In this document: positions 1 through 64,000 of the stretch, piece after piece | How the letters are laid out: every line of letters begins with the position of its first letter | Position numbering within the stretch: the stretch's first letter is position 1 | Assembly: GCA_017399305.1 (NCBI GenBank) | Contig: JAFQDK010000018.1 | Span: 2,363 to 66,362, forward strand | From: Clostridia bacterium | GTDB taxonomy: Bacteria > Bacillota > Clostridia > Oscillospirales > CAG-272 | Length of the DNA: 64,000 nt | Reading direction: 5' to 3' | Program-made: the position numbers and the translations under genes | Notes under the pieces: generated by a model | Database searches by the model: none | Told to the model about the DNA's origin: nothing | The model's input: the letters and a program-made list of their open reading frames with translations, nothing else

Positions 1-1045
1 CGGAAGCAAGCCCATACTGTATAGCCACTCTGTAAATCTGCCATTGTAGCAAATTGTATTTTGAGGCATAAAGAGTTTTATCATCATTGACATAAGGCAT
101 CAGCAGTTCTGAAACATCAATCTCCGCTCCTGCAGTGTCCTTCCACGAACCACCGGCAGCAACAAGCATTTGTCCTACCTTTTCGCACAAGTCATTCCAT
201 ACAAGATACGAAAAGTTCAAAAAATCACTTACCGACATTTTTTCGGAAAGCGCATTGTGTGCTTTGTTTGTCAAGTTTTCTTCCTCTTCCGCAGTATATG
301 GGCCGTTTGAAGAATACCAGCTCCACGGACTGACAGCTACAGCGGTAGGCGGTTCTGCATATACCGTAGTAGTACCGAGCTCCTCGCCCGAAAATGTTCT
401 TACTATGAGATAATACTGTATACCTTTAACGACATCACATGTTATGTAAAAGTTTGTATTATTAACACCGCTTATCTCTATATATTCACTCGGCGAACCG
501 TACCATAAAAGGCGTTCTATATCATTCTCGGTTGTAAGGTATCCGATTACGTCAAGCTTACCTTCCGAGTAAAAGACTGCTTTCCCGCTCCCCGCAAAAG
601 AAACTGGGCAGCGGTATATACGATACGGCTTGTCGTCAAAGGGGAGTTCTTTACTGCATATTTTAGAGATGTTTGTCCCTAAGCTTTTAGAGCTGTATAC
701 CCATGTCTGGGTCTGTGACGAGGTCGTTGTCGCTTTACCGTATACTTCATATGATGCAACACTGCCATCTATTTGAATTGCGAGATTGTATGTCTTTCCG
801 GGATACAATCCGCTGTATGTATATAGATATTCGTCGGTATACCATCCACCTTCGCCGTCAGAGATGCATTCCGCTTCTGTATAACCGACATAAGTGTATT
901 CGGTGTCACTTTCTTCTTTTATACTGAAGTGAAAGCCTGTTTTTGTGCCATCTGTTACTATAGAATCTTCCTGTACTTCGTCGCTTTTTATATAAACGCT
1001 TATCGAGTAATTGTCTCTTGCCCTGATTACTATCTCAAGTCCCAT
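1..1045 (-). CDS. Phage virion protein (tail/receptor-binding side), 3' end runs off window
   Basis: Manual minus-strand translation from ATG at 1045 (MGLEIVIRARDNYSISVYIK...) stays open to position 1; missing from ORF track only because no stop lies in the window. Confidence 0.5.
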   Translation of the reverse strand, partial: MGLEIVIRARDNYSISVYIKSDEVQEDSIVTDGTKTGFHFSIKEESDTEYTYVGYTEAECISDGEGGWYTDEYLYTYSGLYPGKTYNLAIQIDGSVASYEVYGKATTTSSQTQTWVYSSKSLGTNISKICSKELPFDDKPYRIYRCPVSFAGSGKAVFYSEGKLDVIGYLTTENDIERLLWYGSPSEYIEISGVNNTNFYITCDVVKGIQYYLIVRTFSGEELGTTTVYAEPPTAVAVSPWSWYSSNGPYTAEEEENLTNKAHNALSEKMSVSDFLNFSYLVWNDLCEKVGQMLVAAGGSWKDTAGAEIDVSELLMPYVNDDKTLYASKYNLLQWQIYRVAIQYGLAS

Positions 1046-1059
1046 ATGATCACCACCGT

Positions 1060-1980
1060 TTATCCAAACACCGCATTGCCCGAACCGATTTCCGAAATCA
1101 AGCCGCTTTTATATGCAAAAATCCTACTTGATTCAAAGTCAAAGAAAATACCTGTTCCAAGTAAGGTTTCTGCACCGTCTGTAGGTGCTGTATTTCCGCC
1201 CGGATATTCTCCCTCGTAGTTGTATACCGAACTATCACCAATCCATAGCCCTTTTTGCATTTTCTCAATACAGCCTTTTTTAGTTCCGGATTCGCCGGCA
1301 CCTATGAAAATATACGGATACTCAAATTTATCAAAAATGGTATTTGCTCCAAATTCAAGCTTAACATTTCCGTTTCCGTCGCAGAGAACCAGCTTGTCAC
1401 CAAACATTTTTGTATACCAAGCAAGGCTCTTCAGCGTCACATCACCCGAAATCAATACATTGCCGCGCAGCTTAAATCCTTCTGCCGTCTGTTCAAACAG
1501 CGTGTAAATACTATCACCGCTAAGAACCTGCCATTCTTCCGATAAATCGTTGTAATAGTAGTATTTTTCCGATAAAATATTTCCGTCTTCATCGGTATTT
1601 CTTATGACATATACCTTATCAGTGTCAACCATTTCCGAAGACGAGTTCACTTCTTCGGCATCTCCGAGCGAAGCCCCTTTAGATACAACAGTTTCTATCG
1701 CATCTGCGGTCTGTTTAAGCGTCGAATAAGCAGAAAGCGCAGATTTCAGATCCGCTTTTGATACCATTGTTTTAATGGCATCAGCGGTAATCTGCACCTG
1801 CGCTTTCATATTATTTTGTTCAACAGTATATCCATCGCTGAAATTGTCGCTGTCAAGATTATTAATTGCATCCTCATACTTGCGCCGCATTATTTCATAT
1901 GCATCGTAAAGCGTCTGCACGGCAGAGCGCAGTTCTTTAAAATCCATCTTGGATATGTCTTTATCAAACATACAAATCAC
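1060..1980 (-). CDS. Phage tail-fibre-like structural protein
   Basis: 306-aa ORF in virion module; N-terminal heptad-like/coiled-coil segment (QVQITADAIKTMVSKADLKSALSAYSTLKQTADAIETVVSK) then beta-rich C-terminus. Confidence 0.45.
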   Translation of the reverse strand: MICMFDKDISKMDFKELRSAVQTLYDAYEIMRRKYEDAINNLDSDNFSDGYTVEQNNMKAQVQITADAIKTMVSKADLKSALSAYSTLKQTADAIETVVSKGASLGDAEEVNSSSEMVDTDKVYVIRNTDEDGNILSEKYYYYNDLSEEWQVLSGDSIYTLFEQTAEGFKLRGNVLISGDVTLKSLAWYTKMFGDKLVLCDGNGNVKLEFGANTIFDKFEYPYIFIGAGESGTKKGCIEKMQKGLWIGDSSVYNYEGEYPGGNTAPTDGAETLLGTGIFFDFESSRIFAYKSGLISEIGSGNAVFG

Positions 1981-3784
1981 CGCCTGCCTCTATGGATAAC
2001 TCCATTTCATAAAGCTTTACATATCCGTATCCCTCAAAGTGAAGCTTGATGCCGTAGTTTGCTGTTTTCCTCGGCTTCACTCGTATTACTTTCTGACCGT
2101 AGCCGCTGCTTGAATAAACAAGGTGTGACGTAGCAGCATCAAATTTTTCATCACCGTAAAGCATATACACGTCCACCTTTGCATCCTCTGCAATATCGGC
2201 AAAAAGCTGTATCTTTTTTATATGCTTTATGTCTATTGTTTCTGCGGTAATAAGGTCGGTTTCAAAACTCCACTCATGCATATATTCTTCAGTGTCCATC
2301 TTGTAGACAACACCGTTGCTTGTGAGCATATACACACCATTTTTGTTGTGTGCAAAACTCAATACAGTATATGATATTTCCTGCTCTGACCACTGTTCTA
2401 TAAGCGTGTCGTATACAAACAGATGGCGGTTTCCGTCTGCATCCTCACAGTACAGATAATAGTTTCTTCCGTCAGTGCCACTAACTGCATAGACAAAACG
2501 CTTCATGTTCAGATAGTACCCGATAATACGCGGGTTAGAGCCTGTATAAATCTTTACATCATCGTCTGAAACAAAGATAAGCCGTCCGTCTACGTCCTGA
2601 ATGGTCCTATGGTCTATAGCCCCCTCCGCATAAATGTCCTGTATACGAAACGGATTTTTCGTGTTGTACAACTCATGCATAAAATCACGCTTAAAACATA
2701 CGATATGGCTTTGAAATACCGTTATGCCTGTAAAAGCTCCGCCTGCTTTGGTGTTGGACTGTGCCGGAGAGCACCAAGCATTGCTTTCGTTGTATTCCCC
2801 TACCGTGTCAAGATTCCAGTTTGTATAATCGTTGTATCCGCTTGCATAAACGCGGTCATCATCAACGCCGAAAAGTCTTGATAAATGCACGGCTGCGTAT
2901 TTGATAGGCGGAAACGCCGGCGGAACACTCACTTTCCAACCCGAGTTTTCGCTGTCACTTTCATCGTCAACCCAACGATAGACATCGTTGTTGTGAGCAT
3001 TCCTGTAATAATAATTATGACTTGCGGTATCAGGCGGCAGATACGGAGATTTTGTGTTCGTATATTCCTTGACGAGCACATCCATAGAGTCAAGAATAAA
3101 ATATCCTGCACCGCCACTTTGCTTTACATAACGGTTGCCGTCGACATCTGTAGCTACTGTATAGTATACTTTACCGTTGTCACCGCGATAGCAATACATT
3201 ACGTCTTTAGCTGCAGCTGCTAAACTGTCAGTGTCCCACTCTTCGGGATTATCCGAAGCTACTAGGATATTCATAAACATAGACTTCTTATCGGGGAAAA
3301 AGAGAAGCTTTTTAATGTATTGACCGGTTACAGGATCTGTAGGCGTATCATACACATTAAACTGCACAACCGAGCGCGGATAGTCATCATCTTCTGTTGC
3401 ATCTTCAGTCTTCAAAATGCCTGTAAATATCCCTTTTTCATGTGATATATAGTCAACCTTGATTTGTTTGACGCTTTCGCCGTCAATTTCGCCTGTGTCA
3501 CGGTATATTACAACGAGAAAATCATCAAATCCAAACATGCCTATGGGACAATCATACCCTGTTTTGTATGGCAATCTACTTTGTGACGGAACAAGATACG
3601 GCGCTTCAAGCGTTGAAATGTTGCTCTCCATAGATAAAGCACCTGTATCAATTGTCTGCCTTTTGTTAAGACCGCTCCACGAGCGTTTTGTCATCTTGGA
3701 ATACTTTACCCCTTCAGGAAGCGGAAGCTGTAAATATGAAAGCCTGTTTTCCTTCTTTTTAGCCATATCTGCCTCACATTCCAA
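1964..3784 (-). CDS. Large phage virion/tail protein, function unknown
   Basis: 606-aa ORF overlapping neighbours by a few nt in the late operon downstream of capsid genes. Confidence 0.45.
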   Translation of the reverse strand: MECEADMAKKKENRLSYLQLPLPEGVKYSKMTKRSWSGLNKRQTIDTGALSMESNISTLEAPYLVPSQSRLPYKTGYDCPIGMFGFDDFLVVIYRDTGEIDGESVKQIKVDYISHEKGIFTGILKTEDATEDDDYPRSVVQFNVYDTPTDPVTGQYIKKLLFFPDKKSMFMNILVASDNPEEWDTDSLAAAAKDVMYCYRGDNGKVYYTVATDVDGNRYVKQSGGAGYFILDSMDVLVKEYTNTKSPYLPPDTASHNYYYRNAHNNDVYRWVDDESDSENSGWKVSVPPAFPPIKYAAVHLSRLFGVDDDRVYASGYNDYTNWNLDTVGEYNESNAWCSPAQSNTKAGGAFTGITVFQSHIVCFKRDFMHELYNTKNPFRIQDIYAEGAIDHRTIQDVDGRLIFVSDDDVKIYTGSNPRIIGYYLNMKRFVYAVSGTDGRNYYLYCEDADGNRHLFVYDTLIEQWSEQEISYTVLSFAHNKNGVYMLTSNGVVYKMDTEEYMHEWSFETDLITAETIDIKHIKKIQLFADIAEDAKVDVYMLYGDEKFDAATSHLVYSSSGYGQKVIRVKPRKTANYGIKLHFEGYGYVKLYEMELSIEAGGDLYV

Positions 3785-4391
3785 ACTGCGCCGCTTTGTT
3801 GCTTATCCACGCCTTGAAAGTTTCAAGCAAAATGTTGTAGTCATTTAGCCACTTAGCAGCGAGAACATCTTCATTAGCCGTTTTGTATGCTTCACCGCGC
3901 AGTTTCGCTTTTACCAAGTCCATAAACTCTATTGGGATATTTATACATTCCTCTCTTGCGTTACCGCCTTCATCAACCGTTTTAAGCGCAGGCTTTACAA
4001 AGTATATTATTTTAATATCTTTTGCACCTTCGGGTATATTAAGCCCGATATCGCTACCGTTTTTAAAAAACGTGTTCGGAAATATCACGCCGCTTGCAAC
4101 AGTTGATTTTATAAGCTGTACATCATCAACATATACAGCGTATATATCCTCAAATCTAACCGGACTTTCGTCCTCAGATACAGGAATATCGCAAACAGAC
4201 AAAAGATGCACGCTTGAATCCACGATGCTCTTAGCAAAACACTTCTGCTGTTGTATAATCTCGGTGTAAAGCAACTGTTCAAGGGCATTCAACCATAAAA
4301 CATAGCTTGCATCCGAAATAGGAATTGCTATGTCTACTTCGTTTTTTAGTTCAGCGATAAGCTCCTTTGCCGTAATTGTACTTTTAAACAT
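3774..4391 (-). CDS. Phage structural protein, unknown
   Basis: 205-aa ORF, tightly packed in late operon. Confidence 0.4.
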   Translation of the reverse strand: MFKSTITAKELIAELKNEVDIAIPISDASYVLWLNALEQLLYTEIIQQQKCFAKSIVDSSVHLLSVCDIPVSEDESPVRFEDIYAVYVDDVQLIKSTVASGVIFPNTFFKNGSDIGLNIPEGAKDIKIIYFVKPALKTVDEGGNAREECINIPIEFMDLVKAKLRGEAYKTANEDVLAAKWLNDYNILLETFKAWISNKAAQFGM

Positions 4392-4403
4392 AACTTATCC
4401 CCT

Positions 4404-4739
4404 TTACCAGCGCATACGCTTTATTCTTCGACCTTTGGCATTGTCATTCCAATATTTGAGATATGCTTCATGCGCTTTACGTATAAATTCGCTTTTATAC
4501 GCTTCACCTTGCCCCGAAAGGAACAGAATGTTGTCAACAATAGCATTGTGATATAGCGGAAGCACAATATTATCGTCCGAAAGCGACTTTATCGGAGCAT
4601 ACTCTGTCTTTTCTTCGGTGACAAAGCCATCGTATTTCGAAAGTAGTTCGTTTATCGTATCGTTAAAATAGTTAAAAAAACGCCTCTGTTCAAGAGGCAC
4701 TACCAAATTCACTTTTTCAAATATTTCAAGTATGGTCAT
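4404..4739 (-). CDS. Small head-proximal structural protein (adaptor-like, tentative)
   Basis: ORF 4404-4766; ATG at 4739 (MTILEIFEK) is preceded by AAGGAGG, so I prefer that start; position right after capsid gene. Confidence 0.35.
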   Translation of the reverse strand: MTILEIFEKVNLVVPLEQRRFFNYFNDTINELLSKYDGFVTEEKTEYAPIKSLSDDNIVLPLYHNAIVDNILFLSGQGEAYKSEFIRKAHEAYLKYWNDNAKGRRIKRMRW

Positions 4740-4847
4740 ACGACCTCCTTTATTTTGGTTCAGCAAGTACCATCATTCGCCCCAGTTCCCCGGGGCGAAT
4801 GCGGCAAAAAAAGCTCACTTAAATGTGAGCATAGGTAATATCAGGTT

Positions 4848-6020
4848 TTACGCTACGTTTGTAATACGAACACAACCGCCGGGGTTAGTGCATACAAGGT
4901 CGCCGTAGTTTGCAAGAAGTGCACGATAGCAGCTCTTACCTTCCATAAGGTTGAAGATGCCACCGTTCTGAAGTTCTGCAAAGTTCCATTCGAGGTCATG
5001 AAGCTCAAGCGCACCGCTCTCAACGCCCCACATCTCACTCGCAGGAACAAAGCTCTCGTTGATAATATCAACCTCTCTGTTGCCAAAGATAAACTTGATA
5101 GCCTTGAAGCCGCCCTTGATAGTGTGGGACATCTCCTCAACTCTGTAATTGTTGGTGCGAAGATATGTAACATACGCATCATATGCGTCATCACCGCAAC
5201 AAATGGTGTCAATCTTGGAGTTCTTGTCGTTGAGTGCCTGACGAAGCGCCTTTGTGATAACACCGTCATCAATGTCGCCGCCTGCGTCAATAACAACAGG
5301 ACGAAGGAAGGGATTAGCCGCCTTGTTCACACCGTAAATGGTTTCGATGGAATCGTCAAAGATTGCACCAAGACCGGTGATTTCTCTGTTGTAGGAATTC
5401 TGAACTGTGATAAAGCCTTCTGCAAACTGCTGTGCAGAGCCGTCAACAGTAATGGTCTTGCCTGCGCGGTCAACGCTGAGAATACGTCTGCCGGCGCCGC
5501 CGTCAACAGGAGTATCGCCGCCTGTCGCATAGATATCAATAATAAGACCTTCCTTGAGATGTGCGGTATCCGCAACAGTAATAGTGTTGCCTGCCGCATC
5601 AAGTGCTGAAATAGTGGTAAGCACACCTGTGCCATTGCCGAAAAGGCTTCTGCCCACATTCCACTTTGCGGTTTCATACGCGCCCTTAACTTCAACGTCA
5701 AGTGCGTTTGCCATAGCGCCGCCTGATCCGGTAAGCTTTACAGCCTTTTCGGAAATAACGACGTTTACATACATATCCTTGGCTTCAGTGACAAATTTTT
5801 CGACTCTTACACCGCCCGCCGCAGGAGTTGCCTGTCCTTCAGCGCCGAAACCAAAGCCACCGGAAAGACCTACAGGAGCAGAGGCAACAATCTTGTTGCC
5901 GACAAGCTTCTTTTTCTTAATCTTGCCGAGAAGAGCTGAGGGCTCAACGCCAAGCTGATTGCGCCACGCAGGAAGATAATTTTCCTTAAGCGCTTTTTCA
6001 AAAGTAATAAGATTCTGCAT
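4848..6020 (-). CDS. Major capsid protein
   Basis: 390-aa ORF immediately after scaffold gene; strong RBS; Gly/Ala-rich N-arm (GLSGGFGFGAEGQATPAAGG) typical of HK97-fold coat proteins; synteny portal-scaffold-capsid. Confidence 0.75.
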   Translation of the reverse strand: MQNLITFEKALKENYLPAWRNQLGVEPSALLGKIKKKKLVGNKIVASAPVGLSGGFGFGAEGQATPAAGGVRVEKFVTEAKDMYVNVVISEKAVKLTGSGGAMANALDVEVKGAYETAKWNVGRSLFGNGTGVLTTISALDAAGNTITVADTAHLKEGLIIDIYATGGDTPVDGGAGRRILSVDRAGKTITVDGSAQQFAEGFITVQNSYNREITGLGAIFDDSIETIYGVNKAANPFLRPVVIDAGGDIDDGVITKALRQALNDKNSKIDTICCGDDAYDAYVTYLRTNNYRVEEMSHTIKGGFKAIKFIFGNREVDIINESFVPASEMWGVESGALELHDLEWNFAELQNGGIFNLMEGKSCYRALLANYGDLVCTNPGGCVRITNVA

Positions 6021-6050
6021 ATTTTTTCTCCTTTAATAAAAAATCTCAAA

Positions 6051-6983
6051 TCAGTTTCCGCCGAACATTTCTCTTGTTCTGCGAGAAGCTTCTTCGAGTG
6101 TTGTTGGTTCTTCTTTTATATCGAGTGCCGCATTTACTGCACCGCTACTTGCAGAAAACGGTGGCACTTGCTGACTGTTCTTGATTTCCGCAAGGCGCTG
6201 TTTTTCAATAGCTTCGCGGAAAGCGGGATTGTTCTGATAAAGAGCCATAAGCTCGTCAGTGCCAGGTTCTTTAGGGGCAGCAGGCGGATTGTTCATACCG
6301 TTTACCCCCTTTGCTATCACATAAGCATTGATGTACTTTTCTTCCATAGGTACATTGTCCGCCGCAAGCCACTTGTTGTTTGCAATTATCTTGTCAAGCT
6401 GCGGAAGCATATCACGGATGCCCGAAAGCTCGGGAATCTGACTAAGACCGTCAATTACATCGGTCTTTTCTTTTTCTCGCATACCCTGTTTTGCAAATTC
6501 AAGTGTAGGCGCAAGTTCCTGCATCATTTGCTTACGGTTGTATTCAGATAACTCTGCCGTATATTTTTCCTGTGCCGCTCTTATGGTCGCTTCATCAGCA
6601 AAAGCAAGTGAAGCAATATCAGGCGGAACGGGGGGTGTCAAAGCATCCTCTATCACATGCTGTTCATTTTGTTTTGATAGCTCGTCAATCTGACTTTGTA
6701 GCTGTTCATTCTGTTTTTTTGCTTCTTCAAGCGCCTGTTCTAACTGAGCATTCAACGCCTGCTGTTCGGCGGCAGCTTGTGCAGCTGTTTCTGCTATTTG
6801 TGCCGCATTGTCAAGCTCTGCCTGTTCTTTCGTCTGCACCGGCACTTCTTCGCCTGTCAGCTCTGTCTGTTCAGCTGTTCCATCTGTTGCCGGCGCTTCG
6901 GTATTATCAGAAGGAGCTTGTCCGTCTGTAAACATCTGCTGTGTAGCAACACTTGCATCTTCAAAAGTATTGGGATTTTCCAT
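6051..6983 (-). CDS. Scaffolding protein
   Basis: 310 aa, acidic, Q/E/A-rich coiled coil (AAQAAAEQQALNAQLEQALEEAKKQNEQLQSQIDELSKQNEQ) between portal and capsid. Confidence 0.7.
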   Translation of the reverse strand: MENPNTFEDASVATQQMFTDGQAPSDNTEAPATDGTAEQTELTGEEVPVQTKEQAELDNAAQIAETAAQAAAEQQALNAQLEQALEEAKKQNEQLQSQIDELSKQNEQHVIEDALTPPVPPDIASLAFADEATIRAAQEKYTAELSEYNRKQMMQELAPTLEFAKQGMREKEKTDVIDGLSQIPELSGIRDMLPQLDKIIANNKWLAADNVPMEEKYINAYVIAKGVNGMNNPPAAPKEPGTDELMALYQNNPAFREAIEKQRLAEIKNSQQVPPFSASSGAVNAALDIKEEPTTLEEASRRTREMFGGN

Positions 6984-7003
6984 TGTTTTTCTCCTTTTTC
7001 AAA

Positions 7004-9004
7004 TTACTGCATACTACTTTGCATCTGCATCATAGCTTTTTGTTTCTCTTCTGCTTCAACTATCTGCTTATGTTCTTTCAGATGATTTTCAAGAGCCGCC
7101 GCATATTCGGGCTTTTTAAGCTTTAAAAGCTGAAAATCCATCTGCAAAATATAGCGTAAATGTTCTTCTATATGTATCTCGTGTTCGTCAAACTCGGATA
7201 TCTTAGGAATAACACCGCTTTCAAAGAACACGTTTTCACGTTGCGCCGCCTGAATCTGTAAAGAATTTATGTTCATAATGTCGGAGTAGCTTCCGATTTT
7301 CATAAATTCAAGCGCACGAAGCTTTACGCGTTCAGGAATCCGGCCTTCCTTATCGGTAAACAGCCCCATGTTGTATGCGTCAAAAAAGCGTTGCTTCTGC
7401 ATATCCTCACTCATCAAAAGCTCATTTTCGGTAATATATTCCACATCGTATGAGTTAATATCCTCAGCCGACCATATAAGAGCCTTGCCGATATTGTTCA
7501 TTCCGACATAGTTAAGTATTCTGCGTGTATTGGCATACCGTTTGTAAATCTCAAGCCACAAAGAAGCGAGTTTGCGTACCGAGTTTCTGATATGATCACC
7601 GGTAAGCGATAGACGTGTATTGTCTATTTCCATAAGGTTTGATATAGCAGTACCCGATGTGATTCCCGACGGTGTAGCACCGTTTACCATCAGCTGTGAA
7701 ACACCCGCGGCGTATTCCATATCGTTTTTTAGGTTGTATCTTTCCTGCATGATCTCAGCAGGCAGAGCACCGTTCGGAACAGGAGCGGGAGGATTAGAAC
7801 CGCTCTTATATACGAGAAATGCGCCTGGCGCAAGTCCGTTTTGCTCGTATTCCTCAATATCAATACTGCCTTCCTCGGTCAAGAGGTTGCCAAGAGCAAT
7901 GCGCTTGATAAACTCATGTATACGGTTAATGCAGCCGTTATACGCACGTTGAAGCGGTATGAGATTCTCAATAGTTGATTTTCCAAAAAACTGTCCTGCA
8001 ACTTCATGGCATACACATTGCACAATCGGTATCTGCTTATACGGCAAATCTCCGTAATATACAAGATGCTCACCGCCAACAATTATTATCATGCGTCCAT
8101 TCGGCTTGTGCTTTGACGGTTTTTCAAAGTATGTGATAATCTTTTCAGCGTTTTCGGCAGTCCTGTGTCCTATAGTGACAACCGTATTTTCATATCCAAA
8201 ACCGCCACCGGATGCAATAGGAGTAAGCTCAAAGGTTTCAATAGCACTGCCTTTAACCTTGATACCGTAGAGGTCATATATATCCTCCACACTCTTAACC
8301 TGCTCTAAGATAATGGATCGCTGATTTTCAATACCTTGCTTAAAAATGCTTTCAGGGAATATTTCATACGGTGTAATAAGACCGTAATCAATGTCGCCCT
8401 GATAATATGCACGCTCACGCTTTCGCTCTATGCCGTCTTCGCCAACTTCAAGCACGGTTTCAATGGCATATTTTTCACCTTTGTCTTTGTCCCACCATGA
8501 AAGCCAAAAGCAGTTGCCGCAAAGCTCGTTCCACAGTATCATCGTGTTCTTCTTGCTTTCGAAATCGGATGCCTTTTGCATATATTGCAGAATTGATGTA
8601 GATACATCTGCCTTTGCATAATCATCAAGCTCGTTTGTTGCCGGACGAACCTTCATCATGTAGTTTATCTTTTTGAGATTTGCAATGCGCGTCTCAATAA
8701 GCGGCGCAATAGCATTAAACGCTTCACGCTCAAGCCAGTCGTATACAGGTTCAAGCTGTTCAATATCACCGCGATAAGGGTTTACCTCGCAATATTGATT
8801 CCCTACAAGAAAGTTTGCGTTCAGTGTCCATTGTCTTTCAAGCGGAGAACGCTCTGTACGCCGTTTTTCAAGCTCTTCGATAACCTTATGTATGATATCT
8901 TCTTTGAAAAGAACCTCTCCGTCTTGCTCTATATCAATAGCCGTGTCATTCTCGTCAGCTGCAGGTGACGAGAAAAGACTTCGCAGTTTTTCTTTTAAAT
9001 TCAT
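7004..9004 (-). CDS. Portal protein
   Basis: 666-aa ORF downstream of terL, upstream of scaffold; size and position canonical. Confidence 0.8.
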   Translation of the reverse strand: MNLKEKLRSLFSSPAADENDTAIDIEQDGEVLFKEDIIHKVIEELEKRRTERSPLERQWTLNANFLVGNQYCEVNPYRGDIEQLEPVYDWLEREAFNAIAPLIETRIANLKKINYMMKVRPATNELDDYAKADVSTSILQYMQKASDFESKKNTMILWNELCGNCFWLSWWDKDKGEKYAIETVLEVGEDGIERKRERAYYQGDIDYGLITPYEIFPESIFKQGIENQRSIILEQVKSVEDIYDLYGIKVKGSAIETFELTPIASGGGFGYENTVVTIGHRTAENAEKIITYFEKPSKHKPNGRMIIIVGGEHLVYYGDLPYKQIPIVQCVCHEVAGQFFGKSTIENLIPLQRAYNGCINRIHEFIKRIALGNLLTEEGSIDIEEYEQNGLAPGAFLVYKSGSNPPAPVPNGALPAEIMQERYNLKNDMEYAAGVSQLMVNGATPSGITSGTAISNLMEIDNTRLSLTGDHIRNSVRKLASLWLEIYKRYANTRRILNYVGMNNIGKALIWSAEDINSYDVEYITENELLMSEDMQKQRFFDAYNMGLFTDKEGRIPERVKLRALEFMKIGSYSDIMNINSLQIQAAQRENVFFESGVIPKISEFDEHEIHIEEHLRYILQMDFQLLKLKKPEYAAALENHLKEHKQIVEAEEKQKAMMQMQSSMQ

Positions 9005-9198
9005 TCTTCTTTCTCACCGCCTTTACTTTTTCTTCGCCAGTTTTTCAGCACCTTTTCGTGCGCGGATGGAGTGTAGTTTGTTTTTTGACCTTTGTATTCG
9101 GTCAAATCCTTGCTCATTATTCTGTTGTACAAATCTTTTCTCTCAAAGTGATGCATAATATACTGCAAAATAAGAAAAGCGACTAAAACATAATTCAT
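9001..9198 (-). CDS. Small hypothetical membrane protein
   Basis: 65-aa ORF with N-terminal hydrophobic helix (MNYVLVAFLILQYIM), overlaps portal start by 4 nt. Confidence 0.3.
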   Translation of the reverse strand: MNYVLVAFLILQYIMHHFERKDLYNRIMSKDLTEYKGQKTNYTPSAHEKVLKNWRRKSKGGEKEE

Positions 9199-9210
9199 AG
9201 CCGCTCTCCT

Positions 9211-9507
9211 TTATTCTGTTGTACCTGTATTCACGCCATCGCCGTCTTCGTTTACGCTAACAGACTTATTTTGTAGCTGCTCACCCGCTTTTACACTACT
9301 GTTAAAGAAAAGCGGAGGAATACCAGTCTTTTTCTTTTCCTTGGGACGTTCCTTTTCCGCCTTGCCGATAGCCGCGCTTGCAGCCTTTGCACACTCACGG
9401 CAGATAATAACCGAGTTGCCCATTTCCCTTGTAAGAGAAATCATATACGAGCTTGTGTTCTTGCAGCCTCTTACACTGCATTTTCTTTTTACATACTTTG
9501 CGTTCAT
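9211..9507 (-). CDS. Zinc-ribbon protein of unknown function
   Basis: 98 aa, CxxGC...CxxC (CSVRGCKN ... CRECAK), inserted between terL and portal. Confidence 0.4.
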   Translation of the reverse strand: MNAKYVKRKCSVRGCKNTSSYMISLTREMGNSVIICRECAKAASAAIGKAEKERPKEKKKTGIPPLFFNSSVKAGEQLQNKSVSVNEDGDGVNTGTTE

Positions 9508-10857
9508 TTAAAAATAACTCCTTTTTCCTTTATTGCCTTTCAGCATTTTATTTCTGAATTTCTCCAAATCCTTGTCAAACTGCGTACGGTTGTCCACCTC
9601 TTTAGCAGGTGTTGTATATTGCAAACAGAAATAGCGAAGTGCATCGGGCAAATGCGTTATATCGTGTGGCTCTGTCATACAGTCAGTAGGCTTTTTTGCA
9701 TCTCTCTGTAACGCTGGCAAGCACTCTATAAGTTCTGTACAATTCGAAAATATCTTGAGCCTTGCATCATTCCCATGCAGTGTAAGCAATTCTTTTACCG
9801 CAAGCCAACCCGTTTCTCTGTTGCGATTTCCCTTTAACAGCGGCAAACCGTGTTCTCTGAAAATATCCGCTTTACTCTTCGCCGTTTCCTGTGACCTTGC
9901 CCATAAATCATCGGGCGCAACTGTGTATAATATCGTTTCATCGTCTGAAAGCTGCAATATATCCGCTGTTCCTTGTGAAATCGTTTTATCCGGCTTGGCA
10001 TATTCCCGATAAACATAATAGTTACCTCTTTCGTCGATAGCCAGCCAAAGACAAGCAAGGCAGTCAAGACCATAGTCAATAGTGCGATACTTTTTCCAAT
10101 TTTCCGGTATTTCAAATGGCTCTATTACATGAATGCTTCTGTCGAACTCCGAAAAATACTGCCCTGCAAGCATGTCCCAGTTGCCATCACGCCACGCCTG
10201 TCTCAGACCGTCTGACAGATTATCAAGCATTCTTATATACCCCGGGTCATTTTCAAGCAAGTTCTTGTTATCAAAAACTGTCGCAGCGATAAACTCATAA
10301 TCATCAGGGTTCTCACTTGCCCTGTATTTTTTGGAAACAAAAAGGCGTTTTACCCATTCATGCCCTACACCGCCGGGGTTGCAAGTCAAATACATTCGCT
10401 TGGGGAAGGCGTTCGCGCCTCGCAGACAAGCCGTAAGCGTTTCATACTGAAACTCTGTAAACTGTGTCGCCTCATCTATGAAAATAATGTCATATTCCTG
10501 CCCTTGATATTGCAGTACATCACTCTCTGATGCGCAATATCCAAGTTCAAGAATACTTCCATTGGGAAAATAAAAGCATTTTTCCTGTCTTACATACTTA
10601 GCAACGCCGTCAAGCAACGGTAAAAGTGCTCTTACGTGATTTCGTTCGAGGTCTTTATATGTACGGCGCAACAGAAGTATCTTTATCCCGTCATATCTGA
10701 TAGCCAGCAATGGGGCCTTTCGGTCAATAGCCCAAGACTTTCCACCGCCACGAGCTCCTCCGTATCCGACAAAACGCTTTCTTGATTTAAAAAAACGAGA
10801 TTGTTTAGGGTTTATCGTGGATATATCAATAGAAACTACCTTATCCGGCATAATCAT
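9508..10857 (-). CDS. terL: Terminase large subunit
   Basis: Walker A GGARGGGKS, Walker B-like YDIIFIDEA, C-terminal nuclease-like half; 449 aa. Confidence 0.9.
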   Translation of the reverse strand: MIMPDKVVSIDISTINPKQSRFFKSRKRFVGYGGARGGGKSWAIDRKAPLLAIRYDGIKILLLRRTYKDLERNHVRALLPLLDGVAKYVRQEKCFYFPNGSILELGYCASESDVLQYQGQEYDIIFIDEATQFTEFQYETLTACLRGANAFPKRMYLTCNPGGVGHEWVKRLFVSKKYRASENPDDYEFIAATVFDNKNLLENDPGYIRMLDNLSDGLRQAWRDGNWDMLAGQYFSEFDRSIHVIEPFEIPENWKKYRTIDYGLDCLACLWLAIDERGNYYVYREYAKPDKTISQGTADILQLSDDETILYTVAPDDLWARSQETAKSKADIFREHGLPLLKGNRNRETGWLAVKELLTLHGNDARLKIFSNCTELIECLPALQRDAKKPTDCMTEPHDITHLPDALRYFCLQYTTPAKEVDNRTQFDKDLEKFRNKMLKGNKGKRSYF

Positions 10858-11278
10858 CTATACCCTCGGGAAGTTTTATATCAACAGTTATTTTGCCGGT
10901 AGCATTGCCATCACAAAGCGCCTTCTTGTCATAAAGAGTGCCAATGGCAGTAGTCAAATGATTTATAGGTATATCCTTTTCGGTATCGTCAAGCTCTCTT
11001 TCAAGACGTTCAAGAGCTTTGTCTATAATTCGAGTAGCGGCCGCAGAGAATTCCTTTCTCTTTTCAACGAGAAGTTCCGAGAATTCAGGCTTGTCTTTGT
11101 TTTCTTTCACAATACCTTCTACGGTCTTTTCGTTCATGTTCAAACGCCTTGCTGTTTCTGCATAACTCCCAGTAACAGCCCACACCGCTATAATTTTATA
11201 TATTTGTTCTGTATCTGTCTTTTTTCCTCTTGCCAATACGCTCGTCTCCTTTCTATCTAACTTGCCGGTAATTTGCAA
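10841..11278 (-). CDS. terS: Terminase small subunit (HTH)
   Basis: 145-aa ORF overlapping terL start; N-terminal HTH (SYAETARRLNMNEKTVEGIV). Confidence 0.6.
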   Translation of the reverse strand: MQITGKLDRKETSVLARGKKTDTEQIYKIIAVWAVTGSYAETARRLNMNEKTVEGIVKENKDKPEFSELLVEKRKEFSAAATRIIDKALERLERELDDTEKDIPINHLTTAIGTLYDKKALCDGNATGKITVDIKLPEGIDDYAG

Positions 11279-11399
11279 ATAAAGTGAAAAACATCTTAAA
11301 TTTCACTTTTATATAAAGAAAAAGAGCATTTCTTTTGCCAAAACGCTCTTATATGTGCTAAATTTAATATTTTTTAACTTGCTTTTAACTTGCAGAAGT

Positions 11400-11542
11400 A
11401 ATACGGGCAGGGATTTGCACCCTGCATAAAGTGCCGCTTTCGGTGCGTTGCTAACGGTCGTACACATCCGTCGGTACGTGTAGTCGCACTTCTCCCGAGT
11501 GGATTTCTCCAGCTGAGCGTCTACCTATTCCGCCACCGTATA
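11400..11542 (-). ncRNA. tRNA-like element with about 70-nt internal insert (not a canonical tRNA)
   Basis: Minus strand: TATACGG-TG-GCGGAATAGGTAGACGC (type-II tRNA acceptor plus D-arm signature) ... GCAGGG-TGCAAAT-CCCTGC-CCGTAT (T-arm plus complementary acceptor 3' strand); no canonical anticodon arm found. Confidence 0.35.
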
Positions 11543-11551
11543 TTTCTGCTC

Positions 11552-11625
11552 TGGCAGAGCATCAAGGAATCGAACCTTGACACATGGGGCCCAAACCCAA
11601 TGCGCTACCTTTACGCTAATGCTCT
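11552..11625 (-). tRNA. Phage-encoded tRNA, anticodon most likely UGG (Pro)
   Basis: 74 nt ending GCCA; acceptor AGAGCAT/ATGCTCT, D-arm GCGT-AAAGGTA-GCGC, anticodon arm TTGGG-TTTGGGC-CCCAT, T-arm CAAGG-TTCGATT-CCTTG folded by hand. Confidence 0.7.
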
Positions 11626-11629
11626 GTAT

Positions 11630-11755
11630 TTATTTTTTCTCATATAAGCACCCGCTAAAAGGGCAATAATACACACCGCCACAGTTGACAAGCCACACAC
11701 ATTTGTGACATTTCTTCTGCAGCTCTTCTATCTTCTTGTATTCTTTGTAATTCAA
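11630..11755 (-). CDS. Small Cys-rich (zinc-ribbon-like) protein, TTG start
   Basis: 41 aa (L/M)NYKEYKKIEELQKKCHKCVWLVNCGGVYYCPFSGCLYEKK; GGAG 7 nt upstream; below track length cut-off. Confidence 0.3.
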   Translation of the reverse strand: MNYKEYKKIEELQKKCHKCVWLVNCGGVYYCPFSGCLYEKK

Positions 11756-11890
11756 AACATATCTCCAAAAGCAAAAACGGAACAACCTCTGCTGCTCCGT
11801 TTTCGCCAAAATTTTATTCTTCGGAGGTAACCTTTGCAGGTTTCCACAATACTGTTATATCACATATAAAGCGGGATTTTTCGGCAACTT

Positions 11891-12268
11891 TTATCTACCG
11901 AGGAATTTTCCTACTTTGCGCCTGATGGTACTTTCATCATAGTTCATTTCTGACGCGACTACCGTCCAAGGCTTACATTGCACAAAATATTTTCTCATCG
12001 CCGTCCGCATTGTACTGTCCTCGATAGACGATATGTATTCCCACACTGCCTTTCGCTCGGCTTCACACCGCTTCAGCTCCCCTTGCAGATACACAATCTC
12101 AGTAGCAAGTCTTGCCACTTTGTCATTACTTATGCTCGGTGCCCTTGGCGAATGTGATAGTACACTTGTCGCCGCAGCTTTTTCCGTTTCTTTCCTTGCA
12201 ATGTCACGCTCAAGCTGTCGGATTTCTTTTTCAATACCTCTTCGGTTCATTAAGGTCTGATAATCCAC
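11891..12268 (-). CDS. Putative late-gene transcriptional activator (sigma-70 region-4-like HTH, DUF1492/RinA-like)
   Basis: C-terminal MRTAMRKYFVQCKPWTVVASEMNYDESTIRRKVGKFL resembles region-4 HTH; located upstream of tRNAs/terS as in many Firmicutes phages. Confidence 0.45.
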   Translation of the reverse strand: MDYQTLMNRRGIEKEIRQLERDIARKETEKAAATSVLSHSPRAPSISNDKVARLATEIVYLQGELKRCEAERKAVWEYISSIEDSTMRTAMRKYFVQCKPWTVVASEMNYDESTIRRKVGKFLGR

Positions 12269-12282
12269 ACCGTACCTCCGTG

Positions 12283-12702
12283 TTAAACTTTGCTACCTTC
12301 TACAACCTTTGCCACAGGCTTTATGTATTCGCCCGGTCCTTCCTTGCTGTAAAACCCGCTTGTAGCCTTACCGTCCTCTACGATAATGCGCATACCCTCT
12401 TTTTCGAGGTAATAATCTCGCACACCGGTAACATCTTTGATGCATTCCCAATCAGAGAACACATAAGCAACGCTCTTTTTCTCAAGCTCAATACATCTCT
12501 TAATAGCATCATTACGCTCGAATAGCATCTTGTCGCCCCATTTGCGCTCATCGTCTCGCTCCTCGCGATACCGCTTGGCCGCACGCATAACCGCTATGCT
12601 CTCACGCTTCTCATATATGTACCCTATAAGCAAAAGCGCAATTATTAAACCTAAAACTCCGTAAATCATATTGGTTCTCCTCTCTAAAAACATTTGTCGC
12701 AA
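12283..12702 (-). CDS. Membrane-anchored hypothetical protein
   Basis: 139 aa, one N-terminal TM helix (IYGVLGLIIALLLIGYIY). Confidence 0.4.
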   Translation of the reverse strand: MRQMFLERRTNMIYGVLGLIIALLLIGYIYEKRESIAVMRAAKRYREERDDERKWGDKMLFERNDAIKRCIELEKKSVAYVFSDWECIKDVTGVRDYYLEKEGMRIIVEDGKATSGFYSKEGPGEYIKPVAKVVEGSKV

Positions 12703-13010
12703 ATATTATCATAAAGCCTATGTATCTTTTGCGCTTTGATCTGTGTCACTTTTGAATGGCAATTATTGATTATCTTTAATTGTTCAAGCATAATTTCAAC
12801 ATCGGCTATTTCTTCCGCTATGTTATGTTCTCGCCCTCGGTGCTTATGTGAAATTGCCTGTATCAATTCTGCAAGTTCTTCTATAGCAACTTCTTCTTGC
12901 TCACGCTCACCAAAAGTGCGTATAGCTGATACGAATATTTCTTCACAACTCAATATAGTATTCCTCGCTTTCTTGCCATATTGAACCGAGCAAATACAGC
13001 CCATACACAC
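12684..13010 (-). CDS. MazG-like nucleotide pyrophosphohydrolase
   Basis: EEVAIEELAELIQAISHK ... AEEIADVEIMLEQL: paired EExxE/D helices typical of small phage MazG. Confidence 0.6.
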   Translation of the reverse strand: MCMGCICSVQYGKKARNTILSCEEIFVSAIRTFGEREQEEVAIEELAELIQAISHKHRGREHNIAEEIADVEIMLEQLKIINNCHSKVTQIKAQKIHRLYDNICDKCF

Positions 13011-13182
13011 CGAGTCCGATAAAGACTAAGCCCAACACCCACAAACACAGCCGCGCCATGCCAAACATACAACAGCCTAAATATATCAACATACCACCAC
13101 CGATAAGCGATGTTAATATAACCGCCGAGCATAACGCTGCAACAAGAAATATCACAAATCCTATAAGTATTCTTTTAATCAT
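12943..13182 (-). CDS. Small two-TM membrane protein
   Basis: 79 aa, strongly hydrophobic. Confidence 0.4.
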   Translation of the reverse strand: MIKRILIGFVIFLVAALCSAVILTSLIGGGMLIYLGCCMFGMARLCLWVLGLVFIGLGVYGLYLLGSIWQESEEYYIEL

Positions 13183-13316
13183 TATGTATCACTCTCCCAT
13201 AAAATAGCCTGTCCGCAAGTACAATGATGTTCGGATAATTTAAGTTTGGCATCACATAAAGGGCAATGATAATCATAGGCATACTTTTCCCGCCCATCTA
13301 TTGTCTTTTTAGTCAC
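13182..13316 (-). CDS. Small zinc-ribbon protein, GTG start
   Basis: Hand translation: (M)TKKTIDGREKYAYDYHCPLCDAKLKLSEHHCTCGQAILWESDT; preceded by AGGTGA junction motif; stop overlaps next ATG (TAATG). Confidence 0.3.
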   Translation of the reverse strand: MTKKTIDGREKYAYDYHCPLCDAKLKLSEHHCTCGQAILWESDT

Positions 13317-13326
13317 TTACTTTCAC

Positions 13327-13509
13327 CTACCATTTCAAATAATTGTGCAAAGTATTCAATTCTCTACGAAGCCTTACTATGTCATTATTTATCTGTGTAT
13401 AATTGTTAACAACTTTCTCACCAGTATTTATTTTGATAGACTCTTCAAGCCTAATCGCTAACTCTTTACAAAATTTCGCTTGTTCTGTGATTTGTTTTCC
13501 GTTTTGCAT
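13327..13509 (-). CDS. Small hypothetical phage protein
   Basis: 60-aa ORF with RBS GGTAGGTGAGGG. Confidence 0.35.
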   Translation of the reverse strand: MQNGKQITEQAKFCKELAIRLEESIKINTGEKVVNNYTQINNDIVRLRRELNTLHNYLKW

Positions 13510-13643
13510 TTTCCCTCACCTACCCTTTCTTTAGCTCTTTTATCATGTGGACAATCTGTTTTCAAGCAGCCAATACAGTCAACTTCGCAATCTATAATCG
13601 TATCTATATCGGCAAAAAGCATTTCAAGACAAATCACTTGCTT

Positions 13644-13883
13644 TCACCTACCATTTCTTATATATTTTTTCCATTCTTTGCGAAATTCTCTTGAATGTTT
13701 CATCAAAATGTTAAATACTATCGCTGTATTTACTTGCTGTTGACTTTCAGGCATTGTAATATACCAATTTTCGCCAAGCAAATAGTCTTTTAAAAAGTTT
13801 ATTGCTTTTTGTGCTTCCATTGGTGGGTCACACATTCCGCAATCTTCAGCATCGTTTTTCAACCAAGCTGTGAATTTTTTCAA
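13644..13883 (-). CDS. Small hypothetical phage protein (TTG start)
   Basis: 79-aa ORF; start codon at 13881-13883 is TTG, preceded by AGGTGA. Confidence 0.4.
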   Translation of the reverse strand: MKKFTAWLKNDAEDCGMCDPPMEAQKAINFLKDYLLGENWYITMPESQQQVNTAIVFNILMKHSREFRKEWKKYIRNGR

Positions 13884-13952
13884 AGCTATTCACCTACCAT
13901 TTCTTTCGCAAGATTTAACGCATCTGCAATTTCCGCTAATTCATAATCGGTG

Positions 13953-14507
13953 TTAGTCCACATTGCTTTCGCCTACCATTTCTTTTTCAAGGTTGTCGGC
14001 ATATTCCCAATGATAACCACCTGTTGTTTTGTATTTTCCTTTACAACATTTTGCTATATTAGAGTCAAACAAACCGAGTTGCATAGCTGCCGATTTCGCA
14101 CTTTCAAACACTCTGCCCAACTCAACGCAATATACTTTTTTGCAATGACTTCTTGCGACCTTTTTATTGTGCTCTCCATAATTGAGATTATATTTTGCAT
14201 CGCACCACTCTAAATTGTCCGCACGATTATTTTTCTTGTTTTCATCTTTATGATTTATTTGTGGTAAGTTTTGCGGATTTGGTAAAAACGCTTCTGCCAC
14301 AAGTCTGTGAACTGTAACTTGCCTATTGAGCTTATCCTTGCATAAACGAACCTTAAAATATCCTCTTGACAAGAAAGGTTTTAAAAAGATATTTTTTCTG
14401 TAGCTCCACACTTTACCAGCAAAAGTCACGGCGTATAATCCTTCATATCCCTTTATATCAATCATTCTTGGTGCCTTCTTTATCTTCTCGTCTGTGTAGT
14501 TAGCCAT
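13953..14507 (-). CDS. HNH homing endonuclease (NUMOD4-type N-terminus)
   Basis: IKGYEGLYAVTFAGKVWS (NUMOD4-like) and HRLVAEAFLPNP...INHKDENKKNNRADNLEW (HNH). Confidence 0.75.
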   Translation of the reverse strand: MANYTDEKIKKAPRMIDIKGYEGLYAVTFAGKVWSYRKNIFLKPFLSRGYFKVRLCKDKLNRQVTVHRLVAEAFLPNPQNLPQINHKDENKKNNRADNLEWCDAKYNLNYGEHNKKVARSHCKKVYCVELGRVFESAKSAAMQLGLFDSNIAKCCKGKYKTTGGYHWEYADNLEKEMVGESNVD

Positions 14508-14955
14508 TGCTTTCTACCTTTTCTTTTAATTTTTTAATATTCCAATGATTCCACGGAGCTGCACTCATTTTTGCCACTTTTGATATTGCCGGACTTAACG
14601 CTGCTATATCACCATTGCTTTTAAGACTCTCGGCGAATTTGCATTTTTCACGCAAGTCAAGAAACTCTTCTTCTGAAAGTGTTACTCTACAATAGTAATC
14701 GAGCCTATTTTTATACTCATCGTCAATTTGAATCAAGCCTTTAAATATCGTTCTGTTAAACTCCTCTTTGAATTTTGGAAGATTAGCAAAACGAATAACA
14801 GGCTTGCCGCAGTTCGGGCAATATTTAAACGTTTCACCGAAGTATAATGGCGTTGATACTGATTCATACATATGCACATGATACTGGCACTCACTGCACT
14901 CATGATAAAGATAGGCGGTACCTCTATAAAATGGAGTAAATACTGCATCATCCAT
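14500..14955 (-). CDS. Hypothetical zinc-ribbon protein
   Basis: 151 aa, CSECQ...CPNCG. Confidence 0.45.
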   Translation of the reverse strand: MDDAVFTPFYRGTAYLYHECSECQYHVHMYESVSTPLYFGETFKYCPNCGKPVIRFANLPKFKEEFNRTIFKGLIQIDDEYKNRLDYYCRVTLSEEEFLDLREKCKFAESLKSNGDIAALSPAISKVAKMSAAPWNHWNIKKLKEKVESNG

Positions 14956-15127
14956 TGTTTATCTCCTTTTTCTTAATACAAAAGCTTGTGCCCTCGAGGT
15001 CCGCAACACTGACGCACTTGCTGAATGGCATAGTCTTTCTCATGTTCTTTCGGTTTCTCTCGCACTGAATAATGTCGCAGTCATCCTTCGAGCACCACGT
15101 TATATCATCAGAGTAATATTTAGGCAT
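14948..15127 (-). CDS. Small Cys-rich phage protein (59 aa)
   Basis: Hand translation MPKYYSDDITWCSKDDCDIIQCERNRKN...; RBS GGGAGG; stop overlaps next gene start; just under track cut-off. Confidence 0.4.
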   Translation of the reverse strand: MPKYYSDDITWCSKDDCDIIQCERNRKNMRKTMPFSKCVSVADLEGTSFCIKKKEINNG

Positions 15128-15138
15128 TCTGTACCTCC

Positions 15139-15591
15139 CTAAAACTGCGGCAACAAAGCCGGAACCTTACCGGAGATATATGCTGCTTCAATTTGTGGTT
15201 TCATAAAGTCACCGACAGTCTGGCCACCGGGAAGCACGATGTTCGACATAAATTCATCCTCAAACACGGATATTCCGCATTCGACCGCTTCAAGCTTAGC
15301 CTGTATGACGAGTTTGAGAGCGCGCCAACGTTGTCGGCACGCTTGCTCCCAAGCTTCGTATTGGCTGTTTTCGGTCCGTGTTCTTCCGGTAGCCGTTAAT
15401 GAAAACTCGGATTTTTCAGGCAACGGAAGAATAAACTTGACTTGCCTGTCGAACATCGAGAAACCTATCATCGCTCTCCCAGATGTCGTGGCATATGCAA
15501 AATTCTCCGCACCGTATCTAATAAGTATCTTCTCAATCTCAAGCCGTGACAGTTCAGAAGATACGCTTGTGTTCTTAGCATACTGTGCCAT
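15139..15591 (-). CDS. Hypothetical phage protein
   Basis: 150-aa ORF in early operon. Confidence 0.45.
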   Translation of the reverse strand: MAQYAKNTSVSSELSRLEIEKILIRYGAENFAYATTSGRAMIGFSMFDRQVKFILPLPEKSEFSLTATGRTRTENSQYEAWEQACRQRWRALKLVIQAKLEAVECGISVFEDEFMSNIVLPGGQTVGDFMKPQIEAAYISGKVPALLPQF

Positions 15592-16069
15592 TGTCTGCCT
15601 CCAACAGTTCGGGATTGTCGTGTATGTTGCCGATGTTTTCCAGCACTCTGGGGCAATTGCTCAACTGAAAATCGTTTTTACCGTCAAATGCATAAAAACC
15701 GATTGTTTTGCATTGAGAATATTTTTCCTTACAATACTCGCTCGGAATATACGAACCATATTTGATAAGAAAACGATACACTTTTTCTTCTTTTCGTCCT
15801 CTTAATTTTGACTGTATAATATCCCCCTCAAATATCTTCTTGCCGTTTGCCTCAAAGCCTGTGTACTGCCCTACGGTTTCGGGGATAACTGTGTAAATTC
15901 CTTCGCTTTGCTGCTCTCCATAAGCACCGCTAATTGTTTGTTTACCTGTGGTGATTATATGCTTTGTTCCAAGTTTTGAAGAGCCAATGTATGTATTAGT
16001 GCATACATAATACCCCTCTACCCACTCGCCGTTGTCTACACGCTTTCCTCGGAATAATATTTCTCTCAT
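15575..16069 (-). CDS. YopX-family protein
   Basis: MREILFRGKRVDNGEWVEGYY N-terminus characteristic of YopX. Confidence 0.7.
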   Translation of the reverse strand: MREILFRGKRVDNGEWVEGYYVCTNTYIGSSKLGTKHIITTGKQTISGAYGEQQSEGIYTVIPETVGQYTGFEANGKKIFEGDIIQSKLRGRKEEKVYRFLIKYGSYIPSEYCKEKYSQCKTIGFYAFDGKNDFQLSNCPRVLENIGNIHDNPELLEADNGTVC

Positions 16070-16115
16070 ATATGTACCTCACACCACTTCGGGTTAATGC
16101 TTATTAAAATTGATT

Positions 16116-17002
16116 TCATATATCTTCCTCGTCAAAAAATGTATATTGGTTAGCATCTTCCTGCAGCCACCATTGCATAACGCCTTTGCCATCTGTCCAC
16201 ATAGCGTGATTAGTAAGCCCTACCGCTTCTCTTGCAATGAGCATACAGTCAAATGCTTTTATATAAAGCTGCTTGTACTTCGGATATAGGGCAAACTCCC
16301 GCTTCATACTCGCCGTTCCGCCAAGCGGACAACCTATGCAACCTATACGCCTGAATCCGCATTGATACAAGGGATTGCTTTCGCACCCGTAATGATGCAG
16401 GAATTGCCACACATCGGATGTAGTCCAGTCTACAATGGGATTTACCATAAGCGATGTAGTGCGGTAGCAGGTCTCTACAACCTTGCGAGACTCTGCATTG
16501 TCTGTGTTGAGTACCACCCCCCCTTGGCGGTTAACATAAAATCCGCTCCGTTTTCCTCTGCAACCTTTTGAACAGTCTTGCTCTTACCAACAATCGTAAC
16601 GGGACCGTGATTGTTATTTCTATTTGCACTTTCTTCCCATCTCACACCAGTTATTTTTACTCGCCCTTTTCCGCCGTGTTCCTTAAGTTCCTCACAACAA
16701 TAACGCATTAAGCGCGTAGGCGGAATTTTCTTTTGTACTATCAAATCCCACATAGACTTTTCGGGATAATTGATATGCACATTCGGTATGCTCCTTATGT
16801 ATCGCACTGTTTCGGGAGCATCTACGGTGGTATGGTTGTTCTCAATATCGTGTTTTACCCCTGCAAGGCTTGCAAGTATGCGAATAGCATCGCTGTCCTT
16901 GCCGCCGCTATAACAGAGATAATACGGCTCATCGTGCGGCTCAAATGATTGCAGATATTTTATAGCCTGCTTTTCTTTGGATATGTTCATCCCCTCATAC
17001 AC
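16116..17002 (-). pseudogene. PAPS-reductase-family (phosphoadenosine phosphosulfate reductase-like) gene split by a frameshift in a G7 run
   Basis: ORFs 16475-17002 (PP-loop-like YSGGKDSD) and 16116-16517 (C-terminal CGFRRIGCIGCP) overlap at C7 run 16517-16523; adding one G fuses them (..AKGGVVLNTDNAES..). Confidence 0.7.
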
Positions 17003-17361
17003 TCCCTTACAAATTCAAGCGCATTATCAATTCGCTTTGCGATATTCTCAGCCTTTGCAACCGCCGCGTCAAACTCGGCTAAATTCTGCTGCCTGTAAAG
17101 CTGCAATGCAGTTATAAGTACTTCAAGATGTTCAGCCGCTTTCGCCGTGTCTATCCCTTTCGGTTCACTCACCGTAACAGGCTTGTCTACTTTAGGCTTT
17201 CTTCGCTTAGGAAGCTCCTTTTCGTCAACGCCTTGCTCGATAAGTATATCTATAATTGTGTCTTTTGGTACTGCGTTAAGCTCTGCAAGTATGCTTACTT
17301 GCTTCTTTTTGCTCTCTGCATTATTAAAGCTACGCAATATCTCTCCTTTATCCATTTGCAT
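16987..17361 (-). CDS. Hypothetical phage protein
   Basis: 124-aa ORF. Confidence 0.4.
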   Translation of the reverse strand: MQMDKGEILRSFNNAESKKKQVSILAELNAVPKDTIIDILIEQGVDEKELPKRRKPKVDKPVTVSEPKGIDTAKAAEHLEVLITALQLYRQQNLAEFDAAVAKAENIAKRIDNALEFVRECMRG

Positions 17362-17400
17362 TGCTATTTCTCCTTCGCTTATATAAGAAATATATATGTC

Positions 17401-17494
17401 TGTTTTATTTGTTTTGTTTTTATTTTTATTTGTTGCATTACTGCAACATTAATGAGGGTTTCTGTAACAAAAACTGCCGTTTCTGTCACAGAAA
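17401..17494. repeat. AT-rich tract plus iteron-like repeats (candidate phage origin)
   Basis: TTATTTGTT at 17406-17414 and 17426-17434; GTTTCTGTAACA 17458-17469 / GTTTCTGTCACA 17479-17490; palindrome TTTCTGTCACAGAAA 17480-17494; abuts DUF4373 gene. Confidence 0.35.
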
Positions 17495-17499
17495 TACTA

Positions 17500-17931
17500 T
17501 CATTCGGGCGCACTTTCCAAAGCCCTGTCCTCTTTTTCGCTTTCGGACAGAAGCCAATACTTAGACTTATCAACCTTGTTACGGCTCGTAACCTCCGCGT
17601 ATCGCTTTTGGATAGCCGCTGATGTTATCAAGTCCTTGCAGAGGAGCGCTTCATCGAATAGCCCTATCTCCCCACAATAGCGGATAATATCAACAACAAG
17701 GTTTTGACGATTCACCCATCTATACCCGATCATGCGAGTTATAACCTGTGCCATGCGTATAGCACTCATTTCGGCATAATATCCCTCTCGGTAAATAGTG
17801 CATAGACTTGCGACAAATACGGTAACGCCAAGAGGACCGTATTTGTCAACCAAATCCATAATTTTCAAATCGTCAAAAAAGTCTACATCAAAAGGAAAAT
17901 AGTCAAGCCCACGTTTAGGCGGTCTTGCCAT
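17500..17931 (-). CDS. DUF4373 (Lin1244/Lin1753-like) replication-organiser N-terminal domain protein
   Basis: MARPPKRGLDYFPFDVDFFDDLKI signature. Confidence 0.6.
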   Translation of the reverse strand: MARPPKRGLDYFPFDVDFFDDLKIMDLVDKYGPLGVTVFVASLCTIYREGYYAEMSAIRMAQVITRMIGYRWVNRQNLVVDIIRYCGEIGLFDEALLCKDLITSAAIQKRYAEVTSRNKVDKSKYWLLSESEKEDRALESAPE

Positions 17932-17943
17932 CTTTAATCCTCC

Positions 17944-18378
17944 TTAAAACGGTAAATCGTCTTCTTCACTTATCGATTCAAACTTCGGTGTAGCTTCAGT
18001 ATTTGAATATGCTTCGGGTACATATGCACTGCCGTTATTGTCGCCTGCATTATCGTCCTTGCCGCCGACAAATCCAACTTCATTTGCAATAACCTCGGTG
18101 ACGTATCTCTTCTCGCCCTTATTATCTGTGTAGGAGCGTGTCTGTATCTCTCCCTCAACAAGAATAGGCTTACCTTTCTTAAAATACTGTGCGACAAATT
18201 CTGCCGTCTTGCGCCATACAACGCAGTTAACAAAATCTGTTGTCTGCGTGCCGTCTTTTCCCCTGTACTTGCGGTTAATAGCAACTGTAAACGATGCTAC
18301 CGATACACCTTCGGGTGTCTGCTTAAGTTCAATATCTTTGGTAATGTTACCGATAAGAATTACTTTGTTAAAAGCCAT
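17944..18378 (-). CDS. ssb: Single-stranded DNA-binding protein
   Basis: MAFNKVILIGNITKD...OB fold, Gly-rich linker, acidic tail ending DDLPF. Confidence 0.9.
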   Translation of the reverse strand: MAFNKVILIGNITKDIELKQTPEGVSVASFTVAINRKYRGKDGTQTTDFVNCVVWRKTAEFVAQYFKKGKPILVEGEIQTRSYTDNKGEKRYVTEVIANEVGFVGGKDDNAGDNNGSAYVPEAYSNTEATPKFESISEEDDLPF

Positions 18379-18589
18379 TGTTATTCTCCAATCTGTATTT
18401 CTTATAATATGTTGTCTCGCCGTATCTATTGATGCCGCTTACGGTCTCTGATGTTATTCGGTGACCTTTTCTTTTAAGGTCGGTTATTCTTGAAGCAAGC
18501 CGCATAATTCCATATTCTTTTATGGCTTCAAGCGAAGTTATGCTACCATAATCTTCAAGATGTCGCATGATTCTTTCACATTGTGTCAT
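18368..18589 (-). CDS. Small winged-helix-like DNA-binding protein
   Basis: 73 aa, LASRITDLKRKGHRI motif. Confidence 0.4.
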   Translation of the reverse strand: MTQCERIMRHLEDYGSITSLEAIKEYGIMRLASRITDLKRKGHRITSETVSGINRYGETTYYKKYRLENNNGF

Positions 18590-18858
18590 AAATAACTCTT
18601 TCTGAATAGTTTTATAAACTCTTCTCTTGTATGCTCACGCTCAAATTTTCGCTGTGCAGCACGTTTTAATTTTTTGTTTGTGTTCTCGTTAAGGTGAACA
18701 GAATTAGGGCTGTACACATGGCAATACGGACACAATAAACAGGTCATGCCATACCGTTCACTTCGTTTGCGCAAGCTGCCTTCAAAAATGTGATGTACGT
18801 GCATAAAACCAACCTTGCCGCATATCACGCATTTTCCCTCAGCCATTACTTCTCCCAC
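18586..18858 (-). CDS. Zinc-finger/HNH-like (NinG/DUF968-like) protein, tentative
   Basis: CVICGK...HHIFEG...CLLCPYCH. Confidence 0.4.
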   Translation of the reverse strand: MGEVMAEGKCVICGKVGFMHVHHIFEGSLRKRSERYGMTCLLCPYCHVYSPNSVHLNENTNKKLKRAAQRKFEREHTREEFIKLFRKSYL

Positions 18859-19349
18859 CTTTCAAGCAGTAGTGCAAGTTCTGCCGGTGTTGCCGTTTCA
18901 ATGTCAAGAGCCTTGCAGTCTTGTACAACAAGGTCGATTAAGCGTGACATTTGCGCTGTATCATAAGTAGAAGAACCGCGATACGCAATCACCGTTGCAC
19001 AACCGGGCAACTTCGATTCTCCGCGTACTGCAACATTCCCAAGGTGCCCTTGCGACCAAGCTTTGCAAAAATCGTCTACGGCTTCTTCTTTCATACAGTA
19101 CACATCTCTAACGCCTACTTCTATTATGTAGTCACGGTATAATTGGGTAGTGCCGGGCAAGTATCTCTTTTCCGCCAACTTGCCGAGCAACACCCAAAAA
19201 TACGCGTTTGCATCAAGACTGCGCTTTTTACGAGATTTGTCTATCGTCATGACATACTCGGTGCTATCGTCAAGACTCTGGAAAAATTGCCCGAGCCTTG
19301 ACATAAGACCGAATGCATCAGATTTCTTAAAACGAAATTCTTGCTTCAT
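18846..19349 (-). CDS. Recombination-module protein (NinB/Orf-like, tentative)
   Basis: 167 aa next to Erf; RSLDANAYFWVLLGKLAEK motif. Confidence 0.35.
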   Translation of the reverse strand: MKQEFRFKKSDAFGLMSRLGQFFQSLDDSTEYVMTIDKSRKKRSLDANAYFWVLLGKLAEKRYLPGTTQLYRDYIIEVGVRDVYCMKEEAVDDFCKAWSQGHLGNVAVRGESKLPGCATVIAYRGSSTYDTAQMSRLIDLVVQDCKALDIETATPAELALLLERWEK

Positions 19350-20041
19350 ATCGCTTTAAGTACCTTGTCGAAATCAGTACATTTTATCTCAGCGGTTTTG
19401 TTTACGCCGAACATTTTGAGAAAATCGCCGTACTTAGCAATGTTATCACCTGCGACTTGTCCGTTTTTTGCTTCCCAAGCATCCATAATTTGTTTCTGTT
19501 GTGCAACCGTCAATGTATTCTTAACAGGCGGTGCTTCTACTTTTGGAACTTGAGTTTCTGCTTCTGCGGTATTCTTGCATTTATAATTGTTTTCTTCGCT
19601 TGCGGATTGGTCAGGGTCGTCCCCTGTTGAGATTTTATATGCTTTCATAAGCGCATACTTATCTGCATACGTCATTGCCTTACCGCTTCCTTTGTCTTGC
19701 GAATCAATACCCTCGGCAAAGGTTGTTGTTTCAATATATTCTTCAGGCTTTTCAACGTTTACAAAGCGATAAATTGTTTCTATTCTCGTCATGAAGATTG
19801 TTTTTTTGGTTGTTTGACCGTTGTATGTGCTTTCACTTTCAAGCATATTGCTTTCAAGTACCTTGCGACTTACAGGATAACTGTAAACACCATGCTCGGT
19901 TTCAAGGGGCTTTACCGCATCAAGAATATCCCTTTCCGACACGGCTTTGTATGAAGTTGTTTTTGTCTGTTGCACCGTCAAGTTCTTTGCAACCGTCTGT
20001 AATTCTGCGGTTATAGCCGCCATTTTTTCAAATATGTTCAT
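19346..20041 (-). CDS. erf: ERF-family single-strand annealing protein
   Basis: ORF 19346-20074; ATG at 20041 (MNIFEKMAAITAELQTV) has GAGGAG RBS; ERF-like N-terminus. Confidence 0.7.
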   Translation of the reverse strand: MNIFEKMAAITAELQTVAKNLTVQQTKTTSYKAVSERDILDAVKPLETEHGVYSYPVSRKVLESNMLESESTYNGQTTKKTIFMTRIETIYRFVNVEKPEEYIETTTFAEGIDSQDKGSGKAMTYADKYALMKAYKISTGDDPDQSASEENNYKCKNTAEAETQVPKVEAPPVKNTLTVAQQKQIMDAWEAKNGQVAGDNIAKYGDFLKMFGVNKTAEIKCTDFDKVLKAI

Positions 20042-20255
20042 CTTTATTCTCCTCAAACTCAAGCGGGCAATCATCCGCTATAATCTCAATCGAATACACA
20101 ACATTACCTGTCAATCTGCAAAAATGTCGGCTGTTGGCTTCGTCAGCCCTTAAATGCGGACACCATTTGCACTTAACATCATCTTCAGGAAAATGAACTG
20201 GGATGTGCGCTATTGCAGTTGTGTACCAAGTAATACCTTTATCAAATTTACCCAT
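20028..20255 (-). CDS. Small Cys-rich hypothetical protein
   Basis: 75-aa ORF. Confidence 0.35.
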   Translation of the reverse strand: MGKFDKGITWYTTAIAHIPVHFPEDDVKCKWCPHLRADEANSRHFCRLTGNVVYSIEIIADDCPLEFEENKDEHI

Positions 20256-20502
20256 GACACATAGCCTCTCTTATCCAAGCTTCTTTCCTGTCGAGCGCTT
20301 CAAGTAAATTTGCTCTATCTTCTTCAAGATGTTTTAAGTCTGCTAATAGCTTTTCCATCTTAGTTATATCTGCATCGCAGAAGTCGCACTCCGCTTCGTT
20401 TTGCACAAGTAGCCAGGTCTCTTTTATTTCCTGTTCTTTCTGCTCAAGTAAATATTCAATCGATGGTTCAGCCTCTTTGCGTTCAAAAAACGACATTTTC
20501 AT
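20248..20502 (-). CDS. Small acidic coiled-coil hypothetical protein
   Basis: 84-aa ORF. Confidence 0.35.
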   Translation of the reverse strand: MKMSFFERKEAEPSIEYLLEQKEQEIKETWLLVQNEAECDFCDADITKMEKLLADLKHLEEDRANLLEALDRKEAWIREAMCHG

Positions 20503-21085
20503 TCTCCTTTATGTTTAGATACCACTCTATAAAGTCTCGCGCATACTCAAATGACCATGCAACAATGCATCTGTGTCCCTGCGCTCTCAATTTACAGAGC
20601 CATTGATTTTGTTCTACCGTAGGCTTGCCGCCATCGGCTTTCATTTCTATGTATAGGCTGTGCCACTTTCCACGAGCCACAGGTAAGCAAAGGTCGGGCA
20701 CACCTCTTTTAAGTCCGAGAGCTTTAAGTATTGCGCCTGCAATTTTTGACCGCTTGCCCTCATTGGGGACATGATATATAAGGTCAAGCTCAGGGTATTT
20801 GCCTTTCATGGCCTCACACCAATCAATCAGGGCTCTTTGGTCAGCAGTTTCGTCAATACAGGATTTGTACCCCTCATTACCATATAAAGGCTTGCTTTTT
20901 TCTTTGGTTTGTGATATACTTGATTTGTATCTATCAGCGGGTGTTTTCTCACCCCTTGCCTCTGCGGTTGCCGCCGCAGGGGCTTTTTCTTTTTCTGTCC
21001 TCGCTTTTATCCGGAAGCCCACGCACATGCACCGCTCTCCCGGATCAAGCGTTGCTCCGCACTCAGGGCAAAAATAATTGTGCAA
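20483..21085 (-). CDS. VRR-NUC domain nuclease with N-terminal zinc ribbon
   Basis: CPECG..CMC then VPDLCLPVARGKWHSLYIEMK...QNQWLCKLRAQGH (PD-(D/E)xK VRR-NUC pattern). Confidence 0.75.
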   Translation of the reverse strand: MHNYFCPECGATLDPGERCMCVGFRIKARTEKEKAPAAATAEARGEKTPADRYKSSISQTKEKSKPLYGNEGYKSCIDETADQRALIDWCEAMKGKYPELDLIYHVPNEGKRSKIAGAILKALGLKRGVPDLCLPVARGKWHSLYIEMKADGGKPTVEQNQWLCKLRAQGHRCIVAWSFEYARDFIEWYLNIKENENVVF

Positions 21086-21089
21086 TTCA

Positions 21090-22118
21090 TCATCTCCTTA
21101 ATATTTGATTTATTTTCGTGTCCATAGCCATACCCAAGTTATAGCAATTACCGTGCGATATGTGATTTTTCCATGCTCCGTAAGAAGTATCAAACTTTTC
21201 TATAGGCAATTTACCATTCACAACAAGCTTTGCCATTCGCAAATACTTTTTCTGTGCATTGCGCTTGTTTTGGTTCTTCAACTTGCGTATTACCTTGCCG
21301 CCGCTTGCAACATAGGTATGAAAACCGAGATAATTAACACCGCTTTTGAATGGGAATATCTGTGTTTTGCCATTGAGTTCAAGACCAAGTGTTATAAGAA
21401 ACTCCGTTATCGCCTCAAGGCAATATTTTAAATATTCCTTGCTCGGATGCATTAGATAGAAATCGTCCATGTATCTGCCGTAATACTCAATACCGAGTTC
21501 ACGGACGATAAGCTTGTCCATGCCATCAAGATATAGCAAAGCAAATCCTTGATTTATCTGATTACCGAGCGGTATTCCTTTGCCCTCGGTACTGTCAATA
21601 AACAAATTACAGAGCCAGCATATATCAGGATCATATGAGAAGTAGTATTCAACAATATCCTTTAATTGCTCGTGCGATATATTGTAGAAAAACTTTAATA
21701 TATCACACTTTAAGATGTAGCCGTTGCAACCGTATTTTCTGTAAAAAGCTTTCATATGAAAACTCAAACGGTCAAGTGCAAATAATGTTCCTTTACCTTT
21801 TTGCCCTGCGGCATTGTCATATAGGAAAATTCTCTGCATCTTTGGAAGTAGCACATTATCACATAGACTATGCTGCACGACCTTATCTTTGAAAGATGTC
21901 GTCTGTATAATACGCTCTTTAGGCTCGTATACTTTGAACTCGTTATACTTTGATATTCTGTAAGTTCTGTCGCTAAGTTGCGAAATCAACCGATTAATTG
22001 CATCTAATGCCATAGCACCGAATTTAGCAGAACTCTTTTTATAGCCTTTACCGCTTTTTGCTTTGCGGTAAGCTCTATACATGTTTTCAAAGTCTATTAC
22101 TTTCTCAAAATCGGTCAT
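21090..22118 (-). CDS. DGR-type reverse transcriptase
   Basis: YMDD box (GRYMDDFYLMH), GIPLGNQINQ in place of DGR-typical [LI]GxxxSQ, N-terminus MTDFEKVIDFENMYRAYRKAKSGK; I start at ATG 22118 because the track ORF (to 22295) reads through the TR. Confidence 0.85.
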   Translation of the reverse strand: MTDFEKVIDFENMYRAYRKAKSGKGYKKSSAKFGAMALDAINRLISQLSDRTYRISKYNEFKVYEPKERIIQTTSFKDKVVQHSLCDNVLLPKMQRIFLYDNAAGQKGKGTLFALDRLSFHMKAFYRKYGCNGYILKCDILKFFYNISHEQLKDIVEYYFSYDPDICWLCNLFIDSTEGKGIPLGNQINQGFALLYLDGMDKLIVRELGIEYYGRYMDDFYLMHPSKEYLKYCLEAITEFLITLGLELNGKTQIFPFKSGVNYLGFHTYVASGGKVIRKLKNQNKRNAQKKYLRMAKLVVNGKLPIEKFDTSYGAWKNHISHGNCYNLGMAMDTKINQILRR

Positions 22119-22222
22119 GCAGTTAAGTCCTTTTTGTTTATCCTTTTCGGAAAGGTCGCGCATTCTTTTGATGTGGAGTTCTGATTTGGGCTTATGCCTA
22201 CTCTGTCTGACTATCCACCAGT

Positions 22223-22286
22223 ACGGACGCACGCCGTTGTTGTTGTTACTGCTCATGTTGTTGATGTTGCCATCCGGCGAAACGCA
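22223..22286 (-). repeat. DGR template repeat (TR), 64 nt
   Basis: Minus strand TGCGTTTCGCCG GAT GGC AAC ATC AAC AAC ATG AGC AGT AAC AAC AAC AAC GGCGTGCGTCCGT; 19 A, seven AAC codons, A-free flanks shared with both VRs. Confidence 0.8.
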
Positions 22287-22311
22287 AAAACACAACGCGC
22301 AACCTATAAGT

Positions 22312-22689
22312 TTATTTTTGTTCTTTTGTTCTCCATGCGATAGCCATATACTTCACATCAGAAACCAACTTAGACCAGTAAGCAGCAGATTTTGGTGCTA
22401 ACGATACAACTTCCATTGAAAGCTCAATGAAAAACAATAATTCATCGCAATATGTAATTGCCTTGGTTATCGTCTCGCACCGTAAATACTTATTTGTTGC
22501 ATTATTTATCCTGTTAGCTTCAAGCAATAATTCATCTATCTCGATGCTCTTGATTTGAATTTTGTTACACAGTGAAACTCGGTATTTTTTAGGGTATCTA
22601 TCGCTATTGGAAGTTAATTTAAATGAATGTACGGCAAGTTCTTTTGCTTTTATAACAACTTTTAATTCGTTGTCTTTTTCTTTAGTCAT
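22312..22689 (-). CDS. avd: Avd-like accessory variability determinant (four-helix-bundle protein)
   Basis: About 125 aa, basic, helical; ATG at 22689 overlaps target-1 stop (ATGACTAA); sits between target and TR as in canonical DGRs. Confidence 0.75.
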   Translation of the reverse strand: MTKEKDNELKVVIKAKELAVHSFKLTSNSDRYPKKYRVSLCNKIQIKSIEIDELLLEANRINNATNKYLRCETITKAITYCDELLFFIELSMEVVSLAPKSAAYWSKLVSDVKYMAIAWRTKEQK

Positions 22690-23209
22690 CACAAGATACA
22701 AAGATAGAAGATACAAAGTTCAAAAACGGACGCACGCCGCGGCAGCCGTAACTGACGTAGAAATCGTAGATGTCGCCGGACGGCGAAACGCAAAGGCACC
22801 AATTATCACCGAAATATTCATCTGTGCTATCAGGCGTAGCAAGCCACCAATATTTATCAAGCTTATGCTTTTCAAACAATGGGCGGTTTTTGCGGTAAAA
22901 ATCAAGTGTGGGTATGCTGATTCTTGATGTCATAACACCATACTTAGCCGAACCATCTAAAGAAAGCAAATCAGTTTCAAACTCAAGCACGTTTTCAGCA
23001 CCTACAATATTTTCAATCTCCGGCAATACTTCTTCCGTGAGACGCTTCATAATATCGCTACTTCTGAAATCGTTATTATCGCCGAAACGAGAATCGAAAA
23101 GTCTATCCTTGCATACTGCAATAACTCTGCCGTTTTCTTCGCCAAAATTGATAAATTCATATTTGCCAAGGTTGAAAGTTCCATCGGCATTTACTTTGAT
23201 TTTTTCCAT
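22682..23209 (-). CDS. DGR target protein 1 (C-terminal variable region, CLec/DUF6273-like WWLATP...GVRPF)
   Basis: 175 aa; C-terminus ..WWLATPDSTDEYFGDNWCLCVSPSGDIYDFYVSYGCRGVRPF carries VR1. Confidence 0.8.
   Translation of the reverse strand: MEKIKVNADGTFNLGKYEFINFGEENGRVIAVCKDRLFDSRFGDNNDFRSSDIMKRLTEEVLPEIENIVGAENVLEFETDLLSLDGSAKYGVMTSRISIPTLDFYRKNRPLFEKHKLDKYWWLATPDSTDEYFGDNWCLCVSPSGDIYDFYVSYGCRGVRPFLNFVSSIFVSCDD
22726..22792 (-). repeat. DGR variable repeat VR1, 67 nt
   Basis: Same A-free flanks as TR; 3' 28 nt differ from TR only at TR adenines (7 of 9 A changed, 0 of 19 non-A). Confidence 0.75.
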
Positions 23210-23223
23210 GTTACTTCTCCTTT

Positions 23224-23829
23224 TTAAGATACAAAGATATCAGAGTCTAAGATACAAAACGGACGCACGCCCGTGGAGTCGTTGAAACTGCCGTAGCAAT
23301 TGAGGACGTCGCCGGCCGGCGAAACGCATTTGACCGTTTCGGAATAGCCATGCTTAGGAGTGCTGAACGGCGTTGCAAGCCACCACCAATCCTTTACTTT
23401 GTACTTATCAAGGATTTCTACATACTTGCGGTAAAGATTGCATGTGAGCAACGATACACGCGCCATAGTTGAACCGTAGCACTTGAGTCCATCATCCGCG
23501 GTTAAGTCTACACTATGCATACAGATGTTTTCTTCTCCGACAATTTCAGCAATCTCATCGGCGAACTTATCAAGGCGATTCTTTACATCGCTTGACTTAT
23601 AATCGTTGCTTTTGCCGAATTCCATTATTTCAAGAAAATCGCGCATCAGCAAATATGTATTGCCAGATTGATGCTCAAGCACAATAAATTCATACTCGCC
23701 GATTTCGACTGTTTCGCCTACGGTTGCATCACCGAGTTTCACCTGCGGAACAAATTGGCTTTTGATACTGTCAATCTGTTCTTTTGTTAACGGTATTTTC
23801 TTTCCGTTGATACATAAATAGTTTTTCAT
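23224..23829 (-). CDS. DGR target protein 2 (paralog of target 1)
   Basis: 201 aa; ..WWWLATPFSTPKHGYSETVKCVSPAGDVLNCYGSFNDSTGVRPF carries VR2; alignable with target 1 over most of its length. Confidence 0.8.
   Translation of the reverse strand: MKNYLCINGKKIPLTKEQIDSIKSQFVPQVKLGDATVGETVEIGEYEFIVLEHQSGNTYLLMRDFLEIMEFGKSNDYKSSDVKNRLDKFADEIAEIVGEENICMHSVDLTADDGLKCYGSTMARVSLLTCNLYRKYVEILDKYKVKDWWWLATPFSTPKHGYSETVKCVSPAGDVLNCYGSFNDSTGVRPFCILDSDIFVS
23259..23328 (-). repeat. DGR variable repeat VR2, 70 nt
   Basis: Flanks TGCGTTTCGCCG and GGCGTGCGTCCGT identical to TR; centre two codons longer than TR. Confidence 0.7.
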
Positions 23830-23840
23830 GTTATATCTCC

Positions 23841-24059
23841 TTATAAATAATAGTTTCTATAGATATTCTTTCTATGTTGCTTATTCTTGTAATAAACCGT
23901 CTGTATATCAAACAGCCAGTTGCAAGCTCTACGCTTTATGGCACCTAACACACGGGGGATATTTTCCCACTCGTCTGCAATGGTCCCGATAATACATAAA
24001 ACCACCGCAAACAATGCGATAAAGCCTACGCCCCAAAGCCATGTTTCAAAGAATGTCAA
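23841..24059 (-). CDS. Small membrane protein
   Basis: 72 aa, one TM helix (WLWGVGFIALFAVVLCIIGTI). Confidence 0.4.
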   Translation of the reverse strand: MTFFETWLWGVGFIALFAVVLCIIGTIADEWENIPRVLGAIKRRACNWLFDIQTVYYKNKQHRKNIYRNYYL

Positions 24060-24391
24060 AACAAACCACTCTCCTTGTCTATATATCCAGGATACGGATT
24101 GTTTGCTTCCGCATACCGTACCGATGTCTTGTACGCAAGCTGAGGAGCATTACACACAAAGAATAAATGAGTCGGTATGCAAAAGCCTCTGTTGCCACCC
24201 GCCGTTTTTTGCCACCCAAAGCCAAACGGACAACTGCCTGTGCTGATGCTCTCCCTAAGACTTTCAGGAGCCATGCCGAGAAACCTTGCCGCCTCTGCAG
24301 CAGGTATCGTTATAGGATACTTTTCACATAGCTCCATAAGCTCACGGAATCGCTTTTCAACACACTCGGGCATTCTAAAGATTTCTGCCAT
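24056..24391 (-). CDS. Early-operon hypothetical protein (possible HTH)
   Basis: 111-aa ORF, ITIPAAEAARFLGMAPESLRESI HTH-like. Confidence 0.4.
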   Translation of the reverse strand: MAEIFRMPECVEKRFRELMELCEKYPITIPAAEAARFLGMAPESLRESISTGSCPFGFGWQKTAGGNRGFCIPTHLFFVCNAPQLAYKTSVRYAEANNPYPGYIDKESGLF

Positions 24392-24473
24392 GATTATCCC
24401 TCCTTATAAATTTTGTTTTCCTTGCTTTCTAAAAGCACAACTGCTATACTTGAAAAGAAGGAAGTGAATTTAA

Positions 24474-24848
24474 ATGAAAACTAAAATTAAAGTAACTCAG
24501 CGAAATGTGAATAAAGTTCTTGATTATCTAAGTACCTACCCTTATTCCAAAGGCAAAATGATGTTCGTTGATGAAAAATTCTATAGCGGGCTACGTTTGA
24601 GCAAAGTTAAAGTCAATCAAACACTTAATGCGTTGCAAGAATTAAATATTATTGAAATAACACCACCGGTTTATAATAAACCTGCTACTATTTACCTTGC
24701 CGCCGGAGCTTTTTCTTATCGATTACTCAATCGTCAAAGCTTAACTCGCTTTTTGATACCTACTATTATTTCTGCCATAGCTCTGCTTAAAGCATTTGAT
24801 AGAGAACTGCTATTATTAGCCGAATTGATAGTAGACCTGCTAAAATAA
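24474..24848 (+). CDS. Plus-strand insert gene in the early operon (wHTH-like N-terminus plus C-terminal hydrophobic segment)
   Basis: 124-aa ORF with GAAGGAAG RBS, opposite orientation to all neighbours. Confidence 0.4.
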   Translation: MKTKIKVTQRNVNKVLDYLSTYPYSKGKMMFVDEKFYSGLRLSKVKVNQTLNALQELNIIEITPPVYNKPATIYLAAGAFSYRLLNRQSLTRFLIPTIISAIALLKAFDRELLLLAELIVDLLK

Positions 24849-24924
24849 TCAACGGCACCACAAAATCAGAAACCGATGTTATTACAATTCGCTGTTCTGC
24901 AATTTCTTTCTTTTTTTGTCTCAT
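24787..24924 (-). CDS. Possible 45-aa membrane peptide coupled to cro
   Basis: ATG overlaps cro stop (TAATG); MRQKKKEIAEQRIVITSVSDFVVPLIILAGLLSIRLIIAVLYQML; overlaps 3' end of 24474-24848 antisense. Confidence 0.25.
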   Translation of the reverse strand: MRQKKKEIAEQRIVITSVSDFVVPLIILAGLLSIRLIIAVLYQML

Positions 24925-25124
24925 TACAACTCCTTTGTTATATTAAGAATTTCGCATATAGCATCTACTATAACAGAGTTCTCATATTTGCCCGTGAGCG
25001 TCTTGTGCATATACGAGGTGTCAAAATACAGCCCCGTCTTGGCTTTTATCTGCTCAATAAGCCATGCTTGGTTCTTGTCCATGTCGATAAGAGCCTTTTT
25101 TACTTTCTTGCCAAATTCAGACAA
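24924..25124 (-). CDS. cro: Cro-like small HTH regulator
   Basis: Track ORF 24924-25142 starts at a TTG without SD; internal TTG at 25124 is 8 nt after AAAGGAG; divergent partner of cI-like gene. Confidence 0.55.
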   Translation of the reverse strand: MSEFGKKVKKALIDMDKNQAWLIEQIKAKTGLYFDTSYMHKTLTGKYENSVIVDAICEILNITKEL

Positions 25125-25150
25125 AATATCTTCTCCTTTCAATATTTGTA

Positions 25151-25179
25151 TTGACTTTTACGCAAAAGTGTAATAAAAT
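25151..25179 (+). promoter_or_regulatory. Sigma-70-type promoter directed toward cI-like gene
   Basis: TTGACT (25151-25156) - 17 nt - TAAAAT (25174-25179). Confidence 0.5.
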
Positions 25180-25198
25180 GGTGTTGTCCAGACATCGC

Positions 25199-25278
25199 AC
25201 TATTACAGTTTTGTGTAACCCTATGGCTACATATTACTACTTATTTCTGTAATAGTCAAGCGAAAATATTACAGTTTT
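25199..25278. promoter_or_regulatory. Operator repeats of the lysis/lysogeny switch
   Basis: TATTACAGTTTT at 25201-25212 and 25267-25278; inverted copy CTGTAATAGT 25247-25256 (reverse complement of ACTATTACAG 25199-25208). Confidence 0.6.
25231..25259 (-). promoter_or_regulatory. Sigma-70-type promoter directed toward cro-like gene
   Basis: Minus strand TTGACT (25259-25254) - 17 nt - TAATAT (25236-25231); operator copy lies in spacer/-35. Confidence 0.5.
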
Positions 25279-25318
25279 CAGTATTTCAGCGTTTTAGACA
25301 ATTGTGGGGGTAAGTAAT

Positions 25319-25675
25319 ATGTCAAAGTTGTACAATAACATTTTGTCGTTATGCGAGAATAAAGGAATTACGGGTTATCGCATGTGCAAAGAAATCGGAA
25401 TACAGCCAAGCATTTTAACAGATTTGAAAATGGGAAGAAAAGAAGGACTTTCTTCAAAAAATGCGGACAAAATCGCTCGTTACTTTGGCGTGTCGGTTGG
25501 ATATCTACTGGGAACAGACTATAGCGAAGTTGACGAAACAAAAAAATCCCCGTCCGTATCGGACGAGGATATAAAATTCGCATTATTTGGCGGCGAAGAT
25601 GAAATCACAGACGAGATGTGGCAGGCCGTAAAAGAATATGCAGAATTTATTAAAGATAAGCACGGAAAGAAATAG
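25319..25675 (+). CDS. XRE-family cI/ImmR-like repressor
   Basis: HTH GITGYRMCKEIGIQPSILTDLKMGRK; ATG 25319 follows GGGGG RBS (track start 25304 is GTG). Confidence 0.75.
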   Translation: MSKLYNNILSLCENKGITGYRMCKEIGIQPSILTDLKMGRKEGLSSKNADKIARYFGVSVGYLLGTDYSEVDETKKSPSVSDEDIKFALFGGEDEITDEMWQAVKEYAEFIKDKHGKK

Positions 25676-25684
25676 GGTGTAATA

Positions 25685-26476
25685 ATGGATACTTACATTG
25701 CATATTTTGATGAATCCGGCGACGATGGAATTTCAACGGCATCAAGCTCTTATTTCGTTCTTACAAGCATGTATATGAGCGCCGAATCTTGGCAAAGCAA
25801 CTACAACAAAATCAAAGCGTTCCGTGCTTCCTTGAAAAAATCACACGGATTTCACGCTTCCGAAGAAATGCATACAAAGCATTTACTATCCAACAAAGAA
25901 CCGTACCGCAAATATGGATGGACAAACCAACAACGGCAAGATATTATTAAATATTTTACTCTTTGTTTAGCAGAGTTGGATGTCAAATTTATAAACACTA
26001 TTATCGACAAAACAAAAATTACAACCTCTGACTATCATGTTTTGGAAAACGCTTTGAAATATAATATTCAGCGAATCGAGAACGATAGTGCCGGAAAATG
26101 GAATTATATTATCATTACCGATCAGGGAAGAATTGCACCGATGCGTAAAACCGCTCGAGCAATCCGTGCATACAATCCTATTCAATCTAAATACTCGCTT
26201 GATTTTAAAAACGAGCCTATAAATAATTTGATTGAAGACATTCTTGAAAAAGATTCAAAGGAATCATATTTTGTGCAGATGTGTGATTTTGTATCATATA
26301 TAGTACATTTATACTATAGGACACAATACAAAAAACAACCTCTCCCAAATAGAGTGGGACAGGTTGTTGACGAAAAATTTATTGGGCGAGTCATGGCAAC
26401 ATTAAAGAACTCAGGAAAACTGAATACAAAAGCAAGCAGTAGAAGCACCTACGGGCTTGTCATATACCCGAGATAA
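25685..26476 (+). CDS. DUF3800-family protein
   Basis: N-terminus YIAYFDESGDDG is the DUF3800 signature; 263 aa; 9 nt after repressor stop. Confidence 0.6.
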   Translation: MDTYIAYFDESGDDGISTASSSYFVLTSMYMSAESWQSNYNKIKAFRASLKKSHGFHASEEMHTKHLLSNKEPYRKYGWTNQQRQDIIKYFTLCLAELDVKFINTIIDKTKITTSDYHVLENALKYNIQRIENDSAGKWNYIIITDQGRIAPMRKTARAIRAYNPIQSKYSLDFKNEPINNLIEDILEKDSKESYFVQMCDFVSYIVHLYYRTQYKKQPLPNRVGQVVDEKFIGRVMATLKNSGKLNTKASSRSTYGLVIYPR

Positions 26477-26628
26477 AAGAAAACACCACCTACGAGGCAT
26501 TCGCCCTTTCAGTGGTTCAATGTAATTATACACTATTATTTACGATTTGTCAACACCATTTCACGAAAAATCTTTCGTGTTTCTGTACGATTTATTGTAC
26601 ACCCTTTGCTGTAAAATAATATCCGGAG

Positions 26629-27045
26629 GTGAATCACATGAATGTATTGAAACTTTATGACATTGCAAAAAAGCACGACATCATGGTGAACACCCGAGAT
26701 ATTCCGCCGCCATCAATGGCAATAGAGGTATGCGGTATTAAAGGTATCGCGCTCCGAAAGGACCTCACAAAAGCAGAGGAACGGTCCTATCTCTCACACG
26801 AACTCGGACACCATATAAAAGGTGCACTCTACAGCAAAGAAACACCTTGTTTCACCCGAGGGCAATGCGAACATAAAGCGAACAAGTGGGCAATACATAA
26901 ACTTATTCCGTTTCGCTCACTCTATGCAGCATTTCGCAAAGGTTATGTCGAAGTCTGGCAACTTGCCGAATACTTCGATGTAACAGAAGATTTTATATTA
27001 AAAACAATAGAGATATACAAGCAGGAAGGCAAATTGCCGATATAG
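26629..27045 (+). CDS. immA: ImmA/IrrE-family zinc metalloprotease
   Basis: HEXXH motif SHELGHHIKG; about 138 aa; lysogeny module context. Confidence 0.75.
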   Translation: MNHMNVLKLYDIAKKHDIMVNTRDIPPPSMAIEVCGIKGIALRKDLTKAEERSYLSHELGHHIKGALYSKETPCFTRGQCEHKANKWAIHKLIPFRSLYAAFRKGYVEVWQLAEYFDVTEDFILKTIEIYKQEGKLPI

Positions 27046-27069
27046 GAACATATTTAACGATGAGGTAAA

Positions 27070-27369
27070 TTGAAAATGATGGATTTTTTAATCCTTATGC
27101 TCATAACTGCAATATTATTATTTTTTGTTTTAGTAGGAATAGAATACGCAAGCAGTAAATCAAAAAGAACACGTATATTCCTCGTTTATTCAATTATTCT
27201 TGCTTTTAGCGCTTTGAACGCTTGGGTTATAACAGTAAATCAAAATAAAATCCCCATTGATTCCGTAGAAAAAGCATGGAACGATTATACAAAAGAATGT
27301 CGTGAACAACATATTTCTTGGAACGAGTTAACTTTCCCAGAATGGCTTGGCTTTAAAGCGGCAGAATAA
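27070..27369 (+). CDS. Small membrane protein
   Basis: 99 aa, two TM helices. Confidence 0.45.
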   Translation: MKMMDFLILMLITAILLFFVLVGIEYASSKSKRTRIFLVYSIILAFSALNAWVITVNQNKIPIDSVEKAWNDYTKECREQHISWNELTFPEWLGFKAAE

Positions 27370-27461
27370 CCAAAAAAATCAATTATTCTCACAAATAATT
27401 GTACTTACACTTATAATCTTTACAGCAATAGGTTTATAAGAATAACAGAAAGGAGCGTACT

Positions 27462-28583
27462 ATGCCACGCAAAAAAGCCACAAAGCGAGCCGACGGCAGA
27501 TATGTTTCAACACTTGTAGTCGGAACTGATGCAAACGGCAAGCTTGAGCGCAAATACTTCTACTCAAACAAATCGCAGACAGATGCAAACAACAAGCGTG
27601 ATGCGTATAAGGCCGAGCAGACCGCAAAAGGGCTCCTCGGTACAGCTCCCGGAGAAGCAAAAAAGGTAAAGCTTGAAACATGGGCGAGAAAATGGCTTGA
27701 AACGAAATCGGGCAAGGTAAAAGAATCAACTTTCGATACATCATACCGCCGCCCAACAGAAAGGTATATCATACCCAAACTCGGTAACCGATACATCGCC
27801 GACATCAAACCTATAGAAATTGATGCCTTTTTCACTAAACTCGGCGAAAACTATTCGCAGACTGTACTGCAGAAAACAAAGATATGTCTTTCTGCCATAT
27901 ACGATAGTGCAATAGATAATAACATATGCTATAAAAACCCTTGCAAAAATGTTGAAATAAGTAGCAAAAAGAAAAAAGGCGATAAACGGACCTATACCGA
28001 AGAACAAGTCAAAGATATCCTTGCTTTTGCAGATACCGATATGTACGGCATATATATTCGTTTACTCCTCGAACTCGGTCTTCGCTGTTCTGAACTTTGC
28101 GGCCTTAAATGGTCCGATTTCGACCTTAACAAGCGAACCGTAAACATAGAGCGAGCCGCAACTGATAATAACGGGTTAACCGTTGTTGATGTACCAAAAA
28201 GTAAAACAAGCATTCGCAGGCTTCCCTTTTCAACGGCATTATTAAACGCACTAAAGCAAATCCCCGATATAAACACCGATAAATATATTGTAGAGTCAAC
28301 CAAGACACCTAATACCCCTGTAAACCCCAAAAATTTCGCTTCTAAGCGATATAAAACTTTTTGGAACAGATACCTTGAAACAATGTCCGAAAGCGAACAG
28401 AAGACATTCCCGCTGCTGTCACCGCATGAATTAAGACATACCTGCGGCACTCTTATGTATAACCGTTCCAAAAACATCTATGCTGTATCAAAATACCTTG
28501 GTCATGCAACAGTTGATATTACATCACGATTATATGTCCACAACGATATAGATACCCTAAGAGAAAGCCTCGGAATTGAGTAA
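27462..28583 (+). CDS. int: Tyrosine recombinase (phage integrase)
   Basis: GLRCSELCGLKW (Arg box), HELRHTCGT, LGHATVDITSRLYVH (catalytic Tyr region). Confidence 0.9.
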   Translation: MPRKKATKRADGRYVSTLVVGTDANGKLERKYFYSNKSQTDANNKRDAYKAEQTAKGLLGTAPGEAKKVKLETWARKWLETKSGKVKESTFDTSYRRPTERYIIPKLGNRYIADIKPIEIDAFFTKLGENYSQTVLQKTKICLSAIYDSAIDNNICYKNPCKNVEISSKKKKGDKRTYTEEQVKDILAFADTDMYGIYIRLLLELGLRCSELCGLKWSDFDLNKRTVNIERAATDNNGLTVVDVPKSKTSIRRLPFSTALLNALKQIPDINTDKYIVESTKTPNTPVNPKNFASKRYKTFWNRYLETMSESEQKTFPLLSPHELRHTCGTLMYNRSKNIYAVSKYLGHATVDITSRLYVHNDIDTLRESLGIE

Positions 28584-28654
28584 AAAAACATATCCCTTTG
28601 TGGTCAAAATGTTGTCATACATCTCGCAAACCCTTTATTTACAAGGCTTCGTTT

Positions 28655-28681
28655 AGAGTTCAAATCTCTCCTTCTGCGCCA
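28655..28681 (+). other. tRNA 3' fragment = candidate attR core
   Basis: AGAGTTCAAATCTCTCCTTCTGCGCCA = T-loop, T-stem 3' strand, acceptor 3' strand and CCA; no matching 5' half (GCAGAAG) upstream. Confidence 0.6.
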
Positions 28682-28684
28682 AGC

Positions 28685-28714
28685 AAAAGACCAGTCCGAA
28701 TGGACTGGTCTTTT
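28685..28714 (+). terminator. Rho-independent terminator after the tRNA fragment
   Basis: AAAAGACCAGTCC-GAAT-GGACTGGTCTTTT followed by GTCTTT. Confidence 0.65.
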
Positions 28715-28841
28715 GTCTTTGTGTAGACGGTGAGTACCGAGCAGAACCTCTCGTTCAGTTTGCTTGCAAACTGATTATGACTTGCGTAGCAAGGCATTGA
28801 GAGTCTCAAATCTCTCCTACTTAGTTGCACCTCCTCTGCTT

Positions 28842-28870
28842 TTGACAACTGCACCAAAATATGTTATAAT
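28842..28870 (+). promoter_or_regulatory. Consensus sigma-70 promoter
   Basis: TTGACA (28842-28847) - 17 nt - TATAAT (28865-28870) with TG at -15/-14. Confidence 0.6.
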
Positions 28871-28897
28871 CAAGTCATCACTACAAAGGAGTACGAT

Positions 28898-29695
28898 ATG
28901 AAAAAAATATACACCGCGATCTCAAATAATCGCTTTGTTTCTTTTATAATTCTCGCGCTGTTGCTTTGCGGCATATATTCTTGTATCATGCTGAACATAG
29001 ATGCCTCATTGTGGATTTTAATTGTCGGTAATATGCTGATTCTGCTTTTCGCATACGTATTTCCCTATTCATGCACAACAAAGCTGTTGCAGGCGGTTGT
29101 TGATGAACTCAACAATAACTGTGACCCATATCCATTGCTTGATGAAACTAGAAGACAACTGGAAAGAGTGAAGGAAGGGTCTGAACAGCAGTTGCTGATG
29201 ACAAATCAATGTGCGGCGCTGATCTCGATTGGTGAGTATCAAAAAGGAATTGACCTGTTGACCTCTATAAACATTGATAAATACAGTACAACCCCTGCCA
29301 TTTTAAAATTCATTTACTACAACAACCTTGCAAGCTGTTACTGGCATATTGACGATATCGAAAACGCTGTAACCCTGAACAAAAAGGCTATCGCAATATA
29401 TAATGACTTGCCCGACACAAAAGAAAAGCACTTTTTTACATATGCAGTCAAGGACTGCCAAGCATCTGTTCTTTTCTCTGAGGGCAAATATGATGAGGCA
29501 TTAAAACTGCTTGAAGAAGCGCCTATTGAAAATGCAAGCGCGCGGATTTCCAACACATACGCACGAGCCGAAATATACATGAAAAAAGGCGAAATTGAGA
29601 TTGCCAGAAACCTGCTGAATTATGTAATCGCAAACGGAAATAAGCTATACAGCGTTGTCAGGGCAAAAGAAATGCTTGAAAAACACCAAGGCTAA
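28898..29695 (+). CDS. Membrane-anchored TPR-like protein
   Basis: Two N-terminal TM helices then TPR-like helical repeats (..GEYQKGIDLL.., ..GKYDEALKLLEEA.., ..KGEIEIARNLL..). Confidence 0.5.
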   Translation: MKKIYTAISNNRFVSFIILALLLCGIYSCIMLNIDASLWILIVGNMLILLFAYVFPYSCTTKLLQAVVDELNNNCDPYPLLDETRRQLERVKEGSEQQLLMTNQCAALISIGEYQKGIDLLTSINIDKYSTTPAILKFIYYNNLASCYWHIDDIENAVTLNKKAIAIYNDLPDTKEKHFFTYAVKDCQASVLFSEGKYDEALKLLEEAPIENASARISNTYARAEIYMKKGEIEIARNLLNYVIANGNKLYSVVRAKEMLEKHQG

Positions 29696-29793
29696 CCTTG
29701 GTGTTTTTTGTTATTGGAGGTTAGCGAAGTGAAAACATCTCCCCGCGAGATCCTTCGGTCACATACGTTCCCTCAAGGATGACAAGCGGGGGC

Positions 29794-29946
29794 TCATTCT
29801 CGGGCGTATTTCTCTGAAAGTATACGTTTGATTTTCTCTGAAAGCGTAGCTGAATCCATGTCTTTACAGTCCACACCTTCGATTTTTTCGATATCCTGTC
29901 TGCACGCTTCTATTACTGCTTTTTTTAATAATTCTTCGGAAATCAT
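29794..29946 (-). CDS. Small hypothetical protein (50 aa)
   Basis: MISEELLKKAVIEACRQDIEKIEGVDCKDMDSATLSEKIKRILSEKYARE; AAGGAG RBS; divergent from XRE gene. Confidence 0.35.
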   Translation of the reverse strand: MISEELLKKAVIEACRQDIEKIEGVDCKDMDSATLSEKIKRILSEKYARE

Positions 29947-30078
29947 AAAAATTCTCCTTATAATTCTAAGGCTAGATATTTATTACTAAGCCTTAAAACC
30001 ATTTTATCATCTTTTTGGATAAAATCAATAGAGTAGATTAATTTTATCTAAAGTAGATAATAAATATGGGGGGATTTT

Positions 30079-30342
30079 ATGCCAAAAACTTTGTTTTTAG
30101 TTCAAGGTAACATCTGTGGCGACAGAGTAAGACTCGGTCGTGCCTTGCAAAAGCCACCTATGAAACAGGTTGACCTCGCTTGCAAGATGCAACTTATGGG
30201 CATGGATATGACACCTGTAATGATTTCCAGAATTGAGAATAAAGAGCGTCACGTTTGTGATGCTGAGCTTCGTATGCTTGCCAAGGCTTTAGGCGTAACT
30301 ATGGATTGGCTCTGCGGCGACAGTGACGAAATAAAAATATAA
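30079..30342 (+). CDS. XRE-family HTH transcriptional regulator
   Basis: GDRVRLGRALQKPPMKQVDLACKM...ISRIENKERHVCDAELRMLAKALGV. Confidence 0.7.
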   Translation: MPKTLFLVQGNICGDRVRLGRALQKPPMKQVDLACKMQLMGMDMTPVMISRIENKERHVCDAELRMLAKALGVTMDWLCGDSDEIKI

Positions 30343-30345
30343 TAC

Positions 30346-30375
30346 AAAAACCGCCCTTTCGGGCGGTTTTATTTT
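30346..30375. terminator. Bidirectional rho-independent terminator
   Basis: AAAAACCGCCC-TTTC-GGGCGGTTTTATTTTT between convergent genes. Confidence 0.7.
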
Positions 30376-32399
30376 TATTCAAGTGCGCTACGGTCTGCAT
30401 AACCATTAATAGAGGTAAGGCGGTCAAGGACCTGAAGTCTGAACACATTTACCCATGATACACACCAGTCATTGAGGTGACCACTCTCGTTGCAGTTCTT
30501 GCGGTGTCCCCAACGTGCCTGATAGAATGCCTCGTTCTGTGCACCTACAGGGCGAACCTTGTCATGGAAAACATTGTTCTTTTCGTCAGCGATACACTGT
30601 GTTGCGTTATACCACATCATAACAGCACGGTCACGCCAACGCTTGTCGCCTGTGTAATCGGCAAGCCTGAGCCACTCACAGCACATAAGCTCGCCCCACT
30701 GGTCAAGCGCAGGATGCTGTACCGAAACTGCGGTAGAACCGGATGTATAATAGCCGTACTTGGTAAATTCCTTTTCAGGACCGTAGTAGCCGTCATATAC
30801 ATACATCCATGATGCAAAGTAATAAGAAGCCTTTACAGCGTATTCAAGATACTTTTCATTCTTGGTAAACTCATAGAGGTCAAGTGCCGCGATGATTACA
30901 GGACCTGCAGTTTCCTTATCCTCACAGGTACAGTCGATAGCACCTGCAGTGCAGATAAACTTATCAACGTCACGCTTCATATAGAACTCAAGCGACTTTT
31001 CTGCATACTCAAGATACTTCTTGTCGCCAAGGATTCTGTAAGCCTCGGTAAGTGCCATAGTGACAAATGCACCGATAGTGCCGCCTTCTTCAACGCATTT
31101 ACCGTCGAAGTCCCAAGCCTTGCCAAATGCAAACTTATCGCTGTAGTGGTCACAGAAGAAGTCGAGAATCTTAAGCGCGAACTCCTTGAAATCGGGACGG
31201 TCAATGCCGTTTTTGCGGAGAAGATCCCAAACCTTAAGCATTTCACAACCAGCCCAAGGAGTATTACAAGTTTCGGGAAGCCAACCTGTCTTGTAGCTTA
31301 CGTTGCTTGCCCATGACTTTGTATAGTCGCGAGGCTGAACAGTGGAGTTAAGACCCTCGGTATACCACTCCCAGTGAGCAAGAATAAGTCCAGAGGGATG
31401 CTGCTTGTCAAGCCATGTTTCGCAAACGCGGATAGCATTGTCAAGCAATGCCTTTTCGCCTGTGCGGAGATACTCAATGATGTGCATACGCGCGTTCATG
31501 ATATTCTGACCGCACCAGCCAATCTCAAAGTGAGGCACAAAGTATGGACCCTTTTCTGTGGGGTGAATACCGCTTGAGAAAAGGAGCTTGCCCTTATGCT
31601 CCATCTGAAGGAAGCGGCTGTATGCAATGCCAAGTCTCCAGATTTCGTCGGTTGTGCGGCTCTTGCCATGCGAGAACGGGAAAAGCTCAAGTGTGCGGTC
31701 AAGTGTCTGACAAATGCCGTAATTCTCCCACATCGGAACAGATGCAAGCATGAATACGGATACTGTGAACTCCTCGCCGTACTTGAGAGTTACATATGTA
31801 TGAAGAGGCTCATTGTACTTATCGTTTTCATGATAGGTGAATGGTGCCTCGGTTACAGGCCAGTAGATGCGCTGAGAAATTCTCTTGTCATCATCTGCAT
31901 AGCGCATAGAAACAGAAGAAACCATGCTGTCCTTATCCTCTGCAGATGCAAAGAGAGAGAATGAAACATCCTTGGTTTCAGTCAGTGAACAAGAAGGAAT
32001 TGATGTGCGCTCAAAAGAATGAATCCAAGGTTCGCCGTTTTCGTGATAAAGTCCCTTAGGCTCATTACCGTCGCCGAAAACGTTGCCGTTATAGCTTACA
32101 CAGGGGATGAGGTAGCGTGCAGGAACATATGACGTAACAGTTTCAAAAATAACTTTTACAATACGAGTGGTATAGCCCTCGTTTTTAATTGTTCTTGTAA
32201 TTTTAAAGAGACCCTCGCCGAGGTCGCTTACAGTCTCGGTTGCGGAAAAGCCGTGACCAGTGTAGCCCTCGCCCTCTTCTGCTTTGGCAAGAATAAACTC
32301 TTTGCCGTTTTCCTCAACTATAGGAGCAGAGATTTTTACAATAGCATTTTCAGATGTCTCGGACATGGAGAATGCCGAGCCGTTCTTTACAATATACAT
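30375..32399 (-). CDS. Large cytoplasmic protein, possibly (alpha/alpha)-toroid glycoside-hydrolase-like
   Basis: 674 aa, no signal peptide; helical-repeat C-terminal half rich in W/Y (GAFVTMALTEAYRILGDKKYLEYAEKSLEFY); family not recognised. Confidence 0.35.
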   Translation of the reverse strand: MYIVKNGSAFSMSETSENAIVKISAPIVEENGKEFILAKAEEGEGYTGHGFSATETVSDLGEGLFKITRTIKNEGYTTRIVKVIFETVTSYVPARYLIPCVSYNGNVFGDGNEPKGLYHENGEPWIHSFERTSIPSCSLTETKDVSFSLFASAEDKDSMVSSVSMRYADDDKRISQRIYWPVTEAPFTYHENDKYNEPLHTYVTLKYGEEFTVSVFMLASVPMWENYGICQTLDRTLELFPFSHGKSRTTDEIWRLGIAYSRFLQMEHKGKLLFSSGIHPTEKGPYFVPHFEIGWCGQNIMNARMHIIEYLRTGEKALLDNAIRVCETWLDKQHPSGLILAHWEWYTEGLNSTVQPRDYTKSWASNVSYKTGWLPETCNTPWAGCEMLKVWDLLRKNGIDRPDFKEFALKILDFFCDHYSDKFAFGKAWDFDGKCVEEGGTIGAFVTMALTEAYRILGDKKYLEYAEKSLEFYMKRDVDKFICTAGAIDCTCEDKETAGPVIIAALDLYEFTKNEKYLEYAVKASYYFASWMYVYDGYYGPEKEFTKYGYYTSGSTAVSVQHPALDQWGELMCCEWLRLADYTGDKRWRDRAVMMWYNATQCIADEKNNVFHDKVRPVGAQNEAFYQARWGHRKNCNESGHLNDWCVSWVNVFRLQVLDRLTSINGYADRSALE

Positions 32400-32523
32400 A
32401 TCGTGCCTCCATATATATTTATATTTCTAATTTAACATTATATAGTTGAAATTGCAAGAAAACTTTTAAAAATCAAACATCTTGTTAAGAAAATCTGTGA
32501 TTTTTGCAATAAGAGTCAAAAAA

Positions 32524-32558
32524 AGAAATATCCCTCCGTCAAACGGAGGGATATTTCT
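32524..32558 (-). terminator. Terminator downstream of tRNA-Leu
   Basis: AGAAATATCCCTCCG-TCAAA-CGGAGGGATATTTCT flanked by A/T runs. Confidence 0.65.
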
Positions 32559-32563
32559 TTTTT

Positions 32564-32650
32564 TGGTGCCGGTAGTCGGGGTCGAACCGACACGGTATCG
32601 CTACCATCGGATTTTGAGTCCGACACGTCTGCCAATTCCATCATACCGGC
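32564..32650 (-). tRNA. tRNA-Leu (CAA)
   Basis: GCCGGTATGATGGAATTGGCAGACGTGTCGGACTCAAAATCCGATGGTAGCGATACCGTGTCGGTTCGACCCCGACTACCGGCACCA; type-II long variable arm, anticodon loop CTCAAAA. Confidence 0.9.
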
Positions 32651-32781
32651 GTGCACTCATTGAGTATACCACACATTTTATAAAAATGCAAGCATTTTTT
32701 CAAAAGCTAAAAAACAAGTTTCATTGACAAATTTTCATTTTGTGATATACTAAAATATAACAAATTACTACAGGAGATATC

Positions 32782-33720
32782 ATGAAAAAGTATATATATA
32801 TCTGCGTTTCTGCCGCACTTTTAGTTGCGCTTGCGTCATGCGGCGGTGAAACAAAAACACCTACTACAACCGATATAACTACAACAGAAATGCCGGAAAT
32901 AATTGAGCCTATTGTTGTTACTACCTCAGCACCAACCACAGAAATAACAACAGAAACTACCCCTGTTGAAACCACAACCGAAACTACCACCGTGACTACT
33001 ACTGTGACTACCGCCGAGGCGACAACAACTGAAACTACCACCGTGACAACCGCTACTACTCCCGAAACTACTGTGACTACCGCACAGACAACGACCGCAA
33101 CAACTACCAAAGAACCTGAGGTAACCTACAGTGCTCCTGTCGCATCTGTACTCCCGGGTGAATATACATACGGCGGTGCGCCTACAATAGAAACAATCGA
33201 CGGTTTTACTTATGTCAACGGTATTCTCATTGCAAACAAGACCTACTCCATGCCTGATACATTTGACCCGGGTTATCTCAATCCCGATGCGTACGCCGCG
33301 TTCGAGCAGATGAAATCTGCTGCCGCAAATGACGGCATCACACTTAAAATAATCTCGGGCTACCGCTCATATTCGCATCAGACAAGAACATACAACCGCT
33401 ATGTTTCAAGAGACGGTCAGGCAGCTGCAGACAGATACTCTGCACGCCCAGGTCACTCCGAACATCAGACAGGGCTTGCCATGGATATAAACTCGCTTGA
33501 GCAGAGCTTTGGCGAAACACCTGAAGGAATCTGGTTGGCAGAGCACTGCGCTGAATACGGCTTTATCATAAGATATCCTAAGGAAAAAGAAGTAGAAACA
33601 GGATTTATGTATGAGCCATGGCATATCCGCTATCTCGGAAAAGATATTGCCGCTGCTGTAAAAGGAAGCGGTCTTTGTCTTGAAGAATATCTCGGCATTA
33701 CATCCGTTTATCAGAATTGA
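32782..33720 (+). CDS. VanY/M15-family D-Ala-D-Ala carboxypeptidase lipoprotein with Thr-rich linker
   Basis: Lipobox LASCGG; about 85-aa Thr/Glu/Val linker; SGYRSY, GHSEHQTGLAMD, EPWHIRYLG metal-site motifs. Confidence 0.8.
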   Translation: MKKYIYICVSAALLVALASCGGETKTPTTTDITTTEMPEIIEPIVVTTSAPTTEITTETTPVETTTETTTVTTTVTTAEATTTETTTVTTATTPETTVTTAQTTTATTTKEPEVTYSAPVASVLPGEYTYGGAPTIETIDGFTYVNGILIANKTYSMPDTFDPGYLNPDAYAAFEQMKSAAANDGITLKIISGYRSYSHQTRTYNRYVSRDGQAAADRYSARPGHSEHQTGLAMDINSLEQSFGETPEGIWLAEHCAEYGFIIRYPKEKEVETGFMYEPWHIRYLGKDIAAAVKGSGLCLEEYLGITSVYQN

Positions 33721-33731
33721 AAGGAGAAGCC

Positions 33732-34781
33732 ATGTCAAATAGCGTTCTTGCCGCAATGAGCGGCGGCGTTGACTCATCAGCGGCGGCGCTGATGTTGAAG
33801 AATGGCGGCTATGACGTAAGCGGCATGACACTAAGACTTTGGTCTGCGTGCGATACACCGCTATACAAGCTTCAAAGTGAACTTGATGCAAAAAGCGTCT
33901 GCGATACGCTTGGAATTCCTTTTTACGTTTGCGACTATCGCAAGGAGTTTTGTGACATTGTAATCGCAAACTTTATAGACGCATATGAGCGCGGCGAAAC
34001 GCCCAATCCATGCGTTATATGCAACAAGAATGTAAAGTTTGAATTCATGCTTCGCGAGGCTGACCGCCTTGGTATAGAAAGAATCGCAACAGGTCACTAT
34101 GCCAAGGTTGAACGCTCAGGCGACAGATATATAATACGAAAAGGCGCTGACGATAAAAAGGATCAAAGCTATATGTTAGCCATGCTCACGCAAGATCAAC
34201 TTTCGCGTGTGCTATTCCCTCTCGGCTCGCTGACAAAAAACGAAATTAGAGAAATTGCAGAGTCAAGCGGTTTTTCTGTTGCGCATAAAAAAGACAGCCA
34301 GGACATATGTTTTATTCCTGACGGTGATTATGTCCGCTTTATTGAAGAACAAACAAAAAAGACTTATCCCTACGGCGACTTTGTGAGCGCTGACGGAAGC
34401 ATTCTCGGCAAGCACAAGGGGCTTATCCGATACACCACGGGACAAAGAAAAGGCCTTGGACTTGCATTGCCTGCACCGATGTATGTTCTCGAAAAGGATA
34501 TCGAGGGCAACCGCGTTATCCTTGGCACAAACGAGCAACTGTTTTCACACGAATGTACCGTTTGCGATGTAAACGCTATTGCAACATCTTCGTTCGATGC
34601 ACCGATGCGCGCCGACGTTAAAGTTCGCTACAGCCACAGCGCCGCCGGCGCTTGGTTATATCCAAGCGATGACGGCTGTGTTAAAGTTGTTTTTGACGAG
34701 CCTCAACGCGCAATAACACGCGGACAGACCGCCGCTTTCTATGACGGAGATATTCTCCTTGGCGGAGGTAAGATAAAATGA
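33732..34781 (+). CDS. mnmA: tRNA 2-thiouridylase MnmA
   Basis: PP-loop AMSGGVDSS; ATG 33732 follows AAGGAG (track start 33717 is TTG). Confidence 0.9.
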   Translation: MSNSVLAAMSGGVDSSAAALMLKNGGYDVSGMTLRLWSACDTPLYKLQSELDAKSVCDTLGIPFYVCDYRKEFCDIVIANFIDAYERGETPNPCVICNKNVKFEFMLREADRLGIERIATGHYAKVERSGDRYIIRKGADDKKDQSYMLAMLTQDQLSRVLFPLGSLTKNEIREIAESSGFSVAHKKDSQDICFIPDGDYVRFIEEQTKKTYPYGDFVSADGSILGKHKGLIRYTTGQRKGLGLALPAPMYVLEKDIEGNRVILGTNEQLFSHECTVCDVNAIATSSFDAPMRADVKVRYSHSAAGAWLYPSDDGCVKVVFDEPQRAITRGQTAAFYDGDILLGGGKIK

Positions 34782-35959
34782 CAAAATTACTGATAAAACT
34801 GTTTGTCAAGAATAACGAACATACAGAAAACAACACTGTGCGCGCAGCATACGGCAAACTATCGGGATTTGTAGGTATAATCTGCAATATCCTTTTATTT
34901 GCGGTGAAGCTTTCGGTCGGACTGCTTATCGGAAGTGTTTCTATCACTGCCGATGCGGTAAACAACTTATCCGACGCTTCATCCAGCATTATCAGCCTGC
35001 TTGGATTCAAGCTTGCGTCAAAACCTGCTGACGAGGATCACCCCTACGGTCATGCAAGGTATGAATATTTATCAGGGCTTCTTGTAACGGTACTTATATT
35101 CATCATCGGATATGAGCTGATGAAAAGCAGTGTTGGCAAGATAATCTCGCCCACTGAGGTTGCATTCAACTGGGTGTCGGTTGCCATACTTGCGGTTTCG
35201 GTATTTGTCAAGCTGTGGATGTCGCTGTTCAATCATAGCATCGGCAAAATGATATCATCACAAACACTTATCGCAACAGCAGCAGACTGCCGCAATGATG
35301 TTATTGCAACCTCTGCCGTTGTATTTGCAATGATAATTTCGCATTACACAGGTTTTGAGCTTGACGGATATATCGGCATTGCCGTTGCGCTGTTTATTTT
35401 GTACAGCGGCATTGGTCTTGCCAAAGATACTCTCGACCCTATTCTGGGTCGCGCGCCTGATCCCGAATTTGTAGAAAAAATCAGAAAAAGCATAATGAGC
35501 TATCCCGGCATTATAGGTACGCACGACCTGATGGTTCACGATTACGGTCCCGGATGCCAGTTTGCAAGCGTTCATGTTGAGGTTGCCGCCGAAGGTGATG
35601 TAATAGAACTGCATGACATCATAGACAATATCGAACGCAACTTCCTTGATGAATATGGGCTACACATGGTAATACACATGGATCCCATCGTTACATCGGA
35701 TGATGCCATAGGAGATATCCGATGCCAGCTTTCAGATGCAATAATCAAGATAGATCCTGAGCTTTCTATCCATGATTTGCGCGCTGTGGTTGGTCCAACT
35801 CATACAAACCTTGTCTTTGACTGCGTTGTTCCGCACGGCTTTAAAATGAGCAACACAGAACTGCGCGAAAGTATATGCGCGATAGCAAAGGCAATCAACC
35901 CTTGCTACAACTGCGTTATAACAATCGAAAGCAGTTACGCAAGTTTACCAAGAAAGTAA
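34778..35959 (+). CDS. Cation diffusion facilitator family transporter
   Basis: 6 TM, ITADAVNNLSD and DCRNDV motifs, cytoplasmic C-terminal domain. Confidence 0.85.
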   Translation: MTKLLIKLFVKNNEHTENNTVRAAYGKLSGFVGIICNILLFAVKLSVGLLIGSVSITADAVNNLSDASSSIISLLGFKLASKPADEDHPYGHARYEYLSGLLVTVLIFIIGYELMKSSVGKIISPTEVAFNWVSVAILAVSVFVKLWMSLFNHSIGKMISSQTLIATAADCRNDVIATSAVVFAMIISHYTGFELDGYIGIAVALFILYSGIGLAKDTLDPILGRAPDPEFVEKIRKSIMSYPGIIGTHDLMVHDYGPGCQFASVHVEVAAEGDVIELHDIIDNIERNFLDEYGLHMVIHMDPIVTSDDAIGDIRCQLSDAIIKIDPELSIHDLRAVVGPTHTNLVFDCVVPHGFKMSNTELRESICAIAKAINPCYNCVITIESSYASLPRK

Positions 35960-35993
35960 AAAAATTGCTTCCCGTATGGGAAGCAATTTTTTT
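35960..35993. terminator. Bidirectional terminator
   Basis: AATTGCTTCCC-GTAT-GGGAAGCAATT flanked by A and T runs. Confidence 0.7.
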
Positions 35994-37293
35994 ACTGCAT
36001 AAACTTCATTAAGTTGGTCTGTACTTCTTCTGCAACTGCAGATGCAAATGCATCAATATCCTCTACCTCGGTTGCCCCCTTAGGAACACCGGGAAGCTTA
36101 ACGCCATTTTCAATTGCAATTGTCAATCCGTAACCCTCAAGGTCAACGCCGAAGCCGTTTACAGTTACCTTCTTAGGTGTGAGTGTAATTGAATTCTTCT
36201 TAATTGCATAACCGCAAATAAACTCAACATTTACATCCTCAGCGCTTACAGTTACGGTAAACTCATCCTTAGCAATAGCGAATGCTGCTGTAAACATCTC
36301 CTCGCCATAGCTTTCTGCGGAAATCTCATAGGTATACTCATTCTTAGCACCGGATTTACCTGTGATAGTAAAGTTACCTGCATTATCAGCATCGCCGGCC
36401 TTAAGTGTGAAGTCCTCAGTCTTTACATCATAATCGTATGTAAGAGTTACCACGGCATCGTCAGCGGCGATATTAACATCAGCGCTGATAAGAACATCAT
36501 TCTTCTTCTGAACAGTGAGCTTTGCAGTAATTTCGAATGACGCGTCATCAAACATATCAGGAAGAGCATCTGTGATCATCGCCATATCATATTCGGGATC
36601 CAACTGCTTGATAAGCTTTTCGAGGTCCTTGTCATTTGCCATAACCTCGGCAAGTGCGGTTATGATAGCGTCAAACTCTTTCTCGGTGATTACAAATGAA
36701 ACATTGACGTTCTTGCCGTCTTTCTCGACGGTAAACTCAACATGCTCTCCAAAAAGTTTCTTTACTTCATTATCGTACTTCTCATCAAGCGCTAAGAGCT
36801 CCTTGGAAGTATTGCTGCTCTGCTCAACAGCATTCATCAACTCTTCAAAAGAGATCCCCATCTGATATTCAAGTTCTTCTGCAATAGCTGAAACAGGCAT
36901 GCTGTATGCACCATTGAACAAAGAAGATGAAGCAAAAAGGTTTTCCTTATTCTCAATCAGTGTAATCTCTGCTTTCTCACCGCCGATTTCTGCAGAAACT
37001 ACCTGCGCTGCAACTACATTCTTAATATCGCCATAAAGCGCCGCACTGACATTTTTTATATCAGGAAGCGAAAGGCCGTAGTTTGCAAGACCGGAAAGGT
37101 CAGCTGCACTAACAGAAAGCTTTACCGTGTCAGCCTCGTTGCCAACAAAAGCGCCGAGACCTGTTTCATTGAAACTGTCTTCAATGCCTTCAAGCGAATC
37201 GAATACATAATCTACGCCGTCTTTTGTGCCGCATCCCACAAGGGAAAGACAAAGCACCAATACAAGCGCGGTTGCTATTAAAAACTTTTTCAT
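35992..37293 (-). CDS. Lipoprotein, unknown function (paralog A)
   Basis: MKKFLIATALVLVLCLSLVGCG lipobox; acidic, Ala/Glu/Thr-rich. Confidence 0.5.
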   Translation of the reverse strand: MKKFLIATALVLVLCLSLVGCGTKDGVDYVFDSLEGIEDSFNETGLGAFVGNEADTVKLSVSAADLSGLANYGLSLPDIKNVSAALYGDIKNVVAAQVVSAEIGGEKAEITLIENKENLFASSSLFNGAYSMPVSAIAEELEYQMGISFEELMNAVEQSSNTSKELLALDEKYDNEVKKLFGEHVEFTVEKDGKNVNVSFVITEKEFDAIITALAEVMANDKDLEKLIKQLDPEYDMAMITDALPDMFDDASFEITAKLTVQKKNDVLISADVNIAADDAVVTLTYDYDVKTEDFTLKAGDADNAGNFTITGKSGAKNEYTYEISAESYGEEMFTAAFAIAKDEFTVTVSAEDVNVEFICGYAIKKNSITLTPKKVTVNGFGVDLEGYGLTIAIENGVKLPGVPKGATEVEDIDAFASAVAEEVQTNLMKFMQ

Positions 37294-37323
37294 ATTTATA
37301 CCCTTTCGTATTTCAATACTCAA

Positions 37324-38679
37324 TTACTGTAGATATGCCATAATGCCTGAGTTTGCAATAAACTGGAACAGAATATTCTGAAGTTCTTCCTCGGTAAGAT
37401 CGAGAATAGATGTTGCTGTTTCGGGCATTGTAGGAGCGGTTGCGTTGAGGTCAACTGCAATTGCGATCTCATATGTAGAAAGATCAATTACAACATCTTC
37501 TGCTTTGATTTCGTCAAAAACAAATGTGAAGGTAGTATCGGTTACCTCATAACTACCGGTAAGATTGAATAACTCTGTGCCTTCGCTGATGCAATTTACA
37601 ACAGCGTTACCGTCCGCGAAAGTAGCAGTTGCATTAACAAGCTCTGTTGCACCTTCGGTTACAGAAAGTGTTGCGCCGGTATCTGTGACGGTGATATTGA
37701 TAGCCTGATCATCTGCTGCCAAAACGATCTTGAAATCATCTCCGTTTTCAACAGTAACATTAAGCGGATCGTCTTCTGCAACGATAACCATATCCATTAC
37801 CTTAAAAGCAGATGTTGTTTTATCAAGTGTGATATCCGCTTTGAGGGAAAAACCTGCTTCGGTAAGATCCTCTGCTATTGTACCTGTCTGATTTGCAAGA
37901 TCTTTTACCGCCGCGGCGCTCTCCTCGCCATATGCAAGAGTAACAAATCCAATGAGCTCTTCATCGGCAGAAATAGCTTCAACAATGGGTGTTACGATTG
38001 CCGCAAGGCTTTCGGGAGTGAGTTCAAGAGTTACAATAACATTGTCGCCGTCATCCTTTTTGCCAAGTGCCGCATTTTTGAGAAGAAGTTCCTCTGCCAT
38101 ATCGCAGTACTTGGTTACAAGTGCTTCAAAGAAAGCATCATCGTACTTCATCAAATCGGATGCAGTAAAGGGAAGTTCAACCTCAGCGAGTGAAAACAGT
38201 TCTTCAAACGTGATGCTGTAAGTTGCAGGAACCTGTGCAGATGAAAGAACGATTTTTTCAGGGTCTATAAAAGCGGTAATATCGCAAAGTGTATCGCCAA
38301 TCTTTGCCGAGATTGCCTCTGCGGCATAACTGCCGTTGTTGCCAACATAAATATCAAACGCGATATCCGAAATTGGAGGAATAGTCGCAGTATCTACACC
38401 GGCAAGTGCAAGTAATGGCTCGATGTTGCCAACAGAAAGCGTAGTACGGCCGCCTTTTTCCATTGATTCAAGGAATGAAACGGTCTTGCTTTCTTCAGCA
38501 AATGCACCATCAATTGCAGCGCTGAGATATTCAGCAGGTGTTTTTTCAACTACGGGGGCATTTGTGCTTTCACCACCGTTTACAGTTCCGTCTTCAACAT
38601 TGTTCTTGGAACAGCCAACAAGTGAAAGGCTGAGCAGCATGAGAACTGCCAGCGCAAGTGCAAACAATCTCTTTTTCAT
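37324..38679 (-). CDS. Lipoprotein, unknown function (paralog B)
   Basis: MKKRLFALALAVLMLLSLSLVGCS lipobox; alignable blocks with 35992-37293 product. Confidence 0.5.
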   Translation of the reverse strand: MKKRLFALALAVLMLLSLSLVGCSKNNVEDGTVNGGESTNAPVVEKTPAEYLSAAIDGAFAEESKTVSFLESMEKGGRTTLSVGNIEPLLALAGVDTATIPPISDIAFDIYVGNNGSYAAEAISAKIGDTLCDITAFIDPEKIVLSSAQVPATYSITFEELFSLAEVELPFTASDLMKYDDAFFEALVTKYCDMAEELLLKNAALGKKDDGDNVIVTLELTPESLAAIVTPIVEAISADEELIGFVTLAYGEESAAAVKDLANQTGTIAEDLTEAGFSLKADITLDKTTSAFKVMDMVIVAEDDPLNVTVENGDDFKIVLAADDQAINITVTDTGATLSVTEGATELVNATATFADGNAVVNCISEGTELFNLTGSYEVTDTTFTFVFDEIKAEDVVIDLSTYEIAIAVDLNATAPTMPETATSILDLTEEELQNILFQFIANSGIMAYLQ

Positions 38680-38816
38680 TTTGTTTTCCTTCCTAAGTAG
38701 GTTATTTACAAGTTCTATTTAATTATACACTGTTATTATTCGAAATTCAATAGACAGTTGACGAATAAGGCTAAAAATGTTACTATATTGTAGATATTTG
38801 TATTGGAGGTGGCCTT

Positions 38817-39431
38817 ATGGATTCTATAATATCTGTAAAGAATCTATCGCTGTCATACGGCGATAAAAATATACTTTCCAATGTTTCGTTTGAGCTTGAA
38901 TCAGGCTATGCGGCAGCCCTTATCGGCGAAAACGGAAGCGGCAAATCAACACTTTTAACCGCTCTTGCAGGAATTGTAAAACCGCATAGCGGCGATATAA
39001 ATATAAATGGCAAAATAGCATACCTCCCACAGGAAATATCACTGGTTGACGATCTGACATTCAACGACAATCTTAAATTTTTTGCTTCGCTTGCACGGTG
39101 TAAAGTACCGCGCGAACTACCTATGGGCGCAGATGCTTTGCGTAAAATACGCATCAAAAAAATGTCCGGCGGTATGAAAAAGCTGTGTAGCATTGTTTGC
39201 ACTCTTCTTGCGGATGCTGACATATATATGTTTGACGAGCCGTGTGCCGCACTGGACAAAGAACACCGTGAGATGTTCATATCGCATGTTGAATCACTTG
39301 TTAAGCAAGGAAAAACAGTGCTGTATGTTGCACATGACAAAAGCGAGTACGAAAGTTTTGCAAACATTGAGCTGTGCGTTGAAGAAAGCAGTGTGACCGT
39401 AAACATGATAAAATGCGAGGCGAATGTATGA
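38817..39431 (+). CDS. ABC transporter ATP-binding protein
   Basis: Walker A GENGSGKST, signature MSGGMKK, Walker B IYMFDEP. Confidence 0.85.
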   Translation: MDSIISVKNLSLSYGDKNILSNVSFELESGYAAALIGENGSGKSTLLTALAGIVKPHSGDININGKIAYLPQEISLVDDLTFNDNLKFFASLARCKVPRELPMGADALRKIRIKKMSGGMKKLCSIVCTLLADADIYMFDEPCAALDKEHREMFISHVESLVKQGKTVLYVAHDKSEYESFANIELCVEESSVTVNMIKCEANV

Positions 39432-40654
39432 AAAACGCAATCAATGCATTTGCATCGTTGCTGAAAAAAGACCTTTGTCTATACGGCAGAAAGATACTGT
39501 CAACGCTGCTTTTGCTGTTGCTGTTGATTGCCGGATGTGTCACCGCGCTTTTATCGGTGATGGGTTCTGCTATTGAAGAACGCGACAAGGTCGACCTTGT
39601 TCTTGTTGACAAAGATGCTTCTTCCCTTTCAAAAATGGCGATAAACGTTGTAAAAGGCAGCGATGCCGTTGGAGAAATGTTCAATGTAGAAAGCCTTGAC
39701 ACTACACAAGAAGCACTTGCAGGAATGAAAGACGGCACATATGACGGTGCAATAATCTTTGAAGAAGACTATCTTTCAACCATTCTTGACGGTGATTCTT
39801 CTGCTGTAAGAATTCTCTTGTCGGATAGTCTCTCAGCTTCGGCACAAACTATTCTACACTTTGCAAAAACTGGTGAAAAGCTTATAAGAGTTGCCGAATA
39901 CGGTGTAATGAGCGCACAAAAACCGCTCTATGAAAACTACGACCGCTCAACCGCATATTCTATGCTGAGTGACATGGAGATCAAATATGCATTCAGGCTT
40001 TTGTCACTGCCGGAAACTGCATTTGAACACACGCAAACAGCATATGCAAACAGCAGTGTTGGAATTGTAGAATACTATATTCTGGCGTTTCTGGTATTCT
40101 TACTAATAGTTTTGGAAGTTGTTTTCTTTCCGTTTACATCCTGCGACTGTGCGCCGGCAATGCTACGCCGTATAAAAAGCTATTCAATATGTAATGCGGT
40201 TATAATCGCAGAAAAAGCATTTATTCCATTTATAATACGTTCTTCAATGCTACTTTTCGCAACAACAGCCATAAACTATTTCATAAACGTTGATATAAGC
40301 ACAGCTTCAATAGCTTATGCACTGATTTGCATTGCACTACTCAGCCTTATGATGTCATCGCTGTCTATTCTTCTGTCACAAACACCGCTTGGCATTGCAA
40401 TGATTTTTGCGCTATCGGCGGTTGGACTTTTCATGTGCGGTGGCCTTATTCCGATTTCAATGCTTCCGTATGAAATTATTTCCGCTGGTGGATTTACCCC
40501 TTCGGGACTCTGCACAAAGTTGCTCTCACCTTTGCTGTATGGTACAGCGTCACCGATTTCTGCTGTAATTATGGCACTGATGTGCTTTATACTGATGCTT
40601 GCCGCAAATATGTTTATGCGACGCATAGCAAAGCAAGGAGGTGGCGTCGCATGA
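39428..40654 (+). CDS. ABC-2-type permease
   Basis: ATG overlaps ATPase stop; N-terminal TM, large loop, C-terminal multi-TM bundle. Confidence 0.6.
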   Translation: MKNAINAFASLLKKDLCLYGRKILSTLLLLLLLIAGCVTALLSVMGSAIEERDKVDLVLVDKDASSLSKMAINVVKGSDAVGEMFNVESLDTTQEALAGMKDGTYDGAIIFEEDYLSTILDGDSSAVRILLSDSLSASAQTILHFAKTGEKLIRVAEYGVMSAQKPLYENYDRSTAYSMLSDMEIKYAFRLLSLPETAFEHTQTAYANSSVGIVEYYILAFLVFLLIVLEVVFFPFTSCDCAPAMLRRIKSYSICNAVIIAEKAFIPFIIRSSMLLFATTAINYFINVDISTASIAYALICIALLSLMMSSLSILLSQTPLGIAMIFALSAVGLFMCGGLIPISMLPYEIISAGGFTPSGLCTKLLSPLLYGTASPISAVIMALMCFILMLAANMFMRRIAKQGGGVA

Positions 40655-41751
40655 AATCCTGGTTGATGTTCAAACGCATTGTGCGTACGCCTGCCATACT
40701 GATAATGCTATCCGTGACATTTATATGCGTACTTCTCTGCGGTATGCTTATGCAAGACGACGGTATTCCGTCATGCGGAATAGTATGCGGCAATGATCCT
40801 CTCGCTGTTTCTATCGCGGATGAGCTTGCAAATGACGGGCTTGTTCTCTGCAATACAAAAGCAGAGCTTAAAAAAGAGCTGACACGAGGAAGTATCTCAA
40901 TGGGGGTTGTTATGCCCGATGACCTGACAGAAAAACTTGTCAATGGCGATACTGATGGGATGATAGAGTTTATCGAAACACCCGTTACATTTTTGCCGTC
41001 ACTTTATCGCTATAGAATAGCGGCATATATCATCGAAGCCTTTACGCCATATCTGACAAGTGAAATCCTCGGCGATATGGGATTTGATATTTCACCTGAA
41101 GAAATGCAGGCATCAATTGACGAATACCTCGCAAATGAAACAGAATTTGCATTTACCATTGAAAATGCAAGCGGCGCATCCATTGAGGTCGAGCATTATG
41201 CAAAAAAACTCAGTATCGGTACGCTTGCACTATTCCTGTTTTTTGCATTTGGGCTTTTTGCAGTTCCCTGCTCCGAAAAGCAGTTCTCATCCATTGCAAG
41301 GCGCATCGGATTAAAAAACGCTTTTTTGTCATTTGTCATACCTTGTGTAGTTATTGTGCTTCTTCTTTTCACGGCGGTTTCATCACTGGCGCTTATACTC
41401 TCTGACAAACTGTTTGCAAGCGGGACTAGCGAACTTGTTATTTCCACTATCATTTACACTGTATTTCTTAGCGCACTTGGCATCCTCTGCACCGCTGTTT
41501 TTCGCTCTACCGAAAGAATACGCGTACCAATGATAGCAATATGCATGCTCTCGCTCGGCTTTTGCCCGATATTTGCCGACCTGCCTGCCCTAATAGGTGC
41601 GCCATCATGGTTTGGCTGCTTATTGCCGCCAATGTTCATATACGCGGCAATAGATTCACCGATAATTTGTGCAGTGATCGCATTTGCCATATTCGTTTTT
41701 GCAACACTTGCGCTATATCTCTCTTATAAAAAGAGATTTAATTTAAAATAA
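40651..41751 (+). CDS. ABC-2-type permease (second subunit)
   Basis: ATG 40651 overlaps previous stop (ATGA); same architecture. Confidence 0.6.
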   Translation: MKSWLMFKRIVRTPAILIMLSVTFICVLLCGMLMQDDGIPSCGIVCGNDPLAVSIADELANDGLVLCNTKAELKKELTRGSISMGVVMPDDLTEKLVNGDTDGMIEFIETPVTFLPSLYRYRIAAYIIEAFTPYLTSEILGDMGFDISPEEMQASIDEYLANETEFAFTIENASGASIEVEHYAKKLSIGTLALFLFFAFGLFAVPCSEKQFSSIARRIGLKNAFLSFVIPCVVIVLLLFTAVSSLALILSDKLFASGTSELVISTIIYTVFLSALGILCTAVFRSTERIRVPMIAICMLSLGFCPIFADLPALIGAPSWFGCLLPPMFIYAAIDSPIICAVIAFAIFVFATLALYLSYKKRFNLK

Positions 41752-41775
41752 AAAAGAGCCATATGGCTCTTTTTT
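41751..41775. terminator. Bidirectional terminator
   Basis: AAAAAGAGCC-ATAT-GGCTCTTTTTT. Confidence 0.6.
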
Positions 41776-44233
41776 ATTTTACTTCGTATCCGGCTTCTTC
41801 GATAACAGCTTTAAGCTTAGCATCCGAAATTTCTGAATTCAGCTTAACTGTTGCGGTACCGTCCTTATGATTTGCAACCGCTTCGTCTACCTCGGGCAGT
41901 GCCTCAAGGCTCTTTTTAACTGCCGCTTCACAGTGAGGACACATCATACCTTTTACTTTGATTACTTTTTCCATTGAAATTATCTCCTTTTGAACTGTTT
42001 TGGTTTTTTGTGTAGCTTTGAAAAAATTAAGCCGCAACGCATTTGTTACCACGCAAAAGCTTGAAAGGCTCATTGCCGCCGCGCCGAACATCGGATCAAG
42101 TTCAAGCCCGAACAGCGGTATCCATATACCTGCGGCAAGCGGAATTCCTATAATGTTATAGATAAATGCCCAAAACAGGTTTTCTTTTATATTGCGCAAA
42201 GTCTTGCGGCTGAGCCTGATTGCAGAAACTGCATCGACAAGGCTTGAATGCATAAGCACAACATCTGCGGCATCCACAGCAATATCTGCACCAGCGCCGA
42301 TAGCAATACCGATATCTGCACCGGTAAGTGCAGGCGCATCATTGATTCCGTCACCAACCATCGCAACTTTTCCCTCTTTGGCAAGTTCCTTGACGGTTTC
42401 TGCCTTATTAGCAGGAAGTATACCTGCCTTGACCTCATCTATAGAAACCTTTTCGGCTATAGCTTTCGCAGTGCGTTCATTATCACCGGTAAGCATAACT
42501 GTGCGAATGCCAAGCTTTTTTAGTTCTGCAATAGCCATAGAGCTATCTTCTTTAACTGTATCGGCAACCGCAATCATGCCTATATATTCTCCATCATAAC
42601 AGAACAGGAGCGGAGTTTTGCCATCGGAAGCGAGACTTTCAGCTGTAGCGGTAACACTGCTGTCAACAGTAACAGCTTCTTTTATATACGCAAGGCTTCC
42701 GCCCAAAGCGGTCTTGCCATAAACAGTGGCGCGGAGTCCTTTGCCTGCAACAACTTCAAACTCATCAGTATCAGAGGTAACGATCCCGTTTTCAGATGCA
42801 TATGCAATCACCGCTCTGCCAAGAGGATGCTCACTTTTCATCTCAAGCGATGCGGCAATTTCAAGAAGTTTGCTTTCGCTGACACTGCTCGGAATAATGT
42901 CGGTAACGCTGGGCTCACCGCGAGTTATAGTTCCAGTTTTGTCAAGTGCAACAATCTTGACCTTTCCTGTTTCTTCAAGTGAAGTTGCTGTCTTAAAGAG
43001 AATACCGTGTTTAGCGCCTACTCCGCTCGCAACCATTATAGCAACAGGAGTTGCAAGACCAAGTGCGCAAGGGCAACTGATAACAAGCACTGATATCCCC
43101 CTTGCAAGTGCATATCCAACGCTTTCTCCGGCAAGCATCCATGCGGCAAATGTAACAATAGCAATCCCGATTACTGTCGGCACAAAGATGCCCGACACCT
43201 TGTCGGCAAGCTTGGCTACAGGTGCTTTAGTTGCCGCCGCGTCACTAACCATTTTTATGATACCTGAAAATGTTGTGTCCTCACCTATGTGTGTTGCCTC
43301 GCAGGTAAGAAAACCAGATTTATTGATTGTTGCGGCAAAAACGCGGTCGCCAATCGCCTTGTCGATGGGAAGGCTTTCACCTGTGAGCGCGGACTCATCT
43401 ACCGCTCCACCGCCGTTTATAAGCACACCGTCAACAGGTATGCTCTCTCCGGGGCGAACGACAAAAATATCGCCTTTTTTTACTTCGGCAACAGGTACTG
43501 TCACCTCTTTGCCGTCACGTATCAGTGTAGCGGTTTTAGGAGCAAGGCTCATAAGCCCTTTAAGTGCATCTGTTGTTTTGCCCTTGGCACGCGCCTCAAG
43601 CATTTTACCAACTGTGATAAGCGTCAGTATCATGGCAGCAGACTCAAAATAAAGCCCGTGCATAGAATGCATTGCTATCTCGGGGGGCTGTCTTGTCATC
43701 ATAAACAGCACAACAGTGCTATACCCGTATGCAGCTGCCGCGCCAAGTGCGACAAGCGTATCCATATTGGGCGCGCCGTGAAGAATCCCTTTAAATCCGC
43801 TGACAAAGAACTTGCCATTTATTATCATAACTACAGTTGTAAGCAACAACTGTGCAAGCGCCACCGCAATCGGATTATTCTCAAAAAAAGGCGGAAGCGG
43901 AAAGTTCCACATAACGTGTCCCATGGATATATACATGAGTACCGCAAGAAAACCAACTGAGCTTACAAGTCGGCGAATAAGTTTTGGTGTTTCAGTATCG
44001 GCGAGCGCCTCATCGTTCTTATTCGCTTTCTCTGCGCCTTTTTTAGACGCGCCGTATCCGGCGGCAACAACCGCCGCAATTATCTCCTGCTCTGTAGCTG
44101 TTCCGCTGACACCCATTGAATTGGTAAGTAAATTTACCGAACAATCGGTAACGCCGTCAAGCGCGATAACCGCTTTTTCAACGCGTGCACTGCACGCGGC
44201 ACAGCTCATTCCTGTTACATTATACTGCTCCAT
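41774..44233 (-). CDS. copA: Copper-translocating P1B-type ATPase
   Basis: [15 protein letters not shown] (N-term) and [12 protein letters not shown] (C-term), CPC ([11 protein letters not shown]), [13 protein letters not shown]. Confidence 0.9.
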
Positions 44234-44235
44234 AT

Positions 44236-44535
44236 TTACCTCATCAGCTTTCTGAGTGTATACAACAGCTCGTCAATCTTTTCATCACCGCCGTTGCGGA
44301 TATCATCCGCAACGCAGGTCTTGATATGATTTGCAAGCAATTCACGGTTGAATGCATCTATCGCCGCGCTTACAGCCGATGCCTGCGTAAGGATATCTGT
44401 GCAATACGCATCATTCTCTACCATGTTACGTATGCCTCGTATCTGTCCTTCTATGCGGCTAAGGCGGTTGATAAGGCTTTTATATTCTTTTTCACTGCGT
44501 TTTTTGGTTTTTACACAGCAACACTGTTCACTCAT
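44236..44535 (-). CDS. csoR: CsoR-family copper-sensing repressor
   Basis: 99 aa, [12 protein letters not shown]...[15 protein letters not shown]...C; directly upstream of copA. Confidence 0.85.
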
Positions 44536-44557
44536 GGTATCACCTCAATTATATTTT

Positions 44558-44574
44558 ATACCCCCCTGGGGTAT
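44558..44574. promoter_or_regulatory. CsoR-type operator
   Basis: ATACCCC-CCT-GGGGTAT inverted repeat lying between minus-strand TTGACA and TAAAAT boxes. Confidence 0.65.
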
Positions 44575-44648
44575 TTGTCAATATGCACTTGACAAATATG
44601 TTAAAATAAAATGTATGGTAAATGAGATAGAAAACCAAGGAGAGATAT

Positions 44649-45350
44649 ATGTCCGAACAATTCTCACGCACTGAGTTACTTATCGGTGCTGATGCATTAA
44701 ATAAACTAAAAAATGCACGCGTTGCAGTATTCGGCATCGGCGGCGTAGGCAGCTATACCGTTGAGGCTCTTGCCCGCGCAGGAGTGGGGGCACTTGATCT
44801 TATCGACAGCGATGTTGTCGCAACAAGCAATATTAACCGACAGATAATTGCAACGCATAAAACCGTTGGCAGACCGAAGGTCGAAGTTGCCGCAGAGAGA
44901 ATTGCCGATATAAATCCCGACTGCAAGGTCACTTGCCATAAATTGTTTGTTCTCCCCGAGAACATGGAGCACTTCGATTTTGAATCTTATGACTATATTG
45001 TTGACGCAATTGACACGGTTTCTGCAAAGATAGCACTTGCTGTTACAGCAGAAAAACTTGGGGTGAAAATCATCAGTTCAATGGGAACCGGCAACAAGCT
45101 TGACCCGACAAAATTTGAGGTTACAGACATCTATAAAACCTCAGTCTGTCCGCTTGCACGGGTAATGCGTCTTGAACTGAAAAAGCGCGGTGTAAAAAAG
45201 CTAAAGGTGCTCTACTCAAAAGAGGAGCCTGTCAAAGTAGCCGTACAAAGCGAGGAGCACAGACGTGCCATCCCTGCAAGCATATCATTTGTACCGTCTG
45301 CGGCGGGACTTATAATAGCCGGCGAAGTAATAAAAGATCTGATAAAGTAA
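44649..45350 (+). CDS. tcdA: tRNA threonylcarbamoyladenosine dehydratase (ThiF-family)
   Basis: VFGIGGVGSY nucleotide-binding loop, 233 aa. Confidence 0.7.
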   Translation: MSEQFSRTELLIGADALNKLKNARVAVFGIGGVGSYTVEALARAGVGALDLIDSDVVATSNINRQIIATHKTVGRPKVEVAAERIADINPDCKVTCHKLFVLPENMEHFDFESYDYIVDAIDTVSAKIALAVTAEKLGVKIISSMGTGNKLDPTKFEVTDIYKTSVCPLARVMRLELKKRGVKKLKVLYSKEEPVKVAVQSEEHRRAIPASISFVPSAAGLIIAGEVIKDLIK

Positions 45351-45385
45351 AGAAGCTCAGCATAATTTGCTGAGCTTCTTTTTAT
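45351..45385. terminator. Bidirectional terminator
   Basis: AGAAGCTCAGC-ATAATTT-GCTGAGCTTCT then TTTTTA. Confidence 0.7.
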
Positions 45386-46572
45386 AAAATCTTATATACA
45401 TCGGGAAAAAGTTCGAGGCTGCGGCGAAGAATACCATTCATATGTGCAATGGCGACGCCATAGTTAACTATTGGAATCTCTTTTTCTGTAGCAGTTCTTA
45501 TACGGTGCTTCATTTCCGCCTCGTTCAGCATACAGCCTCCGCAATGCACAACAAGCTTATACTGCGAGAGGTCGTCGGGAAATTCCCCACCAGAGGTAAA
45601 GTCAAACTCAACCTTTGCACCAGAGAATTTCTCTATCCATGCAGGCATTTTTACAGTGCCTATATCGCCGCACTGACGGTGATGTGTGCAGCCCTCGGAA
45701 ATGAGAATTTTATCGCCGTCACGCAAAGAGGCAAGCGCAGCGGCGCCGTTTACCTGTGTAACAAGGTCGCCCTTGTAGCGCGCAAACAAAATCGAAAATG
45801 ATGTGAGAGGTATGCTTTCGGGGACAATCTTTGCAACCTTGCCAAACGCTTGCGAGTCGGTAACAACCATTTTAGGCGGTGCTTTGAGTGCAAAAAGAGT
45901 TGCGGCAAGCTGTTCGACCTGCGTGACAACAGTTATACAGTGCGCATCCAGAATGTCGCGGATAGTCTGCTGCTGTGGCAGAATAAGTCTGCCTTTTGGT
46001 GCGGACTCATCAATAGGAGTAACAAGCACTACAACATCATTTTCGGAAATAAGATCGGCGATAATACGCTTGCTATTTTCCTTGGTTTTTGCAAGAGTGC
46101 CAACCTTTTCCTTTAGCTCTTTTACACCGTCACCGCTGAGTGCGCTTACATAAAGCGCATCGGCAGTGCATGTATCGGTAAGGTCCGATTTATTGAAAAC
46201 CGTTATGTAAGGGATTCCCTTTTCCTTGACGAGTGCGATGAAACTTTCTTCTTCCGCGCCGATGCCGACGGTTGCATCAACAACAAGCACGGCAACATCG
46301 GTCTTTGCAAGCACCTCACGTGTCTTTTTCACGCGAAGAGCACCAAGTTCTCCCTCATCGTCAAAGCCCGGAGTGTCAATTATCATAACCGGACCTATCG
46401 GTAGTAATTCCATTGCCTTTTTTACAGGGTCAGTGGTGGTGCCTTTAACATCGGATACCACCGCAAGGTTTTGCCCTGTAAAAGCGTTTACAAGGCTGGA
46501 TTTACCCGCGTTTCGTTTGCCGAAAAACGCTATATGAACGCGCTCGGCACTTACGGTTTCGTTTAAACTCAT
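45382..46572 (-). CDS. hydF: [FeFe]-hydrogenase maturation GTPase HydF
   Basis: P-loop GKRNAGKSS, DTPG, C-terminal CxHx(n)HCGGC cluster motif. Confidence 0.85.
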   Translation of the reverse strand: MSLNETVSAERVHIAFFGKRNAGKSSLVNAFTGQNLAVVSDVKGTTTDPVKKAMELLPIGPVMIIDTPGFDDEGELGALRVKKTREVLAKTDVAVLVVDATVGIGAEEESFIALVKEKGIPYITVFNKSDLTDTCTADALYVSALSGDGVKELKEKVGTLAKTKENSKRIIADLISENDVVVLVTPIDESAPKGRLILPQQQTIRDILDAHCITVVTQVEQLAATLFALKAPPKMVVTDSQAFGKVAKIVPESIPLTSFSILFARYKGDLVTQVNGAAALASLRDGDKILISEGCTHHRQCGDIGTVKMPAWIEKFSGAKVEFDFTSGGEFPDDLSQYKLVVHCGGCMLNEAEMKHRIRTATEKEIPIVNYGVAIAHMNGILRRSLELFPDVYKIL

Positions 46573-46581
46573 ATACTTCCC

Positions 46582-48030
46582 TCAAAATCTGAAGTCACGT
46601 CTGTTAGACTTCTTGATTTCTTCGATGTTTTCTTTAGCGATGTTTCTTACCTTTTCCTTTGGAACGTTGTTAAGCTCTTTTTCAATCATCTCAAAGCCGA
46701 CCTTCTTAGTCTCCTCGCTTGCGTAGTCAACAAGATATTCAGTGAGAGTCATAAGAGCATTGGGATGACAGCAGTTTGCAATCTGTCCCGACTTACAAAG
46801 ACTCATAAAGCGGTCGCCTGTGCGACCCTCGCGATAGCACGCGGTACAGAATGACGGAATGTGTCCGTTTTCCATAAGCCATCTTACAACATCGTCAAGT
46901 GTACGCTGGTCAGAAACGTCAAACTGCTCGGTATCGTGCGGACGCTCCTCGGTGGTGTAGCCACCTACAGATGTACGTGAGCCGCCGCTGACCTGTGATA
47001 CTCCCAGACGAAGGAGCTTTCCGCGAACTGCCTCGGTCTCGCGTGTGGAAATGATTATACCTGTATAGGGCACTGCAAGACGGATGCAAGCGGTAATCTT
47101 TGCAAACGTATCATCATCGATACCGTTATCAAAATCATCGGGGTTGATATCGTCTGCTCTCTTGAGACGCGGTACGCTTATTGTGTGAGGGCCTACACCG
47201 TGAACCGCCTCAAGGTGCTCTGCGTGCATGATAAGCCCTGCAAACTCGTACTTATAAAGCTCAAGTCCGAAGAGGACACCGAGACCTACATCGTCGATAC
47301 CACCCTCCATTGCTCTGTCCATTGCCTCGGTGTGGTAAGCATAGTTGTGCTTTGGTCCTGTGGGATGAAGCTGCTCATAGCTTTCCTTGTGGTAGGTTTC
47401 CTGAAAAAGGATGTATGTACCAATGCCTGCATCGTGAAGTTTTTTGTAGTTTTCAACCGTGGTTGCGGCGATATTTACGTTTACGCGGCGAATGTCACCG
47501 TTCTTGTGGTGAACACTGTAGATGGTCTTGATACACTCAAGGATATACTCAATAGGATTGTTTACAGGGTCTTCGCCCGCTTCGATTGCAAGACGCTTGT
47601 GTCCCATATCCTGAAGTGCGATTACCTCTGCCTTAACCTCCTCCTGTGTAAGCTTTTTACGCGGAATAGTCTTGTTCTTTAAGTGGTAGGGGCAATAAAC
47701 GCAACCGTTTACACAGTAGTTTGAGAGATAAAGCGGCGCAAAAATTACGATACGGTTGCCGTAGAATGCGAGTTTTATCTCCTCGGCAATGGCATATATC
47801 TTTTCAATTGTTTTGGGATCATCGCATGCAAGAAGTACCGATGCTTCACGGTGGGTAAGGCCGGCACAGTGCCAGCCTGTCTCAGTCTTGCGGGGTCTTG
47901 CTTTTTCAAGAATCTCGTTAATAAGTTCAAAGTTATTCTTGTTCGCTTCGGCATATTCGAGCGTTGCAAGAATCTCGCCGTCATTGATAAATTCCTCTGC
48001 TTTGAGAGATTTGGGATCATAAATTGCCAT
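46582..48030 (-). CDS. hydG: [FeFe]-hydrogenase maturase HydG (radical SAM)
   Basis: CVNGCVYCPY radical-SAM motif, 482 aa, C-terminal Cys cluster. Confidence 0.9.
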   Translation of the reverse strand: MAIYDPKSLKAEEFINDGEILATLEYAEANKNNFELINEILEKARPRKTETGWHCAGLTHREASVLLACDDPKTIEKIYAIAEEIKLAFYGNRIVIFAPLYLSNYCVNGCVYCPYHLKNKTIPRKKLTQEEVKAEVIALQDMGHKRLAIEAGEDPVNNPIEYILECIKTIYSVHHKNGDIRRVNVNIAATTVENYKKLHDAGIGTYILFQETYHKESYEQLHPTGPKHNYAYHTEAMDRAMEGGIDDVGLGVLFGLELYKYEFAGLIMHAEHLEAVHGVGPHTISVPRLKRADDINPDDFDNGIDDDTFAKITACIRLAVPYTGIIISTRETEAVRGKLLRLGVSQVSGGSRTSVGGYTTEERPHDTEQFDVSDQRTLDDVVRWLMENGHIPSFCTACYREGRTGDRFMSLCKSGQIANCCHPNALMTLTEYLVDYASEETKKVGFEMIEKELNNVPKEKVRNIAKENIEEIKKSNRRDFRF

Positions 48031-48063
48031 AGTTGTTCTCCTTTATATAAAGATAATGTTTAT

Positions 48064-49101
48064 CTATTTCTTAGCATCGCCGCGGTTTGCGCTTACCGTA
48101 CAACCGATAGCGGCGAGTTTTTTCTTTAATTTGTCAAGCTCCTCGGCACTTTCTGCCCCTGTGGAAAGCTTGTTGTCATACAGCATGTATTTTTTGCGCA
48201 CAGACACGGGCGAAAGATTTGGCATGACCACGTTTGCACCTGCTAAGATTCCGCGCTCACGTCCGTCGCCCTTTATAGTACCAAGTGCGGTAGTAGCAGG
48301 TAACAATACAGTTGGATGTATAAGCCTTATCATGCTGAGAAGCAAGCACGTGAGGTCTGCAGAGCCTGCCGCACGGTCACGAAAAGGAGTGTCTTTATGC
48401 GGTATAAAAGGCCCAATTCCGCACATATCCGGCTTGAATTCTTCTATAAATTTAAGCTCTGCGGCAAGCATCTCCTTTGTTTGAAAGGGTGAGCCTACCA
48501 TAAAACCGCAGCCTACCTGATAGCCGCATTTTCTGAGATTTTCAAGACACTCCATGCGCCTTTCCCACGAAAGGTTTTCGGGGTGAAGCTTAGAATAATG
48601 AGTTTTGTTTGCAGTTTCATGTCGCAAAAGATAGCGGTCAGCACCCGCTTCTTTTAACCGCTTGTAGCTTTCAAGGCTACGCTCGCCGAGAGAGAGGGTC
48701 ACGGCACAATCCGGATGCATTGATTTAATCTTTGTAATGATGCTTACAAGCACATCATCGGTGAAGTATCCGTCTTCGCCGCCCTGCATAACAAATGTAC
48801 GGAAACCAAGCTCATAACCTACATTGCAACACTCGAGAATTTCTTCTTCACTGAGGCGGTAGCGGTCACAGTTCTTGTTACCGGCACGGATACCGCAATA
48901 ATAGCAATCATTTTTGCAGATGTTGCTGACCTCAATAAGCCCGCGGATGAATACCTCATCGCCGTAATGCTTTCTCTTTTCTGCAAGTGCTTTTTCAGCA
49001 AGGTATGCAGCATCTTTTTCATCTGCTTCGGTAATTATTCTAAGATATGCTTCCTCGGAGAGAGTATGCTCCCTCACAAGTCTGTCAATCAGGTCACGCA
49101 T
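48064..49101 (-). CDS. hydE: [FeFe]-hydrogenase maturase HydE (radical SAM)
   Basis: CKNDCYYCGIR motif, biotin-synthase-like, 345 aa. Confidence 0.85.
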   Translation of the reverse strand: MRDLIDRLVREHTLSEEAYLRIITEADEKDAAYLAEKALAEKRKHYGDEVFIRGLIEVSNICKNDCYYCGIRAGNKNCDRYRLSEEEILECCNVGYELGFRTFVMQGGEDGYFTDDVLVSIITKIKSMHPDCAVTLSLGERSLESYKRLKEAGADRYLLRHETANKTHYSKLHPENLSWERRMECLENLRKCGYQVGCGFMVGSPFQTKEMLAAELKFIEEFKPDMCGIGPFIPHKDTPFRDRAAGSADLTCLLLSMIRLIHPTVLLPATTALGTIKGDGRERGILAGANVVMPNLSPVSVRKKYMLYDNKLSTGAESAEELDKLKKKLAAIGCTVSANRGDAKK

Positions 49102-49351
49102 TTGTGCCTACGCTCGAAAGTGCAGTTTTAACACTCACACCGTCGAGTTTTCCTATCTTGCCCGCAAGTGCGGATATTTTATCCTGCGGAGCATCGATTG
49201 CAATACTGATGATACTTATTTTTCTTTCGCGGTATGGCAGCCCCATACGGCCTATGATATACTGCCCAAAATCGTGAAGAAGCGCATTTATCGTTTCAAC
49301 CGAATCTGCGTTTTCAACTATTATACTCATTACAGCAACTCTTGTTTCCAT
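49094..49351 (-). CDS. TM1266-like small ACT/NikR-C-fold protein of hydrogenase maturation operons
   Basis: 85 aa, overlaps hydE start by 8 nt. Confidence 0.55.
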   Translation of the reverse strand: METRVAVMSIIVENADSVETINALLHDFGQYIIGRMGLPYRERKISIISIAIDAPQDKISALAGKIGKLDGVSVKTALSSVGTNA

Positions 49352-49371
49352 GCTTTTCTCCTAAATAGAAA

Positions 49372-49394
49372 TCGCGCCTTGTGACAAGGCGCGA
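49372..49394 (-). terminator. GC-rich hairpin plus U-tract in the hyd leader / after aminotransferase
   Basis: TCGCGCCTTGT-CAC-ACAAGGCGCGA followed on minus strand by TTTCTATTT. Confidence 0.55.
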
Positions 49395-49463
49395 CAAAAA
49401 AACTATCTTAATTGTCAACGCCTTTCACGCAGAAATTTCTTTATGTCAGGGGTTTCTATATGT

Positions 49464-49492
49464 ATTATACAATAGTGTTAAAATTTTGTCAA
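49464..49492 (-). promoter_or_regulatory. Consensus sigma-70 promoter facing the hyd operon
   Basis: Minus strand TTGACA (49492-49487) - 17 nt - TATAAT (49469-49464). Confidence 0.5.
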
Positions 49493-49496
49493 TATA

Positions 49497-50660
49497 TTAT
49501 TTTACAATTCCGCTCTGCTTTATTGCATCTATAGCTTCCTTTATCTTTTCAGGCGGCATTGTGAGCGCAAAGCGCACATATCCCTCTCCCGCAGGGCCAA
49601 AACTGCAGCCAGGGGTGCAAAGCACACCGCACTCTTCAACAAGCTTCATGCAAAATGCCATACTGTCGGTATATCCGCTTGGGAGCGGTGCCCACACAAA
49701 CATACTTCCGCTGCTGTTTGGAACGTCCCAGCCGATAGCGCGAAGTCCGTTACAAAGGGTATCTCTACGCTGCTGATAAAGTCTGTTTTGCTCCTTAACG
49801 GTATCAAGAGGCCCTGTAAGTGCCGCGATAGCCGCATACTGAAGCGGCAGAAACATACCGAAGTCTATCTGCGAACGAAGTTTGCGGAACGCACCAACAA
49901 CATCGGGACGGCCTACAAGAAAGCTGATGCGTCCGCCTGTTACGTTAAAGCTCTTGGAAAGGCTGAAAAACTCAACGCCGACGTCGCTTGCGCCTTCGAT
50001 ATTGAAGAAACTATGTCCCTCTACACCGTCAAAGATAATGTCGCTGTATGCGTTATCGTGGATGATAAGAATATCATACTTCTTTGCAAACGCCACTATC
50101 TCTCTATAAAGCTCCGGGGTACCGACACTTCCTACGGGATTTGCGGGAAGCGAAACTATCATGTATTTTGCTTTTCTTGCCACATCCTCGGGAATATCGG
50201 AAACGCTTGGTAAAAAGCCGTTTTCCTTGGTCATGGGGTAATACCAAGGCTCAGCACCTGCCATTTTTGCACCTGCGATAAATACAGGATAGCAAGGTGT
50301 TGGAAGTAATACAGTATCTCCCTCATTGCAGAGCACCATACCTATGTGTCCCATACCTTCTTGGCTACCGCAGCAGCTTGCGACCATATCATGCGTGATT
50401 TCAACACCAAATCGGGACTTATAATAGTTGCACACCGCATCGAGAAGTTCGGGAATATCGCGTAAACTGTATTTCCAGTTTTGCGAATCCATTGCCGCAT
50501 CCGCCACAGCTCTACGGATATGTTCAGGCGTTTCAAAATCGGGAGTGCCGATACTGAGATTATATATCTTTTTTCCCTCAGCTTCAAGCTGTACTTTTTT
50601 TACATTAAGCTCGGCGAAAATCTCTTCGCCGAAACGGTTCATACGTTTTGAAAATTCCAT
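49497..50660 (-). CDS. Class I/II PLP-dependent aminotransferase
   Basis: SLSKSFNVTGGR PLP-lysine motif, 387 aa. Confidence 0.8.
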   Translation of the reverse strand: MEFSKRMNRFGEEIFAELNVKKVQLEAEGKKIYNLSIGTPDFETPEHIRRAVADAAMDSQNWKYSLRDIPELLDAVCNYYKSRFGVEITHDMVASCCGSQEGMGHIGMVLCNEGDTVLLPTPCYPVFIAGAKMAGAEPWYYPMTKENGFLPSVSDIPEDVARKAKYMIVSLPANPVGSVGTPELYREIVAFAKKYDILIIHDNAYSDIIFDGVEGHSFFNIEGASDVGVEFFSLSKSFNVTGGRISFLVGRPDVVGAFRKLRSQIDFGMFLPLQYAAIAALTGPLDTVKEQNRLYQQRRDTLCNGLRAIGWDVPNSSGSMFVWAPLPSGYTDSMAFCMKLVEECGVLCTPGCSFGPAGEGYVRFALTMPPEKIKEAIDAIKQSGIVK

Positions 50661-50676
50661 TTTTTACTCCTGTTAA

Positions 50677-51654
50677 CTATAAGCCTAATATCCAGCTTGC
50701 TTTACGCAATATTTTCTTTCCAATCAAAACACATATCGCTGACATGCCTAAAACAACAACGGCATTTATAGGGAAAACGGCATATTTCCATACCGCTGTA
50801 ACTTCTAAGATGTTTTTTATCAAAATGTGTGACAAAAATATTCCGAACGATGTATTTCCTAACAGAATTAACACCTTAGCAATAACACCGCGAGACACTT
50901 TTTTATCAGTACGTATATAGTGATATGCAAGCACTATAGAAGCTAAAGACGTCGCTATGGAAGTCAGCCTTAACTGAGATGTAGCCATATTAATATCACC
51001 GAACTTATACCACAAAAAGCCTTCGCAGCAAGATAGCAATATAGCAACCGAATACATCACTATATTTAAAGCGTTATTTTTCTTTATAATAATTATGTTG
51101 TTACCCAAAAGCATGCCTAAATAATAGAATATGAACCATGCAACAAACCAATAGTTGTAACTCGAGCCAACTGCGGCATATCCGCTCAAATGCAGAATAT
51201 ATTTAACAACAATGGAAAATAAAGGAGTAATAAAAAGACCTATCCATCTGTATTTGGATTTTGCTAATTTTGCAATCAGCGGCGTGAGCAAGACAAATTG
51301 TACATATACAAAAACATAATAAAACGTTCCGCAAGTACGACCGGTCAAAAGATTTAATCCGAAGTTTTCAAAGCCTTGAGGAATCATATAAATTACCGAC
51401 CATAGCAAATAGGGAATAACCACCTTTTTAACTCGTTTGAAAATGGTGGTTTTATAACTTGGAATGTCGGTTTTTGTAAGATAGCCTGACAGGAAAATAA
51501 ACAGAGCTACGGCATAGTTTACAAAAGGACGCAAAAACACTCCGAAAATACCTACCGGATATGTATGTATAATCACAACCGAGATTATTGCGAGACCTCT
51601 TAATATCTGGATTTTTCCGTCTTTGTTGCCTAAAGATTTCTTTAAAGCTTCCAT
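50677..51654 (-). CDS. Acyltransferase family 3 membrane protein
   Basis: 10 predicted TM helices, N-terminal LRGLAIISVVIIH motif. Confidence 0.7.
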   Translation of the reverse strand: MEALKKSLGNKDGKIQILRGLAIISVVIIHTYPVGIFGVFLRPFVNYAVALFIFLSGYLTKTDIPSYKTTIFKRVKKVVIPYLLWSVIYMIPQGFENFGLNLLTGRTCGTFYYVFVYVQFVLLTPLIAKLAKSKYRWIGLFITPLFSIVVKYILHLSGYAAVGSSYNYWFVAWFIFYYLGMLLGNNIIIIKKNNALNIVMYSVAILLSCCEGFLWYKFGDINMATSQLRLTSIATSLASIVLAYHYIRTDKKVSRGVIAKVLILLGNTSFGIFLSHILIKNILEVTAVWKYAVFPINAVVVLGMSAICVLIGKKILRKASWILGL

Positions 51655-51769
51655 ATGTTACCATCCGCATATATTTTTTATGATTCCGAGTCAATTATAG
51701 CATAAATATTTTGCAGTTACAATAAATTACATATATAAATTAATTCATCATCGCTTGTTTTTAATCGTT

Positions 51770-52048
51770 TTCTCCTTTAAAAAACCCCATCGTTACCGAC
51801 AAGATCCATGAAGAGTGAGAAATACAGGAACTGAAATCTTGAAATTATCCCAATCAATATTCTTGACAGATGCTATCATAAGAATACCGACATAGATAAG
51901 CGCCGCCGCTGTAGCGCAACTCATAACAAGCTGTGCTATTTGGGCTCAAAAACATTGCAAGGAATGTGGTCATTCCGGCCACGAATTCGGTTTTAACCGT
52001 AGTGCCTCGCTCTTTTGCTATAACATATATTTCAAAAGATTTCCACAT
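51770..52048 (-). pseudogene. Remnant of an NCS2/AzgA-type purine permease gene
   Basis: N-terminal FEIYVIAKERGTTVKTEFVAGMTTFLAMF joined out of frame to C-terminal-like AALAALIYVGILMIASVKNIDWDNFKISVPVFLTL; most of the gene missing. Confidence 0.5.
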
Positions 52049-52123
52049 AGAATGACAAAAAACCGACGGTTTCCCGTCGGTTTTTGTCATTTAGTGCAAC
52101 GCAAGCGCACCTGTTTTTATATT

Positions 52124-53587
52124 TTAGAATCCTGTAAGCTTGAATGCAACCAATTCCATAGCGGATTCGTCTGCACGATCCTCGGTCATAACAACAATGA
52201 TACTGCCATCAGCAAGCTTAGCACCTGCGCAGAACCAAGGATAATCTGTTCCGAACAAATCGCCGTCTTCAATTGTACCTATAAACTTACCGTCTGTGCT
52301 CCACAAAACAACGTCACGCATGTTGCCGTCCATACCAAGGAAACCGTTTGCGGTCTGGGTGATGAATGTAATGCTGCCAAGGCCTTCGCCTTCTGCATCA
52401 GTGAGTGTCATTTGCAATGCGCCATCGGTATTGTAGACATATACCTTGTGTCCGCTTTCATCTGCTGCTGAGCCACATACATAGATATAATTATCATCTA
52501 CAACAAGTGTAGAAATGGTTGAAACTTCGGGGAAATTGATAGGTGACTTTGAAACAGCTCCACCTGCAAAGGTGATCTTCTCACATTCGGGGGACGAGAA
52601 CCAGTTAATGCCCCATTCGCCTGACGGATGCATAGTTACTTCATCCATATCATCATAGGAAGCATTCTTTACACCGTCTTTATAATTAAGCAACGGTTCC
52701 ATAAATCCGGAAACCCATACTGAGCCGTCTGCTGTGGCCTGTATGTTTCCAAAATCACCCTCGTCTATGATATTACTCTCATATACAAGAGATGTTCCGT
52801 CATACGCATACTGACGCAATACACCGTCACCAAGGATATATGCCTTATCGCCAACTACTGCCACTGCATGGTCGAATGTTTCATCAGTGATGATGCACTC
52901 GGTAATAGGAAGCCACTGGCTGTCAATTTTGTAAGTGCCTGTCATAGCACTTGCATTCTCAGCTGAGAATGCTTCACCCTCCCAAGACCATGGACCGTCA
53001 ACATTTCCGATATCCTTTACATTAATGGTAAGACCGTTAATAAGTGAAGTTACGCGAGCATCCTCGTATTCACCGATGATCTCGATAAGCACAGTCATGG
53101 ATGCTGCCTCATCACGGCCTATGTAGCGAAGACAAGGATCTCCCCAATAGTTGCCCTCCTCTGTCAAGCACTTTATACCGCCGATATCGGTCAACTCGTA
53201 TGCATTGTTTACTGCATATTCATATGCATCAAAGCCGTAGCTATTTAGGTAATCTCTGAATGATTCGGGAGATGCCTTTTCAACAGTGATTTCCACATTA
53301 ACTTCATATGAGTCTTCGCCGTTGGGAATAATAATCGTTGCATTTGAATAGTCTTCATAGTCATAGACATTATCTTCCTCATATGTCCATACATCTGCAT
53401 CATAATTAAGCGACCAAAGTGTGAGCTCAAGCTTTTCACCTGCTACAACTTCTGTAGGATTTGCCTGTGTTTCTAACGGAGCGTTTGTTGCATCGGGGGC
53501 ATTGGTCGGCGTGGGAGCCTTCTCGCCACAAGCAACCATAGATACCACCATAACAATCGCCAATAACACTACCATTAACTTTTTCAT
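52124..53587 (-). CDS. Lipoprotein, unknown function
   Basis: MKKLMVVLLAIVMVVSMVACG lipobox (ATG 53587 after AAAGGAG). Confidence 0.5.
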   Translation of the reverse strand: MKKLMVVLLAIVMVVSMVACGEKAPTPTNAPDATNAPLETQANPTEVVAGEKLELTLWSLNYDADVWTYEEDNVYDYEDYSNATIIIPNGEDSYEVNVEITVEKASPESFRDYLNSYGFDAYEYAVNNAYELTDIGGIKCLTEEGNYWGDPCLRYIGRDEAASMTVLIEIIGEYEDARVTSLINGLTINVKDIGNVDGPWSWEGEAFSAENASAMTGTYKIDSQWLPITECIITDETFDHAVAVVGDKAYILGDGVLRQYAYDGTSLVYESNIIDEGDFGNIQATADGSVWVSGFMEPLLNYKDGVKNASYDDMDEVTMHPSGEWGINWFSSPECEKITFAGGAVSKSPINFPEVSTISTLVVDDNYIYVCGSAADESGHKVYVYNTDGALQMTLTDAEGEGLGSITFITQTANGFLGMDGNMRDVVLWSTDGKFIGTIEDGDLFGTDYPWFCAGAKLADGSIIVVMTEDRADESAMELVAFKLTGF

Positions 53588-53620
53588 TTTATTTTTCTCC
53601 TTTCGAGATATGGAATACAA

Positions 53621-54160
53621 TTATTTTACAAGTGGGCGTTTCTGTTTGTCGGTAAATTTTCCACTAAGAATTTTAATGACATCCGTAATCCAGCCGATAC
53701 CTAATAAACCTAAGGTTATCATCCATAAAAAACCGGTTCCGGTTTTACCGACATAGTACCGATAAAGCCCAAACATACCGGTAAAAAGCGCCAACAATAA
53801 TGTTTTTAACCACTTTTTAGGCGGCTCTGCGCCGGGCATCTCGTCCGGAGACGGATCAACATAATCTTCTACAGGTTCACCGTTGATTATTTTCTTGACG
53901 GTTTCTGTGACAGTGTCAATATACTCTCCCTGAAGCATGGGAAGATCTAACATTCCCTTAACACCTTTGCGCATTATACTGTGTTTTCCGACATTCATCG
54001 AAATTCCGCCAACGCTCACTCCAGTTTGATTTGTAGCGACAGAAGGTGTCACCTTCACAACATTACCCTTTACGGTTACTGATATCATAACATCAAGATT
54101 CGGCTCTTTTTTGAAAGAAATCCGATCACCGCCAATGCCGCCCTTACGGGAAAATTGCAT
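53621..54160 (-). CDS. TM2-domain protein
   Basis: C-terminal LLALFTGMFGLYRYYVGKTGTGFLWMITLGLLGIGWITD. Confidence 0.6.
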   Translation of the reverse strand: MQFSRKGGIGGDRISFKKEPNLDVMISVTVKGNVVKVTPSVATNQTGVSVGGISMNVGKHSIMRKGVKGMLDLPMLQGEYIDTVTETVKKIINGEPVEDYVDPSPDEMPGAEPPKKWLKTLLLALFTGMFGLYRYYVGKTGTGFLWMITLGLLGIGWITDVIKILSGKFTDKQKRPLVK

Positions 54161-54400
54161 TTAGAAAGCAGCAACTCGAGCATTAAGCATCTCGTAAAGT
54201 TCATCCACTGTCAGCTCTCTTCTTATTACCTCCTTTACAAAGATTTATTATTCTACAACCATATTTTATAGCGATTTTATAAACGCTGTCACCACCCAAA
54301 CACGCAAAAAAAGTGTGGGAAAACAAGTTTTTCTTTAAAAACGGGTGGGGGATGGTGTGGGGAAAACGCAATTAATACATTCATAGAACATAGCTAAATC

Positions 54401-54438
54401 AAAGAAAGACCTTGTCCAAACGAACAAGGTCTTTCTTT
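54401..54438 (-). terminator. Rho-independent terminator
   Basis: AAAGAAAGACCTTGT-CCAAACGA-ACAAGGTCTTTCTTT. Confidence 0.6.
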
Positions 54439-54448
54439 ACCTGCATTT

Positions 54449-56839
54449 TTATTTTATAAGTGTTGCAGTATTGGTTGCGCTATCCCATGCAATATTATCA
54501 TTTGAAACGCCAAGTGCATTTGCTATTGCGCGAACCGGTAAATAAGTACGATTCTGCTCAATAATTGCAGGAGAATCAAGCTTTACGGTTTCTCCGTTTA
54601 CTGTCATTGTGGGGGCATCTATAGTGACAATGATCGTAACTTCACTATTGGTCAATGTAGCTGTACGTGTAGCCGCATCCCACTTGATGCCGTCATTTTC
54701 AACGCCGAATGCATTTGCAAGGAATCTTACAGGAAGCATCGTGCGGTTGTTACGGTTAATGGGTGCCGCATCCAGTGTCTGTGCCTTACCATCGATATAA
54801 GCAATGGTAGAACCTATAGTGAGTTTAACCACAGTCGGGATTCTAACAGAATCGTTGACCTCGGTAAAGAACTTGAGTGCTTCTGCTGTGGGAGTTACAC
54901 CTGAGTAGTTGAGAACATATTTGGTATCCTTATAACCGTTTACAGCATCATACTGTTCTTTAAGAAGCTCGCCATTATAAATACAGTTGTCACAGGCAAA
55001 GCTCTCAATTTCTCCGCCAATCCAGTTTACAGTAGCAGATACAAGCAGATTACGCATGTCAAGCTGCTTTACAAATCCACTCTTCATGTTGATCACCGCG
55101 CAGTTAGAATTGTTTGCCTGGTCGCCGCCAACCTGAATAAAGTCGTTTATCTTTGTGCCGTCAATATTGATAACCACATTGTCGCCCGTGCTTGCCTGAA
55201 TTGGGCCACCGTACAAACGGTCAATTGAGCCGCCGTAGAGGTTGAGAGTCTGTGTGCCGCTAAATACATGATTGTATTTACTCATCTCAATACCTCTTGT
55301 ATAGCCGATCACCGCATAATAGTTGCCGCTTTCAATCGTTATTGTATTATTGATATTGTGCGGAACCACATTATCGGTCTCATAAAGCTGATAACCGCCT
55401 ACAACATAGAGATCGGCAACATCTGTGGTGGGTGTTACAAGACCTGTACCGAAAGTTATGTCATTGAATCTACCAACAAAGAGGAGTGTGCCTTCAAAAC
55501 CGATCTTTGTATTCTCAATGGTGGTATCGCCACTGTAATAGAAACGTCTGCCCTTGTCAAACTTGATTCCGCCGTCAAAATATTTCTCGCCATCAAATGA
55601 TGTAATGACAATATGATTATCATGCGCGGGTTCGGTAAAGTTTGATGTAAATTCAATTGTGTTTATAAGAACTATTGTACCGTCGATACCTTCAAGCATT
55701 TCGTAAGCAGTAGCAAGGCTGCTTATAGGGCTATCGGGGGTAAAGCCTGTGCCGTCACCTACATTTGCAACATAGATCTTTGCAGGATGTGTGGTAGACT
55801 TTTCCGGCTTTGTATCAAGAATGGTGTATGTAGCAATATCTGCATCGATAGCACCTGAAATGTCAGAACCGTCCTCATACGATGCCGTATCAAAGAAGTC
55901 CATTATCGCCTGCGCATTAACACCCTTGCGTACTACAAGGTCAGCTTTGCCATCGGTGACAAGCTCCTTGAGCTTATCGGATACCGTACGCGAAACAGCA
56001 TCAACTGTACCGCCAAAAAACTTAACAGTAGTATGTCCCATGACATTGTTGATGTTGAGGACATTTACTGTACCGCCGTTTATTGTTACGGTGGAATCTC
56101 CGTTTATGCGTCTTGTAGAGTCACCAGCAGTATAAAGTGCATTTACAGTACCGCCATTTACTGTAATATTGGATGAACCGGAATACGAGCCGCTGATTGA
56201 AGCACCGTAAACGCTCTTTATCGTACCGCCGTTTATAGTGATATTTGATGTTCCTGTGTAATTGGTTGTGCCACTTCCGCGCGAGAAGCCTACAACAGCA
56301 TGCCATGATCCACTGTCTACAGTGATAGAGGAATCACGGTCAGTAACATGATTGTATTCCTTTTCTGTAGCTGGGAGCTGATATCCGCCAAGAACGTAGA
56401 TAACAAGCTTTGACTCAACGCTCACACCTTTACCGATATGAAGCGGGTGATAACCCGCCACGATCATTGCAGTCTTCGAGGTATTGTTTGGACCCATTTT
56501 AAGTTTTGTATTTTCAATAGTGGTAGGTCCCGCAAGATAGAAGCGGTTGTATGATGCGTGGTCGGTAACAATCGTACCGCCGCTTATCGTAATATTTCCA
56601 TCATGGGCGGGAGCATAAAACGGAGCGGTCAATGTATATGTTTGAGTAATTACTATTTTGCCTCCGCCGCACTCCGCAAGGATTGAAAACGCTTCTTCAA
56701 GTGAGCCGATAGGCGAATCGGCAGTAATACCGGTTCCTCGCCCATCATCGTTAAGATATACGATTTCTTCCGCTGCTGCACTTAACATGAGCAGCGCCAT
56801 AATAGCAACCGTAAAAGAAATTAACAGAAACTTTTTCAT
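54449..56839 (-). CDS. Secreted repeat (beta-helix-like) protein with two C-terminal copper-amine-oxidase-N-like domains
   Basis: Signal peptide; internally duplicated halves; NRTMLPVRFLANAFGV and NRTYLPVRAIANALGV. Confidence 0.5.
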   Translation of the reverse strand: MKKFLLISFTVAIMALLMLSAAAEEIVYLNDDGRGTGITADSPIGSLEEAFSILAECGGGKIVITQTYTLTAPFYAPAHDGNITISGGTIVTDHASYNRFYLAGPTTIENTKLKMGPNNTSKTAMIVAGYHPLHIGKGVSVESKLVIYVLGGYQLPATEKEYNHVTDRDSSITVDSGSWHAVVGFSRGSGTTNYTGTSNITINGGTIKSVYGASISGSYSGSSNITVNGGTVNALYTAGDSTRRINGDSTVTINGGTVNVLNINNVMGHTTVKFFGGTVDAVSRTVSDKLKELVTDGKADLVVRKGVNAQAIMDFFDTASYEDGSDISGAIDADIATYTILDTKPEKSTTHPAKIYVANVGDGTGFTPDSPISSLATAYEMLEGIDGTIVLINTIEFTSNFTEPAHDNHIVITSFDGEKYFDGGIKFDKGRRFYYSGDTTIENTKIGFEGTLLFVGRFNDITFGTGLVTPTTDVADLYVVGGYQLYETDNVVPHNINNTITIESGNYYAVIGYTRGIEMSKYNHVFSGTQTLNLYGGSIDRLYGGPIQASTGDNVVINIDGTKINDFIQVGGDQANNSNCAVINMKSGFVKQLDMRNLLVSATVNWIGGEIESFACDNCIYNGELLKEQYDAVNGYKDTKYVLNYSGVTPTAEALKFFTEVNDSVRIPTVVKLTIGSTIAYIDGKAQTLDAAPINRNNRTMLPVRFLANAFGVENDGIKWDAATRTATLTNSEVTIIVTIDAPTMTVNGETVKLDSPAIIEQNRTYLPVRAIANALGVSNDNIAWDSATNTATLIK

Positions 56840-56858
56840 AAATTATCTCCAAAAATTT

Positions 56859-58724
56859 TTAGTCAAGCACTACTTGGGGCCATGTAGTTGTAACGAAAGC
56901 AGGAATCTTGTCGAGTGTATCGCTTACCGAACCTGCACCGTCCTGATTTACAAGCGCAGGATTTGCTTTAAACGATGCCGCATTTGTAAGGTTTACAAGC
57001 GATTTGGGAATGGAAATCTCAATAACCGCTCCCTCATCTTTGTCATCGTTATTGTCAACGGTGCCGTACACTTTTGCTACGGCGTTTCCACCGCTTACTT
57101 TTGTTACAGTGCCATTGTCGATGTACAAAACAGACATTGTGCCATCAAGCTTTACAGTTACACGGTAGTACTGTTTTTCGCTTGTACCTATATTAACTAT
57201 AACCTCATCGCCGCTTCTTAGGTAGTCATCGAGTCGGTTGATAAGAAAGTAAACATTATTTTCATCATGTGCAACCTGCTGTGTGATCTGTGCCTGCGTT
57301 TTACTGCCCACAAACAATGCATCGGTATTGTCTTTCCAGTCAGAAGCTATACCGTCAATTACGGGTGTCATCTTCTTTGCGTTTGTGCGGTGATTGAGAT
57401 AGGAATGGCCGAGCTGAATGCCCCATTTATCTCCATATTTAACCTGGAATGCAGATATTACCTCATGAGAGCCAACAAGAAGGCTTGAGCCCCACATGCC
57501 GCCTGTACCGGGAAGAGCTCTGATTTCTTTGCCCCAACCTGTGCCGTCGGGCTTGATCATACGGAAATAGAAACCAGTGCCCCTGTGATATGTGAGATAA
57601 ACCTCACCCGTTGGGAATGTAGCAAGATAAGGACCTGCACCGTCACAAATCGAATGCATCATATTGTCTGGGCCTTCTTCCTCAAATCCAAGCGCACGCC
57701 ACTTGCCGCCTTCTTCGCTTATCGCAAGAGAAATATCAAATGAAAGATTTGCCTGCTTTGATTCAACCGCTATAAGCGACTTGCCGTTATAAAGAGTAGT
57801 TATCGCGGGCATCTGTCCTGTCCAGTATTGAATAGGCTCGGTATATACCTTGTCCTTTACGTCGGGAATCTTCTTACCGATAGATTCTTTGAATACACGA
57901 AGTGCAACGAAGTTGTTCTTGTCGCCTTCTTTAACAACGGGTGACCATGTATAACCGCCGTCAGTCGATTCAATCATCATTATATAAGTTGAACGGCGAA
58001 CGGTGTCAAATCCGTAAAGCGAATGATACTCTGCATTGGATGACCAGAATATCTGGAGAGTGCCATCGGGAGTCTGATGAATATAAGGCTCCCAACCCAT
58101 GCCTGTATATATCTTTGTGTGCTCACCCCATACGACCTTGTCGTTTTCGTCAAGCTTTCCGCGTACCATAAAGATACCGTTCATATCCCAATAGGGCGCG
58201 TAGTTTTCATCATATGCGGAGCCGGGACGCACATAGTAAATACAAAGAATGTCGCCGTTATCAAGAATGATTGCGTCAGCATTGCATCCCCACATGCGAT
58301 CCTTTTCACCTGTGAGCGGACCGGCAGTATGTACAAAGTTTTTATCTGCATCGTTTGCATTATATAAAACCTCAGGATTATCCCATGTCACACCGTCATT
58401 TGAAAGTGTCCAGTAGAGATGAGGACCTGTCTGTCCACCCATAAAGAAAAGAATATACAAATCCTCACGAAGCTGCTTTATTCTGGGGTAGAATGCACTG
58501 TCATATCTCGTATATGTAGTTTTAGCGGAGTTTAGATCAACAATTTCTCTGTAGTTAAGCTCCACCGATGATGTAAGAAAATCATCGGAAACATGGCTGG
58601 ATTCCTCGTACTCGGTGTTGAGGTCTTTGATTGTGAGCACATTATTATCTGCACCCATTGCCGCTATCGACAATAATATCAAAAGCGTCAGCACCAAGGT
58701 CGCAAAGCAAACAAATCTCTTCAT
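56859..58724 (-). CDS. Secreted BNR/Asp-box (sialidase-fold-like) protein
   Basis: Signal peptide; Asp-boxes SNDGVTWDNP and STDGGYTWSP. Confidence 0.55.
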   Translation of the reverse strand: MKRFVCFATLVLTLLILLSIAAMGADNNVLTIKDLNTEYEESSHVSDDFLTSSVELNYREIVDLNSAKTTYTRYDSAFYPRIKQLREDLYILFFMGGQTGPHLYWTLSNDGVTWDNPEVLYNANDADKNFVHTAGPLTGEKDRMWGCNADAIILDNGDILCIYYVRPGSAYDENYAPYWDMNGIFMVRGKLDENDKVVWGEHTKIYTGMGWEPYIHQTPDGTLQIFWSSNAEYHSLYGFDTVRRSTYIMMIESTDGGYTWSPVVKEGDKNNFVALRVFKESIGKKIPDVKDKVYTEPIQYWTGQMPAITTLYNGKSLIAVESKQANLSFDISLAISEEGGKWRALGFEEEGPDNMMHSICDGAGPYLATFPTGEVYLTYHRGTGFYFRMIKPDGTGWGKEIRALPGTGGMWGSSLLVGSHEVISAFQVKYGDKWGIQLGHSYLNHRTNAKKMTPVIDGIASDWKDNTDALFVGSKTQAQITQQVAHDENNVYFLINRLDDYLRSGDEVIVNIGTSEKQYYRVTVKLDGTMSVLYIDNGTVTKVSGGNAVAKVYGTVDNNDDKDEGAVIEISIPKSLVNLTNAASFKANPALVNQDGAGSVSDTLDKIPAFVTTTWPQVVLD

Positions 58725-58880
58725 AAAAAGTTCTCCTTGAAATACTAATCTTTTCTTCTATTTTACCATATGTTTTTAATAAAACAACAAAAATCTAATA
58801 TATTTTTGATTAAAACGAAAAAACTCGATTCGCTACTTTATTAAAACGAATCATCCCTATTGCTTTCTCGTTAACAAATG

Positions 58881-58930
58881 GTATAATAGCTGTATACCGT
58901 ACATCAATGTGCGGTATACAGCTATTATAC
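58881..58930. promoter_or_regulatory. 19-bp perfect inverted repeat overlapping the merR-family promoter
   Basis: GTATAATAGCTGTATACCG (58881-58899) / CGGTATACAGCTATTATAC (58912-58930), 12-nt spacer; left arm contains TATAAT 58882-58887. Confidence 0.6.
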
Positions 58931-58945
58931 TACGAGGATATGTTT

Positions 58946-59710
58946 ATGTACAATAAAGAACTGTTCTCCATAGGTGAGATCGCAAAGTCTATCGGAATTA
59001 CACGCAGAATAATACTAAACTACGAGGACAAAGGTCTTATATCTCCTGACAAAAAAGAAGGGGAAGCAGGTAACAGATACTACACCATTGACACATACAC
59101 CAGGGTACGTACAATCCGCATTCTTCAGAACCTAGGGCTTTCTCTTGATGAAATCCGTAACTATTATGACGGTGACTCTGATTTACAACCGATGATAAGG
59201 CGACTTGAAACTATGCGTGACGAATTAAACCTCACTATAGAAAAGTTAAAAGAAAGATTACAGAGTCAAGGCGATACTATCAAAAAAATCATAGTTGAGT
59301 CACAAACTGTTTATTGCCGTACATACAATTCCACATCTGTTTCCGACAAAACAAATCTTTTGAGGAATACTGCTCTTGAAGCTATGAGAGAATATGGAAC
59401 AGATACAACAAGACGTATGTATTTTATAGAGTATTCATCAAATGTTCCTGACAATATTTCGTATTGTGTTGCAGTACCGACCGAAAGCAAGGGCGAATAT
59501 ATCAACAACATTCCCGAGTGCAAAGCCATTTCATTCTTTCACCACGGAGCTTATGAAGACATACCGGAGGTACGGAAAAAACTTGTTATGTTCGCTATGG
59601 AAAACAATATAAAGCTATCCGGTAAATTCCGACATATTTATCTTGAGGGTCCCCCACAGCATAAAGACAAAAACAAGTTTATTACACAGATAATTGCGTT
59701 AATAGAATAA
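58946..59710 (+). CDS. MerR-family regulator with GyrI-like effector domain
   Basis: FSIGEIAKSIGITRRIILNYEDKGLI HTH; ATG 58946 follows GAGGA (track start 58907 lies in the IR loop). Confidence 0.8.
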   Translation: MYNKELFSIGEIAKSIGITRRIILNYEDKGLISPDKKEGEAGNRYYTIDTYTRVRTIRILQNLGLSLDEIRNYYDGDSDLQPMIRRLETMRDELNLTIEKLKERLQSQGDTIKKIIVESQTVYCRTYNSTSVSDKTNLLRNTALEAMREYGTDTTRRMYFIEYSSNVPDNISYCVAVPTESKGEYINNIPECKAISFFHHGAYEDIPEVRKKLVMFAMENNIKLSGKFRHIYLEGPPQHKDKNKFITQIIALIE

Positions 59711-59740
59711 AAAATACCGCCCGAAGGCGGTATTTTTTAT
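59709..59740. terminator. Bidirectional terminator
   Basis: ATACCGCC-CGAA-GGCGGTAT flanked by A5 and T6. Confidence 0.7.
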
Positions 59741-59744
59741 TCTA

Positions 59745-60470
59745 TTAACCTTCCACAATCTGCGTCATGTACAAAGCAGTTCCGGGAGCTTCAGTGTTTG
59801 CAATAATAATCACATTTGTGTCGTTAACAACGGTGAAAACGCCATAATATGTATAACCCTCAAATTCCATGTAGAGTACATAATTCTCTTCAATGGTCTC
59901 ACAAGTGCCCTTAAACTCGGTTTCGCCGTTATACATGCTGACAACACCGGGAACATCAAATACAAATGCAAATGTGCCGCCGCACGCAGCCAAAATTGCA
60001 TCAAGATCAGCCTGCTCCATCTCTACGCCATCAATCATGCCGCCTGCAAGCTGCCAAGCAGTATTGGAAACGTCAGGAATCTCGTATGCCTCAACGTCTG
60101 CAAGCGCTTCGGGGAAAGTATCTTCAGCAGCAAGTATAGTTTCAATATCTGCCTTTACACCGGCAATGCCTTCCTCAGCCGTGCCAAACCAACCAATAAT
60201 CGCATCAAGCTGCTCATCATTAAGGGAATCGCCGTTTTCCAGCATATCGCCATACTTCTCAAGCATATCAGACAGTTCATTCATGAGGTCGATAAGCTCT
60301 GCATCCATTTCGTCTTTGTTTTCGTTCATGAGTGTTGCAACTTCATTGAACTGTGTGCTTATGCTGTTAAAGCCTTCTTTAGCCTCAGCAAGCTTGGGGT
60401 TTTCGCCGCCGCAAGCTACCATAGATATCAGAAGCAAAGCAACGAGCATAGTGGAAATCAGTTTCTTCAT
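59745..60470 (-). CDS. Acidic lipoprotein, unknown function
   Basis: MKKLISTMLVALLLISMVACGG lipobox. Confidence 0.5.
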   Translation of the reverse strand: MKKLISTMLVALLLISMVACGGENPKLAEAKEGFNSISTQFNEVATLMNENKDEMDAELIDLMNELSDMLEKYGDMLENGDSLNDEQLDAIIGWFGTAEEGIAGVKADIETILAAEDTFPEALADVEAYEIPDVSNTAWQLAGGMIDGVEMEQADLDAILAACGGTFAFVFDVPGVVSMYNGETEFKGTCETIEENYVLYMEFEGYTYYGVFTVVNDTNVIIIANTEAPGTALYMTQIVEG

Positions 60471-60751
60471 TTTTGTTTTTCCTTTCTTTTCTGCAAATAA
60501 ACTATTTAAAACGAGCTCCTGTCAGAAGCTGTACGTTTTACTATGTTGCCTTCAGTATTCCACAACAATCATACACCGTACACCGATGTACGATGCAATA
60601 CTATTTGAGAATTTAAAACAATAAAAAAATATTATTTCCTCATTTAAACAATAATCCTACTGAAAAAAGAGGCCCCCACAAAGAGAGCGTGTTTTATTGG
60701 GTTAGCCCTAAAAGTTTTCAAAAATAAGCATACAACTGCCAAATACACAAA

Positions 60752-60779
60752 AAATGCTCTGCCATAAAAAGCAGAGCAT
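60752..60779. terminator. Orphan bidirectional terminator (candidate ancestral guaA terminator)
   Basis: AATGCTCTGC-CATAAAAA-GCAGAGCATT flanked by A6 and T6; 34 nt from the duplicated guaA 3' end. Confidence 0.55.
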
Positions 60780-60812
60780 TTTTTGTTTAATATTAAGTTT
60801 CAGAAATTGGAT

Positions 60813-60826
60813 ATTATTCCCACTCG
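60813..60826. repeat. Direct repeat copy 1 (duplicate of guaA stop codon and last codons)
   Basis: ATTATTCCCACTCG, identical to 62014-62027. Confidence 0.45.
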
Positions 60827-61032
60827 TTGCAGGGACTTACATCTTAAACAATTTTGTTTATAAGATATTGCACCTGCTGTTCTGATTATTTTGATTACCC
60901 ATATTATTATAGCTGTACGATGAATGCCTATTAAAATCTTATCAGCGGTGATAAATCACAATGAGGAGGTCGTGGTAAGTTGTTCTGGGTCGGCATTATT
61001 TTGACACTTACGTTATAGTGTATAAAAAATCC

Positions 61033-61806
61033 TTAATCCATACAAACAGAACAAAACTTCTTGCCCATCTCACTAAGAGAATAAATGCTTTTTTGCTCTG
61101 AAAAGTTTTCTTTATTTGATGGAATAAGTTGGCTGAAGCTTGGGTGCTTACGCAGAACTTCATAATATGCATCATTAACTAAGTACCTATCATAAAATAG
61201 TTCAATCAGACCAAGCCTATGTAAATTATCTAAGTATTCCGGAAATTTATGCGGATAGTCACAATTTGTTACGTAGCATATATCGCTGAAATAGGGGGTT
61301 AGATCTGTTTCACCACCCGTATCCAACTTCATACGAACTTTCAACATTGGCATTTTAGGATCATGGTGGAGATGTACCAACATTTTGCATTCATCTGCAC
61401 ACAGTTGTTTTATAATTTCCACGAATGCTGGATGCTCGTCGCAGACCGCAGTATTCATCGAAGCTCCAAGCAAATTAGTAAACATCTCCCTTAATTCTGC
61501 CTTATGAGAGGTATAACGCATAGCTTCTATTAAAGGAACAGCTATTGCGGGGTCGGGAGTGCTGATATTTTCTTTCTGGATTTTTCGTTTGGCAAAGTAT
61601 TCAGGTATTGCAACGTCCAAATAACCAGCAATCTTATCATAGCCCCAAATCAAAGCAGTTACTGGTGCCAAAGCAACTCTCGTTGCACCTTGAAGTGTTT
61701 GCCCAACTGTACTCAATGCTGGATGTGCTAAATCAGTGTATATTTCTTTAACAGGGAGTTGTTTGGCAATTTCACTTCCAAAGGTTTGCTTAGTTTTATC
61801 TGACAT
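61033..61806 (-). CDS. Abi-alpha/DUF4393-like protein (putative abortive-infection protein)
   Basis: 257 aa; central ..PDPAIAVPLIEAMRYTSHKAELREMFTNLLGASMN.. resembles Abi-alpha family core; isolated in AT-rich islet. Confidence 0.5.
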   Translation of the reverse strand: MSDKTKQTFGSEIAKQLPVKEIYTDLAHPALSTVGQTLQGATRVALAPVTALIWGYDKIAGYLDVAIPEYFAKRKIQKENISTPDPAIAVPLIEAMRYTSHKAELREMFTNLLGASMNTAVCDEHPAFVEIIKQLCADECKMLVHLHHDPKMPMLKVRMKLDTGGETDLTPYFSDICYVTNCDYPHKFPEYLDNLHRLGLIELFYDRYLVNDAYYEVLRKHPSFSQLIPSNKENFSEQKSIYSLSEMGKKFCSVCMD

Positions 61807-61965
61807 TTTTATACCTCCTTTAATGTATAGTCTTTTTCTTCGGATAATTTCTTCTTGGCATGCGATACCAAACGGGTTTCTGTATTCTTGCTTAGAATAC
61901 GTAAAACGAAAAAGCTTATCGAATTCTTATCATCGCTGATAAGAATACTATATGCCAAAACGAAT

Positions 61966-61999
61966 AAGTGGTCTGAAATCAAGCTATTTCAGACCACTT
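61966..61999 (-). terminator. Terminator directly after guaA
   Basis: AAGTGGTCTGAAAT-CAAGCT-ATTTCAGACCACTT. Confidence 0.6.
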
Positions 62000-62013
62000 A
62001 GAATCAATGTGAA

Positions 62014-62027
62014 ATTATTCCCACTCG
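62014..62027. repeat. Direct repeat copy 2 (true guaA 3' end)
   Basis: ATTATTCCCACTCG covering guaA stop (62015-62017) and codons for ..EWE. Confidence 0.45.
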
Positions 62028-62995
62028 ATGGTGCCGATTGGTTTGGGAGTGAGGTCGAGGAGAACGCGGTTGATGCCTTCTACCTCGTGGGTGATTCTAT
62101 CTGTAATCTTATGGAGAACCGCATAGGGAATCTCCTCGATAGTTGCGGTCATAGCATCGGTGGTATTTACCGCGCGGATAATTGCGGGCCAACCCTCGTA
62201 ACGCTTACTGTCGCGAACGCCTACGCTCTTGAAATCCGGTACTGCGATAAAATACTGCCATACCTTTTCTGCAAGGCCGCACTTGTCAAACTCCTCGCGG
62301 AGAATAGCGTCAGCCTCACGGAGAGCATGAAGTCTGTCGCGGGTGATTGCGCCAAGGCAACGTACACCAAGACCGGGACCGGGGAACGGCTGACGGTATA
62401 CCATTGCATGAGGGAGACCGAGTGCTTCGCCAACTACACGAACCTCGTCCTTATAGAGAAGCTTAACAGGCTCTACAAGCTCCATTTCCATATCCTCAGG
62501 GAGACCACCAACGTTGTGATGAGCCTTTACGCCGTCACTCTCAAGAATGTCGGGATAAATTGTGCCCTGTGCGAGGAAAGAAATCCCCTCAAGCTTTGCG
62601 GACTCTTCATCAAAAACCTTGATGAACTCGCCGCCGATAATTTTTCTCTTCTTTTCAGGCTCTGCAACATCTTTAAGAAGATCAAGGAATCTGTCTGTTG
62701 CATCAACATAAATAAGGTTAGCGTCAAGTGCCTTACCGAAAACCTCAATAACCTGTTCGCTCTCGCCCTTGCGCATGAGACCATGATTAACGTGAACGCA
62801 AACGAGCTGCTTGCCGATAGCCTTTATAAGGAGAGCTGCAACAACAGAGGAATCAACGCCGCCGCTGAGCGCAAGGAGAACCTTTTTGTCTCCTACCTGC
62901 TCTCTTACTTCTTTTACCTGTTCGTCAATGAAAGCATCTGCGAGCGCCTTAGTTGTAATGCGCTCCATGCTTTCTGGTCTAACATTACCCTGCAT
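62015..62995 (-). CDS. guaA: GMP synthase, ATP-pyrophosphatase/dimerisation part only (no GATase domain)
   Basis: PP-loop LALSGGVDSSV, ..GLPEDM.., ..QPFPGPGLGVR.., C-terminal PIGTIEWE; only 326 aa. Confidence 0.85.
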   Translation of the reverse strand: MQGNVRPESMERITTKALADAFIDEQVKEVREQVGDKKVLLALSGGVDSSVVAALLIKAIGKQLVCVHVNHGLMRKGESEQVIEVFGKALDANLIYVDATDRFLDLLKDVAEPEKKRKIIGGEFIKVFDEESAKLEGISFLAQGTIYPDILESDGVKAHHNVGGLPEDMEMELVEPVKLLYKDEVRVVGEALGLPHAMVYRQPFPGPGLGVRCLGAITRDRLHALREADAILREEFDKCGLAEKVWQYFIAVPDFKSVGVRDSKRYEGWPAIIRAVNTTDAMTATIEEIPYAVLHKITDRITHEVEGINRVLLDLTPKPIGTIEWE

Positions 62996-63007
62996 TATAA
63001 TGCCCCC

Positions 63008-64000
63008 TTAGTTAGTATAGTTATCAAAATAGCCCTGTACAAGTACAATAGGTGTACCCTTGTCGCCCGAACCGCTGGTCAGGTCGCAAAGCGAACCGAT
63101 AAGGTCGGTGAGCTGACGTGGCGTTGTACCCTGTGATGCCATATTACCTACAAGACTACCCTCTTTTTCACGGATGCTCTTGGAAATTGCTTCTTTAAGA
63201 GCCTCTCCTGAAAGATCCTTGTAATCGTTATCTGCAAGGTACTTGAGCTTAAGCTCGTTGGGAGTACCTACAAGACCGTCTGTAAAAGCGGGAGAAACTA
63301 CGGGGTCTGCAAGCTCCCAGATCTTACCCTGGGGATCTTTGAAAGCACCGTCGCCGTAAACCATAACCTCAACATGCTTGCCTGTCGCCTTGAGTATGCG
63401 CTCCTGAATGTCAAGCACAAGGTTTTTACATTCTCTTGGAAAAAGCTTAACCTTATCCTCGGTTGCCTTGTTCGAGCCGAGAAGACCATACTTTTCGTTG
63501 CAACCGCTGCCGTTAACAGGCGCATCAAGAATTTCATCAAGGTTTAAAACCTTCTTTGCGCCGTTCTCCATAAGGATACGCTTGGTGCGAACTCTTGTAT
63601 GAATGGAGCAATTGATAACTGTATCTGTATATTCAAGAATAGCTTTGGGCTGATTTGCAAAGATAACCTCTACCTCTGCGCCGCATTCACGTACAAGGTC
63701 AGCATAATACTGAACATAGTCAACACCTGTGAACTCGTGCTTATTAACGCCGAACAGTTCGCGGTACTTTGCCTCAGTGAGAACATCGGAATAGGGGTTG
63801 ACGCCTGCTGCGTCAATCTTATCAAGGCTTACAAGCTCGTTACCTACTTCATCAGAAGGATATGCGAGCATAAGAACTACCTTTTTAACTCCCATTGCGA
63901 TACCACGCAGACAAATTGCAAAACGGTTACGCGAAAGGATAGGGAAAATAACACCAACTGTGCCGCCGCCAAGCTTAGCTTTTACATCTGCAGCAATATC
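63008..64000 (-). CDS. CofE-like (F420-0:gamma-glutamyl ligase family) protein, 5' end off window
   Basis: Frame stays open upstream of Met at 63895 to position 64000 (..AKLGGGTVGVIFPILSRNRFAICLRGIAMGVKK..); GLLGSNKA, VYGDGAFKDP, GSGDKGTPIVLVQG motifs. Confidence 0.5.
   Translation of the reverse strand, partial: DIAADVKAKLGGGTVGVIFPILSRNRFAICLRGIAMGVKKVVLMLAYPSDEVGNELVSLDKIDAAGVNPYSDVLTEAKYRELFGVNKHEFTGVDYVQYYADLVRECGAEVEVIFANQPKAILEYTDTVINCSIHTRVRTKRILMENGAKKVLNLDEILDAPVNGSGCNEKYGLLGSNKATEDKVKLFPRECKNLVLDIQERILKATGKHVEVMVYGDGAFKDPQGKIWELADPVVSPAFTDGLVGTPNELKLKYLADNDYKDLSGEALKEAISKSIREKEGSLVGNMASQGTTPRQLTDLIGSLCDLTSGSGDKGTPIVLVQGYFDNYTN

Follow-up and report, generated by a model that had tools for sequence, protein, structure and literature searches.

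Tens of thousands of diversity-generating retroelements (DGRs) have been catalogued and the type is familiar, so an element of this kind is no discovery in itself. In the DGR of Bordetella phage BPP-1 (mtd-avd-TR-brt) there is a single target, the tail-fibre protein Mtd, together with a template repeat (TR) of 134 nt and a spacer of about 140 nt. The cassette described here shows the same order of target, avd, TR, spacer and reverse transcriptase (RT) gene, both systems have an Avd-type accessory protein, and in both the TR adenines lie mostly in AAC codons. It differs from BPP-1 in having two small tandem targets of predicted DUF6273 fold, a TR of 64 nt and a spacer of 104 nt, and in its location in an early replication/recombination module and not by tail genes. 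Further similar systems are the Faecalibacterium prophages Lelie, CP11, Roos and Pioen and the phages nd4 and nd12 (the “tentaclin” paper), which we liken to our cassette by their published description. They, too, are phages or prophages of gut Bacillota. DUF6273, which has been described as a C-type-lectin-like domain of DGR targets, is found in their target proteins and has the VR at its C-terminal end; the targets can come in pairs, among them a small single-domain DUF6273 protein (PMC11792537; PMC10743442). Some of these DGRs gave no activity signal in sequencing reads (PMC11792537; PMC10743442). In our case, by contrast, the two targets (175 and 201 aa) are small paralogues of one domain each, without a large Ig-repeat or tail-fibre partner, and the hosts are uncultured Clostridia/Oscillospiraceae-type MAGs.

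The cassette was found on the minus strand of the window, i.e. the whole 64,000-nt stretch of a Clostridia bacterium contig that was analysed. The initial annotation had read it as a complete DGR in the order target-2, target-1, Avd, TR, spacer, RT, and all coordinates hold after re-checking. Target gene 2 (23224..23829; 201 aa, single-domain DUF6273) carries VR2 at its C-terminal end (23259..23328, residues 168-191), which with 70 nt corresponds to the TR plus two codons. In target gene 1 (22682..23209; 175 aa) the repeat VR1 (22726..22792, residues 140-162) has 67 nt, equal to the TR plus one codon. The gene of the Avd-like accessory protein follows (22312..22689; 125 aa), and the ORF coordinates bear out the overlap of its start codon (ATG at 22689) with the stop of target 1. 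Between avd and the RT gene lies the non-coding TR (22223..22286), whose 64 nt include 19 adenines and seven AAC codons as had been noticed before, and a spacer of 104 nt (22119..22222) leads to the RT gene (21090..22118; 342 aa). The ORFs of RT, Avd and both targets are intact. The flanks of the repeats, TGCGTTTCGCCG and GGCGTGCGTCCGT with lengths of 12 and 13 nt, are indeed identical in TR, VR1 and VR2: each occurs exactly three times in the 64-kb window, always on the minus strand and paired as TR, VR1 (22792-22726) and VR2 (23328-23259).

The assignment to a prophage is well founded, since integrase, repressor module, recombination and replication genes, terminase, portal and major head protein were all found. 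The cassette sits in the early replication/recombination module, and in five relatives with other backbones it adjoins replication genes. Target 1 is a paralogue of target 2 with 38% identity, and both match phrog_9958 (E 3e-31 and 7e-35, respectively). Target 2 reaches 23.3 bits against Pfam DUF6273 (E 6e-5), just short of the cutoff of 23.5. An AF2 model of target 2 (pLDDT 87.5) finds its best structural matches in DUF6273 phage proteins (BFVD, E 6e-9) and also matches the DUF6273-bearing IgA peptidase of T. ramosa (9qa6, E 6e-5), supporting a predicted DUF6273 fold of the targets. A Foldseek search of the PDB with the target model yielded no Mtd, TvpA or other clear C-type-lectin match. Because the cassette lies in the early module and has no targets besides the two small DUF6273 proteins, which are single-domain and signal-less, the DGR might diversify early-expressed non-virion binders, for instance of host factors or defence systems, and not receptor-binding tail proteins; we regard this as quite unlikely, and the occurrence of small DUF6273 targets in an early operon as a point of modest value.

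We analysed the RNA surrounding the TR for conserved structure. Four helical elements are located in the spacer: P1 (22220-22215 with 22176-22169), P2 (22211-22209 with 22181-22178) and the hairpins P3 (22198-22189) and P4 (22151-22141), the latter followed by an A-rich tail (22140-22131). RNAalifold alone returned two short hairpins only, and the longer helices were derived from column-pair inspection, a named-structure count and a custom arm-pair count. In an alignment of 81 sequences the spacer helices covary, with 91.9% of cells paired compared to 85.5% after shuffling and ten pairs with double-sided changes; slid controls reached 30–40%. A long-range helix of 11 bp connects the 5' arm GGTTGCGCGTT (22294..22304), which lies 7 nt upstream of the TR, to a 3' arm at spacer nt 59-69 (22164-22154). 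It covaries as well, with 94.5% of positions paired among 35 distinct arm pairs compared to 86.5 ± 0.8% when partners were permuted. By covariation the cassette thus shows the features of a structured DGR RNA, in which a putative template:primer duplex and a putative cPRT Stop duplex bracket the TR.

By analogy, P1 and the 11-bp helix match the priming duplex and the “cPRT Stop” of the Bordetella DGR RNA, making P1 the candidate template:primer duplex. The 5' arm would be the counterpart of the avd strand in the Bordetella “cPRT Stop” duplex, which in BPP-1 is formed by Sp 59-70 with avd 369-379 (bioRxiv 10.1101/2023.10.23.563531), and in both systems the duplex is followed by a short stem-loop and then adenosines. 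The covarying elements map onto the Bordetella cryo-EM model and support a conserved priming and stop architecture in Bacillota phages. The spacer also shows a sub-threshold match to the Rfam RT-2 RNA (RF03077; 26.2 bits, E 0.002, 22069-22215), with 34.2 bits for the relative L103 at a gathering threshold of 40 bits. Strand and location upstream of the RT are both right, the blocks GUCAGACAAAGUAGCC...GGCGAAAUCAGGAC align with the P2/P3 region and a later hairpin followed by UAAA aligns with the P4 hairpin, whereas the model's long 3' hairpin has no counterpart here.

The same cassette is present in about 80 distinct relatives from Clostridia gut MAGs and IMG/VR contigs, which form a compact family of many members and provide about 80 distinct TR/VR sets. 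Among 126 TR/VR pairs of equal length (79 distinct relatives), 1309 of 2496 adenines (52%) are changed as opposed to 71 of 5715 other bases (1.2%), demonstrating a real and active DGR family. No non-adenine mismatch at all was found in 87 of these pairs, and most others have one. TR and VR differ in length in 18 of 144 family pairs, mostly by one codon beside AAC runs and otherwise at adenines only, as in L159 VR2 and L120 VR1. We considered this codon-length variation as a new DGR capability and rejected the idea, as it has already been described (PMC5758913). Ongoing diversification, with VR alleles varying under a constant TR, was observed in four sister pairs of loci (L009/L021, L019/L094, L103/L135 and L120/L128). 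A blastn search against GenBank phages gave one weak match of 248 nt and nothing more, and exact-match scans of IMG/VR and JGI metagenome contigs with the TR core gave no match.

Within the cassette of the window a non-coding TR near the RT gene and VRs at gene 3' ends differ mainly at TR adenines, although strict colinearity with A-to-N differences alone is not observed. The best alignment of TR and VR1 contains one 3-nt gap and changes at 13 of 19 adenines compared to 5 of 45 non-adenines (Fisher p about 1e-5). For VR2 two 3-nt gaps are required, with 12 of 19 adenines and 3 of 45 non-adenines changed, and Fisher p for the adenine bias ranges from about 1e-5 to 5e-6. The bias is therefore real and far above chance, but TR and VRs are not colinear. 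The initial annotation had seen the hallmark of mutagenic retrohoming in the last 28 nt of VR1. This 3' part is indeed colinear with the TR and differs at adenines only, with 7 of 9 TR adenines and 0 of 19 other bases changed, yet it was a selective choice, being the cleanest stretch of the repeat; the adenine bias is significant, but with TR and VRs out of register a fresh hallmark in this copy is unsupported. Strict colinearity is typical of DGRs and not universal, since indels occur in 7% and non-A substitutions in 23% of curated DGRs, and both have been explained by slippage of the RT at AAC repeats (PMC5758913), so that a mismatch need not mean drift of the TR. Most non-adenine differences found here are common to VR1 and VR2, namely T to C in codon 1, TG to AC in the ATG codon and the first 3-nt gap, which points to a change on the TR side.

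We located identical prophage copies by exact-protein look-ups. The same prophage is present in at least ten metagenome samples (ERZ28654001/SAMN15829899, ERZ28653922, ERZ28654015, ERZ28653877, ERZ28653904, ERZ28019142, ERZ28019037, ERZ28019354, SRR12529060 and SRR12529065) with 99.4–100% identity over up to 5.5 kb. The 90% cluster of target 1 consists of a single member, found on 12 contigs by cluster look-up and on 15 by contig look-up. TR, VR1 and VR2 are identical in all of these samples save for one SNP at a non-adenine site. Polymorphism of the VRs at TR adenines, whose absence the initial annotation had counted against a DGR, was thus not seen among these at least ten consensus assemblies, which come from two studies and apparently represent one clonal lysogen lineage. 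VR1 and VR2 show no allele variation at this consensus level, giving no evidence of diversification now under way in the lineage, and the fixity of the VRs in every copy sampled makes the element look quiescent. The location in an early lytic operon suggests that the cassette is repressed in the lysogen, in which case a DGR that works in lytic growth would still leave the chromosomal VRs unchanged. As the best explanation we consider it likely that the locus is a structurally complete DGR of a temperate phage, in which the VRs were last rewritten before the TR changed and which currently appears quiescent.

It is possible, albeit clearly less probable, that the DGR is fully active at present, its indels and non-adenine differences arising from occasional errors and from slippage of the RT along AAC runs, and its VRs being fixed only because the sampled DNA stems from a repressed prophage in a clonal host. 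Every ORF and RNA element is intact, a repressor/Cro switch precedes the early lytic operon in which the cassette is located, and the one-codon length differences by AAC runs seen in the family are of the kind for which slippage is given as the cause in the literature (PMC5758913; PMC12875486). But VR1 and VR2 have the first gap and the non-adenine differences in common, which independent errors in two homings are unlikely to produce, and the non-adenine mismatch rate of 7–11% in this copy exceeds the 1.2% of the family. In addition, the present TR fits VR1 no better than TRs from unrelated phages do.

An improbable reading is that of a decaying remnant, in which a deletion and substitutions have spoiled the TR, or recombination with a related phage has exchanged it, so that homing yields no viable targets and the DGR is heading for loss. 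The lack of register between TR and VRs and the frozen VRs in at least ten samples would agree with it, but RT, Avd, both targets, the exact flanks and the covarying RNA helices are all intact, and relatives such as L008 have functional 64-nt VRs in both of their target genes. A possible recombinant, L161, would also fit this reading: it has the VR2 of the window in another phage backbone with a TR flank that does not match VR2. We downgraded it as proof of a transfer of VR segments between phages by recombination because it comes from the same sample as a window-type prophage and may be an assembly chimera. A structurally complete, quiescent-looking DGR with out-of-register repeats and fixed VRs represents a natural case useful for asking how many annotated “complete” DGRs idle.

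The RT matches the phage RT family phrog_1423 with E 1e-102, and its best PDB match is the Bordetella phage bRT (8ub7; E 9e-30, residues 5-332), with which it aligns over its full length. The bRT match reaches 107 bits compared to 48 bits (1e-11) for the best group II intron RT of the PDB. Matches to Pfam RVT_1 (7e-14) and to a retron-type RT (5e-6) were also obtained, as well as weak generic matches of at most 66 bits to models of defence RTs (DRT). Judged by these similarities, the RT most probably belongs to the DGR lineage. A YMDD box (residue 216) and LGNQINQ (residue 184) are present as initially reported. Compared to the classical motif 4, [LIV]GxxxSQ, which reads IGSLTSQ in BPP-1, the G and the terminal Q are kept and S is replaced by N. 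The terminal Q of the motif, Q187 in bRT, touches the incoming dNTP (bioRxiv 10.1101/2023.10.23.563531). LGNQINQ is the norm in the family: of the 148 RT hits from the loci retrieved, counted without de-duplication, 85 have it and 38 more have A at the S position. Since these relatives show adenine-specific mutagenesis, a literal S is apparently not required in this clade.

The Avd-like protein, named four helix bundle protein by NCBI, matches phrog_3206 “Avd protein of DGR” (1e-15), whereas its matches to NCBIfam DivGenRetAVD (3e-6) and Pfam bAvd (0.0035) are both below cutoffs. Among 55 members of the family, 36 match Pfam bAvd (best 2e-8) and 41 match 23S_rRNA_IVP. Phmmer and profile searches of the PDB with the Avd query did not recover a solved Avd structure. 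The sequence matches indicate that the cassette has an Avd-type accessory protein. RT match, Avd match, the adenine-only TR/VR differences of the family and the prophage setting together bear out the DGR interpretation and support the cassette as a genuine DGR, one more member of a known and widespread family. That the RT belongs instead to a group II intron, retron or defence system and the TR/VR likeness is ordinary paralogy is highly improbable and largely refuted already: its top NCBIfam match is a group II intron RT/maturase model and generic DRT matches exist, but the former scores 79 bits against a cutoff of 300 and NCBIfam, though giving no DGR-RT match, returned only matches far under cutoffs, bRT is the top solved relative, the TR lies between avd and RT yet shares its exact 12- and 13-nt flanks with two gene ends, the 126 family pairs differ adenine-specifically, and an Rfam scan revealed no intron RNA or retron ncRNA.

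From the comparison with the Bordetella DGR RNA we infer a priming site and an order of events. An early leftward operon would transcribe target-2, target-1, avd, TR, spacer and RT, and the 11-bp helix between the segment just upstream of the TR and spacer nt 59-69 would close the TR into a loop. The six nucleotides directly after the TR would pair with spacer nt 47-54. By this pairing one adenosine from the invariant CAAAAGAA block (at about spacer nt 55-57) would come to lie at the TR's 3' edge, where it may serve as self-primer. The RT, assisted by Avd, would copy the TR to cDNA and misincorporate opposite adenines. The cDNA would then replace the homologous 3' ends of both DUF6273 genes between the flanks, each rewriting changing about 13-15 codons of a presumed surface loop. 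The last full rewriting of both VRs would be older than the change of the TR, which probably comprised the loss of one codon and several substitutions in its 5' half, and the present TR would be mirrored only in the stretch that begins with the AGT codon they share and runs to the 3' flank.

An IMH-type element would be GC-rich, lie at the 3' end of the VR and have a hairpin or cruciform downstream. Here the 13-nt GC-rich block closes TR, VR1 and VR2, and TR/VR homology stops directly after it, unlike in BPP-1. A second difference from BPP-1 is that the VRs have no GC hairpin downstream, and no stable hairpin was detected downstream of VR1 or VR2 (z-scores +0.1 and +1.4). A conserved direct repeat, two copies of TTTGTATCTT, is located downstream of both VR1 and VR2.

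The initial annotation had described a complete diversity-generating retroelement (DGR), and on re-reading of the window all its coordinates and sequence statements proved correct. Its interpretation is supported as well: the element is a genuine, structurally complete DGR of an already known kind. The cassette occupies 21090–23829 on the minus strand in the order target 2 (23829–23224, 201 aa), target 1 (23209–22682, 175 aa), an Avd-like gene whose own ATG overlaps the target-1 stop codon (22689–22312), the template repeat TR (22286–22223; 64 nt with 19 adenines and seven AAC codons), a 104-nt spacer (22222–22119) and the reverse transcriptase (RT; 22118–21090, 342 aa). Within the 64-kb window the flanks TGCGTTTCGCCG and GGCGTGCGTCCGT occur exactly three times each, always paired and on the minus strand, and delimit TR and the variable repeats VR1 in target 1 (22792–22726, 67 nt) and VR2 in target 2 (23328–23259, 70 nt). 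Two copies of TTTGTATCTT follow each VR (22725–22690 and 23258–23226, minus strand), and both targets end in S-x-IFVS, invariant in 118 homologues; these features may reflect a constraint on the protein or may serve, at the DNA level, in target recognition. A GC hairpin was looked for downstream of VR1 and VR2 and none was found.

The RT carries YMDD at residue 216 and matches Pfam RVT_1 and the phage RT family phrog_1423 (E 1e-102). Among solved structures its best relative is the DGR RT of the Bordetella phage (8ub7, E 9e-30, residues 5–332 aligned), with weaker matches to group II intron (best E 1e-11) and retron-type (E 5e-6) RTs. No DGR-RT model match was returned in NCBIfam, where the best match was a group II RT/maturase model at 79 bits (cutoff 300); defence-RT models gave weak, generic matches only. 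The motif LGNQINQ at residue 184 lacks the serine of the classical [LIV]GxxxSQ and is the norm of the clade (85 of 148 RT matches in the fetched loci, not de-duplicated). The Avd-like protein matches the PHROG "Avd protein of DGR" (1e-15) and scores under the cutoffs of curated Avd models, while 36 of 55 members of its family match Pfam bAvd. Targets 1 and 2 are paralogues with 38% identity. An AlphaFold2 model of target 2 (pLDDT 87.5, confidence lowest across the VR residues) resembles DUF6273 phage proteins and also matches the IgA peptidase of Thomasclavelia ramosa, a protein solved by cryo-EM that carries DUF6273 as its N-terminal domain (PMC12402451). In the DGRs of Faecalibacterium prophages and of phages nd4/nd12, DUF6273 has been described as a target domain that is C-type-lectin-like (PMC11792537; PMC10743442). 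The window's four proteins are deposited at NCBI as MBQ4556549-52, from a Clostridia MAG.

We then compared TR with its VRs. In the last 28 nt of VR1, which the initial annotation had offered as the hallmark of mutagenic retrohoming, 7 of 9 adenines and 0 of 19 other bases are changed; this comparison is exact, but represents the cleanest portion of a less clean full-length picture. The three repeats are unequal in length, and every placement of 3-nt gaps was enumerated. The best TR/VR1 alignment needs one such gap and shows changes at 13 of 19 adenines and 5 of 45 non-adenines; the best TR/VR2 alignment needs two, with 12 of 19 and 3 of 45 changed. This preference for adenines is highly significant (Fisher p ~1e-5), and the non-adenine mismatch of 7–11% exceeds the family average (1.2%) several-fold. 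The first gap and most non-adenine differences are common to VR1 and VR2, among them C for the T in the first TR codon and AC for the TG in TR's ATG codon, the simplest explanation being that TR changed at some time after the last complete writing of the VRs. With a hypothetical TR of sequence ACC GGC AAC ATC AAC AAT TAC TAC GAC AGT AAC AAC AAC AAC, VR1 would be accounted for via adenine changes alone, and VR2 except for an extra codon ACG before the 3' flank. TRs of unrelated phages fit VR1 as well as the window's own TR, and the present TR is mirrored only from the common AGT codon to the 3' flank.

Exact copies of the target-1 protein are encoded on 15 contigs, and target 1 is the single member of its 90% cluster. 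The initial annotation had proposed a search for VR polymorphism at TR-adenine positions; among ten loci fetched from ten samples of two studies, all consensus assemblies sharing 99.4–100% identity with the window across as much as 5.5 kb, no adenine-linked VR variation was seen. TR, VR1 and VR2 equal those of the window wherever present, some contigs being too short for all three, with the sole exception of one locus (L170), whose VR2 has a SNP at a position that is not an adenine. There is thus no consensus-level sign of diversification in this lineage, and no evidence of present diversification for the window's copy. The evidence best supports an account in which an earlier version of TR served to write the VRs and the element lies quiescent in those lysogens that were sampled. 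The main rival, a less likely reading, is a DGR that is still active, shows slippage of a non-canonical kind and stays silent in the lysogenic state.

RT scans retrieved 158 loci from IMG/VR and MAGs, the latter assigned to Clostridia, Oscillospiraceae, Faecousia, Acutalibacteraceae and others from animal and human guts; RT identity of close relatives is 71–81%. In 79 distinct loci the same flanks bound at least two repeat copies (TR and one or two VRs), usually in the order two VRs, then TR. Across 126 equal-length pairs, TR and VR differ at 1309 of 2496 adenine positions against 71 of 5715 others, and four pairs of loci hold different VR alleles under one common TR, which together make this a genuine, active DGR family. 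Length differs in 18 of 144 family pairs, the VR mostly being one codon longer next to AAC runs (L005, L018, L020, L086, L101, L110, L120, L126, L137, L138, L151, L159 and others), and such pairs usually differ otherwise at adenines only. Length differences are known in ~7% of DGRs (PMC5758913) and have been ascribed to RT slippage (PMC5758913; PMC12875486); the codon-length variation is therefore a known DGR feature and not new. Ordinary paralogy as the source of TR/VR similarity is excluded by the family's adenine bias and the VR alleles under a common TR.

A sister phage (L159, 86% identity) has a 67-nt TR, a VR1 colinear with it and differing at adenines only, and a VR2 one codon longer. 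Locus L161 equals L159 except for a ~490-bp tract (within L161 4001–5150) 100% identical to window 23490–23005, a stretch that takes in the 3' half of target 2, VR2 included, and runs into the beginning of target 1; the VR2 flank of L161 consequently mismatches the flank of its own TR. The sample that yielded L161 also yielded a window-type prophage (L162), so L161 is a recombinant or else an artefact of chimeric assembly. A scaffold of the window's prophage (L165, 2047–2162) contains an N run and a second, diverged spacer copy, indicating that the sample also contains a related DGR phage, which disturbed the scaffolding.

The spacer is strongly conserved (81 aligned sequences). Its proposed structure comprises helix P1, formed on the minus strand by the six nt directly after TR and spacer 47–54, helix P2, and the spacer hairpins P3 (GGC/GCC) and P4 (UCC-GAAAA-GGA); 91.9% of cells are paired compared to 85.5% when shuffled and 30–40% with slid partners, and double-sided changes occur at 10 of 15 pairs. 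An 11-bp long-range helix joins GGTTGCGCGTT (22304–22294), 7 nt upstream of TR, to AATGCGCGACC (22164–22154; spacer 59–69), both minus strand. Here 94.5% of cells are paired compared to 86.5 ± 0.8% with permuted partners (35 distinct arm pairs), and compensatory changes occur at five central pairs. This layout parallels that of the Bordetella DGR RNA, in which cryo-EM showed spacer positions (Sp) 47–56 paired with the TR 3' end, presenting the priming A56, and Sp 59–70 paired with avd 369–379 as "cPRT Stop", followed by a short stem-loop and A-minor adenosines (bioRxiv 10.1101/2023.10.23.563531). By analogy, a candidate priming adenosine would lie within the invariant CAAAAGAA block at spacer 55–57. 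Rfam RT-2 (RF03077) matches below its gathering score of 40 at window 22069–22215, minus strand (26.2 bits), and at 3902–4050 of the related locus L103 (34.2 bits), suggesting that RT-2 may correspond to the spacer RNA in a related group of DGRs. TR and spacer are also stop-free and in frame with the RT ORF (21090–22295, minus strand), so gene callers report a 401-aa "RT" starting upstream of TR. The same holds for 45 of 80 distinct relatives. Among relatives the spacer varies in length by steps of 3 (104, 107, 110 nt); either inherited conservation or a genuine constraint may lie behind this.

The cassette sits within a prophage. A plus-strand lysogeny module (25304–27045) with an XRE-type HTH repressor, a DUF3800 protein (25685–26476) and an ImmA/IrrE-like metallopeptidase (26629–27045) adjoins the rightward integrase (27462–28583, plus strand). 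The leftward early operon holds the cassette, then VRR-NUC, Erf, NinB, SSB and the replication initiator, beyond which lie HNH, terminase, portal and major head protein genes. In the region 19346–25675 the cassette lies inside the early replication/recombination module and not beside tail genes. In the five loci examined on other backbones (L008, L014, L081, L092, L103) it lies beside replication-initiator or DnaC-like genes, upstream of terminase. The cassette travels as a unit: target-2, target-1 and Avd homologues occur in 87–89 of 105 close relatives as opposed to only 3 of 105 with a VRR-NUC homologue within the fetched flank. A tRNA-Pro gene (11552–11625) lies inside the prophage between the terminase and HNH genes, and a tRNA-Leu gene (32564–32650) ~4 kb past the integrase could mark the attachment site.

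Follow-up and report, generated by a model that had tools for sequence, protein, structure and literature searches.

Canonical DGRs have a TR and VRs of equal length that differ only at TR adenines. A DGR carried by a Clostridia prophage departs from both rules, and the question that it raises is whether its VRs are copies of its present TR at all. The analysis concerns a 64-kb stretch of contig JAFQDK010000018.1, which is called the window throughout.

The DGR Cassette and Its Prophage Setting

The locus is a genuine DGR cassette. It is arranged on the minus strand as two small target genes, Avd, the TR, a 104-nt spacer and an intact reverse transcriptase (RT). The cassette is housed by an integrated Clostridia prophage, recognised by portal, terminase and integrase genes that are followed by host genes. 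Its genes and spacer are as follows.

23224..23829, minus strand: target gene 2 (201 aa, DUF6273-like; ORF listing), with VR2 near the C-terminus
22682..23209, minus strand: target gene 1 (175 aa, a paralogue of target 2; ORF listing), with VR1 near the C-terminus
22312..22689, minus strand: Avd accessory protein (125 aa; PHROG 3206 'Avd protein of DGR', 1.2e-15)
22119..22222, minus strand: spacer from TR to RT, conserved across the family
21090..22118, minus strand: reverse transcriptase (342 aa, YMDD motif; PHROG 1423, 1e-102; Pfam RVT_1, 7e-14)

Target gene 2 matches PHROG 9958 with 7e-35 (981 homologues found) and Pfam DUF6273 with 6.4e-5, just under the curated cut-off; target gene 1 matches PHROG 9958 with 2.6e-31. 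VR2 and VR1 end 35 and 44 nt, respectively, before the stop codons of their target ORFs. The AF2 model of the target has a pLDDT of 79 overall, but below 50 in the VR loop (residues 156–184). Compared with the PDB, this model gave the T. ramosa IgA peptidase 9qa6 as the top match (probability 0.90, TMq 0.47), with none at E ≤ 0.001, and a profile search against the PDB returned 9qa6 again (E = 0.053).

The first 8 nt of the Avd gene are shared with the end of target gene 1, and the matches of Avd to NCBIfam DivGenRetAVD (3e-6) and Pfam bAvd (0.0035, weak) are both below the curated cut-offs. Between the TR and the start of the RT lie 104 nt. The RT has 2330 homologues at E ≤ 1e-100, and its best NCBIfam match is a group II intron RT, below the cut-off of that family. 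All columns that are invariant in 41 homologues are retained in the RT, and dN/dS against the sister phage is 0.09 for the RT and 0.08 for Avd. Both proteins are under purifying selection and are not decaying. The spacer segment 22153–22161 (GCGCGACCT) pairs with 22297–22305 (AGGTTGCGC) upstream of the TR. Spacer conservation and covariation are visible in the sequences of relatives, and the identity between window and sister is 0.92–1.00 there.

Mismatch between the TR and the Two VRs

The 64-kb window contains three copies, and no more, of both the 12-nt 5' anchor TGCGTTTCGCCG and the 13-nt 3' anchor GGCGTGCGTCCGT. They are all on the minus strand and in matching order, and are exact in the TR and both VRs. 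The repeats that they delimit and the elements next to them are given below.

22223..22286, minus strand: TR, 64 nt, 13 core codons (GAT GGC AAC ATC AAC AAC ATG AGC AGT AAC AAC AAC AAC)
22726..22792, minus strand: VR1, 67 nt, 14 core codons (TCC GGC GAC ATC TAC GAT TTC TAC GTC AGT TAC GGC TGC CGC)
22691..22725, minus strand: conserved element 3' of VR1, TTTTGAACTTTGTATCTTCTATCTTTGTATCTT
23259..23328, minus strand: VR2, 70 nt, 15 core codons (GCC GGC GAC GTC CTC AAT TGC TAC GGC AGT TTC AAC GAC TCC ACG)
23224..23258, minus strand: conserved element directly 3' of VR2, TTTTGTATCTTAGACTCTGATATCTTTGTATCTT plus stop, a candidate target-recognition sequence

The repeats so delimited bear out the original prediction that TR, VR1 and VR2 are out of register, with unequal lengths of 64, 67 and 70 nt (13, 14 and 15 codons). 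Every codon difference that it named is present: GAT in the TR against TCC and GCC, ATG AGC against TAC GTC and TAC GGC, the additional TTC or TGC, and the extra ACG of VR2. Its hand alignment also withstood checking, as an equal-length TR/VR alignment with A-only differences was ruled out by an A-tolerant gapped local alignment together with an exhaustive in-frame (codon-aware) search. The former has 8–9 gap columns and 1–2 non-A mismatches per VR. The latter, from which the minimum mismatch counts per VR are taken, cannot go below 5 non-A mismatches and 1 codon indel in VR1, or below 3 non-A mismatches and 2 codon indels in VR2.

The non-A mismatches are all located 5' of the AGT codon common to the TR and the VRs. 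From AGT to the 3' anchor, VR1 has 0 non-A and 7 A-type differences, and VR2 has 0 non-A differences once its extra ACG codon is set aside. The differences are therefore restricted to TR adenines in the 3' third of both VRs, but not over the repeats as a whole. The non-A discordances common to both VRs are xCC at codon 1, xAT at codon 6 and TxC TAC GxC before AGT.

Beyond GGCGTGCGTCCGT, which is the same in the three copies, the sequence splits into ACTGGTGG in the TR and TTTTGTATC and TTTTTGAAC in the VRs, so that the division into IMH and IMH* is present; the 3' flank of the TR reads ACTGG..., not the VR-type TTTT.... A downstream TR/VR split of this IMH/IMH*-like kind is seen across the family too. 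Downstream of the VRs lies a conserved non-palindromic 33-nt element that is AT-rich, and family-wide TTGTATC is found within 20 nt after the VR in 56 of 76 distinct flanks. DNA folding after the VRs revealed no stable hairpin or cruciform (−4.9 and −1.9 kcal/mol; z of −0.28 and +1.05 against shuffles).

Norms in Related Phages

Family loci were collected from IMG/VR (L012–L091) and ENA/Logan (L092–L103), each with two DUF6273-like targets and with RT identities of 53–92%; the relatives provided 121 TR-VR pairs and 75 parsed TRs. Their gene order, anchors, spacer and post-VR element are the same as in the window, and the TR-spacer-RT arrangement was found in every examined relative with enough upstream sequence. 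The window TR had been noted to be about half as long as the 134-nt TR of BPP-1, but a TR of 64 nt is not unusual: all 75 parsed family TRs have 13–15 core codons, and according to Wu et al. (2018, PMC5758913; Nucleic Acids Res 46:11) the mutagenic region of the TR in DGRs spans 30–100 bp.

Whole-codon differences are normal in this family: codons are added to and removed from AAC tracts in TRs, and also in VRs under an unchanged TR. About 15% of family pairs (about 18 of 121) have a length mismatch, with indels of ±3 or ±6 nt inside AAC tracts, and the relatives L074 and L080 (RT 99.9% identical at the nucleotide level) have identical TRs and VRs of different length. Slippage on the AAC tract, which was among the earlier suggestions, is thus supported as a trait of the family, but for the length component only: the non-A differences are common to both VRs, and slippage therefore cannot explain them. 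Unique family pairs have 0 non-A mismatches in 92 cases and 1 in 25, i.e., at most one in 117 of the 121, and the family RT is faithful at non-A positions. The window is the sole family case needing several gaps plus non-A mismatches.

Relatives with RTs at least 97% identical and with TRs identical or nearly so have VRs that differ at 10–17 of 33 positions; near-identical relatives sharing the same VRs also occur (e.g., L012–L014 and L034/L035). In the window phage, TR, VR1 and VR2 are base-for-base the same wherever present in the 10 loci recovered through the Avd protein (L002–L011, L002 being the window's own contig), with zero differences across those containing VRs. The exact target proteins were found on 12 (target 1) and 11 contigs, the 90% cluster of target 1 has no other member, and no VR variants were found in the 90% target-protein clusters. 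Ongoing diversification was accordingly not seen for the window phage in assembled contigs and protein clusters, whereas it was seen in relatives. The contigs with identical VRs are 99.2–100% identical and come from about two related ruminant-gut datasets; as they may represent one clonal lysogen, the invariance of the VRs is weak evidence.

Which Partner Has Changed

The comparison with related phages that had been proposed for finding the ancestral TR turned out to be productive. In the nearest outgroups (L096, L097, L101 and L102), the TRs number 15 codons; the eighth is TAC and the tenth AGT, and they read ...AAC AAC AAC TAC AAC AGT AAC AAC.... The outgroup VRs recovered (both for L101, a single one for L097 and for L102) are of TR length, with core differences at A positions. 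Window VR2 is in register with the 15-codon outgroup TRs, without gaps and codon for codon (L101, L102), whereas the window TR is not. Both window VRs retain the TAC and AGT landmarks in register, while the window TR lacks TAC and is two codons shorter than the outgroup TRs; this shows the TR to be the derived partner, the one that changed. Since the non-A discordances recur in two independent VRs, and separate copying errors would not fall on the same codons, the template was a different one at the time of writing. Of the four possibilities that the original prediction had offered without deciding between them, a decaying DGR with a mutated or shortened TR is therefore supported as regards the lost TAC and the two missing codons, but not as regards the proteins, given their low dN/dS and retained invariant columns.

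The 3' anchor of the sister and of L096, L097 and L101 is GGCGTTCGCCCGT. GGCGTGCGTCCGT is specific to the window and sits in the TR and both VRs, which shows that homing has operated in the window lineage. The identity of window and sister is 0.77 at the TR against 0.92–1.00 in the flanks, and divergence per site across the family is 0.153 in the TR core against 0.090 in the spacer. The TR core is a local divergence hot spot.

We consider it probable that the VRs are outdated copies and that the TR changed after they were last written in full. An earlier TR with 14–15 core codons and the clade-typical form, xCC GGC AAC ATC AAC AAT AAC TAC AAC AGT (AAC)4, would have written both VRs in full. 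The TR core would then have been altered in its 5' two-thirds, losing 1–2 codons including TAC and gaining GAT and ATG AGC, while the anchors and the 3' AGT(AAC)4 part would have stayed unchanged. With the core altered since writing, the template from which the VRs were copied would be gone.

By the rules of BPP-1 nothing bars the present TR from homing: its identity with the VRs covers 12 nt on the 5' side and 13 GC-rich nt on the 3' side, and the downstream elements are intact. The absence of rewritten VRs therefore needs an extra assumption: the element may be silent in the lysogen, the change may be recent, or the products may be selected against. We infer the order of events, as well as an element that is currently silent or, in place of this, new products that are selected against. 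Against outdated VRs stands the size and clustering of the TR change, at least 5–6 substitutions plus codon loss in about 30 nt, which leave the anchors and the 3' third untouched. No simple series of mutations that leads from the ancestral to the present TR was found. In addition, the A-only 3' third would be explained equally well by partial homing.

Alternative Explanations

Under partial homing the DGR is active, but rewriting is confined to the 3' third of each VR, between AGT and the 3' anchor: the cDNA would enter at the GC-rich 3' anchor and be resolved internally, the old 5' two-thirds and the VR's own length being kept. We regard this as unlikely, if with a modest chance of being true. 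The A-only differences between AGT and the anchor (those of VR2 without the extra ACG) and the lineage-specific 3' anchor common to the TR and both VRs agree with it, and BPP-1 shows cryptic internal 5' integration when the 5' end of its VR is truncated. However, 5' cDNA integration in BPP-1 needs at least 8 bp of identity, and the longest internal TR/VR identity here is 4–5 nt (CAGT, ACATC), while full-length cDNA should be captured at the 5' anchor, the 12 nt of which are intact. Moreover, the 3' third is invariant among the recovered contigs, it offers few informative non-A positions (four C besides the G and T of AGT), and the extra ACG of VR2 is left unexplained. That only the 3' part is rewritten, another possibility in the original prediction, is thus compatible with the data but not required by them. 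A version in which the element is still active, gaining and losing whole codons by AAC slippage and importing only the 3' third of the template, with resolution at less than 8 bp of homology, seems quite unlikely; if true, each target would keep its own length and its older, selected 5' scaffold with a continually rewritten tip. All differences could also have arisen from the present TR in single retrohoming events, by RT slippage on the AAC tract together with non-A misincorporation. Wu et al. describe a single target with as many as 11 non-A-to-N differences, as well as patterns that vary between the targets of one DGR, and slippage under an unchanged TR is supported in the family. We nevertheless hold such events to be very unlikely, as both VRs show the same non-A discordances, which agree with the ancestral TR landmarks, 117 of 121 family pairs have no more than one non-A mismatch, and the inserted codon lies outside the AAC tracts of the present TR.

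Writing of the VRs in trans, by a second TR in the host genome or by that of a co-resident prophage, is in our view distinctly improbable. The sister phage (RT 92% aa identity) is in the same sample as the window, the ends of contigs L005, L006 and L011 switch to sister sequence, and the DGR components of BPP-1 act in trans; cross-recognition is plausible because all family members have the same post-VR element. However, a scan of both strands of the 64-kb window with each VR and TR-style scoring picked out only the known three repeats, and the anchor-to-anchor pattern gave 0 matches in IMG/VR and 0 in GTDB representative genomes, so that the better-matched TR that had been suggested as a possibility was found in none of these. 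With 7 and 6 non-A mismatches the sister TR is a poorer fit, and its 3' anchor differs from that of the window VRs, the anchors of which are identical to those of the cis TR. As direct donors of the window VRs, sister and outgroup TRs were rejected with 4–10 non-A mismatches. An assembly artefact, i.e., a TR or VR that is a chimera of two co-occurring related phages, is extremely unlikely: chimeric-looking joins do exist in the dataset (the ends of L005, L006 and L011; L094), but several loci among L002–L011 span all three repeats with the same sequence, and three kinds of assembly agree (ENA scaffolds, MEGAHIT k141 contigs and a Logan contig).

Other routes to a changed TR were considered and rejected. 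A swap of the whole Avd-TR-RT module is unlikely, as the sliding identity profile is a narrow dip at the TR core between flanks of 92–100% identity, which speaks against block replacement; dS is 0.66 for avd and 0.46 for the RT, somewhat above that of the targets (about 0.3). Self-mutagenesis of the TR, with A-to-N footprints, was discarded because related TR cores are not enriched for changes involving A (178 against 248; A content 0.48). The odd TR core AACAACATGAGCAGTAACAAC had 0 matches in IMG/VR, and its two metagenome matches are unrelated chance ones without anchors; with no real matches elsewhere, there is no donor for a TR imported by recombination. The TR-end plus spacer pattern gave 0 matches in JGI metagenomes and one distant relative, L095, in IMG/VR. 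Annotated phage records yielded one weak match only.

Comparison with Known DGRs and Significance

The cassette resembles the DGR of Bordetella phage BPP-1 (mtd, avd, TR, brt) in being phage-borne, in the order of target, avd, TR and RT, in the VR at the 3' end of the target ORF, in a TR rich in AAC codons, and in an A-free GC-rich segment that is the same in TR and VR and is followed by diverging sequence (IMH vs. IMH*). It differs in having two small tandem targets (175 and 201 aa) in an early/recombination module in place of a tail-fibre gene, a TR of 64 vs. 134 nt, a TR and VRs that are out of register, and, after the VRs, the AT-rich element in place of a GC hairpin. In the related Clostridia/rumen and gut phage DGRs, in contrast, about 85% of TR-VR pairs are of equal length and nearly all are A-only; the window is the family outlier for non-A mismatches and shows no VR variation, whereas near-identical relatives carry different VRs.

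The original prediction was right that the locus departs from canonical DGRs, but such departures are already catalogued: Wu et al. (2018, PMC5758913) report that TR and VR differ in length in 7% of DGRs and at non-A positions in 23%. The strict A-only rule is broken by 35% of the curated DGRs as well; the mismatch weakens the 'canonical' status of the locus, not its membership among DGRs. Like the non-canonical pairs of that study, the window has length differences in multiples of 3 beside AAC repeats and non-A-to-N differences, and the two targets of one DGR differ in pattern. Unlike them, it combines indels and non-A differences in both targets, and the non-A differences are common to the targets and would trace to an older template, not to RT error.

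Although real, the mismatch is an ordinary irregularity in a known system, of a kind already documented in DGRs. The finding is mainly a caution and a small resource, and it leaves the current picture of DGR function unchanged. DGR finders that require an ungapped A-only TR-VR alignment would miss or mis-score this cassette, as well as about 15% of TR-VR pairs in this large gut/rumen phage family. Near-identical phage pairs with identical TRs and unequal VR lengths support the existing proposal of Wu et al. (2018, PMC5758913) that the DGR RT slips on AAC repeats of the template, which implies that DGRs vary loop length besides sequence. VRs can also preserve a record of an earlier template, from which the evolution of a TR may be reconstructed.

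Mismatch between the Template and Variable Repeats

The diversity-generating retroelement (DGR) of the window is a real one, and its template repeat (TR) and two variable repeats (VR1 and VR2, in target genes 1 and 2) form non-canonical, out-of-register pairs of a kind that earlier publications have described. Two A-free anchors, TGCGTTTCGCCG and GGCGTGCGTCCGT, occur in exactly three copies each, in matching order, and bound the TR (64 nt, 13 core codons), VR1 (67 nt, 14) and VR2 (70 nt, 15). The original prediction reported out-of-register repeats with non-adenine mismatches; every codon difference it listed was found in the sequence, and anchors, alignments and identical repeats in further loci confirm its description. 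A-tolerant gapped alignment revealed no equal-length solution with A-only differences. By exhaustive in-frame search, VR1 differs from the TR by at least five non-A mismatches and one codon indel, and VR2 by at least three non-A mismatches and two codon indels. In this search all non-A mismatches lie 5' of an AGT codon common to TR and VRs; only A-type differences occur between AGT and the 3' anchor. TR, VR1 and VR2 are unchanged wherever present in 10 further loci recovered via the accessory protein Avd. The mismatch is thus no assembly error, an artefact being excluded by the same repeats in independent assemblies. The 64-nt TR had also seemed unusually short, which did not hold up: this length is normal in the phage family and within the published range.

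The Cassette and Its Prophage

The cassette runs on the minus strand in the order target gene 2, target gene 1, Avd, TR, spacer, reverse transcriptase (RT), VRR-NUC nuclease gene.

Features of the cassette and its surroundings
23829-23224, minus: target gene 2 (201 aa; PHROG 9958; weak DUF6273 match)
23209-22682, minus: target gene 1 (175 aa; paralogue of target 2; PHROG 9958)
22689-22312, minus: Avd (125 aa; PHROG 3206, 'Avd protein of DGR', at 1e-15)
22286-22223, minus: TR (64 nt)
between TR and RT, minus: spacer (104 nt)
22118-21090, minus: RT (342 aa; PHROG 1423 at 1e-102; Pfam RVT_1)
after RT, last in order, minus: VRR-NUC nuclease gene
7004-9004: portal gene (prophage marker)
9508-10857: terminase gene (prophage marker)
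27462-28583: integrase gene (prophage marker)
33717-34781: tRNA methyltransferase, a host gene beyond the integrase, as is a P-type ATPase

The surroundings are those of a prophage, with portal, terminase and integrase genes followed by host genes; the ENA contig XIEF21-1_SAMN15829899 scaffold_224 includes the window sequence, and NCBI assigns the target proteins to a Clostridia bacterium MAG. The DGR is located inside the early/recombination/lysogeny module (17900-28600), its neighbours being VRR-NUC, ERF, SSB, HTH regulators, DUF3800 and the integrase (27462-28583). Genes for tail or receptor-binding proteins are not among its neighbours, and both targets are very small, at 175 and 201 aa. 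Over 20483-23829, dS against the sister phage L092 is uneven along the cassette (targets about 0.27-0.34, RT 0.46, avd 0.66, VRR-NUC 1.17), which hints at a mosaic history.

The Template Repeat as the Derived Partner

In L092, whose RT is 92% identical in amino acids, the TR has 14 codons; its VR1, also of 14, shows A-only differences, and its VR2, of 15, is likewise A-only except for one extra codon within an (AAC)3 tract. The TRs of the next outgroups (L096, L097, L101 and L102/L103) have 15 codons, TCC GGC TAC ATC AAC AAC AAC TAC AAC AGT AAC AAC AAx AGx AxC, and their VRs, where recovered, have the same length as their own TRs and differ in the core at A positions. Both VRs of the window carry GGC, xTC, TAC (codon 8) and AGT (codon 10) in the outgroup-TR register, and VR2 aligns with the 15-codon TRs gaplessly. 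With two codons fewer and no TAC, the window TR reads AAC AAC ATG AGC AGT instead. A mutation or deletion in the TR, one of several options in the original prediction, agrees with this loss beside VRs that keep the landmarks; the comparison with relatives that it proposed yielded, in the 15-codon outgroup TRs, the register of both VRs.

VR1 and VR2 have non-A discordances in common (xCC at codon 1, xAT at codon 6 and TxC TAC GxC), and the family RT seldom errs at non-A positions (121 TR-VR pairs). Because independent copying errors would not coincide and such errors are rare, the pattern is most simply read as both VRs having been written from an earlier TR, whose core was altered later. Before the change, the TR would have read approximately xCC GGC AAC ATC AAC AAT AAC TAC AAC AGT (AAC)4. 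New in this comparison is that the derived partner is the TR, not the VRs.

The TR seems to have changed locally, not through the swap of a module: window-sister identity is 0.77 at the TR (22223-22286 vs. L092 6545-6620) and 0.92-1.00 in the flanks. Family-wide, differences per site reach 0.153 in TR cores vs. 0.090 in the spacer, with no excess of A-site changes found in the TR-core divergence; TR cores outpace their flanks in evolution. The window-specific 3' anchor GGCGTGCGTCCGT occurs in all three repeats of the window, while the sister and L096/L097/L101 have GGCGTTCGCCCGT, a pattern indicating that homing did operate in the window lineage after its split from the sister.

Rewriting of only the 3' part of the VRs would fit the A-only 3' third and the common 3' anchor; it seems unlikely, however, as TR and VRs have no internal homology of at least 8 bp and no 3' variation was seen among the recovered contigs. 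That a trans-acting TR in an unsampled part of the genome wrote the VRs is quite improbable: no second, better-matched TR was found in the window, IMG/VR or GTDB representatives, and the TR of the co-occurring sister fits the VRs worse. That the present TR gave rise to the differences in one step of non-canonical mutagenesis is very doubtful, being contradicted by the ancestral-looking non-A states common to both VRs.

Length Variation in the Phage Family

At E<=1e-100, 2330 homologues of the RT were found, and the same cassette occurs in 80 IMG/VR loci and several ENA/Logan loci. TR and VR are equally long in 97 of 121 unique pairs; non-A mismatches number zero in 92 pairs and one in 25. In about 18 pairs (15%), a length difference of ±3 or ±6 nt falls within AAC tracts, and the remaining differences are A-only. 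The TR core comprises 13 codons in 58 cases, 14 in 14 and 15 in 3, and the VR loop of target-2 orthologues (n=108) spans 12-16 residues, with one exception of 8.

Phage pairs with identical TRs bear differing VRs, some of unlike length. The proximal VR measures 36 vs. 33 nt in L074/L080 (RT genes 99.9% identical), and VRs likewise differ by one codon in L053/L054 (RT 98.8%) and L059/L069 (RT 98.1%). Length variants therefore arise without TR change, as expected from the AAC-tract slippage suggested in the original prediction; codon-unit variation of this kind is common in the family. The L061 TR has (AAC)6 where its siblings have (AAC)4, and both L061 VRs have five codons there; together with the identical-TR pairs, this means that AAC tract length is unstable in TRs and VRs alike. 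Wu et al. (2018, Nucleic Acids Res 46:11, PMC5758913) found that TR and VR differ in length in 7% of DGRs, usually by a multiple of 3, that 74% of the indels adjoin AAC, and that 23% of DGRs have non-A differences. The family variants provide natural support for their slippage idea.

Present Activity and Flanking Elements

The dN/dS values against the sister are 0.09 for RT and 0.08 for Avd, and the RT retains all invariant columns of a 41-sequence alignment. The DGR has kept intact its TR/VR identities of 12 and 13 nt and the conserved element that follows the VRs. Homing in the Bordetella phage BPP-1 needs 5' homology of at least 8 bp; judged by BPP-1 rules, the TR in its present form could home. 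No difference in VR1 or VR2 was seen among the recovered contigs of the window phage, and the 90% protein clusters of the targets contain no VR variants. As evidence this invariance is weak, since the contigs, with 99.2-100% identity, may all come from a single clonal lysogen. The TR may have changed recently, with the element silent in the lysogen or new products selected against.

An AT-rich element of ~33 nt, TTTTGTATCTTAAAATCTAATATCTTTGTATC, is conserved 3' of the VRs (window 23224-23258 and 22691-22725, minus; loci L012-L095) and doubles as coding sequence for the conserved C-terminal tail FCILNSNIFVS. BPP-1 has a GC hairpin after its VR, whereas no hairpin is predicted in this element, which may replace it as the family's target-recognition signal. 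A long-range helix of AGGTTGCGC with GCGCGACCT (22297-22305 pairing with 22153-22161, minus) encloses the TR together with most of the spacer. Its covariation is visible in the relatives L012 (AGGTTGTGCG/CGCACAACCT) and L023 (AGGTTATAC/GTATAACCT), and the helix probably belongs to the DGR RNA scaffold.

The window phage and its sister (RT 92% identical) co-occur in one sample. The locus L094 (5360-5779), from the window's sample, combines a sister backbone with a VR2 block of the window type, 3' anchor included, and the ends of three window-phage loci (L005, L006, L011) turn sister-type in spacer (22124-22194) and RT (21413-21471). L094 and these contig-end switches reflect either real recombination or chimeric assembly.

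The AF2 model of target 2 (23224-23829) is confident save for the VR loop (residues 156-184, pLDDT below 50). It gave no C-type lectin match; the sole recurring, weak match is the Thomasclavelia ramosa IgA peptidase domain (PDB 9qa6; profile E=0.053, Foldseek probability 0.90, TMq 0.47).

What the first reader, a model, noticed from the sequence alone, without database searches (positions are those of the whole stretch)
22682..23829. DGR targets are small, tandem, signal-peptide-less paralogs located outside the tail module
In the classic phage DGR (BPP-1 Mtd) the target is the receptor-binding tail fibre. Here the two targets are only 175 and 201 aa. They have hydrophilic N-termini (MEKIKVNADGTFNLGKYEF, MKNYLCINGKKIPLTKEQ) with no signal peptide, TM helix or virion-attachment domain that I can see. 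They sit between the VRR-NUC nuclease gene and the lysogeny switch, about 17 kb from the tail genes. The C-terminal WWLATP...CVSPxG...GVRPF scaffold looks like a CLec/DUF6273-type ligand-binding fold. A diversified, apparently cytoplasmic binding protein expressed from the early operon could be aimed at an intracellular ligand such as a host factor, a competing phage or a defence protein, rather than a cell-surface receptor.
Basis: inference. Interest (0 to 1): 0.65.

Follow-up and report, generated by a model that had tools for sequence, protein, structure and literature searches.

The report
Tandem small DGR-diversified phage lectin-like proteins
Two small neighbouring prophage genes encode lectin-like binding proteins whose tips are rewritten by a diversity-generating retroelement; they belong to a known protein family of unknown function, and here and in about 160 relatives they sit among the early replication genes rather than the tail genes.

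Summary
T1 (23224-23829, 201 aa) and T2 (22682-23209, 175 aa) are real paralogues (40% identity). They lie directly upstream of avd, a template repeat (TR) and an intact DGR reverse transcriptase. This is at the head of the early operon of a temperate phage with a P22-type portal. Neither has a signal peptide or membrane helix.

AlphaFold models (pLDDT 93 and 94) give a single DUF6273, C-type-lectin-like domain.

In 160 related loci the tandem pair, the adjacent RT and the early-region position are conserved across unrelated virion backbones. 97% of TR/VR mismatches fall on template adenines.

Small DUF6273-only DGR targets are already published (nd4/nd12 tgt2, Lelie/CP11, Toutatis). All were assumed to be receptor binders, with no experiment.

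The cytoplasmic-ligand idea is neither shown nor excluded. Lack of a signal peptide does not discriminate, because virion proteins lack one too. The conserved early position and portability favour a non-tail, free-standing protein.

In this copy the TR is one and two codons shorter than the two VRs, and the VRs are identical in at least seven assemblies. This element therefore looks static.

The parts
23224..23829 (-). T1: 201-aa DGR variable protein, a single DUF6273 / C-type-lectin-like domain with a conserved 30-residue N-terminal extension. A strong Shine-Dalgarno (AAGGAG) lies upstream.
   Evidence: ORF; sequence; phrog_9958 E=7e-35 and DUF6273 23.3 bits; 981 homologues; AF2 pLDDT 92.7; Foldseek hits to DUF6273 proteins.
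23257..23328 (-). VR1: 24 codons, CVSPAGDVLNCYGSFNDSTGVRPF.
   Evidence: Against the TR there are 12 mismatches at adenines, 4 at other bases and 6 nt of gaps.
22682..23209 (-). T2: 175-aa paralogue of T1 with the same fold, no N-terminal extension and a strong Shine-Dalgarno.
   Evidence: ORF; BLASTP to T1 E=2e-37; phrog_9958 E=3e-31; 1290 homologues; AF2 pLDDT 94.2; Foldseek.
22724..22792 (-). VR2: 23 codons, CVSPSGDIYDFYVSYGCRGVRPF.
   Evidence: Against the TR there are 13 mismatches at adenines, 5 at other bases and a 3-nt gap.
22312..22689 (-). avd: DGR accessory variability determinant, 125 aa. Its start codon overlaps the T2 stop by 8 nt.
   Evidence: phrog_3206 'Avd protein of DGR' E=1e-15; weak Pfam bAvd hit; sequence.
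22221..22286 (-). TR: template repeat of 22 codons (CVSPDGNINNMSSNNNNGVRPY) with 20 adenines and 7 AAY codons. It is shorter than both VRs.
21090..22118 (-). DGR reverse transcriptase, 342 aa, with the YMDD and LGNQINQ motifs present.
   Evidence: RVT_1 E=7e-14; phrog_1423 E=1e-102; translation; 28-50% identity to the RTs of nd12, nd4, Brigit, Toutatis and BPP-1 Brt.
24924..25675 (.). Lysogeny switch: cro-like repressor (24924-25142, minus strand) and cI-like repressor (25304-25675, plus strand). It marks the start of the early operon that contains T1 and T2.
   Evidence: phrog_1468; phrog_8 and phrog_4.
17500..21085 (-). Early recombination and replication genes directly downstream of the DGR: VRR-NUC, Erf, NinB/Orf, SSB and a replication initiator.
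   Evidence: ORFs.

Best explanation
Shown:
- T1 and T2 are the two variable proteins of one DGR cassette (T1-T2-avd-TR-RT).
- Each is a free-standing DUF6273, C-type-lectin-like domain.
- The last ~20 residues before the C-terminal strand are templated by the TR. Its AAY codons are rewritten by adenine-specific reverse transcription.
- The cassette, nearly always with both paralogues in tandem, is a portable module. It sits inside the early recombination/replication operon of temperate phages of Oscillospiraceae-type Clostridia, whatever their virion type.

Inferred:
- The pair works together. Natural single-chain fusions of two such domains exist.
- The pair is a soluble binding module made early in the lytic cycle. 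It is not an integral tail fibre.
- My preferred reading is that it acts free of the virion, on a variable partner inside the infected cell such as a host or rival-element protein. Only an intracellular early protein or a virion-bound one links the variant gene to its own benefit. The small target keeps its early position even where the RT cassette lies by the tail genes, and the module moves between unrelated virions. Both argue against a specific virion dock.

For this copy:
- The TR has lost register with both VRs.
- The VRs are invariant across assemblies, so diversification appears stalled.
For: Cassette and paralogy.

Fold: pLDDT 92.7 and 94.2; only significant PDB hit is 9qa6, which carries a DUF6273 domain; weak C-type-lectin hits; 21 BFVD hits.

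Family-wide DGR signature: 156 of 174 VRs have the same length as their TR, with 1599 mismatches at TR adenines against 51 elsewhere. VR entropy is 2.76 bits against 1.2 for the rest of the protein.

Conserved synteny in 160 loci:
- tandem pair in 126, three copies in 6;
- RT within 2.5 kb downstream in 117 of 134;
- integrase upstream on the opposite strand in 45 of 51;
- SSB flanking on the same strand;
- TerL 2.8-9 kb downstream in 33 of 37.

The window's own early genes.

Portability: at least 7 TerL and 4 portal clusters below 30% identity.

The small target stays early while the RT is by the tail: Brigit gp06, where 7 of 9 mismatches fall on TR adenines and the TR is about 41 kb away; Toutatis gp24 and Lelie orf58 (bioRxiv 10.1101/2024.10.15.618418; PMC11792537).

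Two-domain fusions: P0244, P0260, P0262, P0358, P0335.

Stalled copy.
Against: - There is no direct evidence of location or ligand.
- Where the location of a DUF6273 domain is known or inferred, it is extracellular or virion-linked: the sortase-anchored IgA protease (PMC12402451), tentaclins with Ig-like anchors (PMC10743442), and a target fused to a tail-fibre-like domain in phage Pioen (PMC11792537).
- In two-target DGRs one TR writes both the presumed virion protein and the small protein.
- T1's conserved N-terminal extension could be a dock.
- Small portable capsid decoration proteins exist.
- Early-region placement may only reflect where accessory modules insert.
- T1 and T2 gave no meaningful hit to defence-system models. 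PADLOC holds no anti-defence models, so this is weak.
- The promoter scan was uninformative.
Confidence: 0.4

Rival explanations
1. T1 and T2 are virion-associated accessory adhesins or receptor-binding proteins, working like Mtd or a decoration protein. They would be made in the cytoplasm, dock on capsid or tail (T1 through its N-terminal extension, T2 through T1), and bind a variable host-surface or gut glycan or protein.
For: - This is the published assumption for the same family (PMC10743442; PMC11792537; bioRxiv 10.1101/2024.10.15.618418).
- DUF6273 occurs in tentaclins, in tail-fibre fusions and in secreted bacterial surface proteins.
- There is a weak C-terminal match to phrog_10993 'Hoc-like head decoration'.
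- One TR is shared with the Hoc-like target in Brigit.
- T1's N-terminal extension is conserved.
Against: - No recognisable anchoring domain.
- T2 lacks even the extension.
- The module sits on at least 7 unrelated terminase lineages and 4 portal lineages, so a specific docking site is hard to picture.
- The early-operon position is conserved and independent of where the RT lies.
- No VR lies in the tail region of this phage.
Confidence: 0.35
2. T1 and T2 are free lectins released at lysis. They would act outside the cell without being part of the virion, for example by masking receptors on debris or neighbouring cells, or by binding mucus.
For: They are soluble single-domain proteins with strong ribosome-binding sites and no anchor. 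The fold is lectin-like.
Against: A released protein is a shared good. A variant VR would not preferentially benefit the genome that encodes it, so sustained DGR diversification is hard to explain. There is no supporting observation.
Confidence: 0.1
3. In this prophage the cassette is a decaying relic. T1 and T2 keep the fold but are no longer diversified and may no longer matter to the phage.
For: - TR is 22 codons against VR2 23 and VR1 24, with 4-5 non-adenine mismatches per VR.
- VR1, VR2 and TR are identical in 7 metagenome contigs; the exact T1 protein was seen on 15 contigs.
- One assembly has T2 split by a frameshift.
Against: - All five genes are intact, with the RT motifs present.
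- Mismatches are still strongly adenine-biased (p about 3e-5).
- A roughly 90-95% identical sister lineage has the same VR1 but a different VR2. That the two proteins share a contig is inferred from matching contig length.
- About 10% of related VRs also differ from their TR by a codon or two.
- This rival concerns activity, not function.
Confidence: 0.3

Closest known systems
nd4_tgt2 / nd12_tgt2, the second targets of the 'tentaclin' DGR cassettes (Baykov et al. 2023, PMC10743442)
   Same: Small DUF6273-only, C-type-lectin-like proteins with the VR at the C-terminus forming a surface beta-hairpin. They are detectable homologues (tblastn about 32-34% identity). The RTs are 41-50% identical.
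   Different: There the small target is paired with a large tentaclin (DUF6273 plus Ig-like domains). Here there are two small paralogues in tandem and no tentaclin. The published ones are 234 and 294 aa with extra helices. Their function was assumed to be receptor binding and was not tested.
Small DGR targets of Faecalibacterium phages: Lelie orf58 and CP11 (PMC11792537), FP_Toutatis gp24 (bioRxiv 10.1101/2024.10.15.618418), FP_Brigit gp06
   Same: Same family (28-29% identity). They lie in the early region near the lysogeny switch or among the replication genes and are DGR-targeted (for Brigit).
   Different: In those phages the RT, TR and main Hoc-like target sit beside the tail genes, 17-41 kb from the small target. 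Here the whole cassette is in the early operon and both targets are small.
Mtd of Bordetella phage BPP-1
   Same: A DGR variable protein with a C-terminal VR on a C-type-lectin-type fold. The cassette order target-avd-TR-RT is the same, and the RT is 28.5% identical.
   Different: Mtd is 381 aa and has a beta-prism and a beta-sandwich that attach it to the tail fibre (as summarised in PMC10743442). Its gene is said to lie with the tail genes (my own knowledge). No sequence or Foldseek match to Mtd was found here.
Quimbyviridae DGR target nested in a defence island (Benler et al. 2021, PMC8008677)
   Same: A phage DGR target with a C-type-lectin domain outside the structural module, proposed to be non-structural.
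   Different: Different phages (Bacteroides hosts) and a different genomic setting (a defence island, not the early operon). Homology to T1/T2 was not tested.
Cytoplasmic DGR targets of bacteria (cyanobacterial signalling proteins, PMC7517822; STAND-linked sensors, from my own knowledge)
   Same: They show that DGR-diversified lectin-type domains can work inside cells.
   Different: Those are large multidomain cellular proteins, not small phage early proteins.

Membership tests
Diversity-generating retroelement (DGR) cassette | RT of the DGR type next to a template repeat, with an Avd-type accessory gene | tested here: met
   RVT_1 E=7e-14 and phrog_1423 E=1e-102; Avd phrog_3206 E=1e-15. YMDD and LGNQINQ motifs are in the translation. 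The TR lies between avd and the RT.
Diversity-generating retroelement (DGR) cassette | TR and VR differ only, or almost only, at TR adenines | tested here: inconclusive
   Window: 13 adenine and 5 other mismatches for VR2; 12 and 4 for VR1. The adenine bias is significant (p about 3e-5) but not clean. Family: 1599 adenine against 51 other mismatches.
Diversity-generating retroelement (DGR) cassette | TR and VR of equal length, in register | tested here: not met
   Core lengths are TR 60 nt, VR2 63 nt and VR1 66 nt. In relatives, 156 of 174 VRs equal their TR; close relative L179 is 24/24/24 codons.
Diversity-generating retroelement (DGR) cassette | Ongoing diversification (VR polymorphism within a lineage) | tested here: not met
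   VR1, VR2 and TR are identical in 7 contigs from different samples. Read-level data were not available.
Pfam DUF6273 (PF19789) | Score above the gathering threshold | tested here: inconclusive
   T1 scores 23.3 bits against a cut-off of 23.5; T2 has no hit. Many orthologues carry the precomputed PF19789 hit. The fold matches DUF6273 proteins.
PHROG 9958 (phage protein family of unknown function) | Full-length profile match | tested here: met
   T1 E=7e-35 (residues 31-201); T2 E=3e-31 (residues 10-174).
C-type-lectin-fold DGR variable proteins | C-type-lectin-type fold with the VR on an exposed C-terminal element | tested here: inconclusive
Phage tail fibre / receptor-binding protein (Mtd-like) | Virion-attachment domain and location in the tail module | tested here: not met
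   Single domain only. The genes sit in the early operon. No match to Mtd.
Phage tail fibre / receptor-binding protein (Mtd-like) | Presence in the virion; role in adsorption | not testable with these tools
   No proteomic or genetic data were found for any small DUF6273 target.
Secreted or membrane protein | Signal peptide, lipobox or TM helix | tested here: not met
   Hydropathy maxima are 0.58 and 0.89. Only 2 of 392 family members have an N-terminal TM-like stretch, apparently from a fused upstream ORF. No dedicated predictor was available.

The most novel reading that the evidence does not exclude
Temperate phages of gut Clostridia carry a portable early-gene module. In it a DGR continuously rewrites a pair of free cytoplasmic lectin-like binders. 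These would act as an adaptive, antibody-like repertoire against variable intracellular partners, such as host defence proteins or competing mobile elements. This would be the phage-side counterpart of the DGR-diversified sensors of bacteria.
Probability: 0.25. Interest if true: 0.85.

Novelty: new variant of a known kind. Interest (0 to 1): 0.45.

Why it matters
Phage DGRs are usually read as tropism-switching devices acting on tail fibres.

Here a large family carries a different arrangement. Each paralogue has roughly 1000-1300 homologues at E<=1e-3 among proteins clustered at 90% identity. The profile finds 1485 hits among representatives clustered at 50%. The family places two anchor-less variable proteins among early genes, on unrelated virion types.

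If these proteins are virion adhesins, they define a portable docking principle.

If they act inside the cell, DGRs would also serve phage counter-defence or host takeover. That would change how DGR targets in viromes are annotated.

Either way the module is a compact natural two-binder diversification system, and it is experimentally reachable through cultured Faecalibacterium phages that carry homologues.

Tried and rejected
1. The 72-aa membrane protein just upstream of T1 (23841-24059) as a conserved partner: rejected. Only 14 of 130 distinct upstream ORFs in related loci are TM-like, and the upstream genes vary (methylases, ParB, HNH and others).
2. Domain fusions as functional clues: N-terminal extensions of longer family members gave no informative Pfam or PHROG match.
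3. Defence-system models (PADLOC): nothing for T1 or T2 beyond a Csn2 match at E=0.009 (13.9 bits, no aligned stretch), taken as chance. The RT hits only generic RT models.
4. Promoter and terminator scan of 20-26 kb: counts no higher than in shuffled sequence. No terminator-like site lies between the cro-like gene and T1 except one (24002-24022) inside the 72-aa ORF.
5. A remote third VR in the window or in the 5 kb of tail region beyond its left end: none.
6. Profile search of PDB sequences: only a marginal hit to the IgA protease DUF6273 region and a chance hit.
7. A first gapped local TR/VR alignment over-extended into the flanks and was discarded in favour of anchor-based cores.
8. Look-up of the 306-aa ORF at 1060-1980 failed, probably because of the start-codon choice. 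The capsid gene was used instead.
9. Literature search for virion proteomics of any small DUF6273 target: none found.
Full report
**What is there.**
- Each is preceded by an AAGGAG ribosome-binding site.
- They are paralogues: 40% identity over 163 residues, E=2e-37.
- Immediately downstream on the same strand come avd (22312-22689), a 66-nt template repeat (22221-22286) and a 342-aa reverse transcriptase (21090-22118). The avd ATG overlaps the T2 stop codon. The RT keeps YMDD and an LGNQINQ motif.
- The TR-like sequence ending in GGCGTGCGTCCGT occurs three times in the window: in the TR and at the 3' ends of T1 and T2.
- This is a target-target-avd-TR-RT DGR cassette.

**Where it sits.**
- Upstream on the same strand are a cro-like repressor (24924-25142) and two small ORFs.
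- Divergent from them are a cI-like repressor, a DUF3800 protein, an M78 peptidase and a tyrosine integrase.
- Downstream of the RT are VRR-NUC, an Erf annealing protein, NinB/Orf, SSB and a replication initiator. Further on come an HNH endonuclease, TerL (9508-10857), a P22-type portal (7004-9004) and the major capsid protein (4848-6020).
- The genes beyond the capsid gene match no family and continue past the window's left end. They hold no further VR.
- T1 and T2 therefore head the early recombination/replication operon, about 17-18 kb from the capsid and presumed tail genes.

**What the proteins are.**
- T1 narrowly misses the Pfam DUF6273 threshold (23.3 against 23.5 bits) and T2 has no Pfam hit. 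Both match PHROG 9958 (unknown function) end to end.
- AlphaFold2 with family alignments gives confident, similar single-domain models (pLDDT 92.7 and 94.2).
- The only significant PDB match for either is 9qa6, the Thomasclavelia ramosa IgA protease. Its N-terminal domain is DUF6273 in a secreted, sortase-anchored protein.
- C-type lectins appear only as weak hits, and Mtd and TvpA do not appear.
- Against predicted viral structures there are 21 hits at E<1e-3. Those that carry a name are mostly 'DUF6273 domain-containing' phage proteins, from 163 to 1436 residues.
- Neither protein has a hydrophobic N-terminus or TM segment.
- T1 differs from T2 by a 30-residue N-terminal extension (a beta-hairpin plus a helix) that is well conserved among T1 orthologues.

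**The family.**
- T1-type (~201 aa) and T2-type (~175-181 aa) proteins form two orthologous groups with 981 and 1290 hits. They repeatedly occur on the same contigs.
- A profile search of 1.8 billion cluster representatives finds 1485 members. Most of the 150 listed are 170-270 aa.
- I surveyed 160 related loci: 80 IMG/VR contigs and 80 genome contigs. The genome contigs are Oscillospiraceae, Acutalibacteraceae, Faecousia and other Clostridia MAGs; those whose record title names a sample source are from goat, sheep, yak, cattle and buffalo gut. Results:
  - tandem pair in 126 loci, three copies in 6;
  - RT within 2.5 kb downstream on the same strand in 117 of 134 loci with enough sequence;
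  - integrase upstream on the opposite strand in 45 of 51;
  - SSB flanking on the same strand;
  - TerL 2.8-9 kb downstream on the same strand in 33 of 37.
- The neighbouring terminases fall into at least 7 clusters, and the portals into 4, at below 30% identity. The module is therefore portable between unrelated virion types but keeps its early-region position.
- Single polypeptides with two such domains exist (P0244, P0260, P0262, P0358, P0335). This suggests the two paralogues act together.

**DGR signature.**
- With anchor-defined cores, 156 of 174 VRs from 93 distinct related loci have the same length as their TR. They differ from it at 1599 adenine positions against 51 others.
- VR columns are the most variable in the family: 2.76 bits against 1.2.
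- The window's copy is atypical. The TR has 22 codons, VR2 has 23 and VR1 has 24.
- Codon-aware alignment gives 13 adenine and 5 other mismatches for VR2, and 12 and 4 for VR1. This is still adenine-biased (p about 3e-5) but not clean.
- A close relative (L179) has 24/24/24 codons with a canonical pattern. Another (L177) has a 23-codon TR against a 24-codon VR1. The TR therefore seems to have contracted in this sublineage.
- VR1, VR2 and TR are identical in seven contigs from different samples. The exact T1 protein is on 15 contigs.
- A ~90-95% identical sister lineage keeps the same VR1 but has a different VR2.
- I conclude that this element was shaped by DGR mutagenesis but is now out of register and apparently static. 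Read-level data could overturn this.

**What is already known.** Small DUF6273-only DGR targets are in the literature.
- nd4_tgt2 and nd12_tgt2 are paired with 'tentaclins'. They were modelled as C-type-lectin-like, with the VR as a surface beta-hairpin (PMC10743442).
- The small targets of Faecalibacterium phages Lelie and CP11 (PMC11792537).
- FP_Toutatis gp24 is a core gene 17.5 kb from the TR (bioRxiv 10.1101/2024.10.15.618418).
- All are homologues of T1 and T2. All were guessed to be receptor binders. I found no experiment on any of them.
- In Toutatis, Lelie and Brigit the small gene lies in the early region, while the RT and the Hoc-like target lie beside the tail genes.
- For Brigit, gp06 lies two genes downstream of the cro-side HTH gene of the lysogeny switch. 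It carries an 80-nt match to the TR 41 kb away, with 7 of 9 mismatches at adenines. The original description lists only the Hoc-like target (PMC5883640).
- A non-structural phage DGR target was proposed earlier for Quimbyviridae (PMC8008677).

**Interpretation.**
Virion proteins also lack signal peptides, so that feature cannot separate a cytoplasmic role from a structural one.
- What does discriminate is genomic behaviour. The small target keeps an early-operon position on many unrelated phage backbones, independently of where the RT lies. It also has no recognisable anchor.
- A released, free lectin would be a shared good and would not reward the genome that encodes a useful variant. The realistic alternatives are therefore an intracellular early protein or a virion-bound protein.
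- I lean slightly to the former (about 0.4 against 0.35). The reasons are the early position kept independently of the RT and the portability across virion types.
- Every DUF6273 domain of known or inferred location is extracellular or virion-linked, so the rival remains strong.
- Virion proteomics and a timed transcriptome in a cultured Faecalibacterium phage would settle it.

**Verdict.**
- The proteins are a new architectural variant of a known kind of DGR target: two small paralogues in tandem, with the whole cassette in the early operon.
- The cytoplasmic-ligand hypothesis is open.
- This copy is probably not diversifying at present.

Noticed in passing
L002:3948-4559 (FP_Brigit gp06) and L182:4683-4762 (TR next to the Brigit RT): FP_Brigit gp06 is a small DUF6273 protein two genes downstream of the cro-side HTH gene of the lysogeny switch. 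It carries an 80-nt match to the TR about 41 kb away, with 7 of 9 mismatches at TR adenines. It looks like a second, remote DGR target. The original description of Brigit names only the Hoc-like target.
   Followed up: partly
window 22221-22286 vs 22724-22792 and 23257-23328; L177, L179: The TR seems to shrink by whole codons within this sublineage: 24 codons in L179, 23 in L177 and 22 in the window. VR1 stays at 24. About 10% of related VRs also differ from their TR by one or two codons. Slippage in the AAC runs is a possible cause and was not tested.
   Followed up: partly
P0244, P0260, P0262, P0358, P0335: These are single polypeptides of 355-411 aa containing two complete DUF6273 domains, each with its own VR-like C-terminus. 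One has a coiled-coil-like linker. They look like natural fusions of the tandem pair. Their DNA was not inspected to rule out gene-calling artefacts.
   Followed up: partly
window 16116-17002 (-): A PAPS-reductase-like gene (phrog_424) is split into two overlapping ORFs (16475-17002 and 16116-16517). This suggests a frameshift or a programmed shift.
   Followed up: no
window 24474-24848 (+): A 124-aa ORF on the opposite strand interrupts the minus-strand early operon between the cro-like gene and the genes leading to T1. It matches no family. Its C-terminal part reads as hydrophobic by eye; this was not measured. It implies that T1 and T2 may have a promoter of their own.
   Followed up: no
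window 23841-24059 (-); P0096, P0256: A 72-aa single-pass membrane protein lies directly upstream of T1. Two family members carry an N-terminal TM segment fused in frame to a T1-like protein. The neighbour is not conserved across the family (14 of 130).
   Followed up: yes
L008:3621-4147: In one metagenome assembly of the same prophage, T2 is split into 83-aa and 102-aa ORFs. This is either a frameshift or an assembly error.
   Followed up: no
window 25685-27045 (+): The lysogeny module carries a DUF3800 protein (263 aa) and an M78 (IrrE-type) peptidase next to the cI-like repressor. The DUF3800 gene gave no hit to PADLOC defence models.
   Followed up: no
window 28600-64000: The prophage appears to end just after the integrase (27462-28583). 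A TPR protein (28898-29695) and a tRNA-Leu(CAA) at 32564-32650 follow. The attachment site and the host part of the window were not studied.
   Followed up: no
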